In this document: positions 1-64,000 of the stretch, in pieces
Layout of the letters: every line of letters begins with the position of its first letter
Position numbering within the stretch: position 1 is the stretch's first letter
NCBI GenBank assembly: GCA_030264375.1
Contig: JASCQW010000132.1
Span: 67,175,627 to 67,239,626, forward strand
DNA length: 64,000 bases
Source: Carcharhinus longimanus
Lineage: Eukaryota
Direction: 5' to 3'
The notes under the pieces: model-generated
The model's database searches: none
Seen by the model: the letters and a program-made list of their open reading frames with translations, nothing else
What the model was told of the DNA's origin: nothing
Position numbers and translations under genes: made by a program

Positions 1-76
1 TGATCTTATTGAATGGCGGGGCAGGCTCAAAGGGCTAGATGGCCTACTCCTGCTCCTATTTCTTATGTTCTTATGT
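1..76 (+). mobile_element. CR1-clade LINE 3' tail (near-identical copies at ~36624-36698 and ~45941-46013)
   Basis: GAATGGCGGGGCAGGCTC.AAGGGCTAGATGGCCTACTCCTGCTCCTA ending in TTCTTATG repeats. Confidence 0.8.
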
Positions 77-79
77 GTA

Positions 80-790
80 TTACAAAACAAAATTTGACAC
101 TGAGCAATATAAGGAGATAGTAGGCAAAATGAACAAAAACTTGGTCTAAGGGATTATTTTAATGAGTTTATCAAAAATAGGTTGAGAGGCAGAGAGGTTT
201 AGTGAGAGAATTCTAGAACTTAGGGCCCAGGCACTTAAAAGCATGTCTACCAATAGTGGGGTGGTTAAAATTGGGGATGTTCATGAAGCCAGAATTATTG
301 AATTACTGGTATCTCAGAGGATTGTGGAGCTGGAGACCGTGGGGAATTTGAAAACAAGGACAAATTTCCAAATCAGGGTGTTGCTTAACTAGGAGGCAAA
401 GGCAGTCAGCAAACATAGGAACGTACAGGACCTACTGTGCATTAGGACACAAGTAACAAAAATTTGGATGATCTCAAGTTTCTGGAGAATAGAACATGGA
501 AGGCAAACCAGGGGTGTTGGAGTGGTCAAGTCTAGAGATAGTAAAAACGTGAGTGAGGGTTTCAGAGTAGATGAGCTGAGGCAAGGATAGAGTTGGACAA
601 TATTACAGAGAGGAAAATAAATTGCAGTAGTGATGGTGTGCACTTGGGGTCAGAAGCATGTCTCAGGGTCAAATATGATGCCAAGGTTACAGGGAGCTAG
701 GTTCAGCCACAGAAAGTTGCCAGGGGAGGGATGGATTTGGTGTTTGGAAAGCAGAGATTATGGTAGGGATCAGAGACAGGGGTAATAGTT
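80..790 (-). mobile_element. Decayed L2-clade LINE fragment
   Basis: Minus strand reads ETLTHVFTISRLDHSN, matching the L2 ORF2 motif ETLIHAFxxSRLDYxN. Confidence 0.65.
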
Positions 791-1619
791 AATTTCCATT
801 TATCCGTTACTCATCCAGGTTAAGGGATATTGTCTAGCATTCTCTTGCAAATTGTGGTATCATGTAGTGTGCTTCACTACTTTGCAATCAGAGAAGGATG
901 ATGGTAACTGGTCAATGATAAGACTGTTGATAAGGAACTGAATACAGATGTGTTAGTAACAATTGTTGTGCTGTTGAGACTGACTCGTTCAGCACACATT
1001 CACAAAGGAACAGATATTATTAATTGGAGAAGCAGCCCATAAAGGATTTGCCTCCTCTCAGAAACTTGTCTATGGCTTTTATGGTGCCAATTTTTCTCTA
1101 CATGCGAGATCATGTGGTCTTTATAGCCAGTTTCTTCAATGCCCGTTCATTAATTTGTAAAGATATAGGACCAGGCTCCTTGTGCACCTATAGTGATCAA
1201 ACAGCTTACTGAAATGTCCTCTCAGTGTTCAGCAGCTCTGCAACAAGACTCAGTCCCATTGATTCCAAGGGACTCATGATATTACAATGCAACTTAGCAC
1301 TATTGACATGCCTAGAACTCATGTATCACTGCAGCAGAGGGCTGAGATGGGTTTAAGAACAATACGGACAAGTACAATGGGTAAATTCAGAGATAAGGGA
1401 TTTTATTTTTCTGTAAGCATTACGTACACAATAAAATTACTATTTTGTTGGATTCTTGGATTGGAGTGCCTACAAACCGGTGGAAGAGCAGATCTGATAC
1501 TATCAGTTAGGTTTTACAGACGTCGATATTATCTTGAAGATTTCAGAGATTACTTTTCAACAATCCTCCAGTAGTGAATGTATTCACTGTCAAGGGATTG
1601 ACTGGTCAGGGAAGACTGA

Positions 1620-2410
1620 TGCAAAGGTCAAAAAGGAAAATACTGGAAATACACAGCAGGTCTGGTATTATCTGTGGAGAGAGAAACTGAGTTAACATTT
1701 CAGGCTGAGACCTGTCATCAGAAATCACAAAAAGTTCAAAATGTAGTTGGTGAAATGAAAAAAGATCAGAAGGGAAGATGTGATAGGGCAAAAGACTGGA
1801 GACATTAGAAGAGAATTGGAAATGGAGTGCCAGTGGGAATAGTAATGAGACAAATGAAGAAACAAAAGATGTATTCAATGGAGGTTTGGATTGCAGAGTA
1901 ATGAACAGCTACCAAAAGCAAAAATGAGAACAGCAAGAGAAAGGCTGATACACACAAAGGGAAGGAAGCAAAATGGAAAAGCAGAGATTAAGGTCTGAAA
2001 TCAATAAACACATTTTTTTAATGCATTTGTGGGACATGGGCATCACTGACTGGGCCAGCATTTATTGCCCATCCCTAGTTGCCCTTGGAGGGCAGTTGAG
2101 CATCAATTACATTGCTATGGGTGTGGAGTCACATGTAGGCTGAGCCAGGTAAGGACTGCAGATTTCATTTCCTTCCTTCAGGTAAGAACATTAGTGAACC
2201 AGATAGGTTTTACTGACAATCGACAATGGTTTCAAGGTCATCAGTAGGTTCTTAATTCCAGATATTTTTCCGAGTCAGAAGTCTGTAATCTGTTTTAGCA
2301 AAAGATGAGGTGCTGTCCTTGAGGCTTTGAACTTCATGAGAACACCACAGTAGACAGCGTGAGAGTTAAACTGACAACTCACTGCAAGCTGAGGGTCACT
2401 GCTGGCAGAT
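1620..2410. mobile_element. Interspersed repeat, probably Penelope-like, interrupted by a SINE fragment at ~2013-2265; short copies at ~7365-7425 and ~16905-17025
   Basis: Shared motif GAAAA.(A/G)CTGGAAA..C.CAGCAGGTCTGG....AT.T.T..GGAGAGA.AAAC in three places; family assignment is from recall. Confidence 0.5.
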
Positions 2411-5338
2411 TGAAATTTTTACTGTTTGCGAATGTTTTACTTCAAGTGGAATTCGGCCCTTTTCAGCATTGATCTAAAGATGGTGTAAAGAAACATTGGG
2501 TTANNNNNNNNNNNNNNNNNNNNNNNNNNNNNNNNNNNNNNNNNNNNNNNNNNNNNNNNNNNNNNNNNNNNNNNNNNNNNNNNNNNNNNNNNNNNNNNNN
2601 NNNCTGGTAAGAGTTAATTTTCAAATGTGATATTTAAAGCTACGGTCACACTGCAGATAAAAGTGACCCAAGTCTGTTTTTTTACAACAATATGAACAAA
2701 TTAATTCAAATTTTAAAAAATAACCTGATGCAATAAAACATTAAATTCAAAATCGTTAATAGTTTCACGGTTACAACGTTACTGTTAACAAAGATAGACT
2801 TGTCGAACTTTTTCTTGATCAGAATTTTTCATCCAAGACCAGTTCGAACTTCAAGAATATTCACAAAATGTGATCACCGACAGCTACAGATCACTGAGGC
2901 TCTTTCTTGCAAAATGGAAGGCGCTTCCTTCTAATTGTATTGCTGGAGAGAGCCTGTCTTTCCCTGCGGATCATAGTCATTTTAAAAGCATGTCCAGATG
3001 TGCATAAGGGATGAAATGCTGACTCGGGTACGGCTGGGGAAAAAAACAGCCGATATTCCCATTGTCTCCATAATTCAAGCTTAGTATCCCGGATCATTTA
3101 GAAATAACTGTGATTAAAACAATGTGATCTCGCTGCCTGATAACATAGGTGAAATCCCGTCAGCATGAATATATGGCCCCCGACCCAAGTTCACATCTGG
3201 CTAACATCTTTACATTTTAGATAAGAGAACTACTCGGCAAGAAGGGGTGCTGCTGCCGCCTGCTACTTCTGTTTGTCTGAACATGATTTCTCTTGCCCTG
3301 TGTCTCTTTTCCAATGAAATATGAGCGGAGTTTTTGTTCCCTTTAGGCGCTAGTCTGTGTTAAGAATTTGCCGATAAGGCTGGGTGACCATCACCAAAAT
3401 ACAGCCAACGCTACTTTCCTCCAAATGAGAAAGTTTCCAAAGGCAATTTGGACTCTCGCACTGTCTCCATCTTCACCAAAATAGACAAGTGGTTCCGGAG
3501 ATGTACAAAATGTTACTGATACATGTGCGATTGTAAAATCACTAAGTTACTCGGTTATCCGGCGTTTTTTGTTTGACGTTTGAATGACTTGGTCTGACTG
3601 ACGTACAATTCAATAGACACAAAAGGAATGTGAGTATGTGGCATTGTCTACAGCTCTTAGCTGCAGATAAGAGCACAGTATCTGGTCATCTGGGGAGAGA
3701 AAACCTCAGCCACGATTACAATTAACACTGCATTTTAAATGTAACATTTTCAAATCAGTTTGAATAGAAGATAATGTGAAGTGGTGAAATTAATCTGCAT
3801 AGATACTGAAACCAGCACGAAGTCAGCAATAGACAGGTTGTATGGTTATATAATTTTGGACAGTCACTGTCTTTAGAAAATATGTGAAAACCTTCTGTAA
3901 GCATAGCACCACCCCCACTCTCCAACCTTCCCCCACCCCCATCGCAAGTATAACTGCCTTCGTGTGATGAAACTTGAATTTGGAACTGGAATGGCAATTC
4001 CATCACTTTTTTTTAAGAAACTGACACAATTGAATGCGTTTCCGCTAAGCCACGAGTACACTTTAGATGAAGGCTGGGTTCTGATGAGAATGAAACCCTT
4101 TTCGGTTTAGCAATGATAAGACTTGCAACACTACTATAGCGGGGGCAATTCTGCATGGCGCTAACTTTCGGAGGCAAAAGGATGAACGGACAACTTTGAC
4201 ATTGCTGTTAAAAAGTTTTGTAAGCTTTTCAGAAGACACTAGTGGTGGAAGCTTACTGAATTAATCGTTTTATTCACAGAGACAACCAGCGTCACCTGAT
4301 CCTTTAACTAAATGACATTTCGTACAGAGAGAGACGAAATGTTCCTCACTCCTATTGTAGCTGATGAAGGGACTTCATGTACATTCGGTGACAGTTCATT
4401 ATGGTCCTGTGTAATCTTACAACTGCATTGCGACAAACACTCAGAAACGACATTGATGTAAATTAAATGTGGATTCAAACAAAAGAAAGTGTGTGTTTTT
4501 TACATTAGATGGTACCATGCATGTTTCATTTTGTCAGATATGGTTTATTGTACAGGGATACACTTATTTCTCATATCCTTCAGGGTGATTTTCAAGCGTG
4601 GTAGTAAGCATCTATCTCTCTGCAATGTACTTAAATAATCTTTCGGTTGTCTCTGTTCCTTCACAATGTAATCTAAACCCCTGCCGTTCGCGGTCTGTAT
4701 ACAATCGTTACCCTTGAGCAGGTTATGAAACCTTTTAGGAATCTAAAACAAAAGCAAGGTGTTTTAAGAGCCTTGTTAAAAGTGGCTGGGTTGAAAGAAG
4801 GGAGCACCGTGAACTCTCGGGCAAAGGGCGTGGAGCTTAAATTATCATCCTTTTGATTTCGCTGTTCTTCCTTCTCATTGAAATAAGTGTCGAAGTTTCG
4901 ACTAAATCCACTGGAATTTAATGACTGCCCCGCAGTTAGCACAGATACCCGTTCTTTCCGATACAAGTAACTGAGACGATCGTTAAGCTTTTGCTGCCGA
5001 AAAGATCGAATTTGTACCCAAAGCAAACTGTTACAATGTTCTGTTCCTCGAGTTCGGAGACAAACTTTGCTCCCTTTGCTTCCCGCCCCCCCTCTCTACA
5101 GTCTCGCTTGGTTAGTTCTAGCAGTTTGCTGACAAGGTGACCATCAAGGTGGGGGCAGATATTAAATACCCCAAGACAGTTCGCAAAGACTGACCCGAGG
5201 AGGCAGAGGGCTGGATTTAATTAAGTGTTTGTGGAGTCGTCACTGCAGTGATGCTGTGCCAGTGTTCCTCTGGCAGGCTGGCCGCATGCTCCTCCAATGG
5301 ACCTGTTGGGGTTGATAGCATTGGGCCGTAGAGTTTCT

Positions 5339-5391
5339 ATTGGCTGAGGGGATGTCCTGACACGCGGACAGGGATCCTCCTGTACTATAAG
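5339..5391 (+). promoter_or_regulatory. COL1A2 core promoter: inverted CCAAT (ATTGG 5339-5343) and TATA box (TATAAG 5386-5391)
   Basis: Arrangement and ~47-bp spacing resemble the mammalian COL1A2 promoter; GC box CCCGCCCCCC at ~5082; TSS inferred near 5410-5420. Confidence 0.75.
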
Positions 5392-5494
5392 AAGGGTACA
5401 TCACGCTGAAGATACGGCAGGAGGGTTCTGTAAAGTCTGGAGTTATCATCACCTCTGTTTTATGCTTGCTGGGTAAAAAGGCTGGGCTATTTTT

Positions 5495-5540
5495 CACAAG
5501 GAGTCTGCATGTCTAACATTTAGACATGCTCAGCTTTGTG
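5495..5540 (+). promoter_or_regulatory. Collagen 5' stem-loop (LARP6-binding) enclosing a uORF and the main ATG
   Basis: CACAAGGAGTCTGCATGTCTAACATTTAGACATGCTCAGCTTTGTG; GCATGTCTA/TAGACATGC stem; uORF ATG TCT AAC ATT TAG at 5509-5523. Confidence 0.92.
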
Positions 5541-5607
5541 GATACACGGATTTTGTTGCTGCTTGCAGTAACGACGTTCGTTGCAAGAGGCCAAAATGAA
5601 GATGAAT
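5526..5607 (+). CDS. COL1A2: COL1A2 exon 1 coding part (signal peptide, [27 protein letters not shown], phase 1)
   Basis: ATG inside the 5' stem-loop; donor T|GTAAGT at 5608. Confidence 0.96.
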
Positions 5608-8600
5608 GTAAGTGCCCCTTTTAAATCTGACAATATAATGTGTATGTTTGTTTAGACGCTGCAGCCCAGTAAGATAAGGCATGCCAGATTCTTTCAGAAA
5701 CCCGAAGTTCAAACTTATCAAAAAGTATAGCTGTGAAACAAGACAAATAAAGTTTGACCCGCTACGAATCCAGTAATTTGCAATGAACAATCTCTCTTAA
5801 ACAAGTAAGGCACTACAATAGCGAAGAATCGCACCTTGCTTATTTCATAAAATATATACAGAAATAGTTGCTTTAAAGTTGCCGTGTATTTTAAGTATTT
5901 AAAGGTGTGGCTCGCACAAGCGTTGAGCTTGTCACCGAAAACGAGTGCGGGTGCATTTAATATGTTTCATCCTTAAATTAGATCTATGCCACTTATTCTG
6001 TTCCATTGGGGCCCAGGTGATACAAGAATCTGTGGTCAATTTTTAGATACAAATAAATAGGAAAGTATGTAGTCTGGGAGGGAAGGGTGGACTTTTTAAA
6101 ATTGATATAAGTTATGATTTCAGTGATAAATGCTGGGCTAAACGGGGGAGGAGGGGGGAATGTGGCGAATATTTTGCTGTGTCGCCACCTCGCGGTAGTC
6201 CTTACACTTGTGTTGGGCGCTTTGGCTCATTGTTCTGCCCAGACTGCAGTGAAGACCGCTTTACTGAGTTTTACAAATAGTTTTTTAAGGGTGTTTGTTC
6301 TCATTTCCCATATCTTTGGTATGACTGGAGAATCGGCGAGGTTGCTGTCAGGGTTCTGAGCTGTGTGTTCCGTGCGCCTGGGTTTTTTTTTTGTTAAAAG
6401 CACTGCCCACTCTCATGTTGCTCTCTGGGGAAGAGGCAGTGCAGTTTAGAAAGTGCCCACACGACGGGCGGCTTCTAAAATCTTAAATCCACTCAGAGGG
6501 CGTGGTTTTACTGAGCGGGTGTGTTGGTGGCAATGTGGGGGAGGTCAGCAGGTTTGATCATTGGCAGGAATGATAATACATCTGCAGAGCCTCGGTCCAG
6601 CTCCCAAAAAAACCCCCAATTGTACAGCGGCGAAACATATGTGGTGGCATTTTTCTAATTAATAACAAATGCGTTTGGGCTTTTTAACGTATTTGGCAGA
6701 TTATATTGCCTGCAATGTGATTTACATTATGTGTATATATATATGCCTGCAACGTATAGACGTAACTTGACCACACCTCCCTATATAGACACACATATAT
6801 ATGTAGACTGTGAGTGGAAAGATCTGAAACCAACGCTAGTCCTTTGGAGCCTCCTACTGGTAATTTGCAGTAGGTGTTGATTTGGCCCTGGCGAAAGTCN
6901 NNNNNNNNNNNNNNTGTTTAAGGGATTTCTTACTCGGCCGTTCTCATTTTTTGGGCCGTCTTTTTTAGGGAGCTCTAAAGATAATCTTCGGCTGTGCAAG
7001 GCAGCTAGATGGTTTACCACATCACAGTGATTTTATTAAAGCACTTATCAGAGTGATTAATATGCATCTGCTGCCAGTGCTTGCTTACCTGTCCTCATAT
7101 AAGGGCAAACGAATAATCAAATAATTTCTATCTCAGTGTTATATGATCCACATTATAAATATCATGCTTCATCATAAATATGGTAGAAATATTTTTTAAA
7201 ATATCATTTCTCTACCATTGTTTGAAGTGTATAGTTCTATACTCATATAACATTGCCACCACCAAGCTAGCCGATATACTCACTAAAAGGTCAAGCAAGT
7301 TTGTACTGTTAAGCCTTTTTTATGAATAATTCGATTTTAGTGCATTTGTGTATATATACATGAAACCAAAACTGAAAACGCTGGAAAATCTCAGCAGGTC
7401 TGGCAGCATTTCTAAGGAGAGAAAAACCATATATATACACGGTTTGTGATTTGTGGCCACTCGCCATCACCTATCTCCTGTTGCAGCAGGTCTAGCTAAC
7501 AGCGTTGAATGAATGAAAGTGCAGGAAATTAAGAGCAAGGAGGTGTTGAAACCTCTGCCTTGTTGGTGGGTTTTGTGTGTCAGCAGTCTGATGATATCAT
7601 TGGAGCGTCGACAAGGTGGCTCCAAAGTCATAGGGAGGAAATGTCGCCAGATTGTCATCCTTGATCCTAACACCACTAGCCTTAATTGGTCCACCAGACC
7701 ACACTTTTTACCTTCTGCTTTCATCTGCGTCACTGACCTGTTAATGTCAATATATAACTGGAACCCAAACTGAAAGCCGATAAGATAACTAACTACCTAA
7801 AAGAGATTTACGCATTTGTTCTTAATGTATAAATACTAGAAAATAATAGTGCTAATCTAATTAAGCAAATTAATAAAAATAAACAATGATTAAGACATTC
7901 GCTTAATTTTCTTTCACATTTCTGATTAATGTGCACTGGGACAATATAAAGCCTTTGCTTCACTAAAATTGGCGTTTGAGAGAATTTTTAAAATACGTTT
8001 TTTAAATTTTTATCTTTTTTAATTGCATTTTTAAATTTAAACTTATTTATACTCTAATTTCAAGACCAAGGTGAATATGCACCATACTGATAAATAATAA
8101 GATTCATTAGGAATAATTCTTAAAATCAATTCCAAAATAATCTCTCTGCAAACTTGGTGCAAAGCATACCTGCTGATTGATACAGTGACAACAATGGACA
8201 CGAGTCTCATTTCCCTTCAACTGAAGATAAGTTTCTCTTCTAATTTACAGAGATTAGCTCTATTCCACTCTGAATCCTACTTTAATGAGAACCAACAAAA
8301 AAAATGTTTCCTGCGATATCCTATTTGGATGANNNNNNNNNNNNNNNNNNNNNNNNNNNNNNNNNNNNNNNNNNNNNNNNNNNNNNNNNNNNNNNNNNNN
8401 NNNNNNNNNNNNNNNNNNNNNNNNNNNNNNNNNNNNNNNNNNNNNNNNNNNNNNNNNNNNNNNNNNNNNNNNNNNNNNNNNNNNNNNNNNNNNNNNNNNN
8501 NNNNNNNNNNNNNNNNNNNNNNNNNNNNNNNNNNNNNNNNNNNNNNNNNNNNNNNNNNNNNNNNNNNNNNNNNNNNNNNNNNNNNNNNNNNNNNNNNNNN

Positions 8601-11600
8601 NNNNNNNNNNNNNNNNNNNNNNNNNNNNNNNNNNNNNNNNNNNNNNNNNNNNNNNNNNNNNNNNNNNNNNNNNNNNNNNNNNNNNNNNNNNNNNNNNNNN
8701 NNNNNNNNNNNNNNNNNNNNNNNNNNNNNNNNNNNNNNNNNNNNNNNNNNNNNNNNNNNNNNNNNNNNNNNNNNNNNNNNNNNNNNNNNNNNNNNNNNNN
8801 NNNNNNNNNNNNNNNNNNNNNNNNNNNNNNNNNNNNNNNNNNNNNNNNNNNNNNNNNNNNNNNNNNNNNNNNNNNNNNNNNNNNNNNNNNNNNNNNNNNN
8901 NNNNNNNNNNNNNNNNNNNNNNNNNNNNNNNNNNNNNNNNNNNNNNNNNNNNNNNNNNNNNNNNNNNNNNNNNNNNNNNNNNNNNNNNNNNNNNNNNNNN
9001 NNNNNNNNNNNNNNNNNNNNNNNNAAATGTCTTCATCAATGTAAGAAATATATTTTTATTTACTTCATTTTTATTTGGTACATTTTGAAAAATATCACAG
9101 GACCTCCTCAAATATGGGAGAACATCTTACTGTTATTTTTAGCAAAACCACATATCATATGTAAAATGCCATTAAAAATTCACTGCAAGTAATGATCTAA
9201 CAAAATATTCTGCCATTTTCACTGTAATTATATATTGGCTAATTAATACCACAGAATCAACCAGAGGATTGATACTTTTCATATGGAGTGTTGTGTGTGT
9301 ACACAATGTACAATTGACACTACAGTTACATATGTCATGAATTCATAACTAATATCTTATTTCCTGCTCTTTTTCCACAGACACATATGAAAGCGAGGTA
9401 AGTATTGACAATCATAATCATTAGAAATTCTATTGTACTTGAGTTAGACAAGATAATTAAACAATTTTGTTTTCTCTTGCTTCTTGCAGACTGACCAAGA
9501 ATTGATGGTATGTATAATGACATTTTTTCTTTATGTGATTGTGAGCTCTGGATTGGTGTATTTCTGCAGTCTACTGAAATACAAATACAGTGAGACAACA
9601 AGCTATAGTCTCAACCAGCACTTGACTACATTTCAATACTAATTAGACTTCAGGAACTATAGAACATTTAACAAACCCATTGGAAATTGCAACATCAATG
9701 TATAATGGAGACACAATTCACGAGCCATGATTATTATCTTCTTCATGGTGTTCCCCATACTTTATGGAATCTATTTTACTCATGAGATACATATGTCCAC
9801 ACTCATGTGGCATAAATGACATTCCATTTTTGTTGCCTAGTTGTTTGCATTATGTGTCCACCAATTTGATAAAAACAAAGATACAGCAAAAAATTAAAAT
9901 ACAAAAATTCAACATCCTTATAGACATGGATGTTGATGCTCCACTAATATTTGAAGTGTGCTGCATGTGAGTTGTTTGTCCCATTCAGTTTATCCCATTT
10001 CTCCCTTCCCCTTTAACTTCACACCTATTACTCTTTTTGTATTCATTCTTGGGATGTAGGCCAGCAGTTATTGCACATCCCTAATTGCCCTTGAGAGGGT
10101 GGTGGTGAGCCACCTTCTTGAATGTAACTGAGCGTTTACCAGACCATTTCAGAGGCAGTTAAGAATCAAGCACTGGAATTCTGTTTGATTATCACAAAGA
10201 TTTCAACTGTGATTCTTACATGCTTTTTTTCTCATGGAACCTTTTGCTGTGAGATGCAGACATCATACATCCTTCTCCAGTTTTGACTGCAGGATAATCT
10301 GAAGCACAGATATTTATCTGTATGATTTTTACAGATTGCAGATATTATTTCACTCAGGAAATTAATTTATAATTCGATGATGTTACTTTATTTCCTTCCA
10401 TCCATGAAATAATGTTCATTGTTAATGTTTTATTGAGCTGCTTGGCTGAGCATTGACCAACTGAAGAGGCTCTGAAATAAAACTTGGTGATGGACCAAGC
10501 TGCATAATCTTTCTCTATTCCTGTTACATATGATCTGATGCTAAGGTAAAGTCACCATAGGCCCAGATGACCATAGGAGCTGACTGCTGGTGATTTAACA
10601 TGAGCATCACCACACCTCAAGCAAGAGGTGAGGTTGAGAAGGTGAGGCCTTCATGAATAACCTCAGCCAGTACAATAATTTAACCCACACTGTTGATGTT
10701 GCTTTGCACCATGCATCAGCTGTCCAACTAGCTGACTTAACTATTATTTTTGACAAAACAAATAAACTAAACCAAATAAACTGAGGGACAAGTTAAAAGG
10801 GGCAGCCCCCAAAAAGGAGGGAACCACCTAAAACAAAAGGCAAAGCAAAAAGGAAACTTAAAACATTAAATCAAAATGTAGTTAAAGGGGTCAATAATAC
10901 ACCCCAGTCCCCAACTGAGCTAACTGACCCCCATGTTCTGGTGTAATAAGCAAAAAGCAGTACTAAGCAGCCCTGAATAAGCATTTGACTGGTTGGCTAC
11001 TGTGAAGCGAACATACAAACAACTACATTATCAAACTTATCCTGTTTGCCTATCTTTTAATTAGGCGGCTTTTCATTCTGTCACTTGTCATAGTACCTTC
11101 ACACACTAACTGGGAGAGACAGTAGGCAAAGTTGAAAAGGGAGGTTGGAAGCAGCATTCGAATGTAGACTGTGCTTTTTATTTAGATGAAGGAAATAAGT
11201 CTGCAAAAAATTGCATTGCTTCTGAACTCATTTTCAGTTTATACAGTGAGACAACTTTACATGTACACATTGATGTTGCAATTTCCAATGGATATGTTAA
11301 ATGTTCTATAGTGTCTGAAGTCTAATTAGTATTGAAGTGTAGTCAAGTGCTGGTTGAGACTATAGCTTGTTGTATCACTGTATTTGTATTTCAGTAGTCT
11401 GCACTCATCCATGCTTGATTTTAAAGGATTTATGTTAATTCTCTTTTCCCAGTCTCTCTGAGTGATCTTCTTGTATTCCTTTGTGTAATATGGGCAATGC
11501 TGGCTGGGCTAGCACTTATTGCCCATCCTTAATTGACCTAGAACTGAGCTGTTTGCTAGGTCATTTCAGAGGGCATTTAAAAGTTAACCACATTGCTGTG

Positions 11601-14600
11601 GGTCTGGACTTACATATCGGCCAGATTAGGTAAGGATGTCAGATTTCCTTCCCTAAATGGCATTTGTGAATCAGATGGGTTTTTGCGATAATCAACAATT
11701 GTTTCATGGGTCATCAATAGACTTTTAAATTCCAGATTTTTATTGAAGTATTACCATTTATCATGTTGGGAATCAAACCCAGGTCCTCAGAACCCTGTCC
11801 CTCTAGGTCTCTAGACAATACCACTTTACCATCACCTCCCAAATCCTTTGCAATTTTTTTGCAAAATTCTTTTGCATTTTCTGGGATCATTGTAGGTCTT
11901 TTCAGCTATGTGTCAGCTTTGGTTCAATGGTAGCAGTTTTGCCTTCATGGCTGAAGGTTGTAAAGTTAAAGCTCCAATGCAGAAGGTTGAGCACATGATC
12001 CAGACTGAAACTTCAGAGGAGTACTGAAGCAATGCTGAACTGTCAGAAATGAATAATGTTAAACTTGGCTCATCTGCCTTCCCAGGACATATTGGCCTGA
12101 ATTCTCCAGCCAAGCACACCAGTGCAATTCTCTGGCCTCACCAGAAGTGTATCCCCGCGCAGCTTTCCCAGCAGCATGGAGTGGCTCCAGTGAAAGTCCC
12201 CATTGACAGCGGTGGGACCAGAGAATCCCATCACCAGCAAACGGCATGCCACCTGCCACCACCAAGAAACACGTGGCTGGGAGGCTGGAGGATCCAGCCC
12301 ACTATGGGAATATTGAAAGAAAATTTGAGAAACCCCTCAAATATTCTGGCCCAATATTTATCCCTCAATTAATGTCAGCAAAATAGATTTCCAGATCATT
12401 TGTCTTGCAGCCACTTGTGGGAGCTTGCTATGCACAAAGTGGTCATCAAGTTTCCCTACATTTGCAATATAATCACCATTATATAATCAAAGTACTTCAT
12501 TGACTGTGAAATGCTTTGGGATGCCTCGAGATTATGAAAGACCACGGTTTAAGTACCTCTGCCCATCTATCTATAATAGGGTCCTATCACACACGAGTCC
12601 AGGCAAAGTGTAATGTACCAATCTTATAATCATTTGGGACTACGTCACATCTTTGTATATCTAACTTGATTTAAATACTCATGTTTATAGGGACCACAAG
12701 GACCCCCTGGCAATCAAGGTCCAGAAGGAGACAGGGTAATTATACTTAAATTCTGAGTTTACACCAGCTTTTTTTTTTAATTACAAGATTAGTTGAACTT
12801 GTTTGGAGATAATAGTGTTGCCGTAGAATATTGTCAGGTTTTTCTAGTTTTGTTTTCAGCTCATAATACTAAATTGATTAATATATTAACTGAAATTAAA
12901 ATGTATTATCTCTCTACTATATTGACTAAATTGCTAAACCTAAACATTTCCTTTTTTTAACAAATTGCCAATGGTGCTTATTCACAATTTAAATACTTTC
13001 TGTCATAGGGCCCTCAAGGACCAGATGGCAAGGATGGATTACCAGGAACACCAGGCCTTCCAGGACCACCAGGCCCACCCGGCGAAGTAAGTTTAGCTGA
13101 TTTAAAATTTAGCTGCTTCTATCAATTATTAGACCAATAATTTAGACCAAAGTCATTTACTATTAATATATGTAAGTAGTACTAACTAACAAAAGCATAT
13201 AGTACATCTCCACTGCTCTCCCTTTCACCAATAACATTAAGAAAAATACTCATGCTGAAATCTTGCTAGCCTTTACACCAGCGGAATCTTATGGTTCTGT
13301 TGGCAGCATAACCCTGCCAAGAGTTTCCTGGTGATGAGTTTAAAGTTTATTTATTAGTGTCACAACTAGGCTTACATTAAAACTACAATGAAGTTACCAT
13401 GAAAATCCCCTAGTCACCATGCTCCAGCACCTGTTTGGGTGCACTGAGGGAGGATTTAGCATGGCCAATGCATCTAACCAGCACGTCTTTCAGACTGTGG
13501 AAGGAAGCTGGAGCACTCAAAGGAAACCCACTCAGACACGGGGAGAACATGCAGACTCTGCACAGTCAGTGACCCAAACTGAAAATTGAACCCAGGTCCC
13601 TGGCGCCATGAGGCAGCAGTGCTAAACACTGTGCCACTGTGCTGCCCGTGCTCGAGGGGAAGTCCCATGGACAACGGCAGGACCATAAGATCCTGCCACC
13701 AGTGAGAGACGCACAGCTTCCCGCCATGGAGAAGAATGAATATCCCACCCTTAGTTTATTCATTGCAATTACTTTTCCTGTGCAGTTAGCACAGTAAAAT
13801 TTAATGTTTTAATGAGAGCTTATTGATAACAAAAAAATGGGCTGTATTGACAATTATGCAGCACCTTATCCAGACACCAACTCTTGCATCTTTTAAAGAC
13901 TGTGTCAGAAGTATAATGCAAAGTAGGAACATCACAACCCAATCCCATCCTGCATTCACCCAGACATATCCTTCTAGCTGGGGGAGATGGGAGGTGAATG
14001 CAGTGAGAGAAGGAGGCAAATGTGGACACAAGTTACTGAAAAGAAACTAGAATTTAATTGGTTTGTTTTCTCTTTATTAACCTGCAGACAGTGGAAATAA
14101 TTTTTGTGTTTCCCCCATATTCACCTTAACTGAGTTCAACATAGCCCAGGAAATGAAACTGGGGCCAGGAGTTTCTGGTCCCTCCAGCAACGGGTGGGAC
14201 CAGAAACTTTCACCCAAAGTCAATAGAACTCAAGGACACAGAAATCCGGCATAGAACTTTCCTACTCCATAAAGCAACAGTGTGGTATAATTTACATACA
14301 AGTATGTTTTTTTACTTTGATTCATAACAATTGAATATTTAAAAATTATTGATAAGGAAAATAAGAACAGTGACAAATGTAAAAAATAGTTCAATTTTTC
14401 TGTCTTTTTTCACTACCTCATTCCCAGTCCTGTCCTTGTAAACAACTAGTTAATTAGGATGGCAGCTTTATTCACTGAAAGAGTTTTGTGTAGGTTTTAT
14501 TTTATTCTTTCATGGGATATGGCATCGCTGGCTAGGCCAGTATTTCTTGCCCATCCTAATTGTCCTCAAGAAGGTGGTGGTGAACTGCCTTCTTGAACCG

Positions 14601-17600
14601 TTGCAGTTAATGTGGCGTAGCTACACATCCACAGTGCTATTAGGGAGTGAGTTCTGGGATTTTGACTCAAAAACAGTGAAGAAGCAGCGATGTATTTTCA
14701 ACTCAGGCTTGGAGGAATATTTGCAGGTGATGATGTCCCCATGTATCTGCTGCCCTTGTCCAATCTAAGTAGTAGAGGTTGTGGGTTTGGAAGGCGCAGT
14801 TGGAGGACCCTTGGTAAGTTGCTGCAGTGTATCTTGTAGATTGTATACACGGCTGCCACTATACGTCGGTGGTGGAGGGAGTGAATGAGAGCGGTTACTA
14901 CTACTTATCTATATATTATTGGTTTTTAACATGGACAAACTGTACATGCATGCCTGTCTCTGCAACATTCTTTAATCAGTGTAGACCCGATGCTTTTAAT
15001 AATAAATATTTCAATGACTGCATATAAGTTAATAATCAGTTCAGTCCTCTCTTAAAATAATAACGTATCTGTTTTTTTCTCAGAGCTTTGCTGCTCAGTA
15101 CATTAAACGGGATGAGATGACACCAGGAATCCTGGTATGCATTTACAACCCCTTTCTCAATCATTTCACAACACAGTATGGTAAATTTCAAGATCCTACT
15201 CCCCCAGTGTGGAAGCCACATTTGAAGAGATTGTACAGCCTTGGTAAAGTTACAAGATTGTAGCTATGATTATTCAGCATACATTTCTGACAAGTGTGGC
15301 TGATCACTGGGACAGTAGGATTGAAGGAATAGTCTTTACGTCATTCTGTATCTGAATGTTCTTATTTCATTTAAGCATCCAGAAAATGAATCATGTATTA
15401 TTTGAAAGTATTACTTAAAAAACTGAAACCGTACATTGGCTGAAATTTTCCAGCCATTCACACCAGTAGGATTCTCTGGTCTGGCTGCAGGGAACAGAGA
15501 TTCGGCCTCTAGCTTTAAAGAGTGCAAGTGATAGAATTTTTTTAATATAAGGAAGCATTAGAAACAGCAAAATATACATGAAAAACACCAGAATATAGTT
15601 GAAAGGGTGAACTTAAGCTGTTACAGCATCTTGTTATTACCAAGATCGTCTTTACTCCATGTTGTATCAAGGAATTGCCAGTTGTTCAATAACATTAAGT
15701 CACTTTATAATTAATCTTTAATATGATGGCTGAATGTAAGGAAACATTTCAATATGAACTATTCCCCAGACTATTTATTTTGAGGTGTGAAGAAAAGACC
15801 TACAGACAATGCCATCACTTTTAGTACGGTATCTCCCCAGCATGCTTATTCGCCATTTTGTCCTAGACTCATATCGAATGCCTCTCCAAGTAATTAGTCT
15901 AATGATGTGAGTTACAAATGTTTCCAGGAACAGCTCCATATTATAACACAAAATTCAGAATTTGAAACAGGTTGGACACTAATTCAGTGATACATAGGCA
16001 AAGAAAATGTTGGGTTTTCACAACTCTGTATCCAAGAAGAAATTCAAATAGCAGGTTCCCACAGACTTAAAATTTAATAATAAATTTTCTATAAATTCCT
16101 TATTTCTGACATTAAATTGATCATGATAGTGTTTCGCTAAATCTTCCCAAGCACATAAAACATAACAAACTCTGTAATGCCCCTCCAAACTAAGGCGGAA
16201 GGCGATGGCCATTAAGGAATATATTGGGTATTTTCACTCACTTTGTTTTTCTCCACTTAGGTTAGTTTAGTAGAATTAATTTAAATCAAAACTTAACAAT
16301 GGTCAAGAAACCACCGGCAAAATAAAGATAAAGTAGAGGAGCATGAATAAAAATATCTCACACAGCTTGTTCTCGCCTTGTTAGCGGAAGATTTGTTTCT
16401 ATTCTCATTTTGCGACAGTGAACAAATTATGACTAGAACACAGTTAACGACATTTTCCTTTGTCACTTTATTTTGGGCAGTTCCCTGTTAACATACACAT
16501 TTCTTTTGATCTCCACTTCCCATTGTGAGCTTTGGATAGTTGGCAGTCACCTCTATCAGAATGTTTAAGATCCATTCCAGCATTTCAGCAAAAATATAAG
16601 CTCAGACTTGGGGCAGTACTATTGGGTGTTACATTGTTGAAGATGGGGCACTTCAGGTGACCCAGAAATTAACAAACTGATTACTCATCTCACCTTTTGG
16701 TGAGAATAATTAGCTGTAACTTTTATCCAAATTAGAACTCACTGCACTTAAGTGTAACTCATTGTGAGGCTCCTCGAGATGTTTGCAAGGCACAATAAAG
16801 CCTTATATAAATCTAAATGTTCATCTTTACTTTTAACTGGTAGAGAATTAAATATGTAAATGTAGGTTAACTTGTTTGAAACATAAACAAATGAAAATAC
16901 AGCTAACAAATAGGAAAATACTGCAGATGCTGGAAATCTGAAATAAAAACAGAAAACGCAGGACTCAGCTGACCTGTCAGCAACGATGGAGAGAGAAACA
17001 GTTATCTTGTGACTTTTCATCAGGATCCTTATCTTTTAAATACTTTCAATTCAGTTAAATGATCACCTAATGTCCGATTCACTATGGAATAAATTTCTGC
17101 TAAGTGCCATCAGTTTGTGAAGACTAAAGTCTAAAGACAGTCAAAAATATAATAATATGAATTGTTTGTAAGTCATCATCATCACCCCAATTTTATCTGT
17201 CTTGCCTCCAACTATATTGTGTTTCTGTTTTGAAAGCTTACCTTGCTGTTTTGATACTGATTAGCATTGTATGTACTAATTCCAATATGCTCTTTATTTC
17301 TTCAGGGACCAATGGGACCAAAAGGCCCACAAGGAGGTGCTGGTGCCCCTGTAAGTTTTACAACTTTTTGATATTTTTCTCTTGCTCATTTATTATCGAA
17401 ACTATGCAACACATTGTACTACCTCCATTTGGAATTACCGTGTTTAATGATTATTTTAGATATCTCACTTCCAAAAAATCTTGAGTCAAATGCATGTGTT
17501 CACTTCCAGGGTTCCCCTGGCCCCCCAGGAATTCCAGGCGTTCCAGGTGAAGCTGGTGCATCTGTAAGTACACGTTTGAATCAGCAGTTTCATTTTGTGG

Positions 17601-20600
17601 CAGCTTAAGTAATTTGTGATTCTTTTCATAATGAGTTTGATTATCTTTTCGTCTCTACTCACTAGGGTCTAGCTGGTCCTCGTGGTCCTCAAGGTGTACC
17701 TGGAAAACCTGGTGAAGATGTAAGTATAGATTATGAAGAAGTAAAATAGGAACCATGGCAACATTTTTAAATGTTCTCAGCTCCCTGAATCACAACTATA
17801 TGTATCAATCAGATAACATCACTCATTGGGATGCCTCACCCTATCTGAAATTGGTTATCAGTCATGTTTTGTTGCCAAGCAATGGCAATGTCCAGAGAAA
17901 ATAAAATAGAGTTAAGTTCTGAATAATTGAAGGAAGTCTCTATAAACTAGAGCTGGATATTTGGATAATTCTGAACTGCAAATTGAGAACGCCACACACA
18001 TCCTCACCCTGTTAGAAATTTGTTGAATTTCAAGTGCAAAATTGAATTCATAGAAACTATTTCTGAACCATCAGAGTTACGATGTTAGACCTATCGTAGT
18101 GATTTTTCTTTATGCTAAATGGCATACTTCAAAGAATTAGTATGTTGTCAAATAGCTCTGCAGCTTTGACTTGGAGATAGTTCCATCAATAGAAATCTGC
18201 AACCGCTTGGTGTTTCGTTTTCTCCTTTGTGCCAAAGATAAGAGCTTACACTGGAATGTAAGGAATCGTCAAGGGGTGGGATTTTGCGGCTGCACTCACC
18301 CCAAAACCAGAAAATCCGGCTCGAGGTCCATGGACCTTTGCATGGTCTGCGCCCCCTCATCCCCACCTCCCTGCCCGCTATGATTCCCATGGCAGGTGGG
18401 ATGGGAAAATTCCCCTCCAAAGGTATTTTGCAATAAGATAGATTGACAGCGTTACCAACACATATATCATTTTTCCTTTCTTTGACTGACAAACATCTGC
18501 CCTCTTAGAATCTCATCAAACAATAAATTAATTAATGTTACGGGGGAAATTGGTCTCTGCCAGAAGTACAAATTAGCAGCTAATTTTTAATCACTCCTGA
18601 CCTCCTTTTCAATAGTTTCCAGAATGATAGTACAGACTCTTTGGTGACTCATTTCGTGGTCTCACGATTACTTTTATTTGGTTTGAAATGAAAAATCTTA
18701 GCAATATTTTCACAAGTTGATGGAAACTAAAAAGTGGCAGTTCACTATAAGCCAGTTTTGTCACTGCATCCCCCTGCCCCCCAACCCACCTCATGTTACC
18801 CTGATCAAAAGAATAGCTAGTCATCTGTTGCCAGTGCTTATTGGTTTCTATAACCACCATAACGCTGATGAGCACCTGAGAAATTCAAATCAGCCTCCTC
18901 ATTATAGAGAAACAAGCTTAGTTCCTCTCTGCAAGTGGGTCTAGATGAGATCAGAAGTAACCCAGTGGCATATTTGAGACCTATCTGTCCAGGATACAGT
19001 TTTAGGAATTTCCCTTCAGTTTGCCTCCAAAAAAAATGAATTCAGCTATCATCTGATCTAGAGATCAAAAAGGCATTTGGATCCACCATGTTGGATGTTA
19101 GCATTTTGGTATATGGTCCTGAAAATCTATTCACCCAGCTGCGATCAATTCAAAAATGCTTAATGTATGAACATCCTACTTATATCAATAGTTGTAAATG
19201 TACCAGAAGTAAATACATTAACTATATATTTTACCATGTAGAAGCATGCTTCACATACCTGAATTACAATTACCTTATTGTACAAATATATGTGTATCTC
19301 TTCTTTAATGGATGCAGTATTAATATTAAAAATATTTGACTTTTCTCTAACAGGGTTCAAATGGCAAACCTGGCAAACCTGGTGATCGTGGTATTGCTGG
19401 ACCTCAGGTAAGTGATACTGCCACATGAGGTTTTATCTGTGCAATCTATTATCACCTGAAGGCACTGATCTTTCAGTTCAATGCAAATATTTATTTCATA
19501 CTTTTTTACTAAACAACCAGAGCAACAGTTTGATGATTGGGTTGTTTTCTCTGCTTCCTTTACATAGGGTGCTCGTGGTTTCCCAGGAACCCCTGGTCTC
19601 CCTGGCAGGAAAGGACACCGAGTGAGTCGGCAATTTCATTTTTGATACCTTTGATAACTTTTTTTCTACCCCAGTAAATAATTAGCCCTATATGTTTAAC
19701 TGACATGTTTCATTATCTTCCACTTTACAACAGGGTTTCAATGGTTTGGATGGAATTAAGGGAGAGCCTGGTGTCGCTGGTGAGAAGGTAAGAAATATAC
19801 AGCAATGATCAAGTTACAGTCTGAGTTTTAAAATATTAGTTGGGAAGTATATTAAACATTTTTTTTTCTAAATTTCAACATATAACCAATATACCAGGAA
19901 ATTAAACAGAAAACCATTAATGTTTTCTGTGCATGTTTAGCTGTTTACACATTTTAGGTGTCATTTCTGACATTTCAAATATTAGTGAAAACTAGACATG
20001 AGTATAAAACTGAATGTGCAGTATCACACTCATTTCACTGGGAAATTAGAATGTCCAGGACCAGAAAATACAACTGCAGTCCATGAAGGAGAATACAGAT
20101 TACTCAAATTGTAAGATTCCTTGTAAAGGGCAGGTTTAGAATTTTGTCACATGGACTCCACAGTGCAAATCTTCCTACACTGATAATTCAGCTAAAACTG
20201 AGGAGGTCATTTCTTGTCATTTTTAATCTTATTATGTCTGAATTGTTCACTACTGCTCACTTCCAGATCCGAATACTGATGTAGATCTCTTACAATGGAT
20301 ATCTAAGCTCTTAGTTTAGGTCCTGCATGTAGTTCTTTCCTCTATATGTCTAAGGTACACCTTTTTAATTACATTGATAGCATTGTTATTATCCTGTAAC
20401 AACTAGCCTTTCATATGCCACAGCATCCTATTAAGCAACATCAGTGTTACATTGAATGTGTGTCATACTAAAATATGCCATAAAGTACTGAGAGTTAAGG
20501 CAGTCATTTGCAGCTAACACTATTGCATAAAGGGTTCATAAAGCACTTGGTTGAGCAGATTTCCTCTTCAATTTCCATGCCAGTCCCAAAATTCAAGGCT

Positions 20601-23600
20601 TCATGATTCTCAATTATAAAGACACCCATTGGACAAGACTGATTAATATCTAGGAACAATCGTACAAATAAAACAGAGATAAATAGCTGTGATTTTGCCT
20701 AATATCCCAGGAATTGGAGCCTGGCTGGAGGTTATCAGACACAATGCACATTGCTAAACTGAATTAAATTATGTGGCTGTGACTCATACAAAAGAGTACA
20801 GTGCCAAATATGGCCAGAAACTGCTTTGTTTAATTATTCCCCATAGTTGTGGTTTGAGATGCCAAATGTTCTTTCTGCAGCACATATGTGAGAAGTTACT
20901 GTACTGTGAGAGCAATGATTCATTCTTTGTCAAAAGGAAACACATTTTAGCTTCATAGCCGTGTATATCCCAGAGCAGAAACGAGAAACAGATTGATAAC
21001 TTTAGGGCCATTAATTGTTCACCTGGCAGAACATGGTAAATGATACAAATCAAATGTTTGCTGTTTTCATCGTAACTTTAAGACATTGGAAGCTGCTTTG
21101 GGGTTTTGAAACTGCAGTAAACAGGGGACATACTTTAAATATATATTTAAGTTCACCATGCAACAACCAAAATAGTTCTCCAACACACATGCCAGACGTA
21201 ATTCTCTGGCTATCCAACACCATGGATGCAGGTTGCCCATGAGCAGTCAACAGTGGTTAGGCAATTAGAGGGAAAAGTGATAGCACTCTCTCCCTGCCTC
21301 CCCCCTCATCCTCCCCCTTCCAATTTCTTACCCATGGTGGATGCACACCCCACTCAGAGCCCAGAATTGACCCAGAAGTGTCTTCTTGACAGCAGACTGG
21401 GAGCCATTGAAACCTCCTTTCAATTGCCTCAATCAATGGAGTTTCTGCTGCACAACATCATCAGCCTGACAGTTGTGCCAATGCTTGATTTTTTAATGTC
21501 TCACAATGTTACATTTTGAGGCATCTTCAAGATTTCCTCCCTGTCTCAGCATCGCCCACCTCTCCCAATGTGGCTACCAGCCAGATAGTATTGCAGGCCT
21601 TCTGATTGGACCTTGTACTTGCTTGGTCTGCCCACCATCCTTAATTGGATGGGACTTCCAGAAGAGGCTTCTTAATTGGTTGCCTCCTGGAAGATTGCGT
21701 TCAATGTCCTGCCACCATCACTTCCGGGTACCCCATCCCAAATTAAGGCCAACTTTGGGATCATGAAATTTCAGCATTCTATAGTTAATGATTTCTTTTA
21801 GATAACTTGATGTTATACAGATGGCAACTTTCTACAAGAACCAGAAATGCTTATTTTCTATTGAATCATCTCAGAAGTTTCAAAATTTACATATCATAAT
21901 TCAATTGAAGAATCCTCAGCAATTGGAGATTTAACAATGATCATGGCAGATAGTAAGAATCTGGTATTATTTCTGCTTTGAATCATATTTCTGATAATTT
22001 GAAGAAGCAAATGTTTATTAAAACTGAATCCAGGTACACTGCATAAACATTTCTTTGCTTTTGTTTGATAAGGGCAAATCTTTCTTCTTCCTTCCCCACC
22101 CCGCGCTTATTTTTATCAAGCCTTTTGGTTCAGCCCTTGGGCAAACATGAAAAGATTGCTACAGTATAGTATCATGACAGGCCAGAGAAATTCACATCAA
22201 TATCCTTCAGTTTTATGAAGATGATACTATACACATTATGCAGAGTAAAAGTAGTAAGTTGAATGGCAGAATTCTCTGTTCTCTTATATCTTGTTGTTAT
22301 CTTGCAGCAGATGTAAGTGGGAAAATGTTATTACCATTTAACATCACCATGTTAGCATTCTCTTCCTCAAGCCAGTGAGGAAGTGATGGACAGTCTGACT
22401 CATCCTGAGTTAAAGTTGCTTGCTTCAAACAAAATAATAATTTAACTTCTTAGTATTGCATTTACAATTAACCCTTCCATTTGCACAACTTTATTCAAAT
22501 TAATAGATATTTTTGAATCTTTTCTGTCAAAAAAATGACTGACCTTTATCAGGATTAGTCTGTAAATGGATTATCTCTGTTATTAAATATGAGCATTGAG
22601 GAATCTCTAAGCTATAAACAGAGCCTATGTCATTCATCACTGCAATAGATTTTCCACTGTTACCAGAACAGTGGGCATGTGCATTTCTCAATTTTATGAA
22701 GAAAGTACAGAGCAAAGCAAAATTTCTTTTGATTATGCTTGTTTCAAACTGATGAGATGTCAGGTAATGATGTATTTTGCAAAAATTGGGATCTTTGTCC
22801 CAAGGTAAGATTAGGAAGTTTCATATGCTTTCTTGTGTTAGTAATATTGTAATAAGCAAGAAGTAAAATAAATGTGCCTTTCTTTATTTTTTCCCAGGGT
22901 GAAGTTGGTAATCCAGGAGCAAATGGTAATTCAGGACTCGCGGTATGTGTTCCATCATTCAAAATATAAAAATAATGCCTATAACATACTACATAATCCT
23001 TACCAATAATTTTGTACCTATGTCATATAAAGCATTTAAAACTAAACGGAGCAAAACTAAACACTTTTTTTGCCAACAGGGTCTTCGTGGTGGCGCAGGC
23101 GAAAGAGGTCGTCCTGGATCTGCTGGCCCTGCTGTGAGTTTCAAGCTTTTAATATTTTCTCTGTTCATAAGTTCATAAGACATAGGAGCAGAATTAAGCC
23201 ATTCAGCCCATCGAGTCCACTCCCCCATTCGATCATGGCTGATCTGCTCCTCATCCCCATTTTCCTGCCTTCTCCCCACAACCTTTCAACCCATTACCAA
23301 TTAAAAATTTGTCTAACTCCTCCTCAAATTTACTAGCATCCACTTCACTTTGGGATAGTGAATTCCACAGATTCACAACCCTTTGAGAGAAGTGGTTCTA
23401 TCTATTGGTATCCCTAGCATGGAACTGCATGAAACAAGAGGCAGATCAGACAATTTGGCTTGGTGATTCATAGCCCTTATAATTATTTACTTATAAATTG
23501 ACAAATCAGCCTTCAGACTGAATGAGGATATGTTTTAATATCACCATTAATGTTTTTGAACATTATGAATTGTATGCCATTAAAATAATTTTCTCAGATG

Positions 23601-26600
23601 CATTTTTTCTATTTGTAATGCTATATTGTAATCCTTTCTAACATTTTCATGAAAGTTTTTATTTCAGTGTTTATGCTTATTTTCAATGTGATGCCTATTG
23701 ACCATTCGTCTTACAAGATTGAGCATTCATAAGTTTTAATAAATTTAATAATGCAATTTTTGTGTTTCCTTTAAGGGTCCCCGAGGCAGTGATGGTATGA
23801 CTGGACCTGCTGGCCCTCCTGTAAGTACGCAAATAAAACTTAATTAATCATTAAATTGACAAATGCACAACTATTAACAAGTTACAAGAGTAATTCTGTA
23901 ATATAATACCCTGAGAGTTACAGTCTCAGCAAAGTGAAGAGTGAATACTGGGCAACTTACTGTATAGCTAGCTGATGACTTCATTGCACAACCCAAATAT
24001 ATGTGTGCAGCATCCATATAATGAAAGCCTGAAATGTAAGAGAAACATTTCTGTTGCCTGGACCTCTCCAGAAGAGCCCTAGAGCCCTCAATAATGCCAG
24101 TGACAAAATTTGTAATAGTCTGCTACATACTGCACAACCCCACCATTATAAGGCCAAAGACCTTACCACCAGCTACATAGTAGTTATTTGAGGTACAGAA
24201 TGATGAGAAGGAGGATCAGGAGAATGTGGAAGGAAAGGAAGAAAAGGAAGGAACAATTCACGCATTTGCTATCTGTCATTGACTTAACTAAGAGCGATAT
24301 TAGTAATTGCAACCCAGTTTCCCCCATTCACAAACCTTTACCTTCTATCTGTCACTGACCATTACAGTGTCCACTGGCCACAATGATAGAATAGAAGTCA
24401 TCACAAAAGAAACCAGGTTTAAAAGTGAAATCATATAGCATACAAAAGTTAATTAACCTCCCTTGCATATTCCTTCAGTGCCTGTCCTCTGTGTGCCTTT
24501 GCCTCTCCTACAGCAGAATTTTATACCAGCTGGGATTTTACAATCCCGTCGAAGTCAATGTAGTTTTAAACAGATTGCACATTTTACAGCCCCAGCCCCA
24601 CTGCAATGTAGTTATAAAATTCCACTCGTAATGCTCCTACTCAATACAACCCCAGTGGCGACAGCAAGTGGAAGGCAACTGACTTACATGCTGGCAGATT
24701 GCAAGTGGTCTTGCAGGGCCCCCTTGAGCAGCTCCAGGCCTTGAGTGCCTCACTGCAGATTGCAACATCTCAGCTGGATGGCATCAGTCTGAGCTGCCTG
24801 GCTGACAGGCAACAACAAGGACACTAGTGGAGTGTTAGAAATGAGAAGATGAATGCTATCTTCCTGAGAGGAGACCAGTTTAGTGCCTCCTGGAGCCATT
24901 GACACTCTCCAAGCCAATGACTCAGAAATCCTAATAAAGTAAGAGAACAGACTGCAAAGTAAAAAGGTAGTGGAGGCAGGAAACCTAACAACCTTTAAAA
25001 AATGAGCTCTTGAAATATCATAACATTCAAGGATATAGGATAAGTACAGTAAAATGGAGTGCCTTTAGTGGTAGTTGTTACTGGTGCAAACCCAATGGGC
25101 CAAAGGGCCTTTTCTGCACTGTATAACTCTATGAGCAGGATCTTCCGGCTGCATTCGACCCAAGAGCAGAAAATCCCGCCTGAGATCAATGGATCTTTGC
25201 ATGGTCAGCCCCTGCCCACTACAGTTCCCTTGGCAGGCAGCATATGGACTCTATGCTGGACTGCTGTGAGGTTCTGAAAACCCCTTTGAACATTGTAGTC
25301 CACAGCTTTGATAACAGTAAGCTGACCTTGCATGATAGCAAGCTGAACTTTCACTGCAGCAGCCAGACATTGGGTGACTGCTGCTTCTGCTGCACTGGAA
25401 GTTGTGACATTAACCATCAGTTGCTTCGTTATAGTTGACTCCACAAGTATTCTCATGGAGAATACATTGACACCATTTCCAAGTCGAAAATAATGGGCTC
25501 CAAGCTCTGTGTAAAGTCTTGTGTTGAATTAGTGCTGGATTCCTTCATGCTTCTGGACATTGTCCACAGGATTTCTGATGGACTTACAATGCAGCAAGCA
25601 TTTAGTTGTGTATGTCCATTCAACATGCATCTGCAGACTGCCCCATTGAAATACTCATCTGAGTCCTAGGCAGCAGAACTTGTCTACACCTGAACCTTCG
25701 GTGAGCTGGCACCTGTGCTCCCCTTGCTCCCCCTCTTCAGGTCACTCAGGCCCAGTATCATACCACATGCAGATCTCACCTCAGTATGACCCTTTGCTTG
25801 GTGTTTTTCCAGTGCCAGGCCAAGTTTCATTTCTTGGATATCTGAAAGGAGAAATACACAATGAAAGAATTACAGTAGCGGGATGGGGGAAAATAAGTGT
25901 TGTGTGTCTACACCATCTACAAGTTCCAAATCAGAAAAAAAAGTGTAAAAAGATAAGGAGGAGGGAGGGGTGTGAGAAGATGGATTGGATATGAGGCTAT
26001 CTTTATCTTTAATAGTTTCATCCCCATTAGTGGCCCTATCCTCAGCAATCACTATTCCCATAATAGTTAGTATCACCTCCTCCATGAGGGTTAGGAAAAA
26101 CAGCCCACCTGTCTGTTTGTGTGTGTCTGTTTGTGTGTGCCTGTGTGTGTGCCTGTCTGTTTGTGTGTGTCTGTTTGTGTGTGTCTGTGTGTGCGTGTAT
26201 CTGTGCTTGCATGTCTGTGTGTACTTATGTCAATGTGTCTGTGTGTGTGTGTCTGTTTGTGTGTGCGTGTCTGTGTGCCTGTGTGTGTGTGTGTGTGTGT
26301 GCCTGTCTGTGTGTGTGTGTCTGTTTGTGTGTGTGTATCTGTGCTTGCATGTCTGTGTGTACTTATGTCAATGTGTCTGTGTGTGTGTGTGTGTCTGTCT
26401 GTCTGTGCGTGCCTGTGTGTTTGTCTGTATGTGTCTGTGTGTCTGTTTGTGTGTGTATCTGTGCTTGCATGTCTGTGTGTACTTATGTCAATGTGTCTGT
26501 TTGTGTGTGTGTGCGTGTCATCTGTGTTTCTGCATGCATGTCTGTTCGTGTGTGCTTGTCTGTGTCTGTGCTCGCATGTCTGTGTGTACTTACATCTGCA

Positions 26601-29600
26601 CTTCAGTTTGCCTGTGTGTCTGATTGTGTGTGTGTGTGTGTATGTCTATGCCTGTCTGTGCACGTGTGCATATCTGTGTGTGTGCATGTCTCTGTGTGTG
26701 CACGTGTGTATGCGTGTCGCGTGTGTAGCTGTGTGTACACGTGTACGTGTGTCTCTGCATGGGCATGTTTGTGTTAGTGCACGTGTGTGTGTGTGTGTGT
26801 GTGGTTGGGGGGGAGCGGCTAGGAGGGGGGAATCTTGCAGGCGGCGAGTGTTCCCCATCGCTCTGCCGNNNNNNNNNNNNNNNNNNNNNNNNNNNNNNNN
26901 NNNNNNNNNNNNNNNNNNNNNNNNNNNNNNNNNNNNNNNNNNNNNNNNNNNNNNNNNNNNNNNNNNNNCATGACTAACAACACCTGTTTCAGCCATAAGG
27001 CAGCTCCACTTAAAGAAGCACAAGGTTAGGTTTAAACACTGCAGCCAGACTAGCTTTAAGTGATGCTAGCCATTCATGATATTGGCCCCTGCTACTGTAT
27101 CAAGGTAATCAGCAGCATAGGGTGGGAATCGCTGGCCATTCATGCCGGCGGGATTCTCTGGTGTCGCTGCAGTGAATGGAGGTATGGCTGAGCACCAAAT
27201 TCTCCATCCTTGCTGGCAGTGGCAGCGGGTCATGATCAGGCAGAGAATTCGGCCAGTTAGTGTTGCCTGGGTGAAGAAAACATTGACATGAGCAGGCACA
27301 CAAAGGTGGCATGTTGCCCGCATTGCAATCAATAGATACAGGTTATCATGAAGCCTGGGTCCATTATCAGATGCAATTAAATTTCGTCATCAGTCCACCA
27401 ACATATATTATTGATATTACTTTGTTTTGTATATTACTGCTAGTCTGGTACTGCACATTAATAGTATGAAAAAATGATGTATAAATGCTAAGTTAGGTTA
27501 ATTTGTGTTATGTGACTTCCATGGAAGTTACTGTCCATGGTGGTAGGTCTGGAAAGGTGATATAATAGAATGTGGGTAGATAGGTACAATACTGGAAGGG
27601 TAGCTGTCCGGGCACTAATGCCTAATCTATAATAAGCAGGTCCACTCTGATGGCATTGAATTGATTTGAATGGAGGTTTTATCAACTTCTCCAATTACTT
27701 TAGTCTTCATTAGCATTAGCAAAAATGTTGCTCCTGCAGACTTTGATAAAGCACAGAAACACAAGGGTCTGAATCTTTCGTCCATTGGGCACATGCACTT
27801 GGTAAACAGTCATAATTGTTCTTGGAGTGTGATTTCAAGCCTGCTGGCCAGTTTATAGCCAGTCAGCGTAAAATGTGCACTCTGAAAGGCTGAGCACTGC
27901 CAGGGAGGACAGGAAAAGAGTGGGTGCTGAGAGCAGTGACAGTGCAAGAGGACATTTCCAACAAGCTTCCTGAAGTTTGACAGTTGCCTCAGGACCCAGT
28001 GACATTTGCACCAATATCTCTCCATATTACAGAAACAAGCAACTGGTAGCATAACACATAACACCTCAACCCTCAGACTTTTTTTTTATCCCAGATATTT
28101 AATGCCATCCTGAATTGGGAATGGTGAAAAAACATGGACACCATGTGGGTCACATAAAATTAGGGTCAATGGCATGCTTAATGGACTTAGTTGCCCTTTC
28201 AACTGTCAGTGAGCACGTCCAACTCTTGTGCGTAACCATCGACTGAAATATTGCACCAATATATTGGGACATGTGTCTAACTTCTTACCGTGCAAGTTGA
28301 GAATGGACACCCACCCACCCAAGCTCTGTTAAAATTCTGGCCACAGTAAATTCTGGTATAAGAGGAACACAAAAAAGGCAAACTGTTAATATTTGCAATT
28401 TTATTTCTTTATAGGGACCCAATGGTGCAACTGGTCCCCCAGGCTTCCCAGGCAGCCCTGGATTCAAGGTAATGTTTTTAATGACAAAAAGTGAATGCAG
28501 TACAATATTACCGTATTGAATAGGTGAATACGTAAGATCATTTAAAAAAAAATCATTTGTGGTTTGGAATATCTTTGTATTTCTATCATCCTTTATCTCA
28601 AACCATTCAGAATGCTCTCAGTAAGTTGTCTACCAATTAACTGCAACCTGCCAATATTCATTAAAAGCATAATTTTAACATGTTTAAAGTCTAACAATGA
28701 TTTCCATTCACAAACCCTAGTAGTAACACTGGTTTCAGTTGATGGCCACAATTGTTCAGTTGTTTGAACATAATTCTACACAGACCAAACATTTAACTTT
28801 TTGTTACATAGATGACAAACTTATTGTATTCAATATCGTATCAAAATAAACATGTATAATCTGATAAATTACGGAATTACTGCAACTTTCCAAACTGTAG
28901 GTAAAGCATCACAATCAAGAATAACCATTGAGTTAATTTTATCTTTATGATAGCCATGTAGGAACTATTTTGAGTTAGGTTCCCACAAACCTAAGGGTAT
29001 GATAGTTGATAGCTGTAACGAGGCATCTATTTATCAGTTGGATTTCTTAACTGTAACCTATTATTTGTAATGCTTCAAGTATCACAGCAGTTCAGAAACC
29101 CAGTGCTACTAAAGGCACAAAACTCAAGTTTACAACATTCCCCAGAAATCAAAGGCAGGCAGAAATAACTAAAATTATGCTGAGCTTTTAACAACTAAGT
29201 TAATTGTCATAACTGTCTTAAGACATTCTGCCTACAAGAAGAATGTTGCATCCATAACTTATTTCAGACAGTAAAATAATATACCATCAAAATGAGCTTA
29301 TCAATTATTTAGTGAAGTCTCAATAAAATGGTGACTTTCTAAGCCTGTGAAAGTTATGCTTTGGTTTTGATCTGTTATCACCTCAGTCAAGGAAATGAAT
29401 ATATTATTTATTTGTGGATATGAAAACATTAAAAGTAATCTGTTTCCTTCTATTCTCAATAGCAACCTCTTATTAGACCCAACAAATTGATCATTATATT
29501 AATATAGTATTAATTTATATCACCAAGTAAAGTCAAAAGCACATCTACTTTATAATTAGGTTAGATTCTGGAACGGAATGACAATCATTCAGCTGTACAA

Positions 29601-32600
29601 AAAAAATCATCAATTTGGTGATTAAAAACCTTGAAAGGTTCTTCAAATACTGAATGTAAATACGGTGGCACAGTGATTGACACTGCTACCTCACAGCGTC
29701 TGGGACCTGGGTTCAATTCTGGCCTTGGTCACTGTCTGTGTGGAGGCTGCACGTTCTCCCCATGTCTGTATGGGTTTCCTCTGGGTGCTCCAAAGTCCAA
29801 AGATGTGTGGGTTAGGTGCATTGGCAATGCTAAATTGTTCCTTAGTGTCCTAAGATGTGTAAGTTAGGGTGGATTAGCAGGGTAAATATATGGGGGGGTA
29901 GGATGCTCCATTAGAATGTCCATACAGACTAGATGGGCTGAAAGACCAGCTTCTGCACTACAGGGATTCAATGATTTTTGTGATAAATGTCCATTTTTCA
30001 TTGTCCATTAAAATTATTCAATGGTAGTTAATTATTGTTAGATAGCATCTATTGCAGCAACAATTCAATTTGTTTTAACATCCTCATGAAAACAAAACTA
30101 AAAAGAATTTGAACTTAAATAGTGCATCACCAAACCAAATTAGACAGTTTACCAGTCTGTAATTTTCAGTAATCGGGTTTGGTGAGAATATTGAGTGTTT
30201 GTGCTAGATGTGTTTAGTTTTGTATTAATGAGCTTTTAGCACCTTAATTAGCACAGCATAAGTGTGGTAACAACCTAGATTGAATATACAAGTTGATTTT
30301 CTTTTACTTCCATATAACATAGGGTGAGGTTGGACCAGCCGGTGCTCGTGGTGCATCTGGGGCTCAGGGCGCTAGAGGTGAGCCAGGTGCTGTAGGTCCA
30401 GTTGGACCAGTGGGTCTTCCCGTAAGTAGTTTTGGTAACAATATCATTACTACCTCTTGAGATATGATTTTACCTGACTGGATAAATTGCACCTACAATA
30501 TTCATTATTCTAATCCTAGGGTAATGCTGGTGCAAACGGTCTCACCGGAGCAAAGGGTGCCATGGTAAGTACATATGACACACCTATTTAGTACTTTCAT
30601 GAACAACCTCATTGATAAATCTACTTTCATTTTAAAATAACAAATGTTTGTCTTGTGCGTTTTTTAAAATAAAGGGTGCTCCAGGTATTGGTGGTGCCCC
30701 TGGTTTTCCAGGACCACGTGGTCTCGCTGGCCAAGCTGGAGCAGCCGGACCTGCAGGTCTTCGGGGTCTCAGTGTGAGTAACAAATATAATCCTATAGTG
30801 ACACAATTACTAGAAATAACTCATTCTTTGATTACAATAATGGCATTTTATTAAAGTTATAAGTAAAATTCTGAGAAGATTTTCCTTTCCTAAACTCACC
30901 ATACAGGGTGATCCAGGCGTTCAAGGTGTCAAGGGTGAGACCGGTGCCAAAGGCGAGCGTGTAAGTACTATGTAATAAGCATGCATTTTATATTTTAATT
31001 GTGTAATTTATTTCCTATTTTTGATTATGCATTGCCCATGTCCTCACCTTTTTTTTGCTCCAAAACCAGGGTGACATTGGCCCAGCAGGTGCCCCTGGTA
31101 CAGCTGGTGAAGAAGGAAAGAAAGGTCAACGTGGGGAACCTGGTTCTCAGGGACTTCCTGGAGTTTCCGGTGAAAGGGTAAGATGAATTTTATATCCTAA
31201 GAATTACATCGACACATGATTTAAGTATATGTAGAGATCTTCAACTTTAAAACAATAAGTCATGGTAATTCTGAAACGATGAAATAAACTAATAAAATGC
31301 TTACAGTTATAAAGTCCTAGTATCCTGGCTGTGATCTAATGAATGTCAGATTATTAAAAGATTTTGCATACTCATAAATTAATTTGTGTCTGAATACAGT
31401 TGATAATTAGAACATATTTGGATATTTTAAACAAATTTTAATGAGCTGATCACAGGAACTTTAGTGGAACGATCCTCTACACACAAGCTAGACATAATAG
31501 TTTTGACGTCATAATATTAGTCTATTTACTTCATAATAATTCTATATATATTAATAGTACAGTAAATGGGAAAATGTTAATTTTGAGTTACCATTCTTTA
31601 ATAGTAAGCTTAACTCATTCACAGTTCATTCCCAGTTCATTAAATTCTCTTTAATTAAAAGAGATAAAGTAGATTTTTTTCAACTTTTTCTCTCATTTCA
31701 CATGCAGGGTTCCCCTGGTCCCCGTGGTATCCCAGGTCGTGATGGACCAGTTGGCGGCATGGTAAATTTTGCCTTGTTATGCTTAGTGCATCGAGTAAAA
31801 AATGAGAAACCTGTTTTTTATTTTTAAGGAACAGTGAGATTTTCTTCATTAGATGATTAGAATGGTTCATTTATGTGAATCATTCAGAATGATGCTACCT
31901 TATTTTGTAATTCATTTCCAGGGTGCACCTGGCAGACGTGGTGAAGCTGGTCCTGCTGGTGCCAAAGGACCTCCTGGTGACGTTGGACGTCCTGGTGAAA
32001 GTGGTATGCATGGTGCTCGGGTGAGTGAAATTGAAATAACTATCACAGCAATAGCCATAGATGTACAGCATGGAATTAAACGTTTCTTGAATGATATTTA
32101 TCATTTATTCATATACTTTTGGATTTATTTCTCACTCAGATATACCCCCTAGTTTTTTAAATGCTAATTAATTGTAAATGACATTTTAGTAGAAACCCCC
32201 AGAATTAAGTTGAAGACAATAGAAATTATTTCTTTATTAAAAAGTACCATGTAACTTACACATTTTAACCTATCTCCTGATTTTGTAAAAATAAATTTGT
32301 CCTCAAAAGAATGTATTTTCACTGATTTTGTTTTTCTTATTTCTTACTTTGGATATGGGCCAGATTTTACTGCCAGGGTGGGCGAGGCTCGCAGAACGGA
32401 ATTCTCCGTTGGCCTCAGGTGGGATTCCACGAGCCTCGTCCGAGTGAGGTCATAAAATTCTGCATATGATGTTCCATTGGTTTTTCTAAGATTTGAACAC
32501 TGTAAGAAGCAACAAACTTTATTCGGACAAATGTGATTGTTATCACTCCCAATTAAAGTTAATCCTTCAGAGTTTTTAAAAGAGTTTGCACAATGAAGTA

Positions 32601-35600
32601 AGTGTCATTGAAAATATAAAATAAAGTATCTTTGCTGTATACACGATGGAATGAAATCTAAAATTGTTTTGCCTCCTTAACATTTATAGGGTCATATTGG
32701 ACAACCTGGTAGACCTGGCGCTGTGGGAAATCAAGGTGTTGCAGTAAGTTTTCTCNNNNNNNNNNNNNNNNNNNNNNNNNNNNNGTCTCGTAGGTAGTGC
32801 TGGCATTATAGGTGCTCCAGGCAAATCAGGTCCTGCTGTAAGTTGTTTTTGAGGTTTTCTGCTCCCCATTCTTGACAGCTTATTCAATCTAAAAGTAGGT
32901 TTGAATCAAGCATGGCAAATTGCATGGGGATATTACATGACATATGTTGCAGAACATCTAAAAATGAAAAGGCTTCAATTGTTAGGTTTTGCTAACGTCT
33001 AAAGTAACAACTCTTTTAATTAAGCAATTGAAATAATTTATTAATATAGGTACAGTAACTGCAAACACTGCGCCATTTAGTGATACTAACAATTACTTAT
33101 TTATGATGCAATAATATTGCATACTCATTATTATTTAACAAACGCTATGTCCAGTAACCTGAAATAATATTTTCTTTCCATATTGTAATTGAAATTTCCC
33201 CCCACACAAAACCTGTACTTCACAATTAATTCAAATATATAATTATGGTGATCGATTACCCAACTCATGTACTTATTTTAAAAATACATGTTTAGGCATA
33301 ATCCATATATGGTGTTATGAAATTCAAAATAGTCTCTTAAATACAACATTGCAATCACATATGTATGAGAAGGCACACAAGGAATTCAATGTATTAAAAC
33401 AGTATTTGGCTACATAAAAGACAAAAAGTCAGAATAACCTGCTTGAGAAAGTAAAAGTGTCCATATGGAAACATTTTGAATGTTATATTAGAACCCTATT
33501 ATGCACTGAGCACAAAGAATTCTGAATCATATTAAGAGCATCAGCCATCTCAGTACAATTACAGCAGTCGATTTTGATTTGGTTGCTGTTTTATGTGTTA
33601 CTGTCAAGTGATCATTAGAGTATTATTAAGATTATAATATCCTGATTTAAATCCCAGCCCCTCAGACCAATACATAGACCAGTAGATTAAAGGTATAAAT
33701 CCTACTGCAATTCACGTATCACTGGATATATTATAGGAATAATAGTAATTCTCAGTTGTGTTCCCCAAACGACAATTATCTTCAAAATAGAATGTCATCC
33801 TTGGAATACTAAAGCGTACTAATGTGTTAGATTTGTGCATTGTACCTATGCCAACTACTATGAAATTACAAATGAATAACCCATGCGGAATATTTACTCA
33901 AATGTTTTTGCAATAAGTAATAACATGCATGGAAGTAAAATAATAAACCAAAACACAATTAATTGACTTATATGCAAAAATAATCTCCAGTAACTTGTGA
34001 AGAACATTGTTTCATTGTCTAAGATTGTACATTTTAGGGCCCAGCTGGTGAAGAAGGTCGCACTGGTCCCCCTGGTCCTGCTGGCGCAAGAGGTCAGGCT
34101 GGTATGATGGGCTTCCCTGGTCCAAAGGGTGCTACTGTAAGTGACAGTTACATTTTTTGTCAGTAAATAAATTCTAAATATTCTGTCTTAACATTTTCTG
34201 AGTAGCCTTTACAGTTGATCTATAAATACCTTTGTTGCAAACTGAAATTATTTAGATGATTTTTAAATAAGCGTTTCCTTAAAAACGTTTAATATTTAAT
34301 GAAATTTAGAAGTATTAATTTATATTATAGCCAAATCCTTGGTGTAATCTAAGAAGCTTAGATGCTTAAAAATAGCTTTAGTTGGATTAGCAATAAGTGA
34401 TTGGAGGTTGATTCTATGACTAAGGCAACGCAAAAGATGTTTGCTGGGGTTTTCTAGCTCCACTGTAGCAAGATCTGCCACAGGGGAGTGGCAGGCCTGC
34501 TAAAAGTCCATTGACTTTCAGCAAGATGGGGAGATCCCTGTGGCAGGCAGAGCTGGAACTTCCTGGCCATTGTTACTTATTGGCGAGCTAAATGTTTAAC
34601 GCGCAATTGTTTGGGTTGTGGCTGAGTGATTTATCTCTGCCGGTTCTGGCATTTTAACATAACTAAAACCAGCTCCGGAAACTGAATGGCAAAATTGTCA
34701 GCCTGGGCAATATAAATCCAGAGAACTAGCTGTTATTGTCTCAGTGCCAGAAGTTTGAAACATGGAAAGCAGCTTTAACATTGACTGCACAAGCTCTGCC
34801 ATATATTGGCTGGAATTTTCTATCTGTTGGAATTAGTGGGACCCCAACGTGCTAAGTCCCTACTGTGGGAAATTCTGTTGACAACGAAGGAAACCTTACA
34901 GTTGGATAATGTCGGGTCGCCTCTGCCATTGGGAAATACGCTGTAGCGGGTGCAAAAAGTCCCATCCATTGTCTGGTATTAAGCCCCCACATTTTGGTTC
35001 AGAAATAGACCCTATTTGTCAAGTTAAATAAAGTATAAGTTTATTTGAATTAATTTAGATGCATCCAAATGAGGTTTTTCAAAATTCCAAAGATTAAAAA
35101 ACTTGTAATGGGATCATAACTTATTCTTACTAATATATATGTTTTATTTCCTAGGGTGTACCTGGCAAACCTGGTGAGAGAGGCGCTATTGGTCCTGCTG
35201 GTCCAAGGGTATGTTTAATGCCATTAGTTCTTCTGTATGAGTTTGAACAGTATTGTTTACATTATTTTCCATGTAAAGTCAATGGATAATACACTCAAGC
35301 TTTAATGTGTTGTATTTTCCCAGGGACACCTACACTGGGGCCAAATGGAGCCCCAAATCACCGCCCACTAGGAGCAAGACAGTAGGGAAATTTTCCCAGA
35401 GGCGGCATCCTAATTGCCTGCCTCTCTGCTCACCAGCTAGTACCGTGAGTGTCTCCCAGTGCAGCCAGCACAATCAAAGGGCAAGCATCTGGCAAGCCTG
35501 GGCAATCCCATTGGGAAAGGTAGACACTGCTGAGTAACATGGGAGACCATATGGGTGTCTCAACTTGGAGGCCAAAATTTTAATAAAAATTTCAGAAGGG

Positions 35601-38600
35601 CCATGCCTGTAAGTCTGTTAGAACAGAGTCAAAACCACTCTGGCTAGAACATATGGCCTTTCTTGCTGGCAGGCTCTCAGTGGGACATGGGGCCATCGGC
35701 TTTGATAGCTCCAGGGCAGGTCACCTACATGAAGTTGGTGCCACCCACAAGTGGCAGAGGGTGGGGGTGGGGATGGGGGGCTCTGCTATCAGCAGTACAG
35801 CAAAATAAGATTGCCCTGTTTGTAAATCGGATACCACCGTCCATTCAGAAGGTAGCCAGTGTGACCTTGGAAACTTCTCCAACAGAAATACGCATGTACC
35901 CACTCCCTACTATTTTCACAGATCCCCTGAGTCCAAGCCCATCATCACAAGGTGAAAAAAATTCTGCCCAATATTATTTACTTAGGCACTTAAAGTAAGA
36001 GTGTGCTTTCATAGAACAATTTAAGTACATTACCCCCAACCCCCACTGGCATGGAAATTCTGCCATGAAATATAGCCATTTAAATTTTAATGTGTCTTCT
36101 GAAATTCTTTCCTCCAGTATCTTAGCAGAAATATCAATTGATTTATTTCAGATCGGTTTATGGCTCTACTAACATGATGAACGAGGAATTTCAGACCATT
36201 GTATTAGCACACATATGCAATATTCCATCATATAATTCAAACTGTAGTCCTTTTAGTCCAAAATGGTTATCTCTGCCTTAGCCTTAGACTATTCAGATAA
36301 TCAAAAGATTCTCAGAAACAGGTAGCTAGACAATACAACACTGTAAGGACTGAAGTGGACCTTCAAGGGGAAGGTACTTAAGAAAAAGTATGATAATATC
36401 TATTACAATCAAATGGCAGTTTGATGTTCTATCAGGCAATCTGGTAAAAACATGCAATGTGCTTACATTTTAGGAGCCCACCCTTCTTCAGTTATTCACA
36501 GGAATCATGTGCATTATATAGGACCTTAAGGAATGACTGAAAGCAAATTGAGAGGAAGGCTACCAAATTAAACAGGGAATTTCAAATTTGACCATAAATG
36601 GATTTCGCACTTCAGATCAGCCAAGATCTTATTGAATGGCGGGGCAGGCTCGAAGGGCTAGATGGCCTACTCCTGCTCCTACTTCTTATGTTCTTATGGA
36701 ACTTGCAGTGAATCCAGGCCACATGCCTAAAGCCTCAATCCTAAGGACCCTATCATTTTTGTGTCCTGGACTTATTTGAACTTGACAGCAAGTTGTAGGA
36801 ATAAAATAGGTACAGGTTATAGTTTCTGGACCTCAGAAAATTACCAGCGTCCACAAAAAGTGATCCTTCTGATCTCACATAACCTTAGAATAAAATATAA
36901 ATTTCTTGCCCTGTGAACTTTGGTTAGGCCTCTGGATGTCTGGTAGAAATTTAATTAGTGTGCACACTTCATCCTCATTTCTATTAGCATTACAGTCAGA
37001 ATCCTAAAACCCAAGGTTTTGGGTGAAAGAGACTGGACCCCTATTTCAAGAATTGCCTGAAGGTTGAACCAGGTGGACAGATTATTGTCCAAAATACTCT
37101 CCAGGTTTTCCTCTGCTCATCACTTCTTTCCCAGGCAAGGAAGGAATAGCCACCAATTGAAAATTGCTCCCCAGTATGAGAAAGTAACTGTTGTTAATAT
37201 TTTTGATCTGTTGCTCTTCTTAATTAAAGTTCTTTTGAGAATTACACAAAATAAAATAGATCATTTACTACATTTAGAAAAATGCAAAGATCTGTAGATG
37301 ATTCTCCATTTCTGGAAATGATATAACAACAATTCCTGATTCTTCAACAAATTCAATATTTGAACAGCAGGGCACTGTGCAGGGTATAGAATCACAAGAG
37401 TCTCCTAAAATGGCAGGCACAAAATGTAAGTTAGCTATTTGTTCTGAATGTTAAATTCGCCATGAGGAATAGAGACATGCATTAAGTTATGTTTAGCAAT
37501 GTATGTAATACCACAGACAAGATATTTTCTGATCTCTTTGCTTCTTAGGGTGTACCTGGCAAAGATGGTGAGGTTGGAGCACAAGGTCCTCTTGGTATTA
37601 CTGTAAGTAAATAATTACAAGCATATTACAATACTATGCCTTAAAATAGTGCTGTATGAATATTAATTATGAATGTTTAATTCCTTATATTTAGTTCATG
37701 TTTCTTTATTCTTAAAATGTGGGTCAATCCTAGATTTAAATTACAGAGAGGAACTTGATATTGTATAACATTTTAACCTGATTACATACTAATATTAACA
37801 GACTTTAATTTGAAAACATTAAGTTTTTATATAGGCTGTAATTTGAAATTTTCAAAATGTTTTCCTCATGCACTGTTATGCTGGAAGATGTTACATTGCT
37901 GCTAAATCAATAAATATATGTAATTGACTTACTAAGATTTTCATATTAGAAGGTTTTAAATGCCAATATTACTGCTGAATAAATACATTTACTACTTTTT
38001 ATTACCATAAATATTATGTTCATAAATTTGACAAGTTGGTTATACTTTTCACTCAGCAATCTGGACAGTTAAACAATTTTAATGTGTTTTTTCTTTAGGG
38101 TCCTGTTGGAGCAAGAGGTGAAACAGGTCCAGCTGGCGGTTCTGGCTTCCAGGTACATCCCTCAAAATGAGTATTCTTTCTTTATTAGATACAATTGAAT
38201 AAGCTTGTTGAATTATAATATTTTTGTGTGGAGCAGCAGAGTAAAATTACACATTTAAATAGGTAAAGCAATCCTGTTCTTTTTACGATAAACACAAATG
38301 GCTTGCAACTGATTGGTTAACTAGCCTTAAATTTAAAATCAACTGGTTTGTATAAATAATGGATGTTCAAGCATTTGTGTTAATCTGTGTCTTATTGATA
38401 TCACACTAAAGATATCCTAGAATCATAAAATCAATCACAGAAATCCTACAGTGCAGGAGGAGGCCATTCAGCCCTTTGAGCCTGCATGAACAACAATCCC
38501 ACCCAGGCCCTAACCGCATAATCCTGTGTATTTATCCTGATAATCCATGTATTTATCTTGCTAATCCCCTGACACAAAGGGCCAATTTAGCATGGCCAGT

Positions 38601-41600
38601 CCACCTAACCCGCACATCTTTGGATTGTGGGAGGAAACCGGTGCACCTGGTGGAAACCCAAGCAGACACGAGGAGAACGTGCAAATTCCACACGGACAGT
38701 GATTTGAGGCTGGAATCGAACCCGGGTCTCTGGCGCAGTGAAATAGCAGTGCTAACCACTGTTCCGCCCCTCTTCTTCAAGGATCAAAGCTAATGATATG
38801 AAAGTACAAATATTCAAGACATTCAGAACAATTAATTAATTCATTCATCTGAAAGTATTAGCGGGAAGAAGTTGGTATTAACAAGTTAAGCAACTCATGC
38901 ATTCATATCTCCAGCAATCATTTCTGTGCTTTTTAAATATGGTGTAATTACTGAGAAGAATAACATGAAGCGGTTTAGTTTTTATTCTTAAACGATAGAA
39001 GATTTTATAAATGTTATAAATTACTAGTCTTGTCTGCTAGCTACACATCTTCATGAATGAAGTCCCTTTCAGTTGATTTTGTAATCAAAATGTGCTAATG
39101 TAAAGAATTTTTTTTCTGTTATAATAGGGATCCCCTGGTCTGCCTGGCGCAGCTGGAGAGCCTGGTAAACCTGGTAATCAGGTAAGGCAGCCAATTATCC
39201 ATCCACTCCAGGAGAGGCAAAGTATGAGAAACAATCGTGTGATCTATATGTTTGAACTTAAATGTCGAGTACAAGATTATACCAATATGAACTTTAAAAT
39301 AATGATACCACTCCTACCCAGTTTATTGAGCAAACATTGGTCAGAAAAAATGGAATAAACCCACCCATTCACTGGAGATCCAGACCACTTTCATGTTTGG
39401 ACCTCATTAAAATTTTATTGTAGATAGAGAAACTTATTTGGAGTACTCCCTTGAGCAGACTTCAATGGCATGTTTAAGGACTAATAGTCTGGCCAATTTA
39501 CTTTAAGTTCTGCTAGGTGATGCTAGCACATGCACACGTGTTGCAGTATTGAACGCCTATCAGATTCCTATATATTATCAGACCCCAATTTGCATGAATG
39601 AATGAGGTTCCTCTGCTTCAGATGGCTATGGCGGCCCAGTCCAAAATCTTGACAGGCCAAAGATCAGCAGGAATAGGGGAATAAGTGCAACCATCACATG
39701 CACAGAGAAATGGAGCTGAAACGAGAGCGACATTTGCCTAATTACCTTCAATTCCTTGAGTTAATTAAATAATGCATCAATAAATCATCTTTTCTGCTAT
39801 TCTTTATGAATTGAGCAAAGCTGAAGGACAATTATGCTTTCAAATTTATATATTTGTCCTATCACAAATAAACTGTGGCAGTAATCAGCATAGTGACATT
39901 CATGTGTTTTAACTGTTGTTGAAAGAATTTCAGGTCGATTTTCGTACTCACAGCTGGATGATAATTTGGTAAGGCCCTTTATGGAACATATCTGATTTCC
40001 AGTGCATTCATTTCAACTGGATTAAAATCAGATGGTCCGTACAATGGGCAGACAACCCAGACAGGAAAGATGTTTCCCTATATTTCCAACATTCATACCA
40101 TCTTTTATTGCTATATGTGATGAAATCATTCATCCATAAAACTTAAGAAATTATTACAATAGCATTCAGAAAAATCTTCATCCTAGTGGTCAAACTTAAG
40201 TTTTTTTTAATTACAGTTTGTACTTTATAATGCATTGCATTGTCAAAATATCATACCTATGTCCATGCTTTTTCTCCACAGGGCATCCGAGGTGACGCTG
40301 GTGCTCCAGGAGTTGCTGGTACAAAGGTAAGCTTAAGTTCCTTTTGTAATTTTGTATTTTCAGTTTATTTAATTTTATGACATCATGATTAAAGCATTAC
40401 GGTTCATATTTTGCTCTTTAGGGTGAACGAGGTCCCCCAGGTGAACGAGGTGCTAAAGGTCCCCAAGGTCTCCCTGGTAACCGTGGTCCCTCTGGTGCTC
40501 CTGGTACTGATGGCGGAAAGGTATGCTGAAAACAAAAAAAAACTCAGCTCAACAAATGATGCCTGTTTTTAAAAATGTTCTTTCAAAACAAGGAAGTTGC
40601 TTGATTGATATCTTAAAATCTAATTGCAAACAACACAAACGTGTGATCGATTTTATCTAAACTCACTGAACAGCTCATTAGTGAATTTCTGTTGGCTTTA
40701 TTTTTAAGTTATAACAACACTGCCAGACATTGATCATTTGCCTCCTATCTAGAATTAATTGTAAAGCTCTAAAATTCATTTTATTTTAGAAATTAGAATA
40801 TTTAGTTTGAATAAATAATAATATAGATTACTATTAAACCAAAATAATCTAGGGTAAGTAAATCACCTGTACTTTTCCTTCTGTCTAAAAATCATGGGTC
40901 AACAGACCTTCCCGTTGTCCGCCCCTCACCTGCTTCAATTTCCATGGAGGATGGGCTGGAATCAAAGTCAGAGTTTGCACTCTTGCAAAAGGCAATTTAT
41001 ATATATGTTTGTAGCTTTCACAAATATTATGCTGTGGTAAATCATTCTCTGATATCTAATTAGATGCCACTATATTTTGTGCAAGTCCAGATATCAGCTT
41101 GTGAATTAAAGAGAATAAAATTAGGTTTATTGATGCCAAATGAGTTGATTTGAACAATATGTATAAAGAAATATATGTGACACAATGGGTCATGAATAAA
41201 ATGCATTTAATTTAGAAGTTTAGACTTGAGGAGGATATTAAAACCCAAGCTGAGAGTTCGGCAATGAGAGGTAATGAGAAACTCTCCCAATATGTCTCAC
41301 TCTCCTTTACTCAGGTGTCAGCTAGCTCCTAATATTGGATTCCCATTGTAACTGCTGTGTCAATATAAAATGTATTTCCTTTTGAAGGTGATGGACAGCA
41401 TTTCTTTAAATTCATGGGGATTGGCTGCAGTTTGTAAATTATAATACAATAAAAACCTCACACAGTGGAAAAAATATGAAGTGAAACCGCTTCGAACTGG
41501 CTATATGCCACTAAACTATGAATTCAGCCAGAACTTCCAGGGAAAATCTAATCAGTCATTCACAAATGATACTTTCTCCCTTGTCACTGATGTTATTTTC

Positions 41601-44600
41601 TCACAATTTAATTCTTAAGTTTCTAAACACATTTTTACAGTAGCTAATAGGAATATTTTTAGACGACTCATTACCAAGCCTCTGCTTTGGTATCATCTCC
41701 TTTAGCACTTGCAATATTTTTTTGAAATCATTTAAACATATTTCACAGTGGATTTAAAAGGGGACAAATTTATATTCTTCAACTTCTCTTGTATAAGAAC
41801 TTCAAATTTCATATCATCATCTATCATAGTTAAGTTGTGTTGGTAATATACTGGGGTGTCATGCTGACCGTTAGGGGAGAATCTTCCCAATCCCCCGAAG
41901 GCAGCTCTGCAGGCAGGATGGAAAGCAAAATCAGAGATAAGGGCATTGGGTCGGCGCCCCGACATATTGTCATCTCTGGGTGGTCATGCCAGAAGTGGGG
42001 TCAACATGGCACTGGCTACCCATCAGGCAACGGTAGGAAGTCAATTAGTTAAATTATATGCCCAATAGGGGGCATTGATGAGGACACTTGGTATCAAAAC
42101 AGACCATCAATGAGTGCAGAGCCNNNNNNNNNNNNNNNNNNNNNNNNNNNNNNNNNNNNNNNNNNNNNNNNNNNNNNNNNNNNNNNNNNNNNNNNNNNNN
42201 NNNNNNNNNNNNNNNNNNNNNNNTGAAGGCCAGGGAGGGCCATCGAAGCAAGAGGTTTGTGGGTATGAAGGGTTGTACTCAAAGCTGCCACCAATTCTCT
42301 GGAGGGGTTTTCCTACTCTAGTGGACTCGGATCTCTTTATTTTCAGTATTTCATTCACACTTCCAAGGACGCTTCCATTCTGAGGTGTCCTTGAAGTTCC
42401 CTAGCCCCCTCCGCAGAGCCCACCTCTCCAAGTGAGGCTGCACAGCTTCTGGCCATCTGATTGGACCTGAACCTCAGAAATGACTAGCCATCCTTACCTG
42501 GAGGTCACCACCCAGAAGGTCACGTGGCAGTGTAAATTACACATCAGCACTGGATCAGGACTTGGAGATGGTGCCTACACCTGAGGATAATCTATCAGCA
42601 AAATATTCTGCCCTTAGTTATCCAAAGTACATAACTGAAACTAGCCTCCTTTTAAAAGGGGTTTATGGTGTTACCTGGATTTCTTAGAAGGAGGTAACAA
42701 AGGGGCTTTCAGTATTTTTGAGTGTGGCATTGTACTGACTAACTCTTGACAATCTTCATCAGTTGATCTTTATTCCTTATTAGGGTGAAGTTGGTCTTGT
42801 TGGTTTGATTGGTAATCCAGGAGCCCAAGGAGCTCAGGGTATGCCAGGTGAGAGAGGTGCCCCTGGAGCCCTTGGCCCCAAAGGTGAAAAGGTAAGTTGT
42901 TTTTAATATTGTGAACCTATTTTGGAACAGTCTGCAAATGTCTTAAAAGCTTTCCCTTTTTAAGGTCCCCTAGCTTCCAAGTACATTTGTAGTGTTGGCT
43001 TCTTTAGCCTCCCCCTGCCGCCCCCAACTCCCATGCCCTGCATCACCACTGCACCAGTATCAATCTAAATAAAAACTGATAAAATTTACGGATCTTCTGT
43101 GCTTCATGCGAGAATCTTTATAATGATGTCTCATGCTGTGGTGAGAACTTTCCATCCATTCACACCAGTGGGATCTTCCAATCCCGCCACTGACATACCC
43201 CACCACAGGATTTTCAGCAGAGAGAGGTGCATTTGATGGAAAACCCCATGAGACCAGAAAATTGTCACCAGCCCATGGTAGGCTGCTTCCTGCCACAGCA
43301 AAACAGTTGGCAGGTTGCTTGGTAAATCCCGCCCAATGTGTTTTTATTATTTAGTTTTGTTTTTAATGATTTAAAGGATACATTATGGTGGATGTGTATA
43401 CAGAGCAACTTCAGCTCATGGAGAGAGCAATAAAATATTCCAACAAAAAAGTAAAAAATTAGTCGCAGTTTAAGATAATGCTTTAAAGAATTCATTGAGG
43501 TATTAAGCAACAATATGTGTTGTTATTTCTAATATATGCACCACCCTTTAATCAATCTAACTTATCATGCATATTTTTCTAGGGTGATGGAGGTCCAGCT
43601 GGTCCTCAAGGAAGTGCAGGCGTGGATGGCCCACGGGTAAGAGTCCCATAATTTATTGCATAAATTTAAGCCTTTAATACTGCTGTTTCTGTAAGTAAAC
43701 ACAATCTAACCTTGATCTTGACTTGAGCTTTGTATTAACATTTGATATTTTACAGGGTGCTCCTGGTCCTGCAGGTGCTCCTGGTCCCAGTGGCCCTCCT
43801 GGTGATAGGGTAAGTTTCTGAGCAATGATCAGAATTACTATTCTTTCTATTAATATTCCCATTGCTGTCCTTTATTACTGACATCAGTATCACATTGTGC
43901 TCATTAGTGTTCCAAATCAGATATTCTTTTCATAATAGTTTTCATGTCTGTACCTTTTCATTAACATCATCAGTTGACTTCCTTTCTTTTCAGGGTGAAT
44001 CTGGTGCCGCCGGTCATTCTGGTCCAGCTGGTCCTCGTGGTGCTCCAGTAAGTAGAGAACACAAGCACAACTGGGAAGATTAACTTCGACTGAGATCTTG
44101 TACTTTATGTTCTTCCAAGTATTTTTGTCAATAATGCAATAGAATTTCTGGTGTAATTAACAGTACTAGTAGTGACATTTTAATAGGGCCATTGTTTGAG
44201 AAGGAGCACGGACAATAAGATTATTTGGTTTGATTTTCCTCTGCCTAGGGCGAACGTGGTGAAGCTGGTCGTACTGGTCCTCCTGGGTTTGCTGGTCCAC
44301 CTGTAAGTTTCAAAACTTTCTCTTTATTTGAATTAATTCCATTTTGTTTCAAACAATTGCCTTTTTCTTATTTAAACCTTATTGTTTTCTCATGCAGGGT
44401 GCAGATGGACACTCTGGAGCTAAAGGTGAGAAAGGTGTTCCTGGTGCCAAAGGGGAAGTCGGTTCTGCTGGTGCTGTTGGTCTACCTGGTCCCGCTGGTG
44501 CTGTGGTAAGTATTCTGATGTAAGATAAAGAGTGATTCTACCTTCAATTGTTTCAAGTAATTCTGTTTATACATCCAGCTCATGGTTTAAAATAATATAA

Positions 44601-47600
44601 ATCATTTGACATAAAAATGGGCAGTGATCTGGTTTAATGCATCCTTGTCCAATTTTCTGCTGCCACCCCACTCTTACTATAACTAAAGCAGCAGTAAACC
44701 AGAGGAAAGTCCTGCCTGAACGGTCCAAACTCGAGGACAGTTTTGGTCATCTTTAAGATATTCCTGACATTGAAAATGAAAGATTAGCTGGGATTATGAT
44801 CCTAAGGACTAGTTTGCACAGAAATGAATTGTTGAAAATGCTGAAGGGCACAATTTATTTTAATGACAACATACTTGTGCAGCATATGATTGAGGTTGCT
44901 ATCCAGACAAACATTTCATTTTTTTATACCTGCCTCAGTTTATCTATGTCACTTAACCTGACATAATCAGTCTTACATGATCTGAAGAATTTGCAAAATG
45001 TTTCTAAATAAGGCATTGCCCATTTAGGACAGAGCTGAGGAAATAAAATTTCTCTCAGAGGGTTGCGAGACTTTGGAATTCTCCCCTTCAAAAGGTGGTT
45101 GAGGCAAAATTATTGGCTATCTTTAAGGCAGAGCTAGATAGATTCTTGATAACCTTTCACCCCTTTGCTTATCGGGGGGGTAGGCAAGAATGTGAAGTGG
45201 AGGTTAAAATCCGATCAACTGTAGTTTTATTGAATGGCGGCAGAACAGGTTTGAGGGACCAAGTGGTCTACTCGTGCTCCAAGTCCATATGTTTGCTTAT
45301 AACTTAGAAATGGTTCTTTTGGCAATAAAGAAATATTAAGTGAATATTGCTCATTGGCTTCAGCATTATTTTGTACATTTGAACCCCACAGTTTTACTCT
45401 TCTTTTTAATACCCAATTCTGTGCACACAATAGTAGATGTAATATTAGCTAGTTAGTCTTGTCCAGCACCTTTGTAATGTGGTGAGCATACACCTAGGAT
45501 ATGAAAATTGTACCTATCACCTCAGTACAGCATTTCCGTAGGCAATCTCACTGCAACAGTCATGGACTTAGGGCTTTGATGAAGGAAATAAGGGCATGGA
45601 AGAATACCACTGACAAGGCAGAGTAGTACCCTTAGATCAATATACTTGGTGTAGGGGCCAGACAGGGTAGAGACAGAGAGATTATTTCCAGTTAGAAAGG
45701 AAACAAGAACTCGAGGGCACAGCCTCAAAATAAGGGGGAGTCAATTTAAAACAGAGTTGAGGAGGAACTTCTCTCAAAGGGTAGTGAATCTTTGGAATTC
45801 TCTGCCCATTGAAGCAGTAGAAGCTACCTCGTTAAATATACTTAAGTCACAGGTAGGTAGATTTCTGATCAATAAGGGAATTAAGGGTTATGGGGAGCAG
45901 GCGGGTAAGTGGAACTGAACGACTATCAGATCAGTCATGTTCTTATTGAATGGCAGGGCAGGCTCGAGGGGCTAGATGGCCTACTCCTGCACCTATTTCT
46001 TATGTTCTTATGTGTGCCAGGCAGGGGCAGAATAAGTCAGCAATGTTGGTGTCTGCAGCGGAGCCCCTAGTGATGCATGGCATAGCCATGTGAAGGCTGC
46101 CAAAACTGTTTTCCATCCAGAAAGGCTAGGCTTTCCTCTCCGGCACTATCATTAGCAGACATTTGGTGGGCAGGAGTTCCACTAGCCTGCCAGACTCAGC
46201 ACTGACCCCAGTGAACTTTCTGCAGTTAGCTTAATTTAGGTCTATTAAATCTATTAGATGGTGGCCTTATGACGCTGATAAGTATTCCTGGGAACTCATC
46301 ACTGAAATCTTGTTGCTGCGGAGTTGCACTACCTGAAACAATTTAAACAGCTGAGCAATATTCCCAACAATTAGCATGCAGCTGTTTCCATTCTAAACCA
46401 CAAATTTCATGAATAAGAAACATTACATTGAACAACCTTCTCTCCATTAAAGTTGTTGATGCGGCCATTTAAACATTCTTGCTCATTATTTACATTTTAA
46501 TGTATCTGTTATTAATGCAAAAGTTTCATGAGCTATGATAGCAGAAGGTGCAACTGCTACTAAACTTCCAATCCTACTTTCCTGCCAAACAACAATGATA
46601 CAATAAAATCTTAATATAAACATGCTACGCAAGTTCCCTGGGAGGTGACCACTAAATCATATAATTCTAAGCTGGTAACAGCAAACTAGCTGCTTATTTG
46701 GTCAATAAAACCCCTTGCAGTTCATATGGAGCTTTATATTACGCATATGGAAACAGATGTCAAGATGCATACAGTGACTCCTACACCTTTGAGAAATAAG
46801 TTGCTTATATTGCCTTTTTGATGCTGCTAGTCAATTGAGAAAGGAACTAAATTATTGGCCTGGCAATAATTATTTATCATGGCTGCGATGGATCTGAGTA
46901 CAACAAATTGGTTCACATATTCGCAGTGCTTGCCAGGAATATCTCCAAGGAACAGTAATTCCGATGAGCTTTGGTGTGACTGGCATGCTGTATGAAGATG
47001 TACCGCAGGCCTTCAACAGGGGATGATTGAAGTTTTGAAGAATCCAGCACCAGAAATCTGCAAGGAATAATACATTTGATGCTTCAGCTTCTGTTTTCTT
47101 GCATTAACTTACCACTCAAGCTGCCCACTGTCATTTTAAGCTGCTCCACCTGGAGCCAGTTGTGCCGTAAATGGCACACTGAATACAGTTCCACTTGTTG
47201 CTTTATAATGCTCACTTGTCCACTCTGATTTATTCTGAGCAGAGCAATTACAAGAATCAGCATTCAATCCATCATTTGGCAAAGCAATATCACAGAAATG
47301 CGCAAATTGAATTTGAATAGCCATTATGCAAACATTAGTGCCAAACAATATTACCATGAGGAATCAACAAGATATTACCTGCTGGTCACTTCACGCTGGG
47401 TGTCATTTTGTAACATATAATGAAGATAGATAATACGTGTCTGCTGCAGCAATCAGAAAATGACTTCTTTGTAACAATCTCATGCATTACTTGTTATCAC
47501 AAAAACAAAATCTAACCTGTTATTTATATTTCTCTTCTCAGGGTCCTGCTGGAGTTTCTGGCCTACAAGGACCTGTTGGTTCTATTGGACCACCAGTAAG

Positions 47601-50600
47601 TTGAATAATAATTGTATTGCAAATATTTCATTGAGTCAAATGGGATCACATTCCATAGAGTATAGAAAAATAAGATTTCATAGCAAAGTGAAAAATTCTT
47701 AAAGCTTTTGAGAGAATAGTTGTAGGTTGTGGAGTGGTAAGACTAAATGCTGTTCCGAATTCCAATGATCAAGCTGAGAAATGTGACTTGGTATATAACC
47801 GGCTAATTTCAACTAATTGCTTTCCTTTTTCTAGGGTATGACAGGTTTCCCAGGTCCAGCTGGTAGAGCAGGCGCACCAGGTCCAGCAGTAAGTATTTTG
47901 TTCTACTGTTTAGCAATTCACTTTGACACTGACACTGTGATGAAAGTGATGCAGAACATTCAAGTGGCTCAAGTTAATGTTAGCATTAATTCGTGTGCAT
48001 CGAGCAATATTTGTTTCTTTCAACAGTAATAATTTCAGTGTTTAATGCTCTGAATGAAAAATTGAGACTGAAAGTTAATGTTGCAAGGTCAAGACCATTA
48101 TCCAGTACCGCTCAGTACACGGATGGTAATTTTGTCAATTCTGATAAAGGGGTAAACATGAAACATTAACCCTATCTTCCTTTTTCCACGATGAATTCTG
48201 ATCTGTTCAGTGTTCCCAGTATCTGTCTTTTTTTTAATTTCATAGTTATTGTTCCCTGTTTTAATTATTCCTTTTGTTAAATCATCATAGAAGTGATCAT
48301 GCAAATTTAAGATCAGATTGTAAAGACTTCCAGATTTATCTTTTGACATTGTTATATCCATAGAGCTATCTATCAGAATATATCCCACCAACATTCATAC
48401 CATAGCAGAAGACACCTATGTGTGGTTCTTGGAATGCATATTCTGAAAATACATCATAATGCAGACTTTTGAAGACTTTGGCAACAATGAAGAAACATGT
48501 TTTCTATTAGGGAGTGAACAATAGAAGATGTGTTATATCAGAAGGCATTAGAAGAAGTAATCAGGAATAGAAATATAGGTAACTGTGATTAATACATTGC
48601 ACTTTGATAGGGTCCTGCAGGTCCACAAGGTCCTACTGGTCCAACTGGTAATCCTGGCCCACAAGGTCCAAGAGGTGATACAGGTTCACAAGGTCGTCCA
48701 GGTTCAGCAGGTCCACTTGGTCCAATTGGTGCACCTGGAGAAAGAGGTCCATCTGGTGAATCAGGCTCTTCTGTAAGTTACTTTGAACTAGTAGTAAAAT
48801 AATGTTATAATTGATATATAACTTTATTATTTCCATTTCTTCCTTCGATCAACATTCTTACTTGTTCAGTTCTGTTAATATTTCTGTCCAGGGAGCTCCA
48901 GGTTCTCCAGGTCCTCAAGGTTTCCTTGGTAGTGTTGGTTTAATTGGTCTTCCTGGTTCAAGAGGTGAGAGCGGTCTCCCAGGTGCCCCCGGTCCACATG
49001 TAAGTGTAACAGTTTTATCAAACAATATCTGCTGAAATTGTTAACTGCTCAATTACACAGTGCCTTGCATGAGGTGATAATATATTAAAAGCTTGAATGT
49101 TGTTCAATACCTTTATTATTCAGAAACCTAAGTAAAGGAGTGAGTGAGGAAAGAAGGTAAATCAAGAAACTATCACCAGGTGCTAACAAAATTGTGTTTT
49201 TAAAAGCCAAGGATTCCCACTGAGAAATTAGTCATGGAAATTTATCCCTCAAGTATGCCAGCAAAATTCCAACAGCTTGAGAGCAAACTACAAAGAGCAA
49301 AATATTTTGGGCTAATTGCTCCAATTTGGGTTATTCTTCCACAATGGTGTTTTGGAGTGAGTTGTTGTTCTTTCACATTCAACTAGTGTAAATAGCACAT
49401 CCCGAAGGAAATTGCACAAGGGTTAAAAATGCCCTGTTCTTTAATTTGTAAAAAGGTTAAAAACATGGAATTTTTGCAGCAAGAAACAGCATCCCCCTAG
49501 TGCAGAAATCAGAAAGTTGCATCTCTGATTGTCAGTCTGTTCATTTAAATAGAAAGAAAATCATAACCTAGGCCTGCAGTTCCTTAAAATACTGCTTACA
49601 TTCTTCCCTGGGGATACCAAAATATGGAATCAGACTTTGCAATTACCCTTTTAAAACATTTATTTCATATTTATTATCGTTATCATAATTATCCAAAACA
49701 GAAGGGGCACTTTTTAAATTATTTTGAACCTTTCTGATATTGATCAATACATCAATCTGAAGTCTCAATGTTAAAGATCAGAATAGCTATTTTAGATGCT
49801 TCCAATATGTGTAGCATTGGAATTTGTTGTTAAAAGGTGTATAAAAAGAATGTTCCACAAACTTAACAATCAAGGGATTCACTTTTTAAAACTATACTTA
49901 TTTAGACTTTCACTAATAGACATTGGCCATAGGCAGCTATTTAAAAAATTATCCCTTTCAGATACAAAATGTATCAAGGTGCTACTCGTCATAACTCCGA
50001 CAGAGGACTGACGAGAGCCCATGAGGAAACCAAGCAATCAGAGAAATATACCAGAACCTCTGCAGAATTTCTTTAGGAAGTGTTGGGATACTGTTCAAGT
50101 TTTTGAAATGTTTCACTTTCCATTTAAGATTTGTCTTGCTCAGATAGTTCTGCTATGTTAAATCTTATTTCACTGTTTTTATTTCTAGGGTCTGCCTGGT
50201 CCATCTGGTCGTGCAGGAGCTCCTGGATCCCGCGGTCCAGCTGGTCCAGTCGGTTCTAGTGGTTTGACTGGTCAAAATGGTGAAAATGGCCGTGATGTAA
50301 GTGAATGAATCAGTTACAATTGTCGGTATTATTGTAAGTGAATAAACTATACAAGATTACATGATCTTTTCTCTTTGTTTCTTTTGCTTTTAAGGGAAAT
50401 CCTGGTCGTGATGGTCCCCCTGGACGTGCTGGACAAACTGGACCTAAGGTATGTGCAGTCCTGACTTCTATCCTCCAGTAAAGTCAAAGCTTTTTGGCCT
50501 AATGTCACAGCTTCTTCAATGATTAATTTTTTTCTCTCTCTGTTTTTCTTGTTTTCAGGGCGAACGTGGTGAGCCTGGTAGGGTTGGCTCATCTGGTCCA

Positions 50601-53600
50601 CTTGGTCAACCTGGTGCCCATGGTCATGCAGGTCCTGCTGGCAAAGCTGGCAATCGTGGTGAGGCCGTAAGTTTACAATTTTGTTTTGCTCTCAAACAAG
50701 GAAGTGCGTAATAACAGATTTAAGTCTTAAATTTTGTAATTTAGAAATAAAAATACTTTTTTGTTTCCTTTTACATAAGGGTCCTGTAGGTTCAACTGGT
50801 GCTGTTGGTCAAGTGGGTCCAAGAGGTCTTGCTGTGAGTACATGTTCAAACAGCTGTAATATCATTCATGTTGAGAGAGTGGAAAGGTTAGATGATTTAG
50901 GCTTCAATATATATCCCTCTACGCCAATGGAAACAATCATTTCACTGCTACTCTGGAGATTAAAAGGATTGTGGAACCCATTATGTCAGATCTTGCATGC
51001 ATGGGGTTTTATGGAGCTTCTCCAGAAGAGCACAGAGACATCCCCACCCACGATGAAGTCACAACTCCCAACAGTGGCATGATAATGATGTGGGAATGGA
51101 CATTTCCAGCTCTACCACCTCATTTGTTTCTCCAAACTTCAAAAGACGTCAACAGAATTCCTTTCAAGCTGAAGGGCTTGACAAGGCAAAAAAGGGCTAA
51201 CAAGTCAGTGTCCTTGTACTGCAGATGCAATTGGATTGTGCCTCTTCCTGCTATTCTTTAACTGCAAAGTCTTGCGGCTAAACACAGAACTGTAGCTTCT
51301 GTTTTCACCCACTACTACTAGAATTAGGGGGTCCTCATTGTAATTTTGTTCTGTTTTCTTCACGTATGATATCAACAACTAAGTAAATCTATTCATCATT
51401 TGTAGGGCCCACAAGGTCCACGTGGAGAAAAGGGTGAAACTGGTTTTGCCGGTGTCAGAGGCCTGAAAGGATTAAGAGGACCTGGTGGCTTGCAGGGTCT
51501 TCCAGGTGTTGCTGTAAGTATTTTCTAAGATTCTTGAACATTCCCCACCACCACTACCGCCCCCCCGCCCCCCCCCCATCCCCGACCTTTGCTTTTTTCT
51601 ATCATTCTCTGTGGAAAATTCTTGATTAATTTCCTTTCCATTCTAGGGTATTTCTGGTGAAGCTGGTGGTCATGGTCCTACTGGTCCTTCTGGTCCAAGA
51701 GTAAGTGAAGAAACAATTTTTCAGATTTTGATTAATAGGTCATTTTCAATTGAGAACAATCCACTAATAATAAATTAAATGGATGTGCTCATTCTTCACA
51801 GGGTCCAGCTGGCCCTGCCGGTCCTCATGGCAAAGATGGTGCAGGAGGACATCCTGGTCCTATGGGTCCTGCTGGTCATCGTGGGCGTCCTGGTGATCAT
51901 GGTCCTATGGTAACTTGACATTTATAAGCTGATGGTGAAATATTTTATATTTAAGCACACAGGCCACTTCTCTAGTGCCACAATGGCATTGCGAAATAAG
52001 ACATTACACAGGATTGTATTGAATATATGGCACAAAAACAGACAATGCCAATGTTAATGGTTCCCTCAAGCCTTCCATATTTTCCTCAGCTAGAAATCTA
52101 ATCAGAACTATCCCCTCTCCCTCTTATACTTGTCTAGCTAGCCTTTAAATGCATCTATAATATTCAGTGCAACCACCATTTGTGGGATCAAGTTTTCAAA
52201 AATTCATTAATCCTTAAGTAATCAAGTTTATTTTGAATCCCCAATTTAGTTTCTTTGTGACTATGTTTTACTGATGGCTTCTAGAAATTCTCTTTCCCAC
52301 AAAAGGCAATTTTCTTTCCATGTTCACCCTGCCAGAAGAAACGCAATCTGTCCATCCTTTCCTGAAATGCTTACCCACACATTCCTGGGGTTGAGGGAGG
52401 ATGGTGTAGTCAACCGTTAATGGCCTCAAACAGCTTGAGAAGCACAAGGAAGAATGGTTTAATTCTATCACAGTTACCTACAATTTAATTTGTGAATTTG
52501 GTAAGAGCTGTTTCAGTACATTCAGAGAGGCAGAAACTTGATTAGAAGATTCAAACATGGAGAGCAAAGAGAACTTGTAAAAGGTATAGTAGATGCTAGG
52601 ACAATAGGGGTGAAAAGCTTATTTGTTGAGAAGAGATGTGATAATGAAAAATTTTAAGGAGACCAACAACCCTTTAAGTGAGAGAATGAATGAGAAATTG
52701 GCTATGTTTGCATCCCATTGGCAACTGCAAATCAAATTCAGAATTTCTGTTTGGGTACTCCCTTCCTTGTTAGGACACACTTAACTTGCATGTGTCCAAT
52801 GGAATTAGGCAAAGATTAATAGGCTAAGGCATGGGAACCCTGAGTTGTACCCTTGGGTATTGATGGAGCTTCACCACCTAAAATCACTATTTCTCAGGAC
52901 TGAACCTCTCCTCACTGCTCATCACTCCATCTACAGATCATTAGCTTGCAGGGTATACAAGATGGAGAAGGAGGAATTTTAGGTGCAAATGAACTAGGCT
53001 GACTGGACAATAAGACTACCTTGCAGCACTATGGCTTTTCATGTTCAGGTATTTGATTACCAAGTTATCCACGGACAGCTGAACTTTCTCTACAAGTTAA
53101 AGGGGAAGATAATTATTAGCTGCTACTTGGTCTACTGTCAAGAATGAGTTTCACTCCATTCTAAGCTCTCCTATTGCTGGACATATAAAGCAACATTGTC
53201 TAAATAAATGAAAATGATCCAAATGAATTATCTAAAACCATTGTGAGGAGAATTGTATGATAATAACAGGGAACCACATTCAAGTAATTTGTCACATAAA
53301 GGGAGTCAACTGAAAATAGACAAATGAATTAAAACCTTGTCTCTTTTTAGGGTCCTCCAGGTCCACCCGGCCCTCCTGGTCACCCAGGTGTGGCTGGCAG
53401 TAGTTATGAAGTGAGCTATGATCATGAGTATTACAGAGCCGACCAGCCAACTGCAGTAAGAGAGAAGGATCTTGAAGTTGACGCCAAACTGAAAGTTCTG
53501 ACCAATCAAATTGAGAATATTCGCAGCCCTGAAGGATCAAAGAAAAATCCTGCTCGTTCATGCCGTGACCTGCAATTCAGTCACCCAGAATGGAAGTCCG

Positions 53601-56600
53601 GTACGTTCATGAACAAAATTACTACATAATTATCAATATTTTTCAATTTAAAATTTTTTAAAAATCATTAAATATATCATGTAGTCAGGTACATAATGAC
53701 CTGGAAGGTCATAGGGTTAAAGCCTAATCTGAGCTGAGTGAACTAATTCAGTTCCCAGGGAAAGGTTATAATTGGCTCCCAGGGAGGATAAAAAAATAGC
53801 CAATATTCTACTTCTCAATTGCTTCTCAGTGAATCCTTTCTGGCAACAAGAAAGTATGCCTCATCATTGTACTTTCCCACATTTAGGTTATTATTGGATC
53901 GATCCCAACCAAGGGTGTATCATGGATGCCATTAGAGTTTACTGCGACTTTGTATCAAGCGAAACTTGTGTACATGCCAACCCAGACATCACTGAACGCA
54001 AGAACTGGTGGAATAACAAGATTCCCAAAGAACAGAAACACATATGGTTTGGTGAAACTATCAATGATGGTGTCCAAGTAAGTCCAATTCAGATTTTTGT
54101 TGGTAAGGGTAGAACAATACCCTTTACAATAAACGTTAATGCAGCATATGGTATAGTACTTGAAATGTTGGGAAATAGATATCTTATCTTGAATCTCTTT
54201 GTTCCAGTTCACTTACAATGATGAACACATTACTCCATTTGTTATGGGTACCCAGCTGACCTTCCTGCACCTTCTCTCCAATGAAGCCACACAAAATATC
54301 ACCTATCATTGTAAGAACAGTGTAGCATATATGGATGAGGAGACTGGAAATCTGAAAAAGTCAGTTATCCTGCTTGGTTCCAATGATGTTGAACTCCGAG
54401 CTGAAGGTAACAGCAGATTCACTTACAGCGTTCTGGAAGATGGATGCACAGTAAGTCCCTGTTACTTGTCTTAATACTAATCATATCTAGATACACTAAT
54501 TGTGCATGTCATGTAGTGACCAAATGCATTATCTGCTTGCGCACATTCTATTTTGGCTGGAATCAGTAGTGAAGCATCAGAGCTCAATGAAGAGATTAAA
54601 AACTCTGATCTAAATTGTTACAGCAGTGAATATATTTACAATACTCCTAACCAATGGCCTTAATAAGCAGCAGGCATAAGTGGCGATACAGCAGCCTATA
54701 AGTTACCGCACCACGCTGATTATATATTCCAGGTGATATATTGCATGTGCGTAGCTTAGTCAAACCTGGATTAAAAATATTGACTATGTGCAATGAGTTG
54801 CATTGACGCAAACAGGTGCCAGAATATGGCACTAAAGGAATTTCACAATAACTTCACTGCAGTGTTAATATAAGCCTTATTTATGACAAACAAATAAAAT
54901 AAATTAACTCAGATTTTACAAGGAACATGACTCCTAACTCTGAATTTGCGGGAAATATTTTCAAAATAAAATACTACTTTTCTTTATCTTCCATTACATA
55001 CTGTTTTCATTTTCTTTCTCATTTAAATCTTTTGGTAATTTAGTTGTACAAAGACAATTTGGCCCTTCAAGCCACTCCATTTCATTATTAATCTCACCCA
55101 TATTCCTAGCTTCTCTATATCCATTTATCGTTTTTCTGTTCCTTTCACCCATTCTGCATTCATTTAACCACTTCCAGAATTGGCCATGCCTTAACTTTTA
55201 CTTCGTTCACATTATCTCATTGCTCCTAGCATTTTTTATCCTGTAACCATGGAAGTTGGAATATCTTACTAGTGATTGGCTATGACACTGTAAAATGAAA
55301 ATCAAATGATAAGCATTTTGTTCATTTGTTAAATACATCCTGCAAAACAAGGCATCCTAATCACACAAATAAACTGCAACATATAAGACACTCTACATGA
55401 GTAAAGCTTGCGCAAGATGTTGATACCACCCACAATAGACACACTATATAAGAAAATCCATACATGTTTGAAACATTGATAGACCTGTAGCGTGAAGGTA
55501 ATAATAGGAGATCTTAGTAACTTCTGGAAGAATACTTTAAATAACGTGTTGCCTTTCTATTCCTTTATCTGTATTGAAAAAAGAATCATGTGAATTAAAC
55601 TAGTCTGTGGTATTATGTGCTGCTTTGCCAAAAAATAAGACTAGCGTTGTGAGTGTATCTGACATTTTAGCTGTGACTTTTATGGCCCCTCCCACCCCCA
55701 ACTTTAATGGCAGAGGCAGGCCAATTTTAATTCTTGGGCCTTATTTGCAAACCGCACTCAGTTGTGGAGCAGCAATTATATGTTAATGATTTGGACATGA
55801 ATGTGGGGAACGTGATTGAGAAATTTGCAAATGCTCAAAGATTGGCTGAGCAGTGGACAGTGTCGAGGATAGCTATAATCTCCCAAAACGATATAGATGG
55901 GTTGGTGGGAGTGGGTGGTAAAGTGGCAGGTGAATTTTAACACAGGTGTGATAACATAGAGAAGTGTGAGCTAATGCATTTAGAAAGGTCAAACAAGTAC
56001 ACAATAAATGAGAATATACTAAGAGGGATAGATGAAGTGAGAGATCTTAGCGTACAAGTACACAGATCCCTAAAAGTAGCAGTTCAAGTAGACAAAGATA
56101 TGGAATATGAAAGTAAGAATGTTAGGATGGGTTTAAAATACTGGTGAGGCCACACTTGGAGTACTATGTGCAGTTCTGGTCACCACATCACAGGAAGGAT
56201 GTAATTGTTCTGGAGAGAGTGCAGAGGAGGTTTACAAGAATGTTGCCAAGGCTAGAAACATGTAGCTACGAGGAGAGATTGAATAGGTTGGGGTTATTTT
56301 CCTTGGAACTAAAAAGACTGAGGAGTGACTTGATTAAAGTGTATAAAATTATGAGGGGAAGATACAGAGTGGACAGGACAAAATTGTCTCCCTTGGCAGA
56401 AAACTCTAGAACCAAGGGAAATTGATTCAAGATGAGTGGTAGAAGATGTAGATGGGACATGAGGAAGAACGTTTTAAAGCAGAGAGTAGTGGGTGTCTGG
56501 AATTCACTGCCTTACTTGATGGTGGAGGCAGAAACCCTAAACCCTTTTAAAAAGTACCTGGATCTGCATCCTAAACTATAGGGCTATGGGCCAGGTAAAG

Positions 56601-56977
56601 GAAGATAGGATTAGAAAGGGCAACTGGGGGTACTCTGGCTGGCATGGACAAGATGGGCCAAATGGCCTCCTTCTGTACTGTAGGGATGCTATGATTCTTT
56701 TGCAATCTGTTTCTCCTTAGAATGAAACAAATCTAATTTTCCCGATCATAACCCCCGTCATGTTTATCTATTTAACAAATACAAATGCATTGCCTGAAAA
56801 TAACCTTTAATTCTGTTTTACTTGTAACAGAGACATACTGGTGAATGGAGTAAGACAGTCATTGAATACAGAACACAGAAAACATCTCGCTTGCCATTTA
56901 TGGACATTGCACCTATGGACATTGGTGGCCCTGAACAAGAATTTGGTTTGGACATTGGCCCAGTCTGTTTCAAATAA
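5526..56977 (+). CDS. COL1A2: Collagen type I alpha-2 chain (pro-alpha2(I)), spliced gene: 52 canonical exons plus one extra exon-24-like copy
   Basis: Signal peptide [19 protein letters not shown] bounded Gly-X-Y exons follow the canonical 45/54/99/108/162-bp fibrillar size series. Helix is 1014 aa with one exon 24 (K87, G775 and K930 fall at the expected positions). COLFI C-propeptide ends VCFK*. Exons 33 and 34 are unfused, and Ser replaces Cys2. Confidence 0.97.
7487..7688 (+). pseudogene. Decayed VWC (cysteine-rich N-propeptide) pseudo-exon in COL1A2 intron 1
   Basis: Acceptor tctcctgttgcag in phase with exon 1; [14 protein letters not shown], then in a shifted frame VC..SDDII and PDCHP; in-frame TGA, frameshifts, degenerate donor. 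Confidence 0.7.
8333..9024. other. Largest assembly gap (others at 2504-2603, 6900-6914, 26869-26968, 32756-32784, 42124-42223)
   Basis: Runs of N. Confidence 0.99.
9381..9397 (+). CDS. COL1A2: COL1A2 exon 2, 17-bp micro-exon (YTYESE)
   Basis: ttttccacag| ... GAG|gtaagt; converts phase 1 to phase 0 as required. Confidence 0.88.
9490..9507 (+). CDS. COL1A2: COL1A2 exon 3, 18-bp micro-exon (TDQELM)
   Basis: ttcttgcag| ... ATG|gtatgt; phase 0-0; long pyrimidine tract. Confidence 0.85.
9565..11403. repeat. 137-bp inverted repeat pair (9565-9701 and 11267-11403)
   Basis: Manual alignment gives 7 mismatches in 137 bp, no indels. Confidence 0.92.
10543..10932 (-). mobile_element. tRNA-derived SINE interrupted by a LINE 3' end (~10741-10912, Tx1/L1-like)
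   Basis: Minus-strand head GGGGTCAGTTAGCTCAGTTGG; insert reads [15 protein letters not shown] followed by a T-rich tail. Confidence 0.5.
11478..11840 (-). mobile_element. tRNA-derived SINE; its 3' tail is shared with copies at ~2013-2265, ~10040-10170 and a LINE end at ~14500-14890
   Basis: Minus-strand A/B-box-like head (GGGAGGTGATGGTAAAGTGG...GGGTTTGATTCCC); shared motif CCAGCA.TTATTGCCCATCCCTAATTGCCCTTGAG. Confidence 0.65.
11905..12545 (+). mobile_element. Deu-domain SINE (SacSINE1/AmnSINE1 superfamily) split by a MITE at ~12092-12300
   Basis: tRNA-like head; ATTTATCCCTCAA...TGTGGGAGCTTGCT.TGCACAAA.TGG...AAAGTACTTCATTG.CTGTGAAATGCTTTGGGA Deu and tail motifs. Confidence 0.7.
12691..12735 (+). 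CDS. COL1A2: COL1A2 exon 4 (45 bp, minor helix [15 protein letters not shown])
   Basis: AG/GT bounded Gly-X-Y. Confidence 0.93.
13009..13086 (+). CDS. COL1A2: COL1A2 exon 5 (78 bp, minor helix)
   Basis: [30 protein letters not shown] bounded. Confidence 0.93.
13338..13647 (-). mobile_element. V-SINE (HE1-like), inserted in a MITE (~13255-13750)
   Basis: Minus strand: GGCAGCACAGTGGCACAGTG.TTAGCACTGCTGCCTCA head and V-domain GCATGTTCTCCCCGTGTCTG.GTGGGTTTCC. Confidence 0.8.
15084..15134 (+). CDS. COL1A2: COL1A2 exon 6 (51 bp; N-proteinase site FAA|Q, N-telopeptide, first helix triplet)
   Basis: [17 protein letters not shown]; tttttttctcag acceptor, gtatgc donor. Confidence 0.92.
17306..17350 (+). 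CDS. COL1A2: COL1A2 exon 7 (45 bp)
   Basis: [15 protein letters not shown]. Confidence 0.95.
17510..17563 (+). CDS. COL1A2: COL1A2 exon 8 (54 bp)
   Basis: [18 protein letters not shown]. Confidence 0.95.
17666..17719 (+). CDS. COL1A2: COL1A2 exon 9 (54 bp)
   Basis: [18 protein letters not shown]. Confidence 0.95.
19354..19407 (+). CDS. COL1A2: COL1A2 exon 10 (54 bp)
   Basis: [18 protein letters not shown]. Confidence 0.95.
19568..19621 (+). CDS. COL1A2: COL1A2 exon 11 (54 bp; helical cross-link Lys87, KGHR)
   Basis: [18 protein letters not shown]. Confidence 0.95.
19734..19787 (+). CDS. COL1A2: COL1A2 exon 12 (54 bp)
   Basis: [18 protein letters not shown]. Confidence 0.95.
22898..22942 (+). 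CDS. COL1A2: COL1A2 exon 13 (45 bp)
   Basis: [15 protein letters not shown]. Confidence 0.95.
23080..23133 (+). CDS. COL1A2: COL1A2 exon 14 (54 bp)
   Basis: [18 protein letters not shown]. Confidence 0.95.
23166..23395 (-). mobile_element. CR1-clade LINE 3' end, antisense, in intron 14
   Basis: CATAAG repeats followed by GCCATTCAGCCCATCGAG..., the reverse complement of the CR1 tail. Confidence 0.75.
23776..23820 (+). CDS. COL1A2: COL1A2 exon 15 (45 bp)
   Basis: [15 protein letters not shown]. Confidence 0.95.
23940..27390. mobile_element. Fossil PIF/Harbinger DNA transposon in intron 15 (HARBI1-type nuclease remnant on +, Myb/SANT partner remnant on -), with nested CR1, MITEs and microsatellite
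   Basis: + strand [37 protein letters not shown] (23970-24140); - strand [17 protein letters not shown] (~26050-26115); outer boundaries approximate. Confidence 0.68.
26109..26805. repeat. Compound (TG)n-rich microsatellite with a higher-order unit
   Basis: TG/TGTC repeats; unit GTATCTGTGCTTGCATGTCTGTGTGTACTTATGTCAATGTGTCTGT occurs three times. Confidence 0.95.
28415..28468 (+). CDS. COL1A2: COL1A2 exon 16 (54 bp)
   Basis: [18 protein letters not shown]. Confidence 0.95.
29651..29975 (+). mobile_element. V-SINE with CR1-type tail
   Basis: tRNA head, V-domain, GATGGGCTGAAAGACC...CTGCACT tail. Confidence 0.8.
30323..30421 (+). CDS. COL1A2: COL1A2 exon 17 (99 bp)
   Basis: [33 protein letters not shown]. 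Confidence 0.95.
30520..30564 (+). CDS. COL1A2: COL1A2 exon 18 (45 bp)
   Basis: [15 protein letters not shown]. Confidence 0.95.
30675..30773 (+). CDS. COL1A2: COL1A2 exon 19 (99 bp)
   Basis: [33 protein letters not shown]; weak A-rich AAG acceptor. Confidence 0.94.
30907..30960 (+). CDS. COL1A2: COL1A2 exon 20 (54 bp)
   Basis: [18 protein letters not shown]. Confidence 0.95.
31070..31177 (+). CDS. COL1A2: COL1A2 exon 21 (108 bp)
   Basis: [36 protein letters not shown]. Confidence 0.95.
31708..31761 (+). CDS. COL1A2: COL1A2 exon 22 (54 bp)
   Basis: [18 protein letters not shown]. Confidence 0.95.
31922..32020 (+). CDS. COL1A2: COL1A2 exon 23 (99 bp)
   Basis: [33 protein letters not shown]. 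Confidence 0.95.
32690..32743 (+). CDS. COL1A2: COL1A2 exon 24a (54 bp; divergent extra copy at the exon-24 position)
   Basis: catttatag|[18 protein letters not shown]|gtaagt; six perfect Gly-X-Y triplets. Confidence 0.85.
32784..32837 (+). CDS. COL1A2: COL1A2 exon 24b (54 bp; canonical-like copy, first base and acceptor hidden in N-gap)
   Basis: (G)[17 protein letters not shown]|gtaagt; resembles the exon-24 pattern GLxGSxGxxGxxGKxGPx recalled for type I chains. Confidence 0.85.
34038..34136 (+). CDS. COL1A2: COL1A2 exon 25 (99 bp)
   Basis: [33 protein letters not shown]. Confidence 0.95.
35155..35208 (+). CDS. COL1A2: COL1A2 exon 26 (54 bp)
   Basis: [18 protein letters not shown]. Confidence 0.95.
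37549..37602 (+). CDS. COL1A2: COL1A2 exon 27 (54 bp)
   Basis: [18 protein letters not shown]. Confidence 0.95.
38099..38152 (+). CDS. COL1A2: COL1A2 exon 28 (54 bp)
   Basis: [18 protein letters not shown]. Confidence 0.95.
38419..38770 (-). mobile_element. V-SINE with CR1-type tail
   Basis: Same head and V-domain on the minus strand. Confidence 0.8.
39128..39181 (+). CDS. COL1A2: COL1A2 exon 29 (54 bp)
   Basis: [18 protein letters not shown]. Confidence 0.95.
40282..40326 (+). CDS. COL1A2: COL1A2 exon 30 (45 bp)
   Basis: [15 protein letters not shown]. Confidence 0.95.
40422..40520 (+). CDS. COL1A2: COL1A2 exon 31 (99 bp)
   Basis: [33 protein letters not shown]. Confidence 0.95.
42784..42891 (+). 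CDS. COL1A2: COL1A2 exon 32 (108 bp)
   Basis: [36 protein letters not shown]. Confidence 0.95.
43143..43333. mobile_element. Representative short MITE with GC-rich terminal inverted repeats; related copies at ~12092-12300, 18272-18417, 27120-27255, 32357-32460, 34445-34568, 34807-34968
   Basis: Imperfect ends of the type GG(C/T)(G/T)GGA(A/T)TTT(C)...(G)AAA(A/T)TCC(C/A)GCCC with internal quasi-palindromes. Confidence 0.6.
43583..43636 (+). CDS. COL1A2: COL1A2 exon 33 (54 bp)
   Basis: [18 protein letters not shown]. Confidence 0.95.
43756..43809 (+). CDS. COL1A2: COL1A2 exon 34 (54 bp)
   Basis: [18 protein letters not shown]. Confidence 0.95.
43994..44047 (+). CDS. COL1A2: COL1A2 exon 35 (54 bp)
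   Basis: [18 protein letters not shown]. Confidence 0.95.
44249..44302 (+). CDS. COL1A2: COL1A2 exon 36 (54 bp)
   Basis: [18 protein letters not shown]. Confidence 0.95.
44398..44505 (+). CDS. COL1A2: COL1A2 exon 37 (108 bp)
   Basis: [36 protein letters not shown]. Confidence 0.95.
45016..45300 (+). mobile_element. Older CR1-clade LINE 3' fragment
   Basis: TTCTCTCAGAGGGTTG.GAGACTTTGGAATTCTC...GAATGGCGG...TGGTCTACTC. Confidence 0.7.
45655..46013 (+). mobile_element. Young CR1-clade LINE 3' fragment
   Basis: [20 protein letters not shown]-type ORF2 C-terminus plus TTCTTATG tail. Confidence 0.8.
47542..47595 (+). CDS. COL1A2: COL1A2 exon 38 (54 bp)
   Basis: [18 protein letters not shown]. 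Confidence 0.95.
47835..47888 (+). CDS. COL1A2: COL1A2 exon 39 (54 bp)
   Basis: [18 protein letters not shown]. Confidence 0.95.
48611..48772 (+). CDS. COL1A2: COL1A2 exon 40 (162 bp)
   Basis: 18 Gly-X-Y triplets including GPRGDT. Confidence 0.95.
48892..48999 (+). CDS. COL1A2: COL1A2 exon 41 (108 bp; collagenase site G775)
   Basis: [36 protein letters not shown]. Confidence 0.95.
50189..50296 (+). CDS. COL1A2: COL1A2 exon 42 (108 bp)
   Basis: [36 protein letters not shown]. Confidence 0.95.
50395..50448 (+). CDS. COL1A2: COL1A2 exon 43 (54 bp)
   Basis: [18 protein letters not shown]. Confidence 0.95.
50559..50666 (+). CDS. COL1A2: COL1A2 exon 44 (108 bp)
   Basis: [36 protein letters not shown]. 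Confidence 0.95.
50780..50833 (+). CDS. COL1A2: COL1A2 exon 45 (54 bp)
   Basis: [18 protein letters not shown]. Confidence 0.95.
51406..51513 (+). CDS. COL1A2: COL1A2 exon 46 (108 bp; helical Lys930)
   Basis: [36 protein letters not shown]. Confidence 0.95.
51647..51700 (+). CDS. COL1A2: COL1A2 exon 47 (54 bp)
   Basis: [18 protein letters not shown]. Confidence 0.95.
51802..51909 (+). CDS. COL1A2: COL1A2 exon 48 (108 bp)
   Basis: [36 protein letters not shown]. Confidence 0.95.
53351..53600 (+). CDS. COL1A2: COL1A2 exon 49 (250 bp; helix end, C-telopeptide, BMP1 site YRA|DQP, start of COLFI)
   Basis: [33 protein letters not shown]...[18 protein letters not shown]; Ser at the Cys2 position. 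Confidence 0.96.
53887..54077 (+). CDS. COL1A2: COL1A2 exon 50 (191 bp; COLFI)
   Basis: [22 protein letters not shown]...[11 protein letters not shown]. Confidence 0.96.
54208..54450 (+). CDS. COL1A2: COL1A2 exon 51 (243 bp; COLFI with NIT glycosylation site)
   Basis: FTYNDEH...[15 protein letters not shown]...[18 protein letters not shown]. Confidence 0.96.
55775..56698 (+). mobile_element. CR1-clade LINE ORF2 (RT C-terminal) fragment in intron 51
   Basis: [49 protein letters not shown] motifs (ORFs 55734-55940 and 56144-56425). Confidence 0.88.
56831..56977 (+). CDS. COL1A2: COL1A2 exon 52 coding part (147 bp including TAA)
   Basis: [48 protein letters not shown]. Confidence 0.96.
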
Positions 56978-57800
56978 ATGAACTTGAGCTAACTTAGAAT
57001 ACTCTCCGCATTTTTTCTTTTATTTTTTACTGAATGCTGACTCATTCCATGTCTTCTGCTCATCCACTTGCTTAAGTTCTGGGCTTAAAGAGAAGTAGGA
57101 GATCCAAAAAAAAGGAACATTGTTTTCTCCATGCAATTTTAATGCAGTTCCCAACAACTTGGAAATTTCAAGAGATTATTGCAGGTGAAATCTTGCCCTA
57201 AAGGTTTAAATCACGAATAATGGAAAGTAAATAAAAGAAAGTGAAAATAAGTGTCATCTGTAGTCTTGAATATTTTTCAAAGAGGAAGTTTATAACCACA
57301 GCTTCCCAAGGTTTAAACTACCTCATATACTTATTTTAAAGTATTAAACACATAATTTCTTTCTCAAAATTAACTGTGGTACTTGGGGTTCAAGTCATTT
57401 TTTTAAAGGTGCTAAGTGGTATTGAACTGTGCAGATACCGTACTTGAAGTACTGACTGTGGTGCTAACTGAATGTCCCATGCCATCTGTCACTATGTGAG
57501 GCCACATTTTCAGTGCTGTGTTAAGTTATGCAGTGGTTTTATTTCATAGTAAAATCCATTGATTATGATCATGGAATCCTCTTGTCTATTCCCAAACTAA
57601 ACATGTGGATACCTTCCTTGCCATTTCCATCTCATTACTTCAGGTGTTCATGCTTTTAGCCATGCACTTTCACTCCAACTGAATGGAAAAAGGTGGCGAC
57701 AGTTCTAAAATCAAATAATAAAAACTAAAAAATGTTCCTATTTTGTATATGTGACAAGTGAGATGTTTTAATAATTGTGAAATAAAGCATGAAAATGTTC
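56978..57800 (+). other. COL1A2 3' UTR with miRNA seed sites
   Basis: let-7 8mer CTACCTCA 57318-57325; miR-29 GGTGCTA 57408-57414 and TGGTGCTA 57459-57466; miR-26 TACTTGAA 57441-57448. Confidence 0.8.
57781..57786 (+). terminator. Distal poly(A) signal AATAAA (alternatives at 57230 and 57717)
   Basis: Follows the block CCTATTTTGTATATGTGA, recalled as also preceding the distal signal in mammalian COL1A2. Confidence 0.75.
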
Positions 57801-60642
57801 TGAAGTAACTTCTCTCATGACTGTGGTTCATGTTACAACTTTGCAAAATAGAATTACCCTCAGTCTCTACCTTCCATACAGACTGAGGTGTAGTTTGGTT
57901 GGGTGTCGCCACCCTTCTCATTATGGAGATGTAAGATTCTTTTCAGTTCAGTGACTGGTAATAAAAGTCTGTTGTTGCCAGTGACATATTGTTTAATTAA
58001 CTGGTACCTTCACTATAGGCCCCAACGTAAATTGGCTGGAAAGTGTAAGGAAAGTAGAATTGGAATGGGCGGTGTCCATTGTTTGGGAGCAATGGATGCG
58101 ATTTGGGAACCAAAATGACATCCAACTTGAGCAAAAATGCTTCTGAACCATGCCAGAGGCCATCTTGTTAAAGGACAAACAAAATGCATCCTGTACCCAT
58201 GTCTGAAACAGATGTTTGTTCATTTGCACAAGCAAATAAGCAGCCTTGCACCTGCTTCTGGTCCCTGCTGCAATTTCAGTTTCCCCTCAAGCAACAAGTA
58301 TCAATGCTGATTGCCTATTAGAAAATCACTTAAATGAAAAATGAGTAAGTTTTTTTCTAAAACAAAAGGTCAATTTTAAATAAGTACTTAATAGAATCAC
58401 CACCACTTCTGGTCCTGAAATCTTGGACCTCATTTCAGATTCTGAACTCCAGGACCTTCAATCTCCCCCTACTCCTACCCTTGACCTCCTAGAGCCTAAC
58501 ATGCCTAGCCCACTTGCACCACCACGCACCCCACCCCCCCTCCCCCCCCAGACTACCCAAATCCCCACCACCTCCAACCCATTCAGTGGTATTCTCAAAG
58601 TCTGCAATCTTTCCACTCCCTCCTCAACAGAAATCCTGAGCCCCATCCGACCCAACCCCTCAACAGTAAATCCAAGGCCTGAAACCTTACTCTCTGACCT
58701 GACTTAAAATCCCAATCAAAAACACCAAGACTGACCCATTCCTCCTCAGTACCCCCATGTTCCAATCTCACCACTTATCTAGGGACCAGAGAACTTAACT
58801 GTGTAGGTTTATAAAGCAGTGTGATGAACTCCAAAGCTCAAAATCAGGCACCTTCCCACATAAGCACAGGCTGTTAGGACTAAGGGTAAGATGCTCAAAA
58901 CAAGACATTCCCAAATTTCTTGGCCATCATTTTGTAAAGTGGAAGGTTGAGGCAAGTGTTAACTTGAATAATTATCAGCTTAGAGCAAACAGAAAGCCTC
59001 TCTAGAACAGAATATTCTGATGGATTTCCTTAGTGTTCATGTTCAACATGATCTTCATCAGAACTCAGAAAAGTGGCAAAATTTGCATTCTTACAATTGT
59101 AAAAATGGCACATATTAAAGTTTGTTGTTGTGTTGCCCAATCAATGATCCTGAATTCAATTTCCATTCTTATGATAATTGGCTACTACTGGCCCACTATA
59201 CAGCACCATCTATTCATGTCCTCTGGCTTTTTCTCCATTATTCACATTGCCTTGTCATTTGTCTCTAAAGACATTGGATCTTTGATGGGATTAAGTTCCA
59301 ATGGCATCATACACCTATGTAACCCTGACAAATGTCCAACTTTCATGCATAAACCTTAATAGTAAGTGCCAATAGCTTATTTGACCACAAAATACCCCAC
59401 AGGTTAAATAGTCCTACTTTTGCAGTAACCATGCATGTATGTATCTTTTTAGTAGGGGCATTGGATAGTCATGAAGGGCAATAACCTTAACTAATTTTTT
59501 TCCCTCCCTCACCAAAAGTACTGCAACCAGTTGTAGCACCAATGTCACACTATGGTTAAAATGAGCAGAGAGCAGGGATTGAGTCTTTTTTATACAAGAT
59601 ACGTTTTTTGAGATGCAATTGTGTATTGAAATTCATAGTCGCTAACATGGTTTGAGGTCCTTTGAATTTCATATGAAGTTTACATTTCAATTAGCTGTAC
59701 ATCGCACCTCTATGGTGGGCAGGAAAGAGTCAGGTGAGGGGTTAAAATTGTGACATCACCTTCAAGTTGCATTCCTGGACACCATAATATTCACGTTTAC
59801 ATCAATGATTCAGGTTCTGGACAAGGACCACATAAGAAAGCAGATAGCAGCTTCAAAGCCAAAAATCAATGATGTCTTCAGCAATGCATTGTAATTTTAA
59901 GGTCCACAAATGGGTAGACCAGACTATTCATGGCCCAACAGCAAAAACATGCCAGAAGGATCCAATTGACCAAAAGAGAAGAAGAGGAAATGTTAATCCC
60001 TGAGGCTTTTCAATGGGCCCTTGGCGTTCACTAGCTTTTCATCCCCTCACTCCTCAGGGAATCCCTAACCCCAACATTACCCCATTCTCTCACCCTAGCC
60101 TATCCCTCCCACTATGATGCCCTCTGTCTACTGTCGAAACTTGTGTCGAATATCACTTGATTCTTATTCCCACCTGCTGGTTGGGTAGTCAATGAGGTTC
60201 AAATCAAGAATTATTCATTCAATTAAGCACCAGCTATTTTGCTGGACCTCCATGTCTCCTACTTTGTCTGGTTCATCATCTACCTCTGAGCGCTTGTGCA
60301 CCCTTCCCATCCCCTCCTGTAAAACTCAGGGTGATGGTCTACAGAAATGTCCCCTCAATCTATTGTTCAAATGACATATTTAAGCACCAGTGTCTCCTAT
60401 AGTCACCCTTGAATAACTAAACCTTAGTCCAGCTGACCGAAAGCAACCAGTGGTGTTCAAAATATGAAGTGCTGTTCACAATCCATTGGTTCCATCCATG
60501 TTGGTAGACAATAATATCACAACAGGAGACATACTACACAGTGTCCAGTTTGGTAGTAAGTACTAATTCAAACATGTTTGAGTGGGTAACAAGTGATAAC
60601 TGAGAATCATCAGTAATTTGTAAAACAACTCTCTTTATATTA

Positions 60643-61185
60643 GGCGACATAGTGATTAGCACTGCTGCCGCACAGCACCAGGGACCCAGGTTTGATTCTC
60701 AGCTTGTGTCACCGTCTGTGCAGTCTACATGTTCATAGAATCCCTACAGTGCAGAAGAAAGCCAGTGAGCCCATTGAGTCTGCAGCGACCACAATCCCAT
60801 CCAGGCCCTATTCCCATAGCCCCATTTATTTACCCTGATAGTCCCATGACACTAAGGGGCAATTTAGCAGGCCAATCAACCTGACCCACACAAGTTTAAA
60901 TTGCGGGAGGAAACCAGAGCACCCAGAGGAAGCCCACACAAACATGGGGAGAATGTGCAAAGTCCACACAGACAGTCACCCGGGATCAGAATCAAATCCA
61001 GGTCCCTGGCGCTGTGAGACAGTAGTGAGAACCATTGTGCCATCGTGTCTGCATTGGTTTCCTCTGAGTGCTCCGGTTTCCTCCCAGAAGCGCCAGAGCG
61101 TAGTGACTAGTGGATTTTCATAGTAACTTCATCGCAGTGTTAATGTAAGCCTACTTGTGACATTAATAAATAAACTAAACTAATA
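60643..61185 (+). mobile_element. V-SINE containing a nested antisense V-SINE (~60735-61045)
   Basis: Host V-domain is split at CATGTTC|...|TCTGCATTGGTTTCC; the insert has its own head and a CR1-type tail on the minus strand. Confidence 0.78.
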
Positions 61186-61524
61186 TTAACATTTAAAATT
61201 ATGAAACAATTCTACAGAATTTACTTCTCCTTTAAGCTTATTAGATTAGTTAATGCATCAACTGAAACAGAGATAAAACAGCAAAATCAAGAAGATATAT
61301 AACAGCAATATTGTGAAGTTGGGATTCTTCAGTGATGATAAACTCTTTGTTTATAGCATAACTTCAGCCAATAAGCACTGCTCATTCAAAGCACACAGCT
61401 GACATTTTCTCCATTGGGGTTCATCCAACCTCCCACCATAAATGCAGCAGAAGCTTGACAGCAACTGTGTAAACTATTGTTTGTGCCATTTCTCAGTTTT
61501 TTCAACACAGCTGTGGTGGGAGAA

Positions 61525-62030
61525 CAGAAGTAGGCCATTCAGCCCATCAACCTGCTCCTCCATTCAATTAGGTCACCTCAATGCTACTTTGCCACATTAT
61601 CCTCAAATTCCTAGATGTAATTTATCTCCAGACATCCATTGATCTTGAACATGACCAATGATAGAGTTTCCACAGCCCCCTAAGAGTTCTGAGTCTGAGA
61701 AGAAATCCCTCCTCATCTCAGTCTTAACTGATCCACCCCTTATCCTGAGATTATATCCCCTCGTTTCAGATTCAGCTGTCAGGGGAAACATCTTCTACAC
61801 CCATTATTTCACGCCCTGTAAGATTTTATAAATTTCAGTGAGGTCATCCCTCATTCTTTGAAATCCTAGGGAATGCAGACATTCACCTCAATCTCTCCTC
61901 AACACTACATACCAGAGATTAATCTGGTAAAGCTCCATTATATTCCCTCACTGGCAGGTATGTCCTTCCTTGGATAAGGAGCCAAAACTGCATATAATGA
62001 TTCAGGTTAGGTCTCAACAAGGCTCTATTT
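61525..62030 (-). mobile_element. CR1-clade LINE fragment
   Basis: Minus-strand TRGYNLRIRGGSVKTEMRRDFFS (ORF 61603-61791). Confidence 0.78.
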
Positions 62031-62796
62031 CAGTGATAGGCATCCTAGATGAGTGAGTGAATTGCATGAGTGGCCCTCCTTCATCTCAGTGGGCTGCAAA
62101 ATTGAAATCGGGCTTGTTCACTAATCATGATTCCATGAATAAGATTAAAGACATTTAATACATGCCAAATATTTCATAATGTGTTACAGGAGTTGCATTT
62201 ATATGTTAACCGAATTATCACCAACTTCAAATGGTAAAACAAAAACATTTTTTATGCTTTGAATGTAGAGGGAGTGCACGTTTCTCACAGTCAATGTGTG
62301 CAATCAGCACTCTCCTCACTTCACTTGACTTTGCTTTATATAGGATATCTCTTCAGTCACACCAGTAGGAAAATGATAGGCAGATGGAAATCGGTGGAAA
62401 GTGACAATGCTGCACATGGGCAACAGTCAACAAAATGTCCCATGGGCTGCACTCAGAACCTAGATGGGCCTCATGTGGTCACCAAGATGCAGACTGTCCA
62501 CCATTGCTCTATACAACTGCAGCAAGACATCATTATTCCTGTGCTCAAACCCCTCCCAATGAAGGTCAACATACCATTTGCCTTCCCAATTGCTTGCTGC
62601 ACCTGCAAGCTAACACTTAGTGACTCACGAACGGAGACATCCAGGTTCTGATGTATACAATCGGAATAACTTCATACTTATTCACATAATGGAGGAATTC
62701 TCCCATCTCACTCATGGCCAATTTGGTGGCAGCCAAAAGCAGAGAATTCAGCAGGAGATGAAAAGTCTGAAAACAATATGGTGTTGAATGCCATTT

Positions 62797-63022
62797 AGAA
62801 TTTATTTATTAGTGTCACAAGTGCCCTACATCAGCACTGCAATGAAGTCACTGTGAAAATTCCCTGGTTGCCACACTCCAACGCCTGTTCAGGTACACTG
62901 AGGGAGAATTTAGCATGGTCAATGCACCTAATCAGCACATCTTTTTCACTGTGGGAGGAAATTGAAACACCTGGAGGAAACCCATACAGACAAGGGGAGA
63001 ACGTGCAAACTCCGTACAGACA
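62797..63022 (-). mobile_element. 5'-truncated V-SINE with the non-CR1 tail
   Basis: Same tail as the 13338-13647 copy. Confidence 0.75.
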
Positions 63023-63199
63023 CAGCTAACTATTATGCTATTATTCCGCCCCATTCCTTAAAACCTACCTCTTTGACCAAGCCATCCCAATATATATTTA
63101 AGGGACTTGGCGTCAATATTTTTTGATAACACTCTTTTGATGCAGCTTGGAATGTTTCACTATATGAAAAATGCGATATAAATACAAGTTATTGCTGCA

Positions 63200-64000
63200 T
63201 CACACAACAGCTCATGCTGATTCATATATTCTCAATATTTACAATGAGAAATGGGATTTTGAGATTGAACAGTGGAACATTTGCAATTCTCCAGTTCTCT
63301 GGCAATATCCTGACTCTAAGGAGGATTAGAAATTATAGCTTGTGCCTCCGCAATTTCAACTCTCACGTCCCTTAGTATGCTTGGATGCATCTCATCCAGT
63401 CCTGGTGCATTATCAGCTTTAACACTTTCTTTCCAATACCCCCTCCTTATCTATTTTAAAAGCCTTCAAGTGTTTGAAGTACCTCCTCCTTCATTTGAAA
63501 TGGGAAACATACATATTTTTCCTAGCAAAGACAGGTGCTAAGTTTTCTCTATGTATCTTAGCCATGACCCCTACCTACAATCCCGTTCTTAATCCCAAAT
63601 CACCTACTCCTCCTCTTATCACCCTTATACTATTTACATGCCCTTCAAAGACTTTTGTGTTCCCTTTTATGTTAACTGCCAGCATCTTATCATACTCCCT
63701 TTTTGCTTCTCTTATTTGCTTTTTCAAGTACCCTCTGAATATTTGACTTTCAGCCTGGCTCTCAATTGTATTATAGAAACATAAAAACGTAGAAGATAGG
63801 AGCAGGAAGAGGCCATTTGGCCTTTTGAGCCTGTTCCACCATTCATTGCGATCATGGCTGATCATCCAACTCAATAGCCTAATCCTGCTTTTTTCCCATA
63901 ACCTTTGATCCCATTCGCCCCAAATGCTATATCCAGGTGCCTCCTTGAATACATTCAATGTTTTGGCATCAATTACTTCCTGTGGGAATGAATTCCACAG
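63200..64000 (-). mobile_element. CR1-clade LINE fragments (ORF2 internal piece and a 3' end running off the window)
   Basis: LKKQIREAKREYDKMLAVNIKGNTKVF motif; CR1 tail at 63775-64000. Confidence 0.75.

Follow-up and report, generated by a model that had tools for sequence, protein, structure and literature searches.

The window, by which we mean the whole 64-kb stretch of DNA analysed here, contains a single gene for a fibrillar collagen, on the + strand, in which an exon filter recognized 43 helix exons of 45–162 nt. Judged from its sequence, this host gene is the COL1A2 of a fish resembling the elasmobranchs. This assignment is based on the first two C-propeptide exons, which are identical to catshark Col1a2 at 60 of 64 residues in a by-eye comparison with the sequence in the supplement of PMC4584932. 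The gene lies in the middle of its contig (67 of 145 Mb), and a member of the CASD1 family is found about 70–85 kb beyond the window on the same strand as COL1A2. The two genes are also linked in human. Open stretches 3' of the C-propeptide exons, at 55731–56422, look like fragments of a retroelement reverse transcriptase. A long TG-rich simple repeat at about 26100–26870 reads as runs of Cys-Val and thereby gives false VWC-like scores. The parts of the gene considered below are as follows:

5494..5541, + strand: 5' stem-loop spanning the start codon (fold -21.9 kcal/mol, z -5.2, 0 of 200 shuffles equal)
5526..5607, + strand: coding part of COL1A2 exon 1, with signal peptide and acidic tail, ending in phase 1
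5608..9380, + strand: intron 1, with 3,066 known bases and N runs at 6900-6914 and 8333-9024
9381..9397, + strand: 17-nt exon after intron 1, starting in phase 1 and so joining exon 1 in frame
9490..9507, + strand: 18-nt exon after the 17-nt one
53351..54077, + strand: first two C-propeptide exons, the basis for the COL1A2 identity

Exon 1 shares 62 of 82 letters with exon 1 of the shark's own COL1A1, including all of the last seven, and the likeness takes in the acidic tail and the donor context. An earlier note on this DNA had described the end of the exon as alpha1-like, and rightly so; the resemblance may reflect ancestral retention or an old gene conversion. The stretch that forms the stem-loop has a near-identical counterpart in the shark's COL1A1, and we take it to be the conserved 5' stem-loop of fibrillar-collagen mRNAs. 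The 5' part of intron 1 (5608–6899) is CpG-rich, with 37 CpG at 42% GC, and could be a regulatory region. The second N run of the intron is 692 nt long, enough to conceal an exon.

A genome search recovered four collagen-type VWC exons, none of them on the COL1A2 contig, and a Pfam profile search of that contig gave no match to PF00093 (VWC). We labelled the four exons COL1A1, COL2A1, COL3A1-like and COL5A2-like from sequence, signal exons and exon sizes, labels that are in part assumed. The VWC exons of COL1A1, COL2A1 and the COL5A2-like gene are 195, 213 and 210 nt long and phase 1-1; those of COL1A1 and COL2A1 lie 1.7 and 5.7 kb past exon 1. The VWC exon of the COL3A1-like gene is 200 nt long and ends in phase 0; skipping it would break the frame, which is not so for its paralogs.

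It is established that alpha2(I) lacks a VWC domain (PMC8887668 and PMC2852846). The earlier note proposed that a fossil of the missing exon survives in intron 1, in a 202-nt segment at 7487–7688, and all the motifs that it quoted are present in the intron where it placed them. When exon 1, which ends in phase 1 at 5607, is joined at the acceptor AG ending at 7486, 25 residues are read in phase across the junction; an 11-residue motif and PDCHP occur in a second frame, and KC in the first. The features of the candidate remnant and its surroundings are:

7361..7425, strand not assigned: 65-bp high-copy repeat fragment, adjoining the remnant and outside it (40 other matches at 88-97%)
7463..7486, + strand: weak site resembling an acceptor, whose phase fits exon 1 and block 1 (2.75 bits)
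7500..7563, + strand: candidate block 1, running from the region of the first Cys up to KPLPC, with a stop (TGA, 7510-7512) and with TTG at the domain's Trp
7564..7603, + strand: candidate block 2 on the best path, frameshifted, about 10 nt short, with a DDII motif at its end
7604..7658, + strand: candidate block 3 on the best path, about 8 nt short, with traces of the domain's GECCP-C end (path end 7658-7659)
7689..7694, + strand: donor proposed by the earlier note, not credible as a splice site (-7.2 bits)

Over these blocks the best path pairs 159 letters, 76 of them identical, with two gaps (10 and 8 nt) and one surplus letter; of the domain's 10 cysteine codons it retains 3. The TGA that had been read as the former first cysteine is present, but its assignment is ambiguous, the best path taking 7506–7508 for that position rather than 7510–7512. 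The location is homologous to that of the exon in the paralogs: the blocks are on the + strand, in intron 1, with both neighbouring exons in phase 1, and the segment lies 1,879 nt past exon 1, compared with 1,696 nt for the VWC exon of COL1A1. GC content is 46% in the remnant versus 31% in the next 200 nt.

Splice sites were scored with a model for which 46 acceptors served in training, and compared with 46 true donors. The acceptor had been called intact; its AG does end at 7486 and the phase fits, but at 2.75 bits it falls below all 46 training acceptors, the lowest of which has 3.8. An in-phase acceptor of such strength remained after 13.8% of simulated decayed exons and occurs at 7–9% of random places, and what the site contributes is a likelihood ratio no higher than about 1.7. 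In one relative about 17 nt are missing just 5' of the site (7441–7476), a further sign that it is not maintained. The proposed donor, G|GTCCAC at 7689, does not hold up at all, scoring -7.2 bits against 1.7–10.5 bits in the 46 true donors, and no GT within 7650–7760 scores above 0.1 bits. The 202-nt exon that it would close was rejected, as its length is not a multiple of 3, the frame would break and the donor is not credible. For the same reasons no 3' boundary could be placed for the old exon.

The segment cannot be a working exon, given its stop codon, its frameshifts, the lack of a donor, the retention of only three of ten cysteines and the lack of added conservation in three relatives. 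It has no open reading frame (TGA at 7510–7512, plus the frameshifts). Contigs from four of 24 listed runs were compared, three of them, from related species 2–5% apart, covering the segment and the fourth reaching only 7558. The stop at 7510 is common to all three covering relatives, and no indel separates them inside the segment. Over the 202-nt segment their changes number 3, 7 and 8, versus 5, 7 and 9 in 172 nt of flank, and purifying selection was not detected in this low-power comparison (Fisher P 0.48–0.79). Adding the letters of these relatives, which are only 2–5% apart, shifts the VWC score by +0.01 bits, a shift equalled by 25% of random sets. The remnant is thus without coding function now.

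A stretch of broken sequence in an intron could instead be an old fragment of a transposon or other repeat with no link to collagen, and the high-copy fragment at 7361–7425 does end only 60 nt upstream of the segment. That fragment is found in all four relatives compared, with thousands of matching contigs; 40 of 355 candidate copies were scored and all 40 match at 88–97%. It is probably the tail of a LINE or SINE. Its other copies run on into different sequence, however, and the segment itself behaves as single-copy DNA. The own-genome DNA search, which is word-based and would miss old families, returned one match, the segment itself; contigs of three relatives give a flat, single-contig depth at 80% likeness; and the 901,222 nt of DNA fetched contain no long match (best E 0.04, over 17 nt). 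An origin in a multi-copy repeat, the outcome that the earlier note named as fatal to its own proposal, is accordingly highly improbable.

No standard search gave a significant VWC match. None of three readings of the segment matched the Pfam VWC profile, a PDB search of the segment returned no VWC match, and nhmmer with the shark's own paralog VWC exons found no match within it. With the same exons, tblastn and blastn were not significant at the segment (best E=0.09 and E=0.22); for the COL2A1 exon, the segment is the top match in the whole 64 kb in both tblastn (E 0.09, at block 1) and blastn (E 0.22). A search of Rfam over 5300–9600 gave a single chance-level match (E 0.99), no tandem repeats were found within the segment, and the first-frame ORF of the remnant had no homologue in a protein search. 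The blank Pfam, PDB and nhmmer searches and the missing donor are what one would expect of a chance resemblance, in which a slightly GC-rich intron with a short KPLPC-like patch was joined across frameshifts to weaker motifs by a reader expecting a VWC domain.

To weigh this we used a frameshift-aware profile of 59 columns, made from 110 collagen-type VWC stretches and the four own exons (114 in total), with which DNA was scored on the assumption that it had decayed neutrally and with indels; the scoring went through five successive variants. The first (unnormalised, order-2 null) placed the segment first or second in the window, at decay 0.2–0.5 and in the summed whole-domain mode. Under the order-4 null of the second the segment's rank was 36 among the 192 peaks found over 790,650 nt (true exons account for four of these), and 63 and 33 of 100 shuffles scored as high; under the average-column null of the third it ranked 18th, with 2 and 8 of 100 shuffles as high. 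With the fourth, unnormalised and with a raised indel rate, the signal was absent: scores as high came from 61 and 58 of 200 shuffles and from 57 of 150 permutations, and the reversed profile outscored the true one. The fifth was normalised and worked at the nucleotide level, with an indel ratio derived from the relatives' contigs, and under it the segment reaches 12.9 bits, the top score of the window with both strands counted. Among controls, 1/200 and 0/200 shuffles and 0/376 column-permuted profiles attained this value. It is exceeded by 4 peaks in 790,650 nt of background and reached by 3 peaks in 720,976 nt of held-out DNA (3 of 196 intron-sized windows), which when pooled make 7 peaks in 1.51 Mb, or P ~0.014 per 3,066 nt. 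The similarity of the segment to collagen VWC is thus beyond chance, though modestly. The comparison with shuffled controls that the earlier note had envisaged stands under the normalised model, but the result is modest and model-dependent, the cruder variants being weak or null.

Several further results bear on the same question. The stretch 7500–7658 is the best site of intron 1 in all 64 of 64 settings, including those in which the rows from this genome were left out. Simulated fossils, planted so that the variants could be judged independently of the segment, were recovered by four model variants with AUC 0.98, 0.88, 0.81 and 0.95, and under these four variants 2, 0, 24 and 2 of 70 real windows reached the score of intron 1; the variant without signal (24/70) is the one weakest on planted fossils. 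Real exons decayed in simulation to 0.5–0.6 substitutions per site scored a median of 15 and 9 bits, which is the observed range. The first half of the profile gives 13.9 bits ending at 7563, the best in intron 1, a value matched by 4 peaks in the 720,976 held-out nt. The second half, anchored after block 1, outscores some 98.8% of the 170,438 anchors drawn at random (P ~0.012), with the qualification that it adds just 1–4 bits, block 1 holding most of the score, and that the split was chosen after the alignment had been seen. As single-exon queries, COL1A1 and COL2A1 score 10.1 and 9.5 bits and each picks the same site, whereas the COL3A1-like and COL5A2-like exons give only 2.6 bits at the segment, and 26 non-collagen VWC exons give at most 5.1 bits there and at most 6.9 anywhere in intron 1. 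By this comparison the remnant sits nearer to collagen VWC than to VWC exons of other kinds, though the two other collagens score low.

Part of this evidence would also fit chance: in real genomic DNA some 1.4% of windows the size of the intron score equally, block 1 alone is matched by four held-out peaks, and one of four model variants finds no signal on real windows. Against it, the domain, the intron and the strand were specified beforehand, one of each; three of four models give 0–2 of 70 real windows, the exception being the least powerful (AUC 0.81 versus 0.88–0.98); and both the independent support from the second half and the specificity for COL1A1 and COL2A1 would be unexpected. We consider a chance resemblance rather unlikely. 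The Bayes factor is 7.9 over 3,066 possible ends and about 14 with the acceptor included. Multiplying the latter by a judged prior of 0.15–0.3 for survival in readable form leads to about 0.7–0.85, and we place our own estimate in the lower half of this range because several models were tried. On these sequence comparisons the segment in COL1A2 intron 1 is probably a real remnant of a VWC exon, and the central proposal of the earlier note is supported by the normalised model and by the COL1A1/COL2A1 specificity.

The likelihood of the decay estimate peaks at 0.5 substitutions per site, plus 3–4 indels. Values of 0.4–0.7 lie within 2.9 bits of the peak and 0.3 and 0.8 just outside, and in simulation the estimate is unbiased up to 0.6. 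From a dS of 0.061–0.111 by which the whale shark differs from the zebra shark after ~50 Myr, as given in PMC13100897, we obtained by our own arithmetic a rate of 0.6–1.1e-9 per site per year, which applies to two other sharks over 50 Myr. At this rate 0.5 substitutions per site corresponds to 450–820 Myr, and the youngest combination (decay ~0.35, fastest rate) to ~320 Myr; the split between cartilaginous and bony fishes is placed at ~450 Myr ago in PMC3964593. At fourfold sites COL1A2 differs from COL1A1 by 0.68 (129/288 differ) and from COL2A1 by 1.5 (63/97), with exons paired by size and identity, so that a few pairs may be wrong. Halved, these distances are 0.34–0.75 per lineage since duplication, the same depth as the decay of the remnant; its decay is thus roughly what neutral sites have undergone from the origin of the paralogs onward. 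COL1A2 probably stopped using the VWC exon hundreds of millions of years ago.

The earlier note inferred from the legibility of the segment that the exon was lost separately from, or later than, its counterpart in bony vertebrates. This inference is not supported. With a central estimate of 450–820 Myr and a split at ~450 Myr, nothing requires a later loss, although there may have been one: as the decay at these rates dates back to or beyond the split, one ancient loss combined with a slow shark clock suffices. Simulated exons at 0.8–1.0 substitutions per site reach the segment's score in 3% and 0% of trials, and an exon this far decayed would be barely detectable, which would explain a blank in the faster-evolving bony vertebrates.

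A real remnant left by a later, separate loss in cartilaginous fishes, some lineage of which may still splice a VWC exon, would fit the youngest age of ~320 Myr, which postdates the gnathostome split, and the alpha1-like tail kept in exon 1. Relaxed selection before the loss would also have inflated the decay estimate, the 692 unknown bases leave room in intron 1, and lamprey dropped VWC separately in other clade A genes (PMC8887668). The central estimate of at least 450 Myr speaks against it, as does the position of the gene in mid-contig (67 of 145 Mb), the kind of place for which PMC13100897 gives the lowest rates in whale shark. The stop and frameshifts are present in all three covering relatives, though these are only 2–5% apart; gnathostome col1a2 models are reported without VWC in PMC8887668, with ghost shark in the data set; and the four collagen-type VWC exons of this genome are all off the COL1A2 contig. 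Protein searches aimed at an intact VWC yielded no full-length cartilaginous-fish COL1A2 (35 and 2 matches), and no VWC-bearing protein started like shark COL1A2 among 150 listed of 876 (E up to 0.001), both being weak negatives. We regard such a later loss as improbable. The suggestion of the earlier note that living cartilaginous fishes may still encode the domain finds no support in view of the shared lesions and the VWC-free gnathostome models, on what is admittedly thin sampling. The fuller version, in which the exon was kept past the split of bony and cartilaginous fishes and lost separately in each line, so that some chimaera, ray or deep-branching shark has a near-intact or alternatively spliced alpha2(I) 'A' isoform like IIA, seems very improbable to us.

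The account we favour, and consider somewhat likelier than all others together, is that the segment is the remnant of a VWC exon once shared with the paralogs, which was lost by permanent skipping in early jawed vertebrates and has stayed legible through slow shark evolution. In three paralogs of the shark genome the VWC exon is phase 1-1 and has a length divisible by 3, and such a cassette could be skipped without a break in the frame. A weakened splice site would then have dropped VWC from alpha2 with no penalty for the helix. A stage with two isoforms, comparable to COL2A1 IIA/IIB and suggested in the earlier note, may have preceded this. Type I collagen usually consists of two alpha1 chains and one alpha2 chain (PMC2852846), so two VWC copies per trimer would remain, and the loss was probably tolerated because the two alpha1 chains of the heterotrimer keep the domain. 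The unused exon DNA would have stayed put, its decay reaching about 0.5 substitutions per site with 3–4 indels. As it was left in place, we infer a loss through splicing and not through deletion.

It has long been known that alpha2(I) is the only vertebrate clade A chain without VWC, and we found no description of the manner of its loss. Nor did we find an earlier report of a VWC remnant in COL1A2 in the literature covered, which excludes most subscription and older papers, including the gene-structure work of the 1980s; the available parts of PMC2289128, PMC4584932 and PMC8927422 contain nothing on it. The signal sits near the detection limit. If the remnant is real, its presence in place favours fixed exon skipping over deletion, and both the date of loss and the first lesion could be tested with an alignment of this single intron from sharks, rays and chimaeras. 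As a dead exon that is still legible it would, moreover, be very old, and would suggest that domain losses of early vertebrates can be recorded in the introns of sharks. The view of collagen function is unchanged by it.

Dead exons, or pseudoexons, are exon-derived intronic DNA that decays neutrally once splicing is lost; compared with these in general the COL1A2 remnant, if real, is unusually old and close to the limit of detection. With VWC exon 2 of COL1A1 and COL2A1 (PF00093; PDB 1U5M and 5NIR for collagen II) it shares the place after the signal-peptide exon, the phase-1 entry and the order of motifs. It differs from that exon in having a stop, 3–4 indels, about 20 nt less and 3 of 10 cysteine codons, and in lacking a donor, a Pfam score and any sign of selection. 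In COL2A1, the IIB form skips the VWC cassette; the cassette domain binds BMP-2 and TGF-beta1, and IIA alone of the two forms binds BMP-2 (PMC2148200). Modern COL1A2 resembles a fixed IIB, with the difference that the COL2A1 exon is intact and regulated whereas the COL1A2 one is dead.

By analogy, the nearest precedent is the 1alpha fibrillar collagen gene of sea urchin, which was described as lacking VWC, like alpha2(I), and whose first intron holds VWC-coding sequence (PMC2852846); the hidden exons there are open and partly covered by ESTs, whereas the shark segment is broken. In lamprey, VWC is present in all clade A genes except two, and the two genes named col1a2 keep it (PMC8887668). These genes, col1a2alpha and col1a2beta, are col1a2 orthologs by phylogeny, an assignment that, as the paper itself states, microsynteny does not support. 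The same survey reports VWC as absent across gnathostome col1a2, from data that include ghost shark. The intact VWC of lamprey col1a2alpha and col1a2beta would then represent the ancestral state (PMC8887668), of which the shark COL1A2 probably carries a broken remnant.

Follow-up and report, generated by a model that had tools for sequence, protein, structure and literature searches.

The triple helix of type I collagen is a textbook case of a constitutively spliced unit, and skipping of its exons causes disease. The question raised by the locus analyzed here, a stretch of 64,000 nt from Carcharhinus longimanus (hereafter, the window), is whether a vertebrate COL1A2 gene can hold two interchangeable versions of one helix exon. 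A preliminary description of this DNA had proposed that two exon-24 copies, here denoted 24a and 24b, are spliced in a mutually exclusive manner. The reading that we consider probable is that both copies are intact and very different from each other, and that they are likely included one at a time, giving two α2(I) chains of equal length.

Because the signal peptide and the exons match RefSeq alpha-2(I) proteins, the gene in the window is, as judged from sequence, COL1A2, which encodes the α2(I) chain and is orthologous to the annotated alpha-2(I) chains: the N-terminus with its signal peptide is the same as in four RefSeq chondrichthyan alpha-2(I) proteins, and the C-propeptide matches those of fibrillar collagens. 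The helix exons were located by scanning the forward strand for Gly-X-Y runs, a procedure that recovered every one of them; outside the listed exons, only one run of five Gly-spaced codons was found in 37,683 nt of intron. Exons 7–48 are of canonical size throughout (the yardstick being what we take to be the canonical helix exon sizes), save for one additional 54-nt exon between exons 23 and 25. These exons sum to 1014 codons when both copies of exon 24 are counted and to 996 with one; when one triplet of exon 6 and five of exon 49 are added, the helix comprises 1014 residues with one copy and 1032 with two, and K87, G775 and K930 are in register, by hand count, when a single exon 24 is included. 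Thus, the exon inventory and the helix lengths of the preliminary description, including a pair of 54-nt Gly-X-Y exons flanked by exons 23 and 25 and no deviation in size elsewhere, were all recovered. Exon 49 (53351–53404) opens with six Gly-X-Y triplets, so that the helix could also be counted as 1017 residues. Of all helix-exon donors, that of exon 28 is the weakest (GTACAT, 38153–38158). The coordinates of the relevant features are collected in the table.

Features of the COL1A2 locus in the window (positions counted from the first letter of the window)
Feature	Position	Strand	Remarks
COL1A2 coding span, start codon to stop	5526..56977	+	signal peptide, last exon, RefSeq N-termini, C-propeptide
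Exon 6	15084-15134	+	contributes one helix triplet
Exon 23, 99 nt, helix 328-360	31922..32020	+	joined to 24a in contigs of X18 and X19
Exon 24a, 54 nt, helix 361-378, putative derived copy	32690..32743	+	acceptor, GTAAGT donor; spliced in X18 and X19
Intervening intron as assembled	32744..32783	+	12 read bases and 28 N
Exon 24b, 54 nt, first base N, putative ancestral-type copy	32784..32837	+	donor
Conserved intron block, candidate splicing regulatory region	32838..33020	+	identical in record 20 of X18
Exon 25, 99 nt, helix 379-411, carries RGQxGxMGF-type motif	34038..34136	+	

The two copies are of equal length and phase and both have intact donors, whereas the acceptor of 24b and the first base of its first glycine codon fall inside a gap of the assembly, so that neither this acceptor nor this glycine is visible. 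As claimed previously, they share almost nothing beyond the glycines, namely 27 of 54 nucleotides and 2 of 12 non-glycine residues. The 276 pairs of 54-nt exons in COL1A2 share 27.1 +/- 3.4 nucleotides on average; the likeness of 24a and 24b is no greater than that of any two such exons of the gene, which fits an old duplication. The spacer of 40 nt, 28 of them N, also stands as described before, except that the N run itself measures 29 (32756–32784) and reaches the first base of 24b. As assembled, with a gap whose size is an estimate, this spacer is under half the length of the shortest other intron, each of the remaining 41 introns between exons 7 and 48 being at least 95 nt long. There is no obvious reason for a DNA assembly to break at an exon edge, and the gap ends one base into 24b, near the start of a contig discussed below. 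The intron before 24a contains a high-copy repeat fragment (32374–32462) with a 17-nt inverted pair, over which the summed contig depth in the DNA run X1 is about 11,000.

Four other clade A collagen loci, with names assigned from sequence, were identified in the same genome, and one exon 24 was found in each; their exon 24 sequences all differ. The stretch from exon 23 to exon 25 is free of gaps in the COL1A1-, COL3A1- and COL5A2-like loci, so a search for an extra exon in COL1A1 matching the one in COL1A2 returned a single exon 24 in uninterrupted sequence; in the COL2A1-like locus, a gap of 2238 N follows exon 24 and leaves room for a hidden copy. The COL5A2-like gene and the COL3A1-like gene are arranged tail to tail (G000:C32:31.30-31.65 Mb, L031-L052), and exon 33 of the former was missed by the scan. 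Exons 35–47 of the COL1A1-like gene (G000:C154, L021-L022) are located behind an N gap of 8.3 kb, and several exons of the COL2A1-like gene (C184, L013-L015) are missing near gaps; additional exons could lie in both places.

Contigs from four of the 21 listed sequencing runs were placed on the window: X1, a DNA run, and X16, X18 and X19, three runs presumed to be RNA that carry no tissue labels; small-share runs outside these four were left aside. X18 and X19 come from two organisms and two studies, both organisms being close relatives of the source of the window. Each of these two runs contains one contig with GT..AG joints between exons 22 and 23, 23 and 24a, 24a and 25, and 25 and 26 (depth 707.5 in X18 and 7.09 in X19); the 24a joints, 32019>32689 and 32743>34038, are the same in both, and 24b is skipped. 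X16 covers repeat and intron pieces only, without any exon, and so is silent on splicing.

The joint between 24a and exon 25 connects both sides of the N gap, and 24b lies in N-free sequence upstream of exon 25, so the two copies are a genuine duplication inside one COL1A2 gene. The preliminary description had named an origin of the two flanks in different loci or paralogs as an outcome that would undo the duplication. Such a join of paralogs, loci or alleles at the N gap now appears hardly credible, even though the gap separates the two copies exactly, reaches one base into 24b and is unbridged by X1, the contigs of which end at 32744 and restart at 32831 (no contig over 32745–32830). Besides the presumed-RNA contigs of two runs that link 24a on the left to exon 25 on the right, the 24a/24b region has only one match in its own genome, each of the four paralogs has a different exon 24 of its own, and X18 holds both copies, 24a spliced and 24b unspliced only. 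Furthermore, allelic variation does not account for 27 differences in 54 nt, X1 being nearly identical to the window, with 0–1 letter differences over its long pieces. Exact 23-nt scans of metagenome contigs yielded no matches for either 24b or 24a.

For comparison with other species, RefSeq collagen entries in the supplement of a published data set, which are automated models labeled X1, one per gene, were searched by motif (PMC11976868). All four chondrichthyan alpha-2(I) proteins among the entries listed there contain one exon 24. Together with the contigs of X18 and X19, this amounts to six spliced forms, each holding exactly one exon 24 (6/6) and none holding both or neither (0/6), in a sample that is small and drawn in part from contigs, which drop rare variants. 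Constitutive joining of 24a to 24b, the outcome that the earlier proposal of mutual exclusion had to face, was thus encountered in none of the six, and no 24a-24b joint is present in the spliced contigs of X18 and X19. These observations also bear on the idea that the two exons behave as independent cassettes, some chains having 1032 residues with both and others 996 with neither. The reading frame sets no bar to such chains, as each exon is in frame, and the 40-nt length of the intron between the two is an assembly estimate; but none of the six forms has both or neither, the gap-free stretch of COL1A1 shows a single exon 24, and the assembled spacer is less than half the length of the shortest other intron. 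We regard independent inclusion as most unlikely.

Which of the two types each species carries was determined by a hand count of identities over the 12 non-glycine positions of exon 24. In the great white shark, Carcharodon (XP_041040371.1), 11 positions match 24b and 2 match 24a, and a 24b-type exon stands alone between exons 23 and 25; the bamboo shark, Chiloscyllium (XP_043545871.1), likewise has a 24b-type exon alone (8 and 1). The respective counts are 5 and 0 in Callorhinchus (XP_007907447.1) and 6 and 2 in the teleost Acanthopagrus. The skate Amblyraja (XP_032898443.1) has 1 match to 24b and 5 to 24a, that is, a 24a-type exon alone. As background, 121 in-register segments of the gene gave at most 3 matches for 24a and at most 5 for 24b (2 of the 121). 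The leucine at position 2 and the lysine at position 14 of 24b are found in all four paralogs, in the chimaera and in the teleost, and 24a has neither; since these residues are common to all of them, 24b would be the retained ancestral sequence and 24a the diverged copy. The constitutive neighbors provide a scale for these numbers: by hand count, exon 23 is identical at 30 of 33 positions to Carcharodon and at 24 of 33 to Amblyraja, and exon 25 at 31 of 33 to Carcharodon. By this comparison, the gene comes from a shark that stands nearer to Carcharodon and Chiloscyllium than to the skate. At the non-glycine positions, conservation against Carcharodon is 11/12 in 24b, 19/22 in exon 23 and 20/22 in exon 25, so 24b is, on these alignments, as conserved as its constitutive neighbors. 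Altogether, the comparison supports a coding role of both copies somewhere among elasmobranchs. Other protein sources added little: none of 28 candidates in protein databases was a full-length shark COL1A2 (101 further matches are mostly short fragments), a second protein set yielded 5 candidates among 172, none of the 4 examined being a shark α2(I), the short exons gave no informative match in the PDB, and no matching sequence was found in the supplementary material of another study (PMC8355665).

The only contig that contains 24b, record 20 of X18 (depth 27.3), covers positions 32785–33855 and reads through the 24b donor into the intron. It differs from the window by 34 substitutions and 4 indels (6 gap letters), all located at position 33021 or beyond, where the rest of the intron (33021–33855) differs by about 4%. 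The 236 nt from 32785 onward are without any difference, which is unexpected at that place (permutation P 4e-5) and anywhere on the contig (0.002); the 183 intron bases alone remain significant (P 0.0005 at that place and 0.018 anywhere in the intron), and the absence of differences in the 53 visible bases of 24b alone is not (P 0.11–0.18). The conserved block contains GCATG at 32910, TGCATG at 32921 and CTAAC at 32992, with ACTAAC at 33085 just outside; we take TGCATG/GCATG and CTAAC/ACTAAC to be RBFOX- and QKI-type motifs, respectively. Individually, these motifs are not enriched: when the first 300 nt are considered, TGCATG is present in 6 of 47 introns. One intron among the 47 has TGCATG and ACTAAY together within 300 nt, a weak enrichment that was noticed post hoc. 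A search for docking-site pairing or a repeat around exons 24a and 24b produced nothing convincing, only short AT-rich matches.

Record 20 starts one letter before 24b. When two assembly paths converge, they merge at a shared letter, and this start is the point where a spliced 23-24b path and the unspliced path, both ending in G, would merge; we take it as a weak hint of 23-24b splicing. A joint between 23 and 24b or between 24b and 25 was found in none of the three presumed-RNA runs. Where two paths are of equal length, contig assembly tends to retain the commoner one alone, so the absence of these joints says little. We think that 24b is used, on the combined basis of shark models that carry it alone, the 236 unchanged nucleotides in X18 and, as a weak hint, the start of record 20.

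The same facts could be read as an exon replacement in which both copies were once used and, in the lineage of the window, 24a became constitutive, leaving 24b as a relic that was silenced recently. The spliced contigs of both close relatives use 24a, with spliced 24b not seen, each RefSeq species shows one type only, and slow sequence change in sharks could preserve a relic for a while. Nevertheless, we consider this unlikely: a silenced exon would not be expected to match its constitutive neighbors in conservation against Carcharodon, or to remain unchanged, donor included, over 236 nt in a relative whose intron has diverged by about 4%, and the missing 24b joints are weak evidence for the reason already given. 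A second possibility is that 24b serves as an unproductive regulatory route, in which joining of 23 to 24b with retention of the following intron leads to a stop and lowers the output of α2(I). Translation past the 24b donor indeed meets a stop after four codons, and 24b with its downstream intron forms a 1076-nt contig in X18. This contig may as well derive from DNA or from ordinary pre-mRNA. Contig depth does not allow parts of the gene to be ranked, and it was not taken as an expression ratio anywhere in this work; moreover, amino-acid conservation and the full-length models with 24b in two sharks suggest coding use. An unproductive role is accordingly very unlikely in our assessment. The region 32838–33855 is represented in X18 by this single contig and the flanking long introns only by short pieces; this intron may be spliced slowly or retained.

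Returning to the mutually exclusive use of two coding exons, the following scenario can be outlined. Exon 24 would have been duplicated before sharks and rays split, a date that rests on one skate sequence; this divergence took place some 250–300 million years ago. In the lineage of the window, both copies would have been kept under selection since, each being used. As both are 54 nt long, reading frame and nonsense-mediated decay could not police the choice between them, so exclusion would have to arise through the geometry of splicing, through regulation or through quality control of the protein. Double inclusion is likely blocked by the very short intron, in which the branch point of 24b would lie too near the donor of 24a, as in the steric-interference pairs alpha-tropomyosin 2/3 and let-2 9/10; the assembled spacer of 40 nt, 28 of them N, would fall under the steric criterion of a donor to branch point distance of less than 50 nt (PMC5740500), and the argument assumes the gap estimate, as a true intron length near 95 nt would remove it. 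The conserved block after 24b would probably bind factors that favor inclusion of 24b in a particular tissue or at a particular stage. With two copies or none, a chain would be shifted by 18 residues relative to α1(I), out of register, and would probably be discarded.

With regard to the protein, 24a has two prolines in Y positions, a histidine and Arg368, and 24b, which is more aliphatic and hydrophobic, has a single proline in a Y position and places Lys374 in an X position. The swap would tune local stability or packing while leaving the D-period unchanged. The motif in exon 25 is of the VWF/DDR/SPARC-binding type (PMC5509119) and starts 18 residues after the swapped segment; an effect of the swap on this site is speculation.

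Exons 64A and 64B of human COL5A1 encode peptides located in the C-propeptide. They form an equal-length pair in a vertebrate fibrillar collagen and are regulated by cell state (PMC5740500; bioRxiv 10.1101/2025.10.06.680821), but, unlike in the COL1A2 pair, the peptides are non-collagenous and the mature helix is unchanged. Another parallel is let-2, the α2(IV) collagen gene of C. elegans, with its mutually exclusive exons 9 and 10 (PMC2119826), which are 30 nt apart and controlled by ASD-2, a protein that binds the downstream intron and promotes the downstream exon (PMC4165533). As assembled, COL1A2 resembles let-2 in having tandem homologous collagen exons with lengths in multiples of 3 and a very short intron between them; let-2 mRNAs contain one of the two exons, as do the six spliced forms of COL1A2. 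As described in these sources, the let-2 switch is linked to muscle and stage and proven in the worm, whereas the COL1A2 pair is known from sequence and from 24a splicing; and let-2 encodes a network collagen whose two exons differ mainly in a Gly-X-Y interruption, whereas in COL1A2 the helix is an uninterrupted vertebrate fibrillar one with 10 of 12 X/Y residues changed. Human COL24A1 and COL9A3 are candidates for mutually exclusive exons that, like the pair described here, combine a helix exon with an intronic alternative, although in these cases the partner is no clean Gly-X-Y copy and its length is not the same (42 vs 54 and 81 vs 72 nt); among the ten supplementary files of that survey that were examined, there are no entries for COL1A1, COL1A2 or COL2A1 (PMC5740500). 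In teleosts, too, type I collagen exists in several forms, by virtue of α3(I) (PMC4753508; PMC7465276), but there a third gene changes the whole chain, whereas in the shark one gene would change 18 residues.

The literature searched, with subscription papers and the older fish-collagen biochemistry mostly outside that search, yielded no account of alternative helix exons in COL1A2, and no paper was found that prints any of four motifs from the two exon-24 peptides. Mutually exclusive collagen exons as such are already known; for type I collagen of vertebrates, no publication describing a length-preserving switch within the helix was found in this search. In some species, the two isoforms may already appear as X1 and X2 in automated annotation. 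More tentatively, and with somewhat less than even confidence, we propose that sharks and rays share an ancient, regulated α2(I) switch, with the choice made by tissue or stage through RBFOX/QKI-type factors acting downstream of 24b, which would be convergent with let-2 and a splicing counterpart of the teleost α3(I) gene.

Where a database retains a single isoform for each species, exons that are not equivalent are compared at this position: among the entries listed in the supplement, that of the skate is of the 24a type and those of the sharks are of the 24b type (PMC11976868), and such mismatched exons can mislead collagen-based species identification and phylogeny. The 24a/24b pair also offers a clean pair of sequences for probing the effects of 18 residues on stability, packing and binding near the VWF/DDR/SPARC site. 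Above all, a natural, length-preserving swap in the helix would show a vertebrate varying its mature fibril by splicing.
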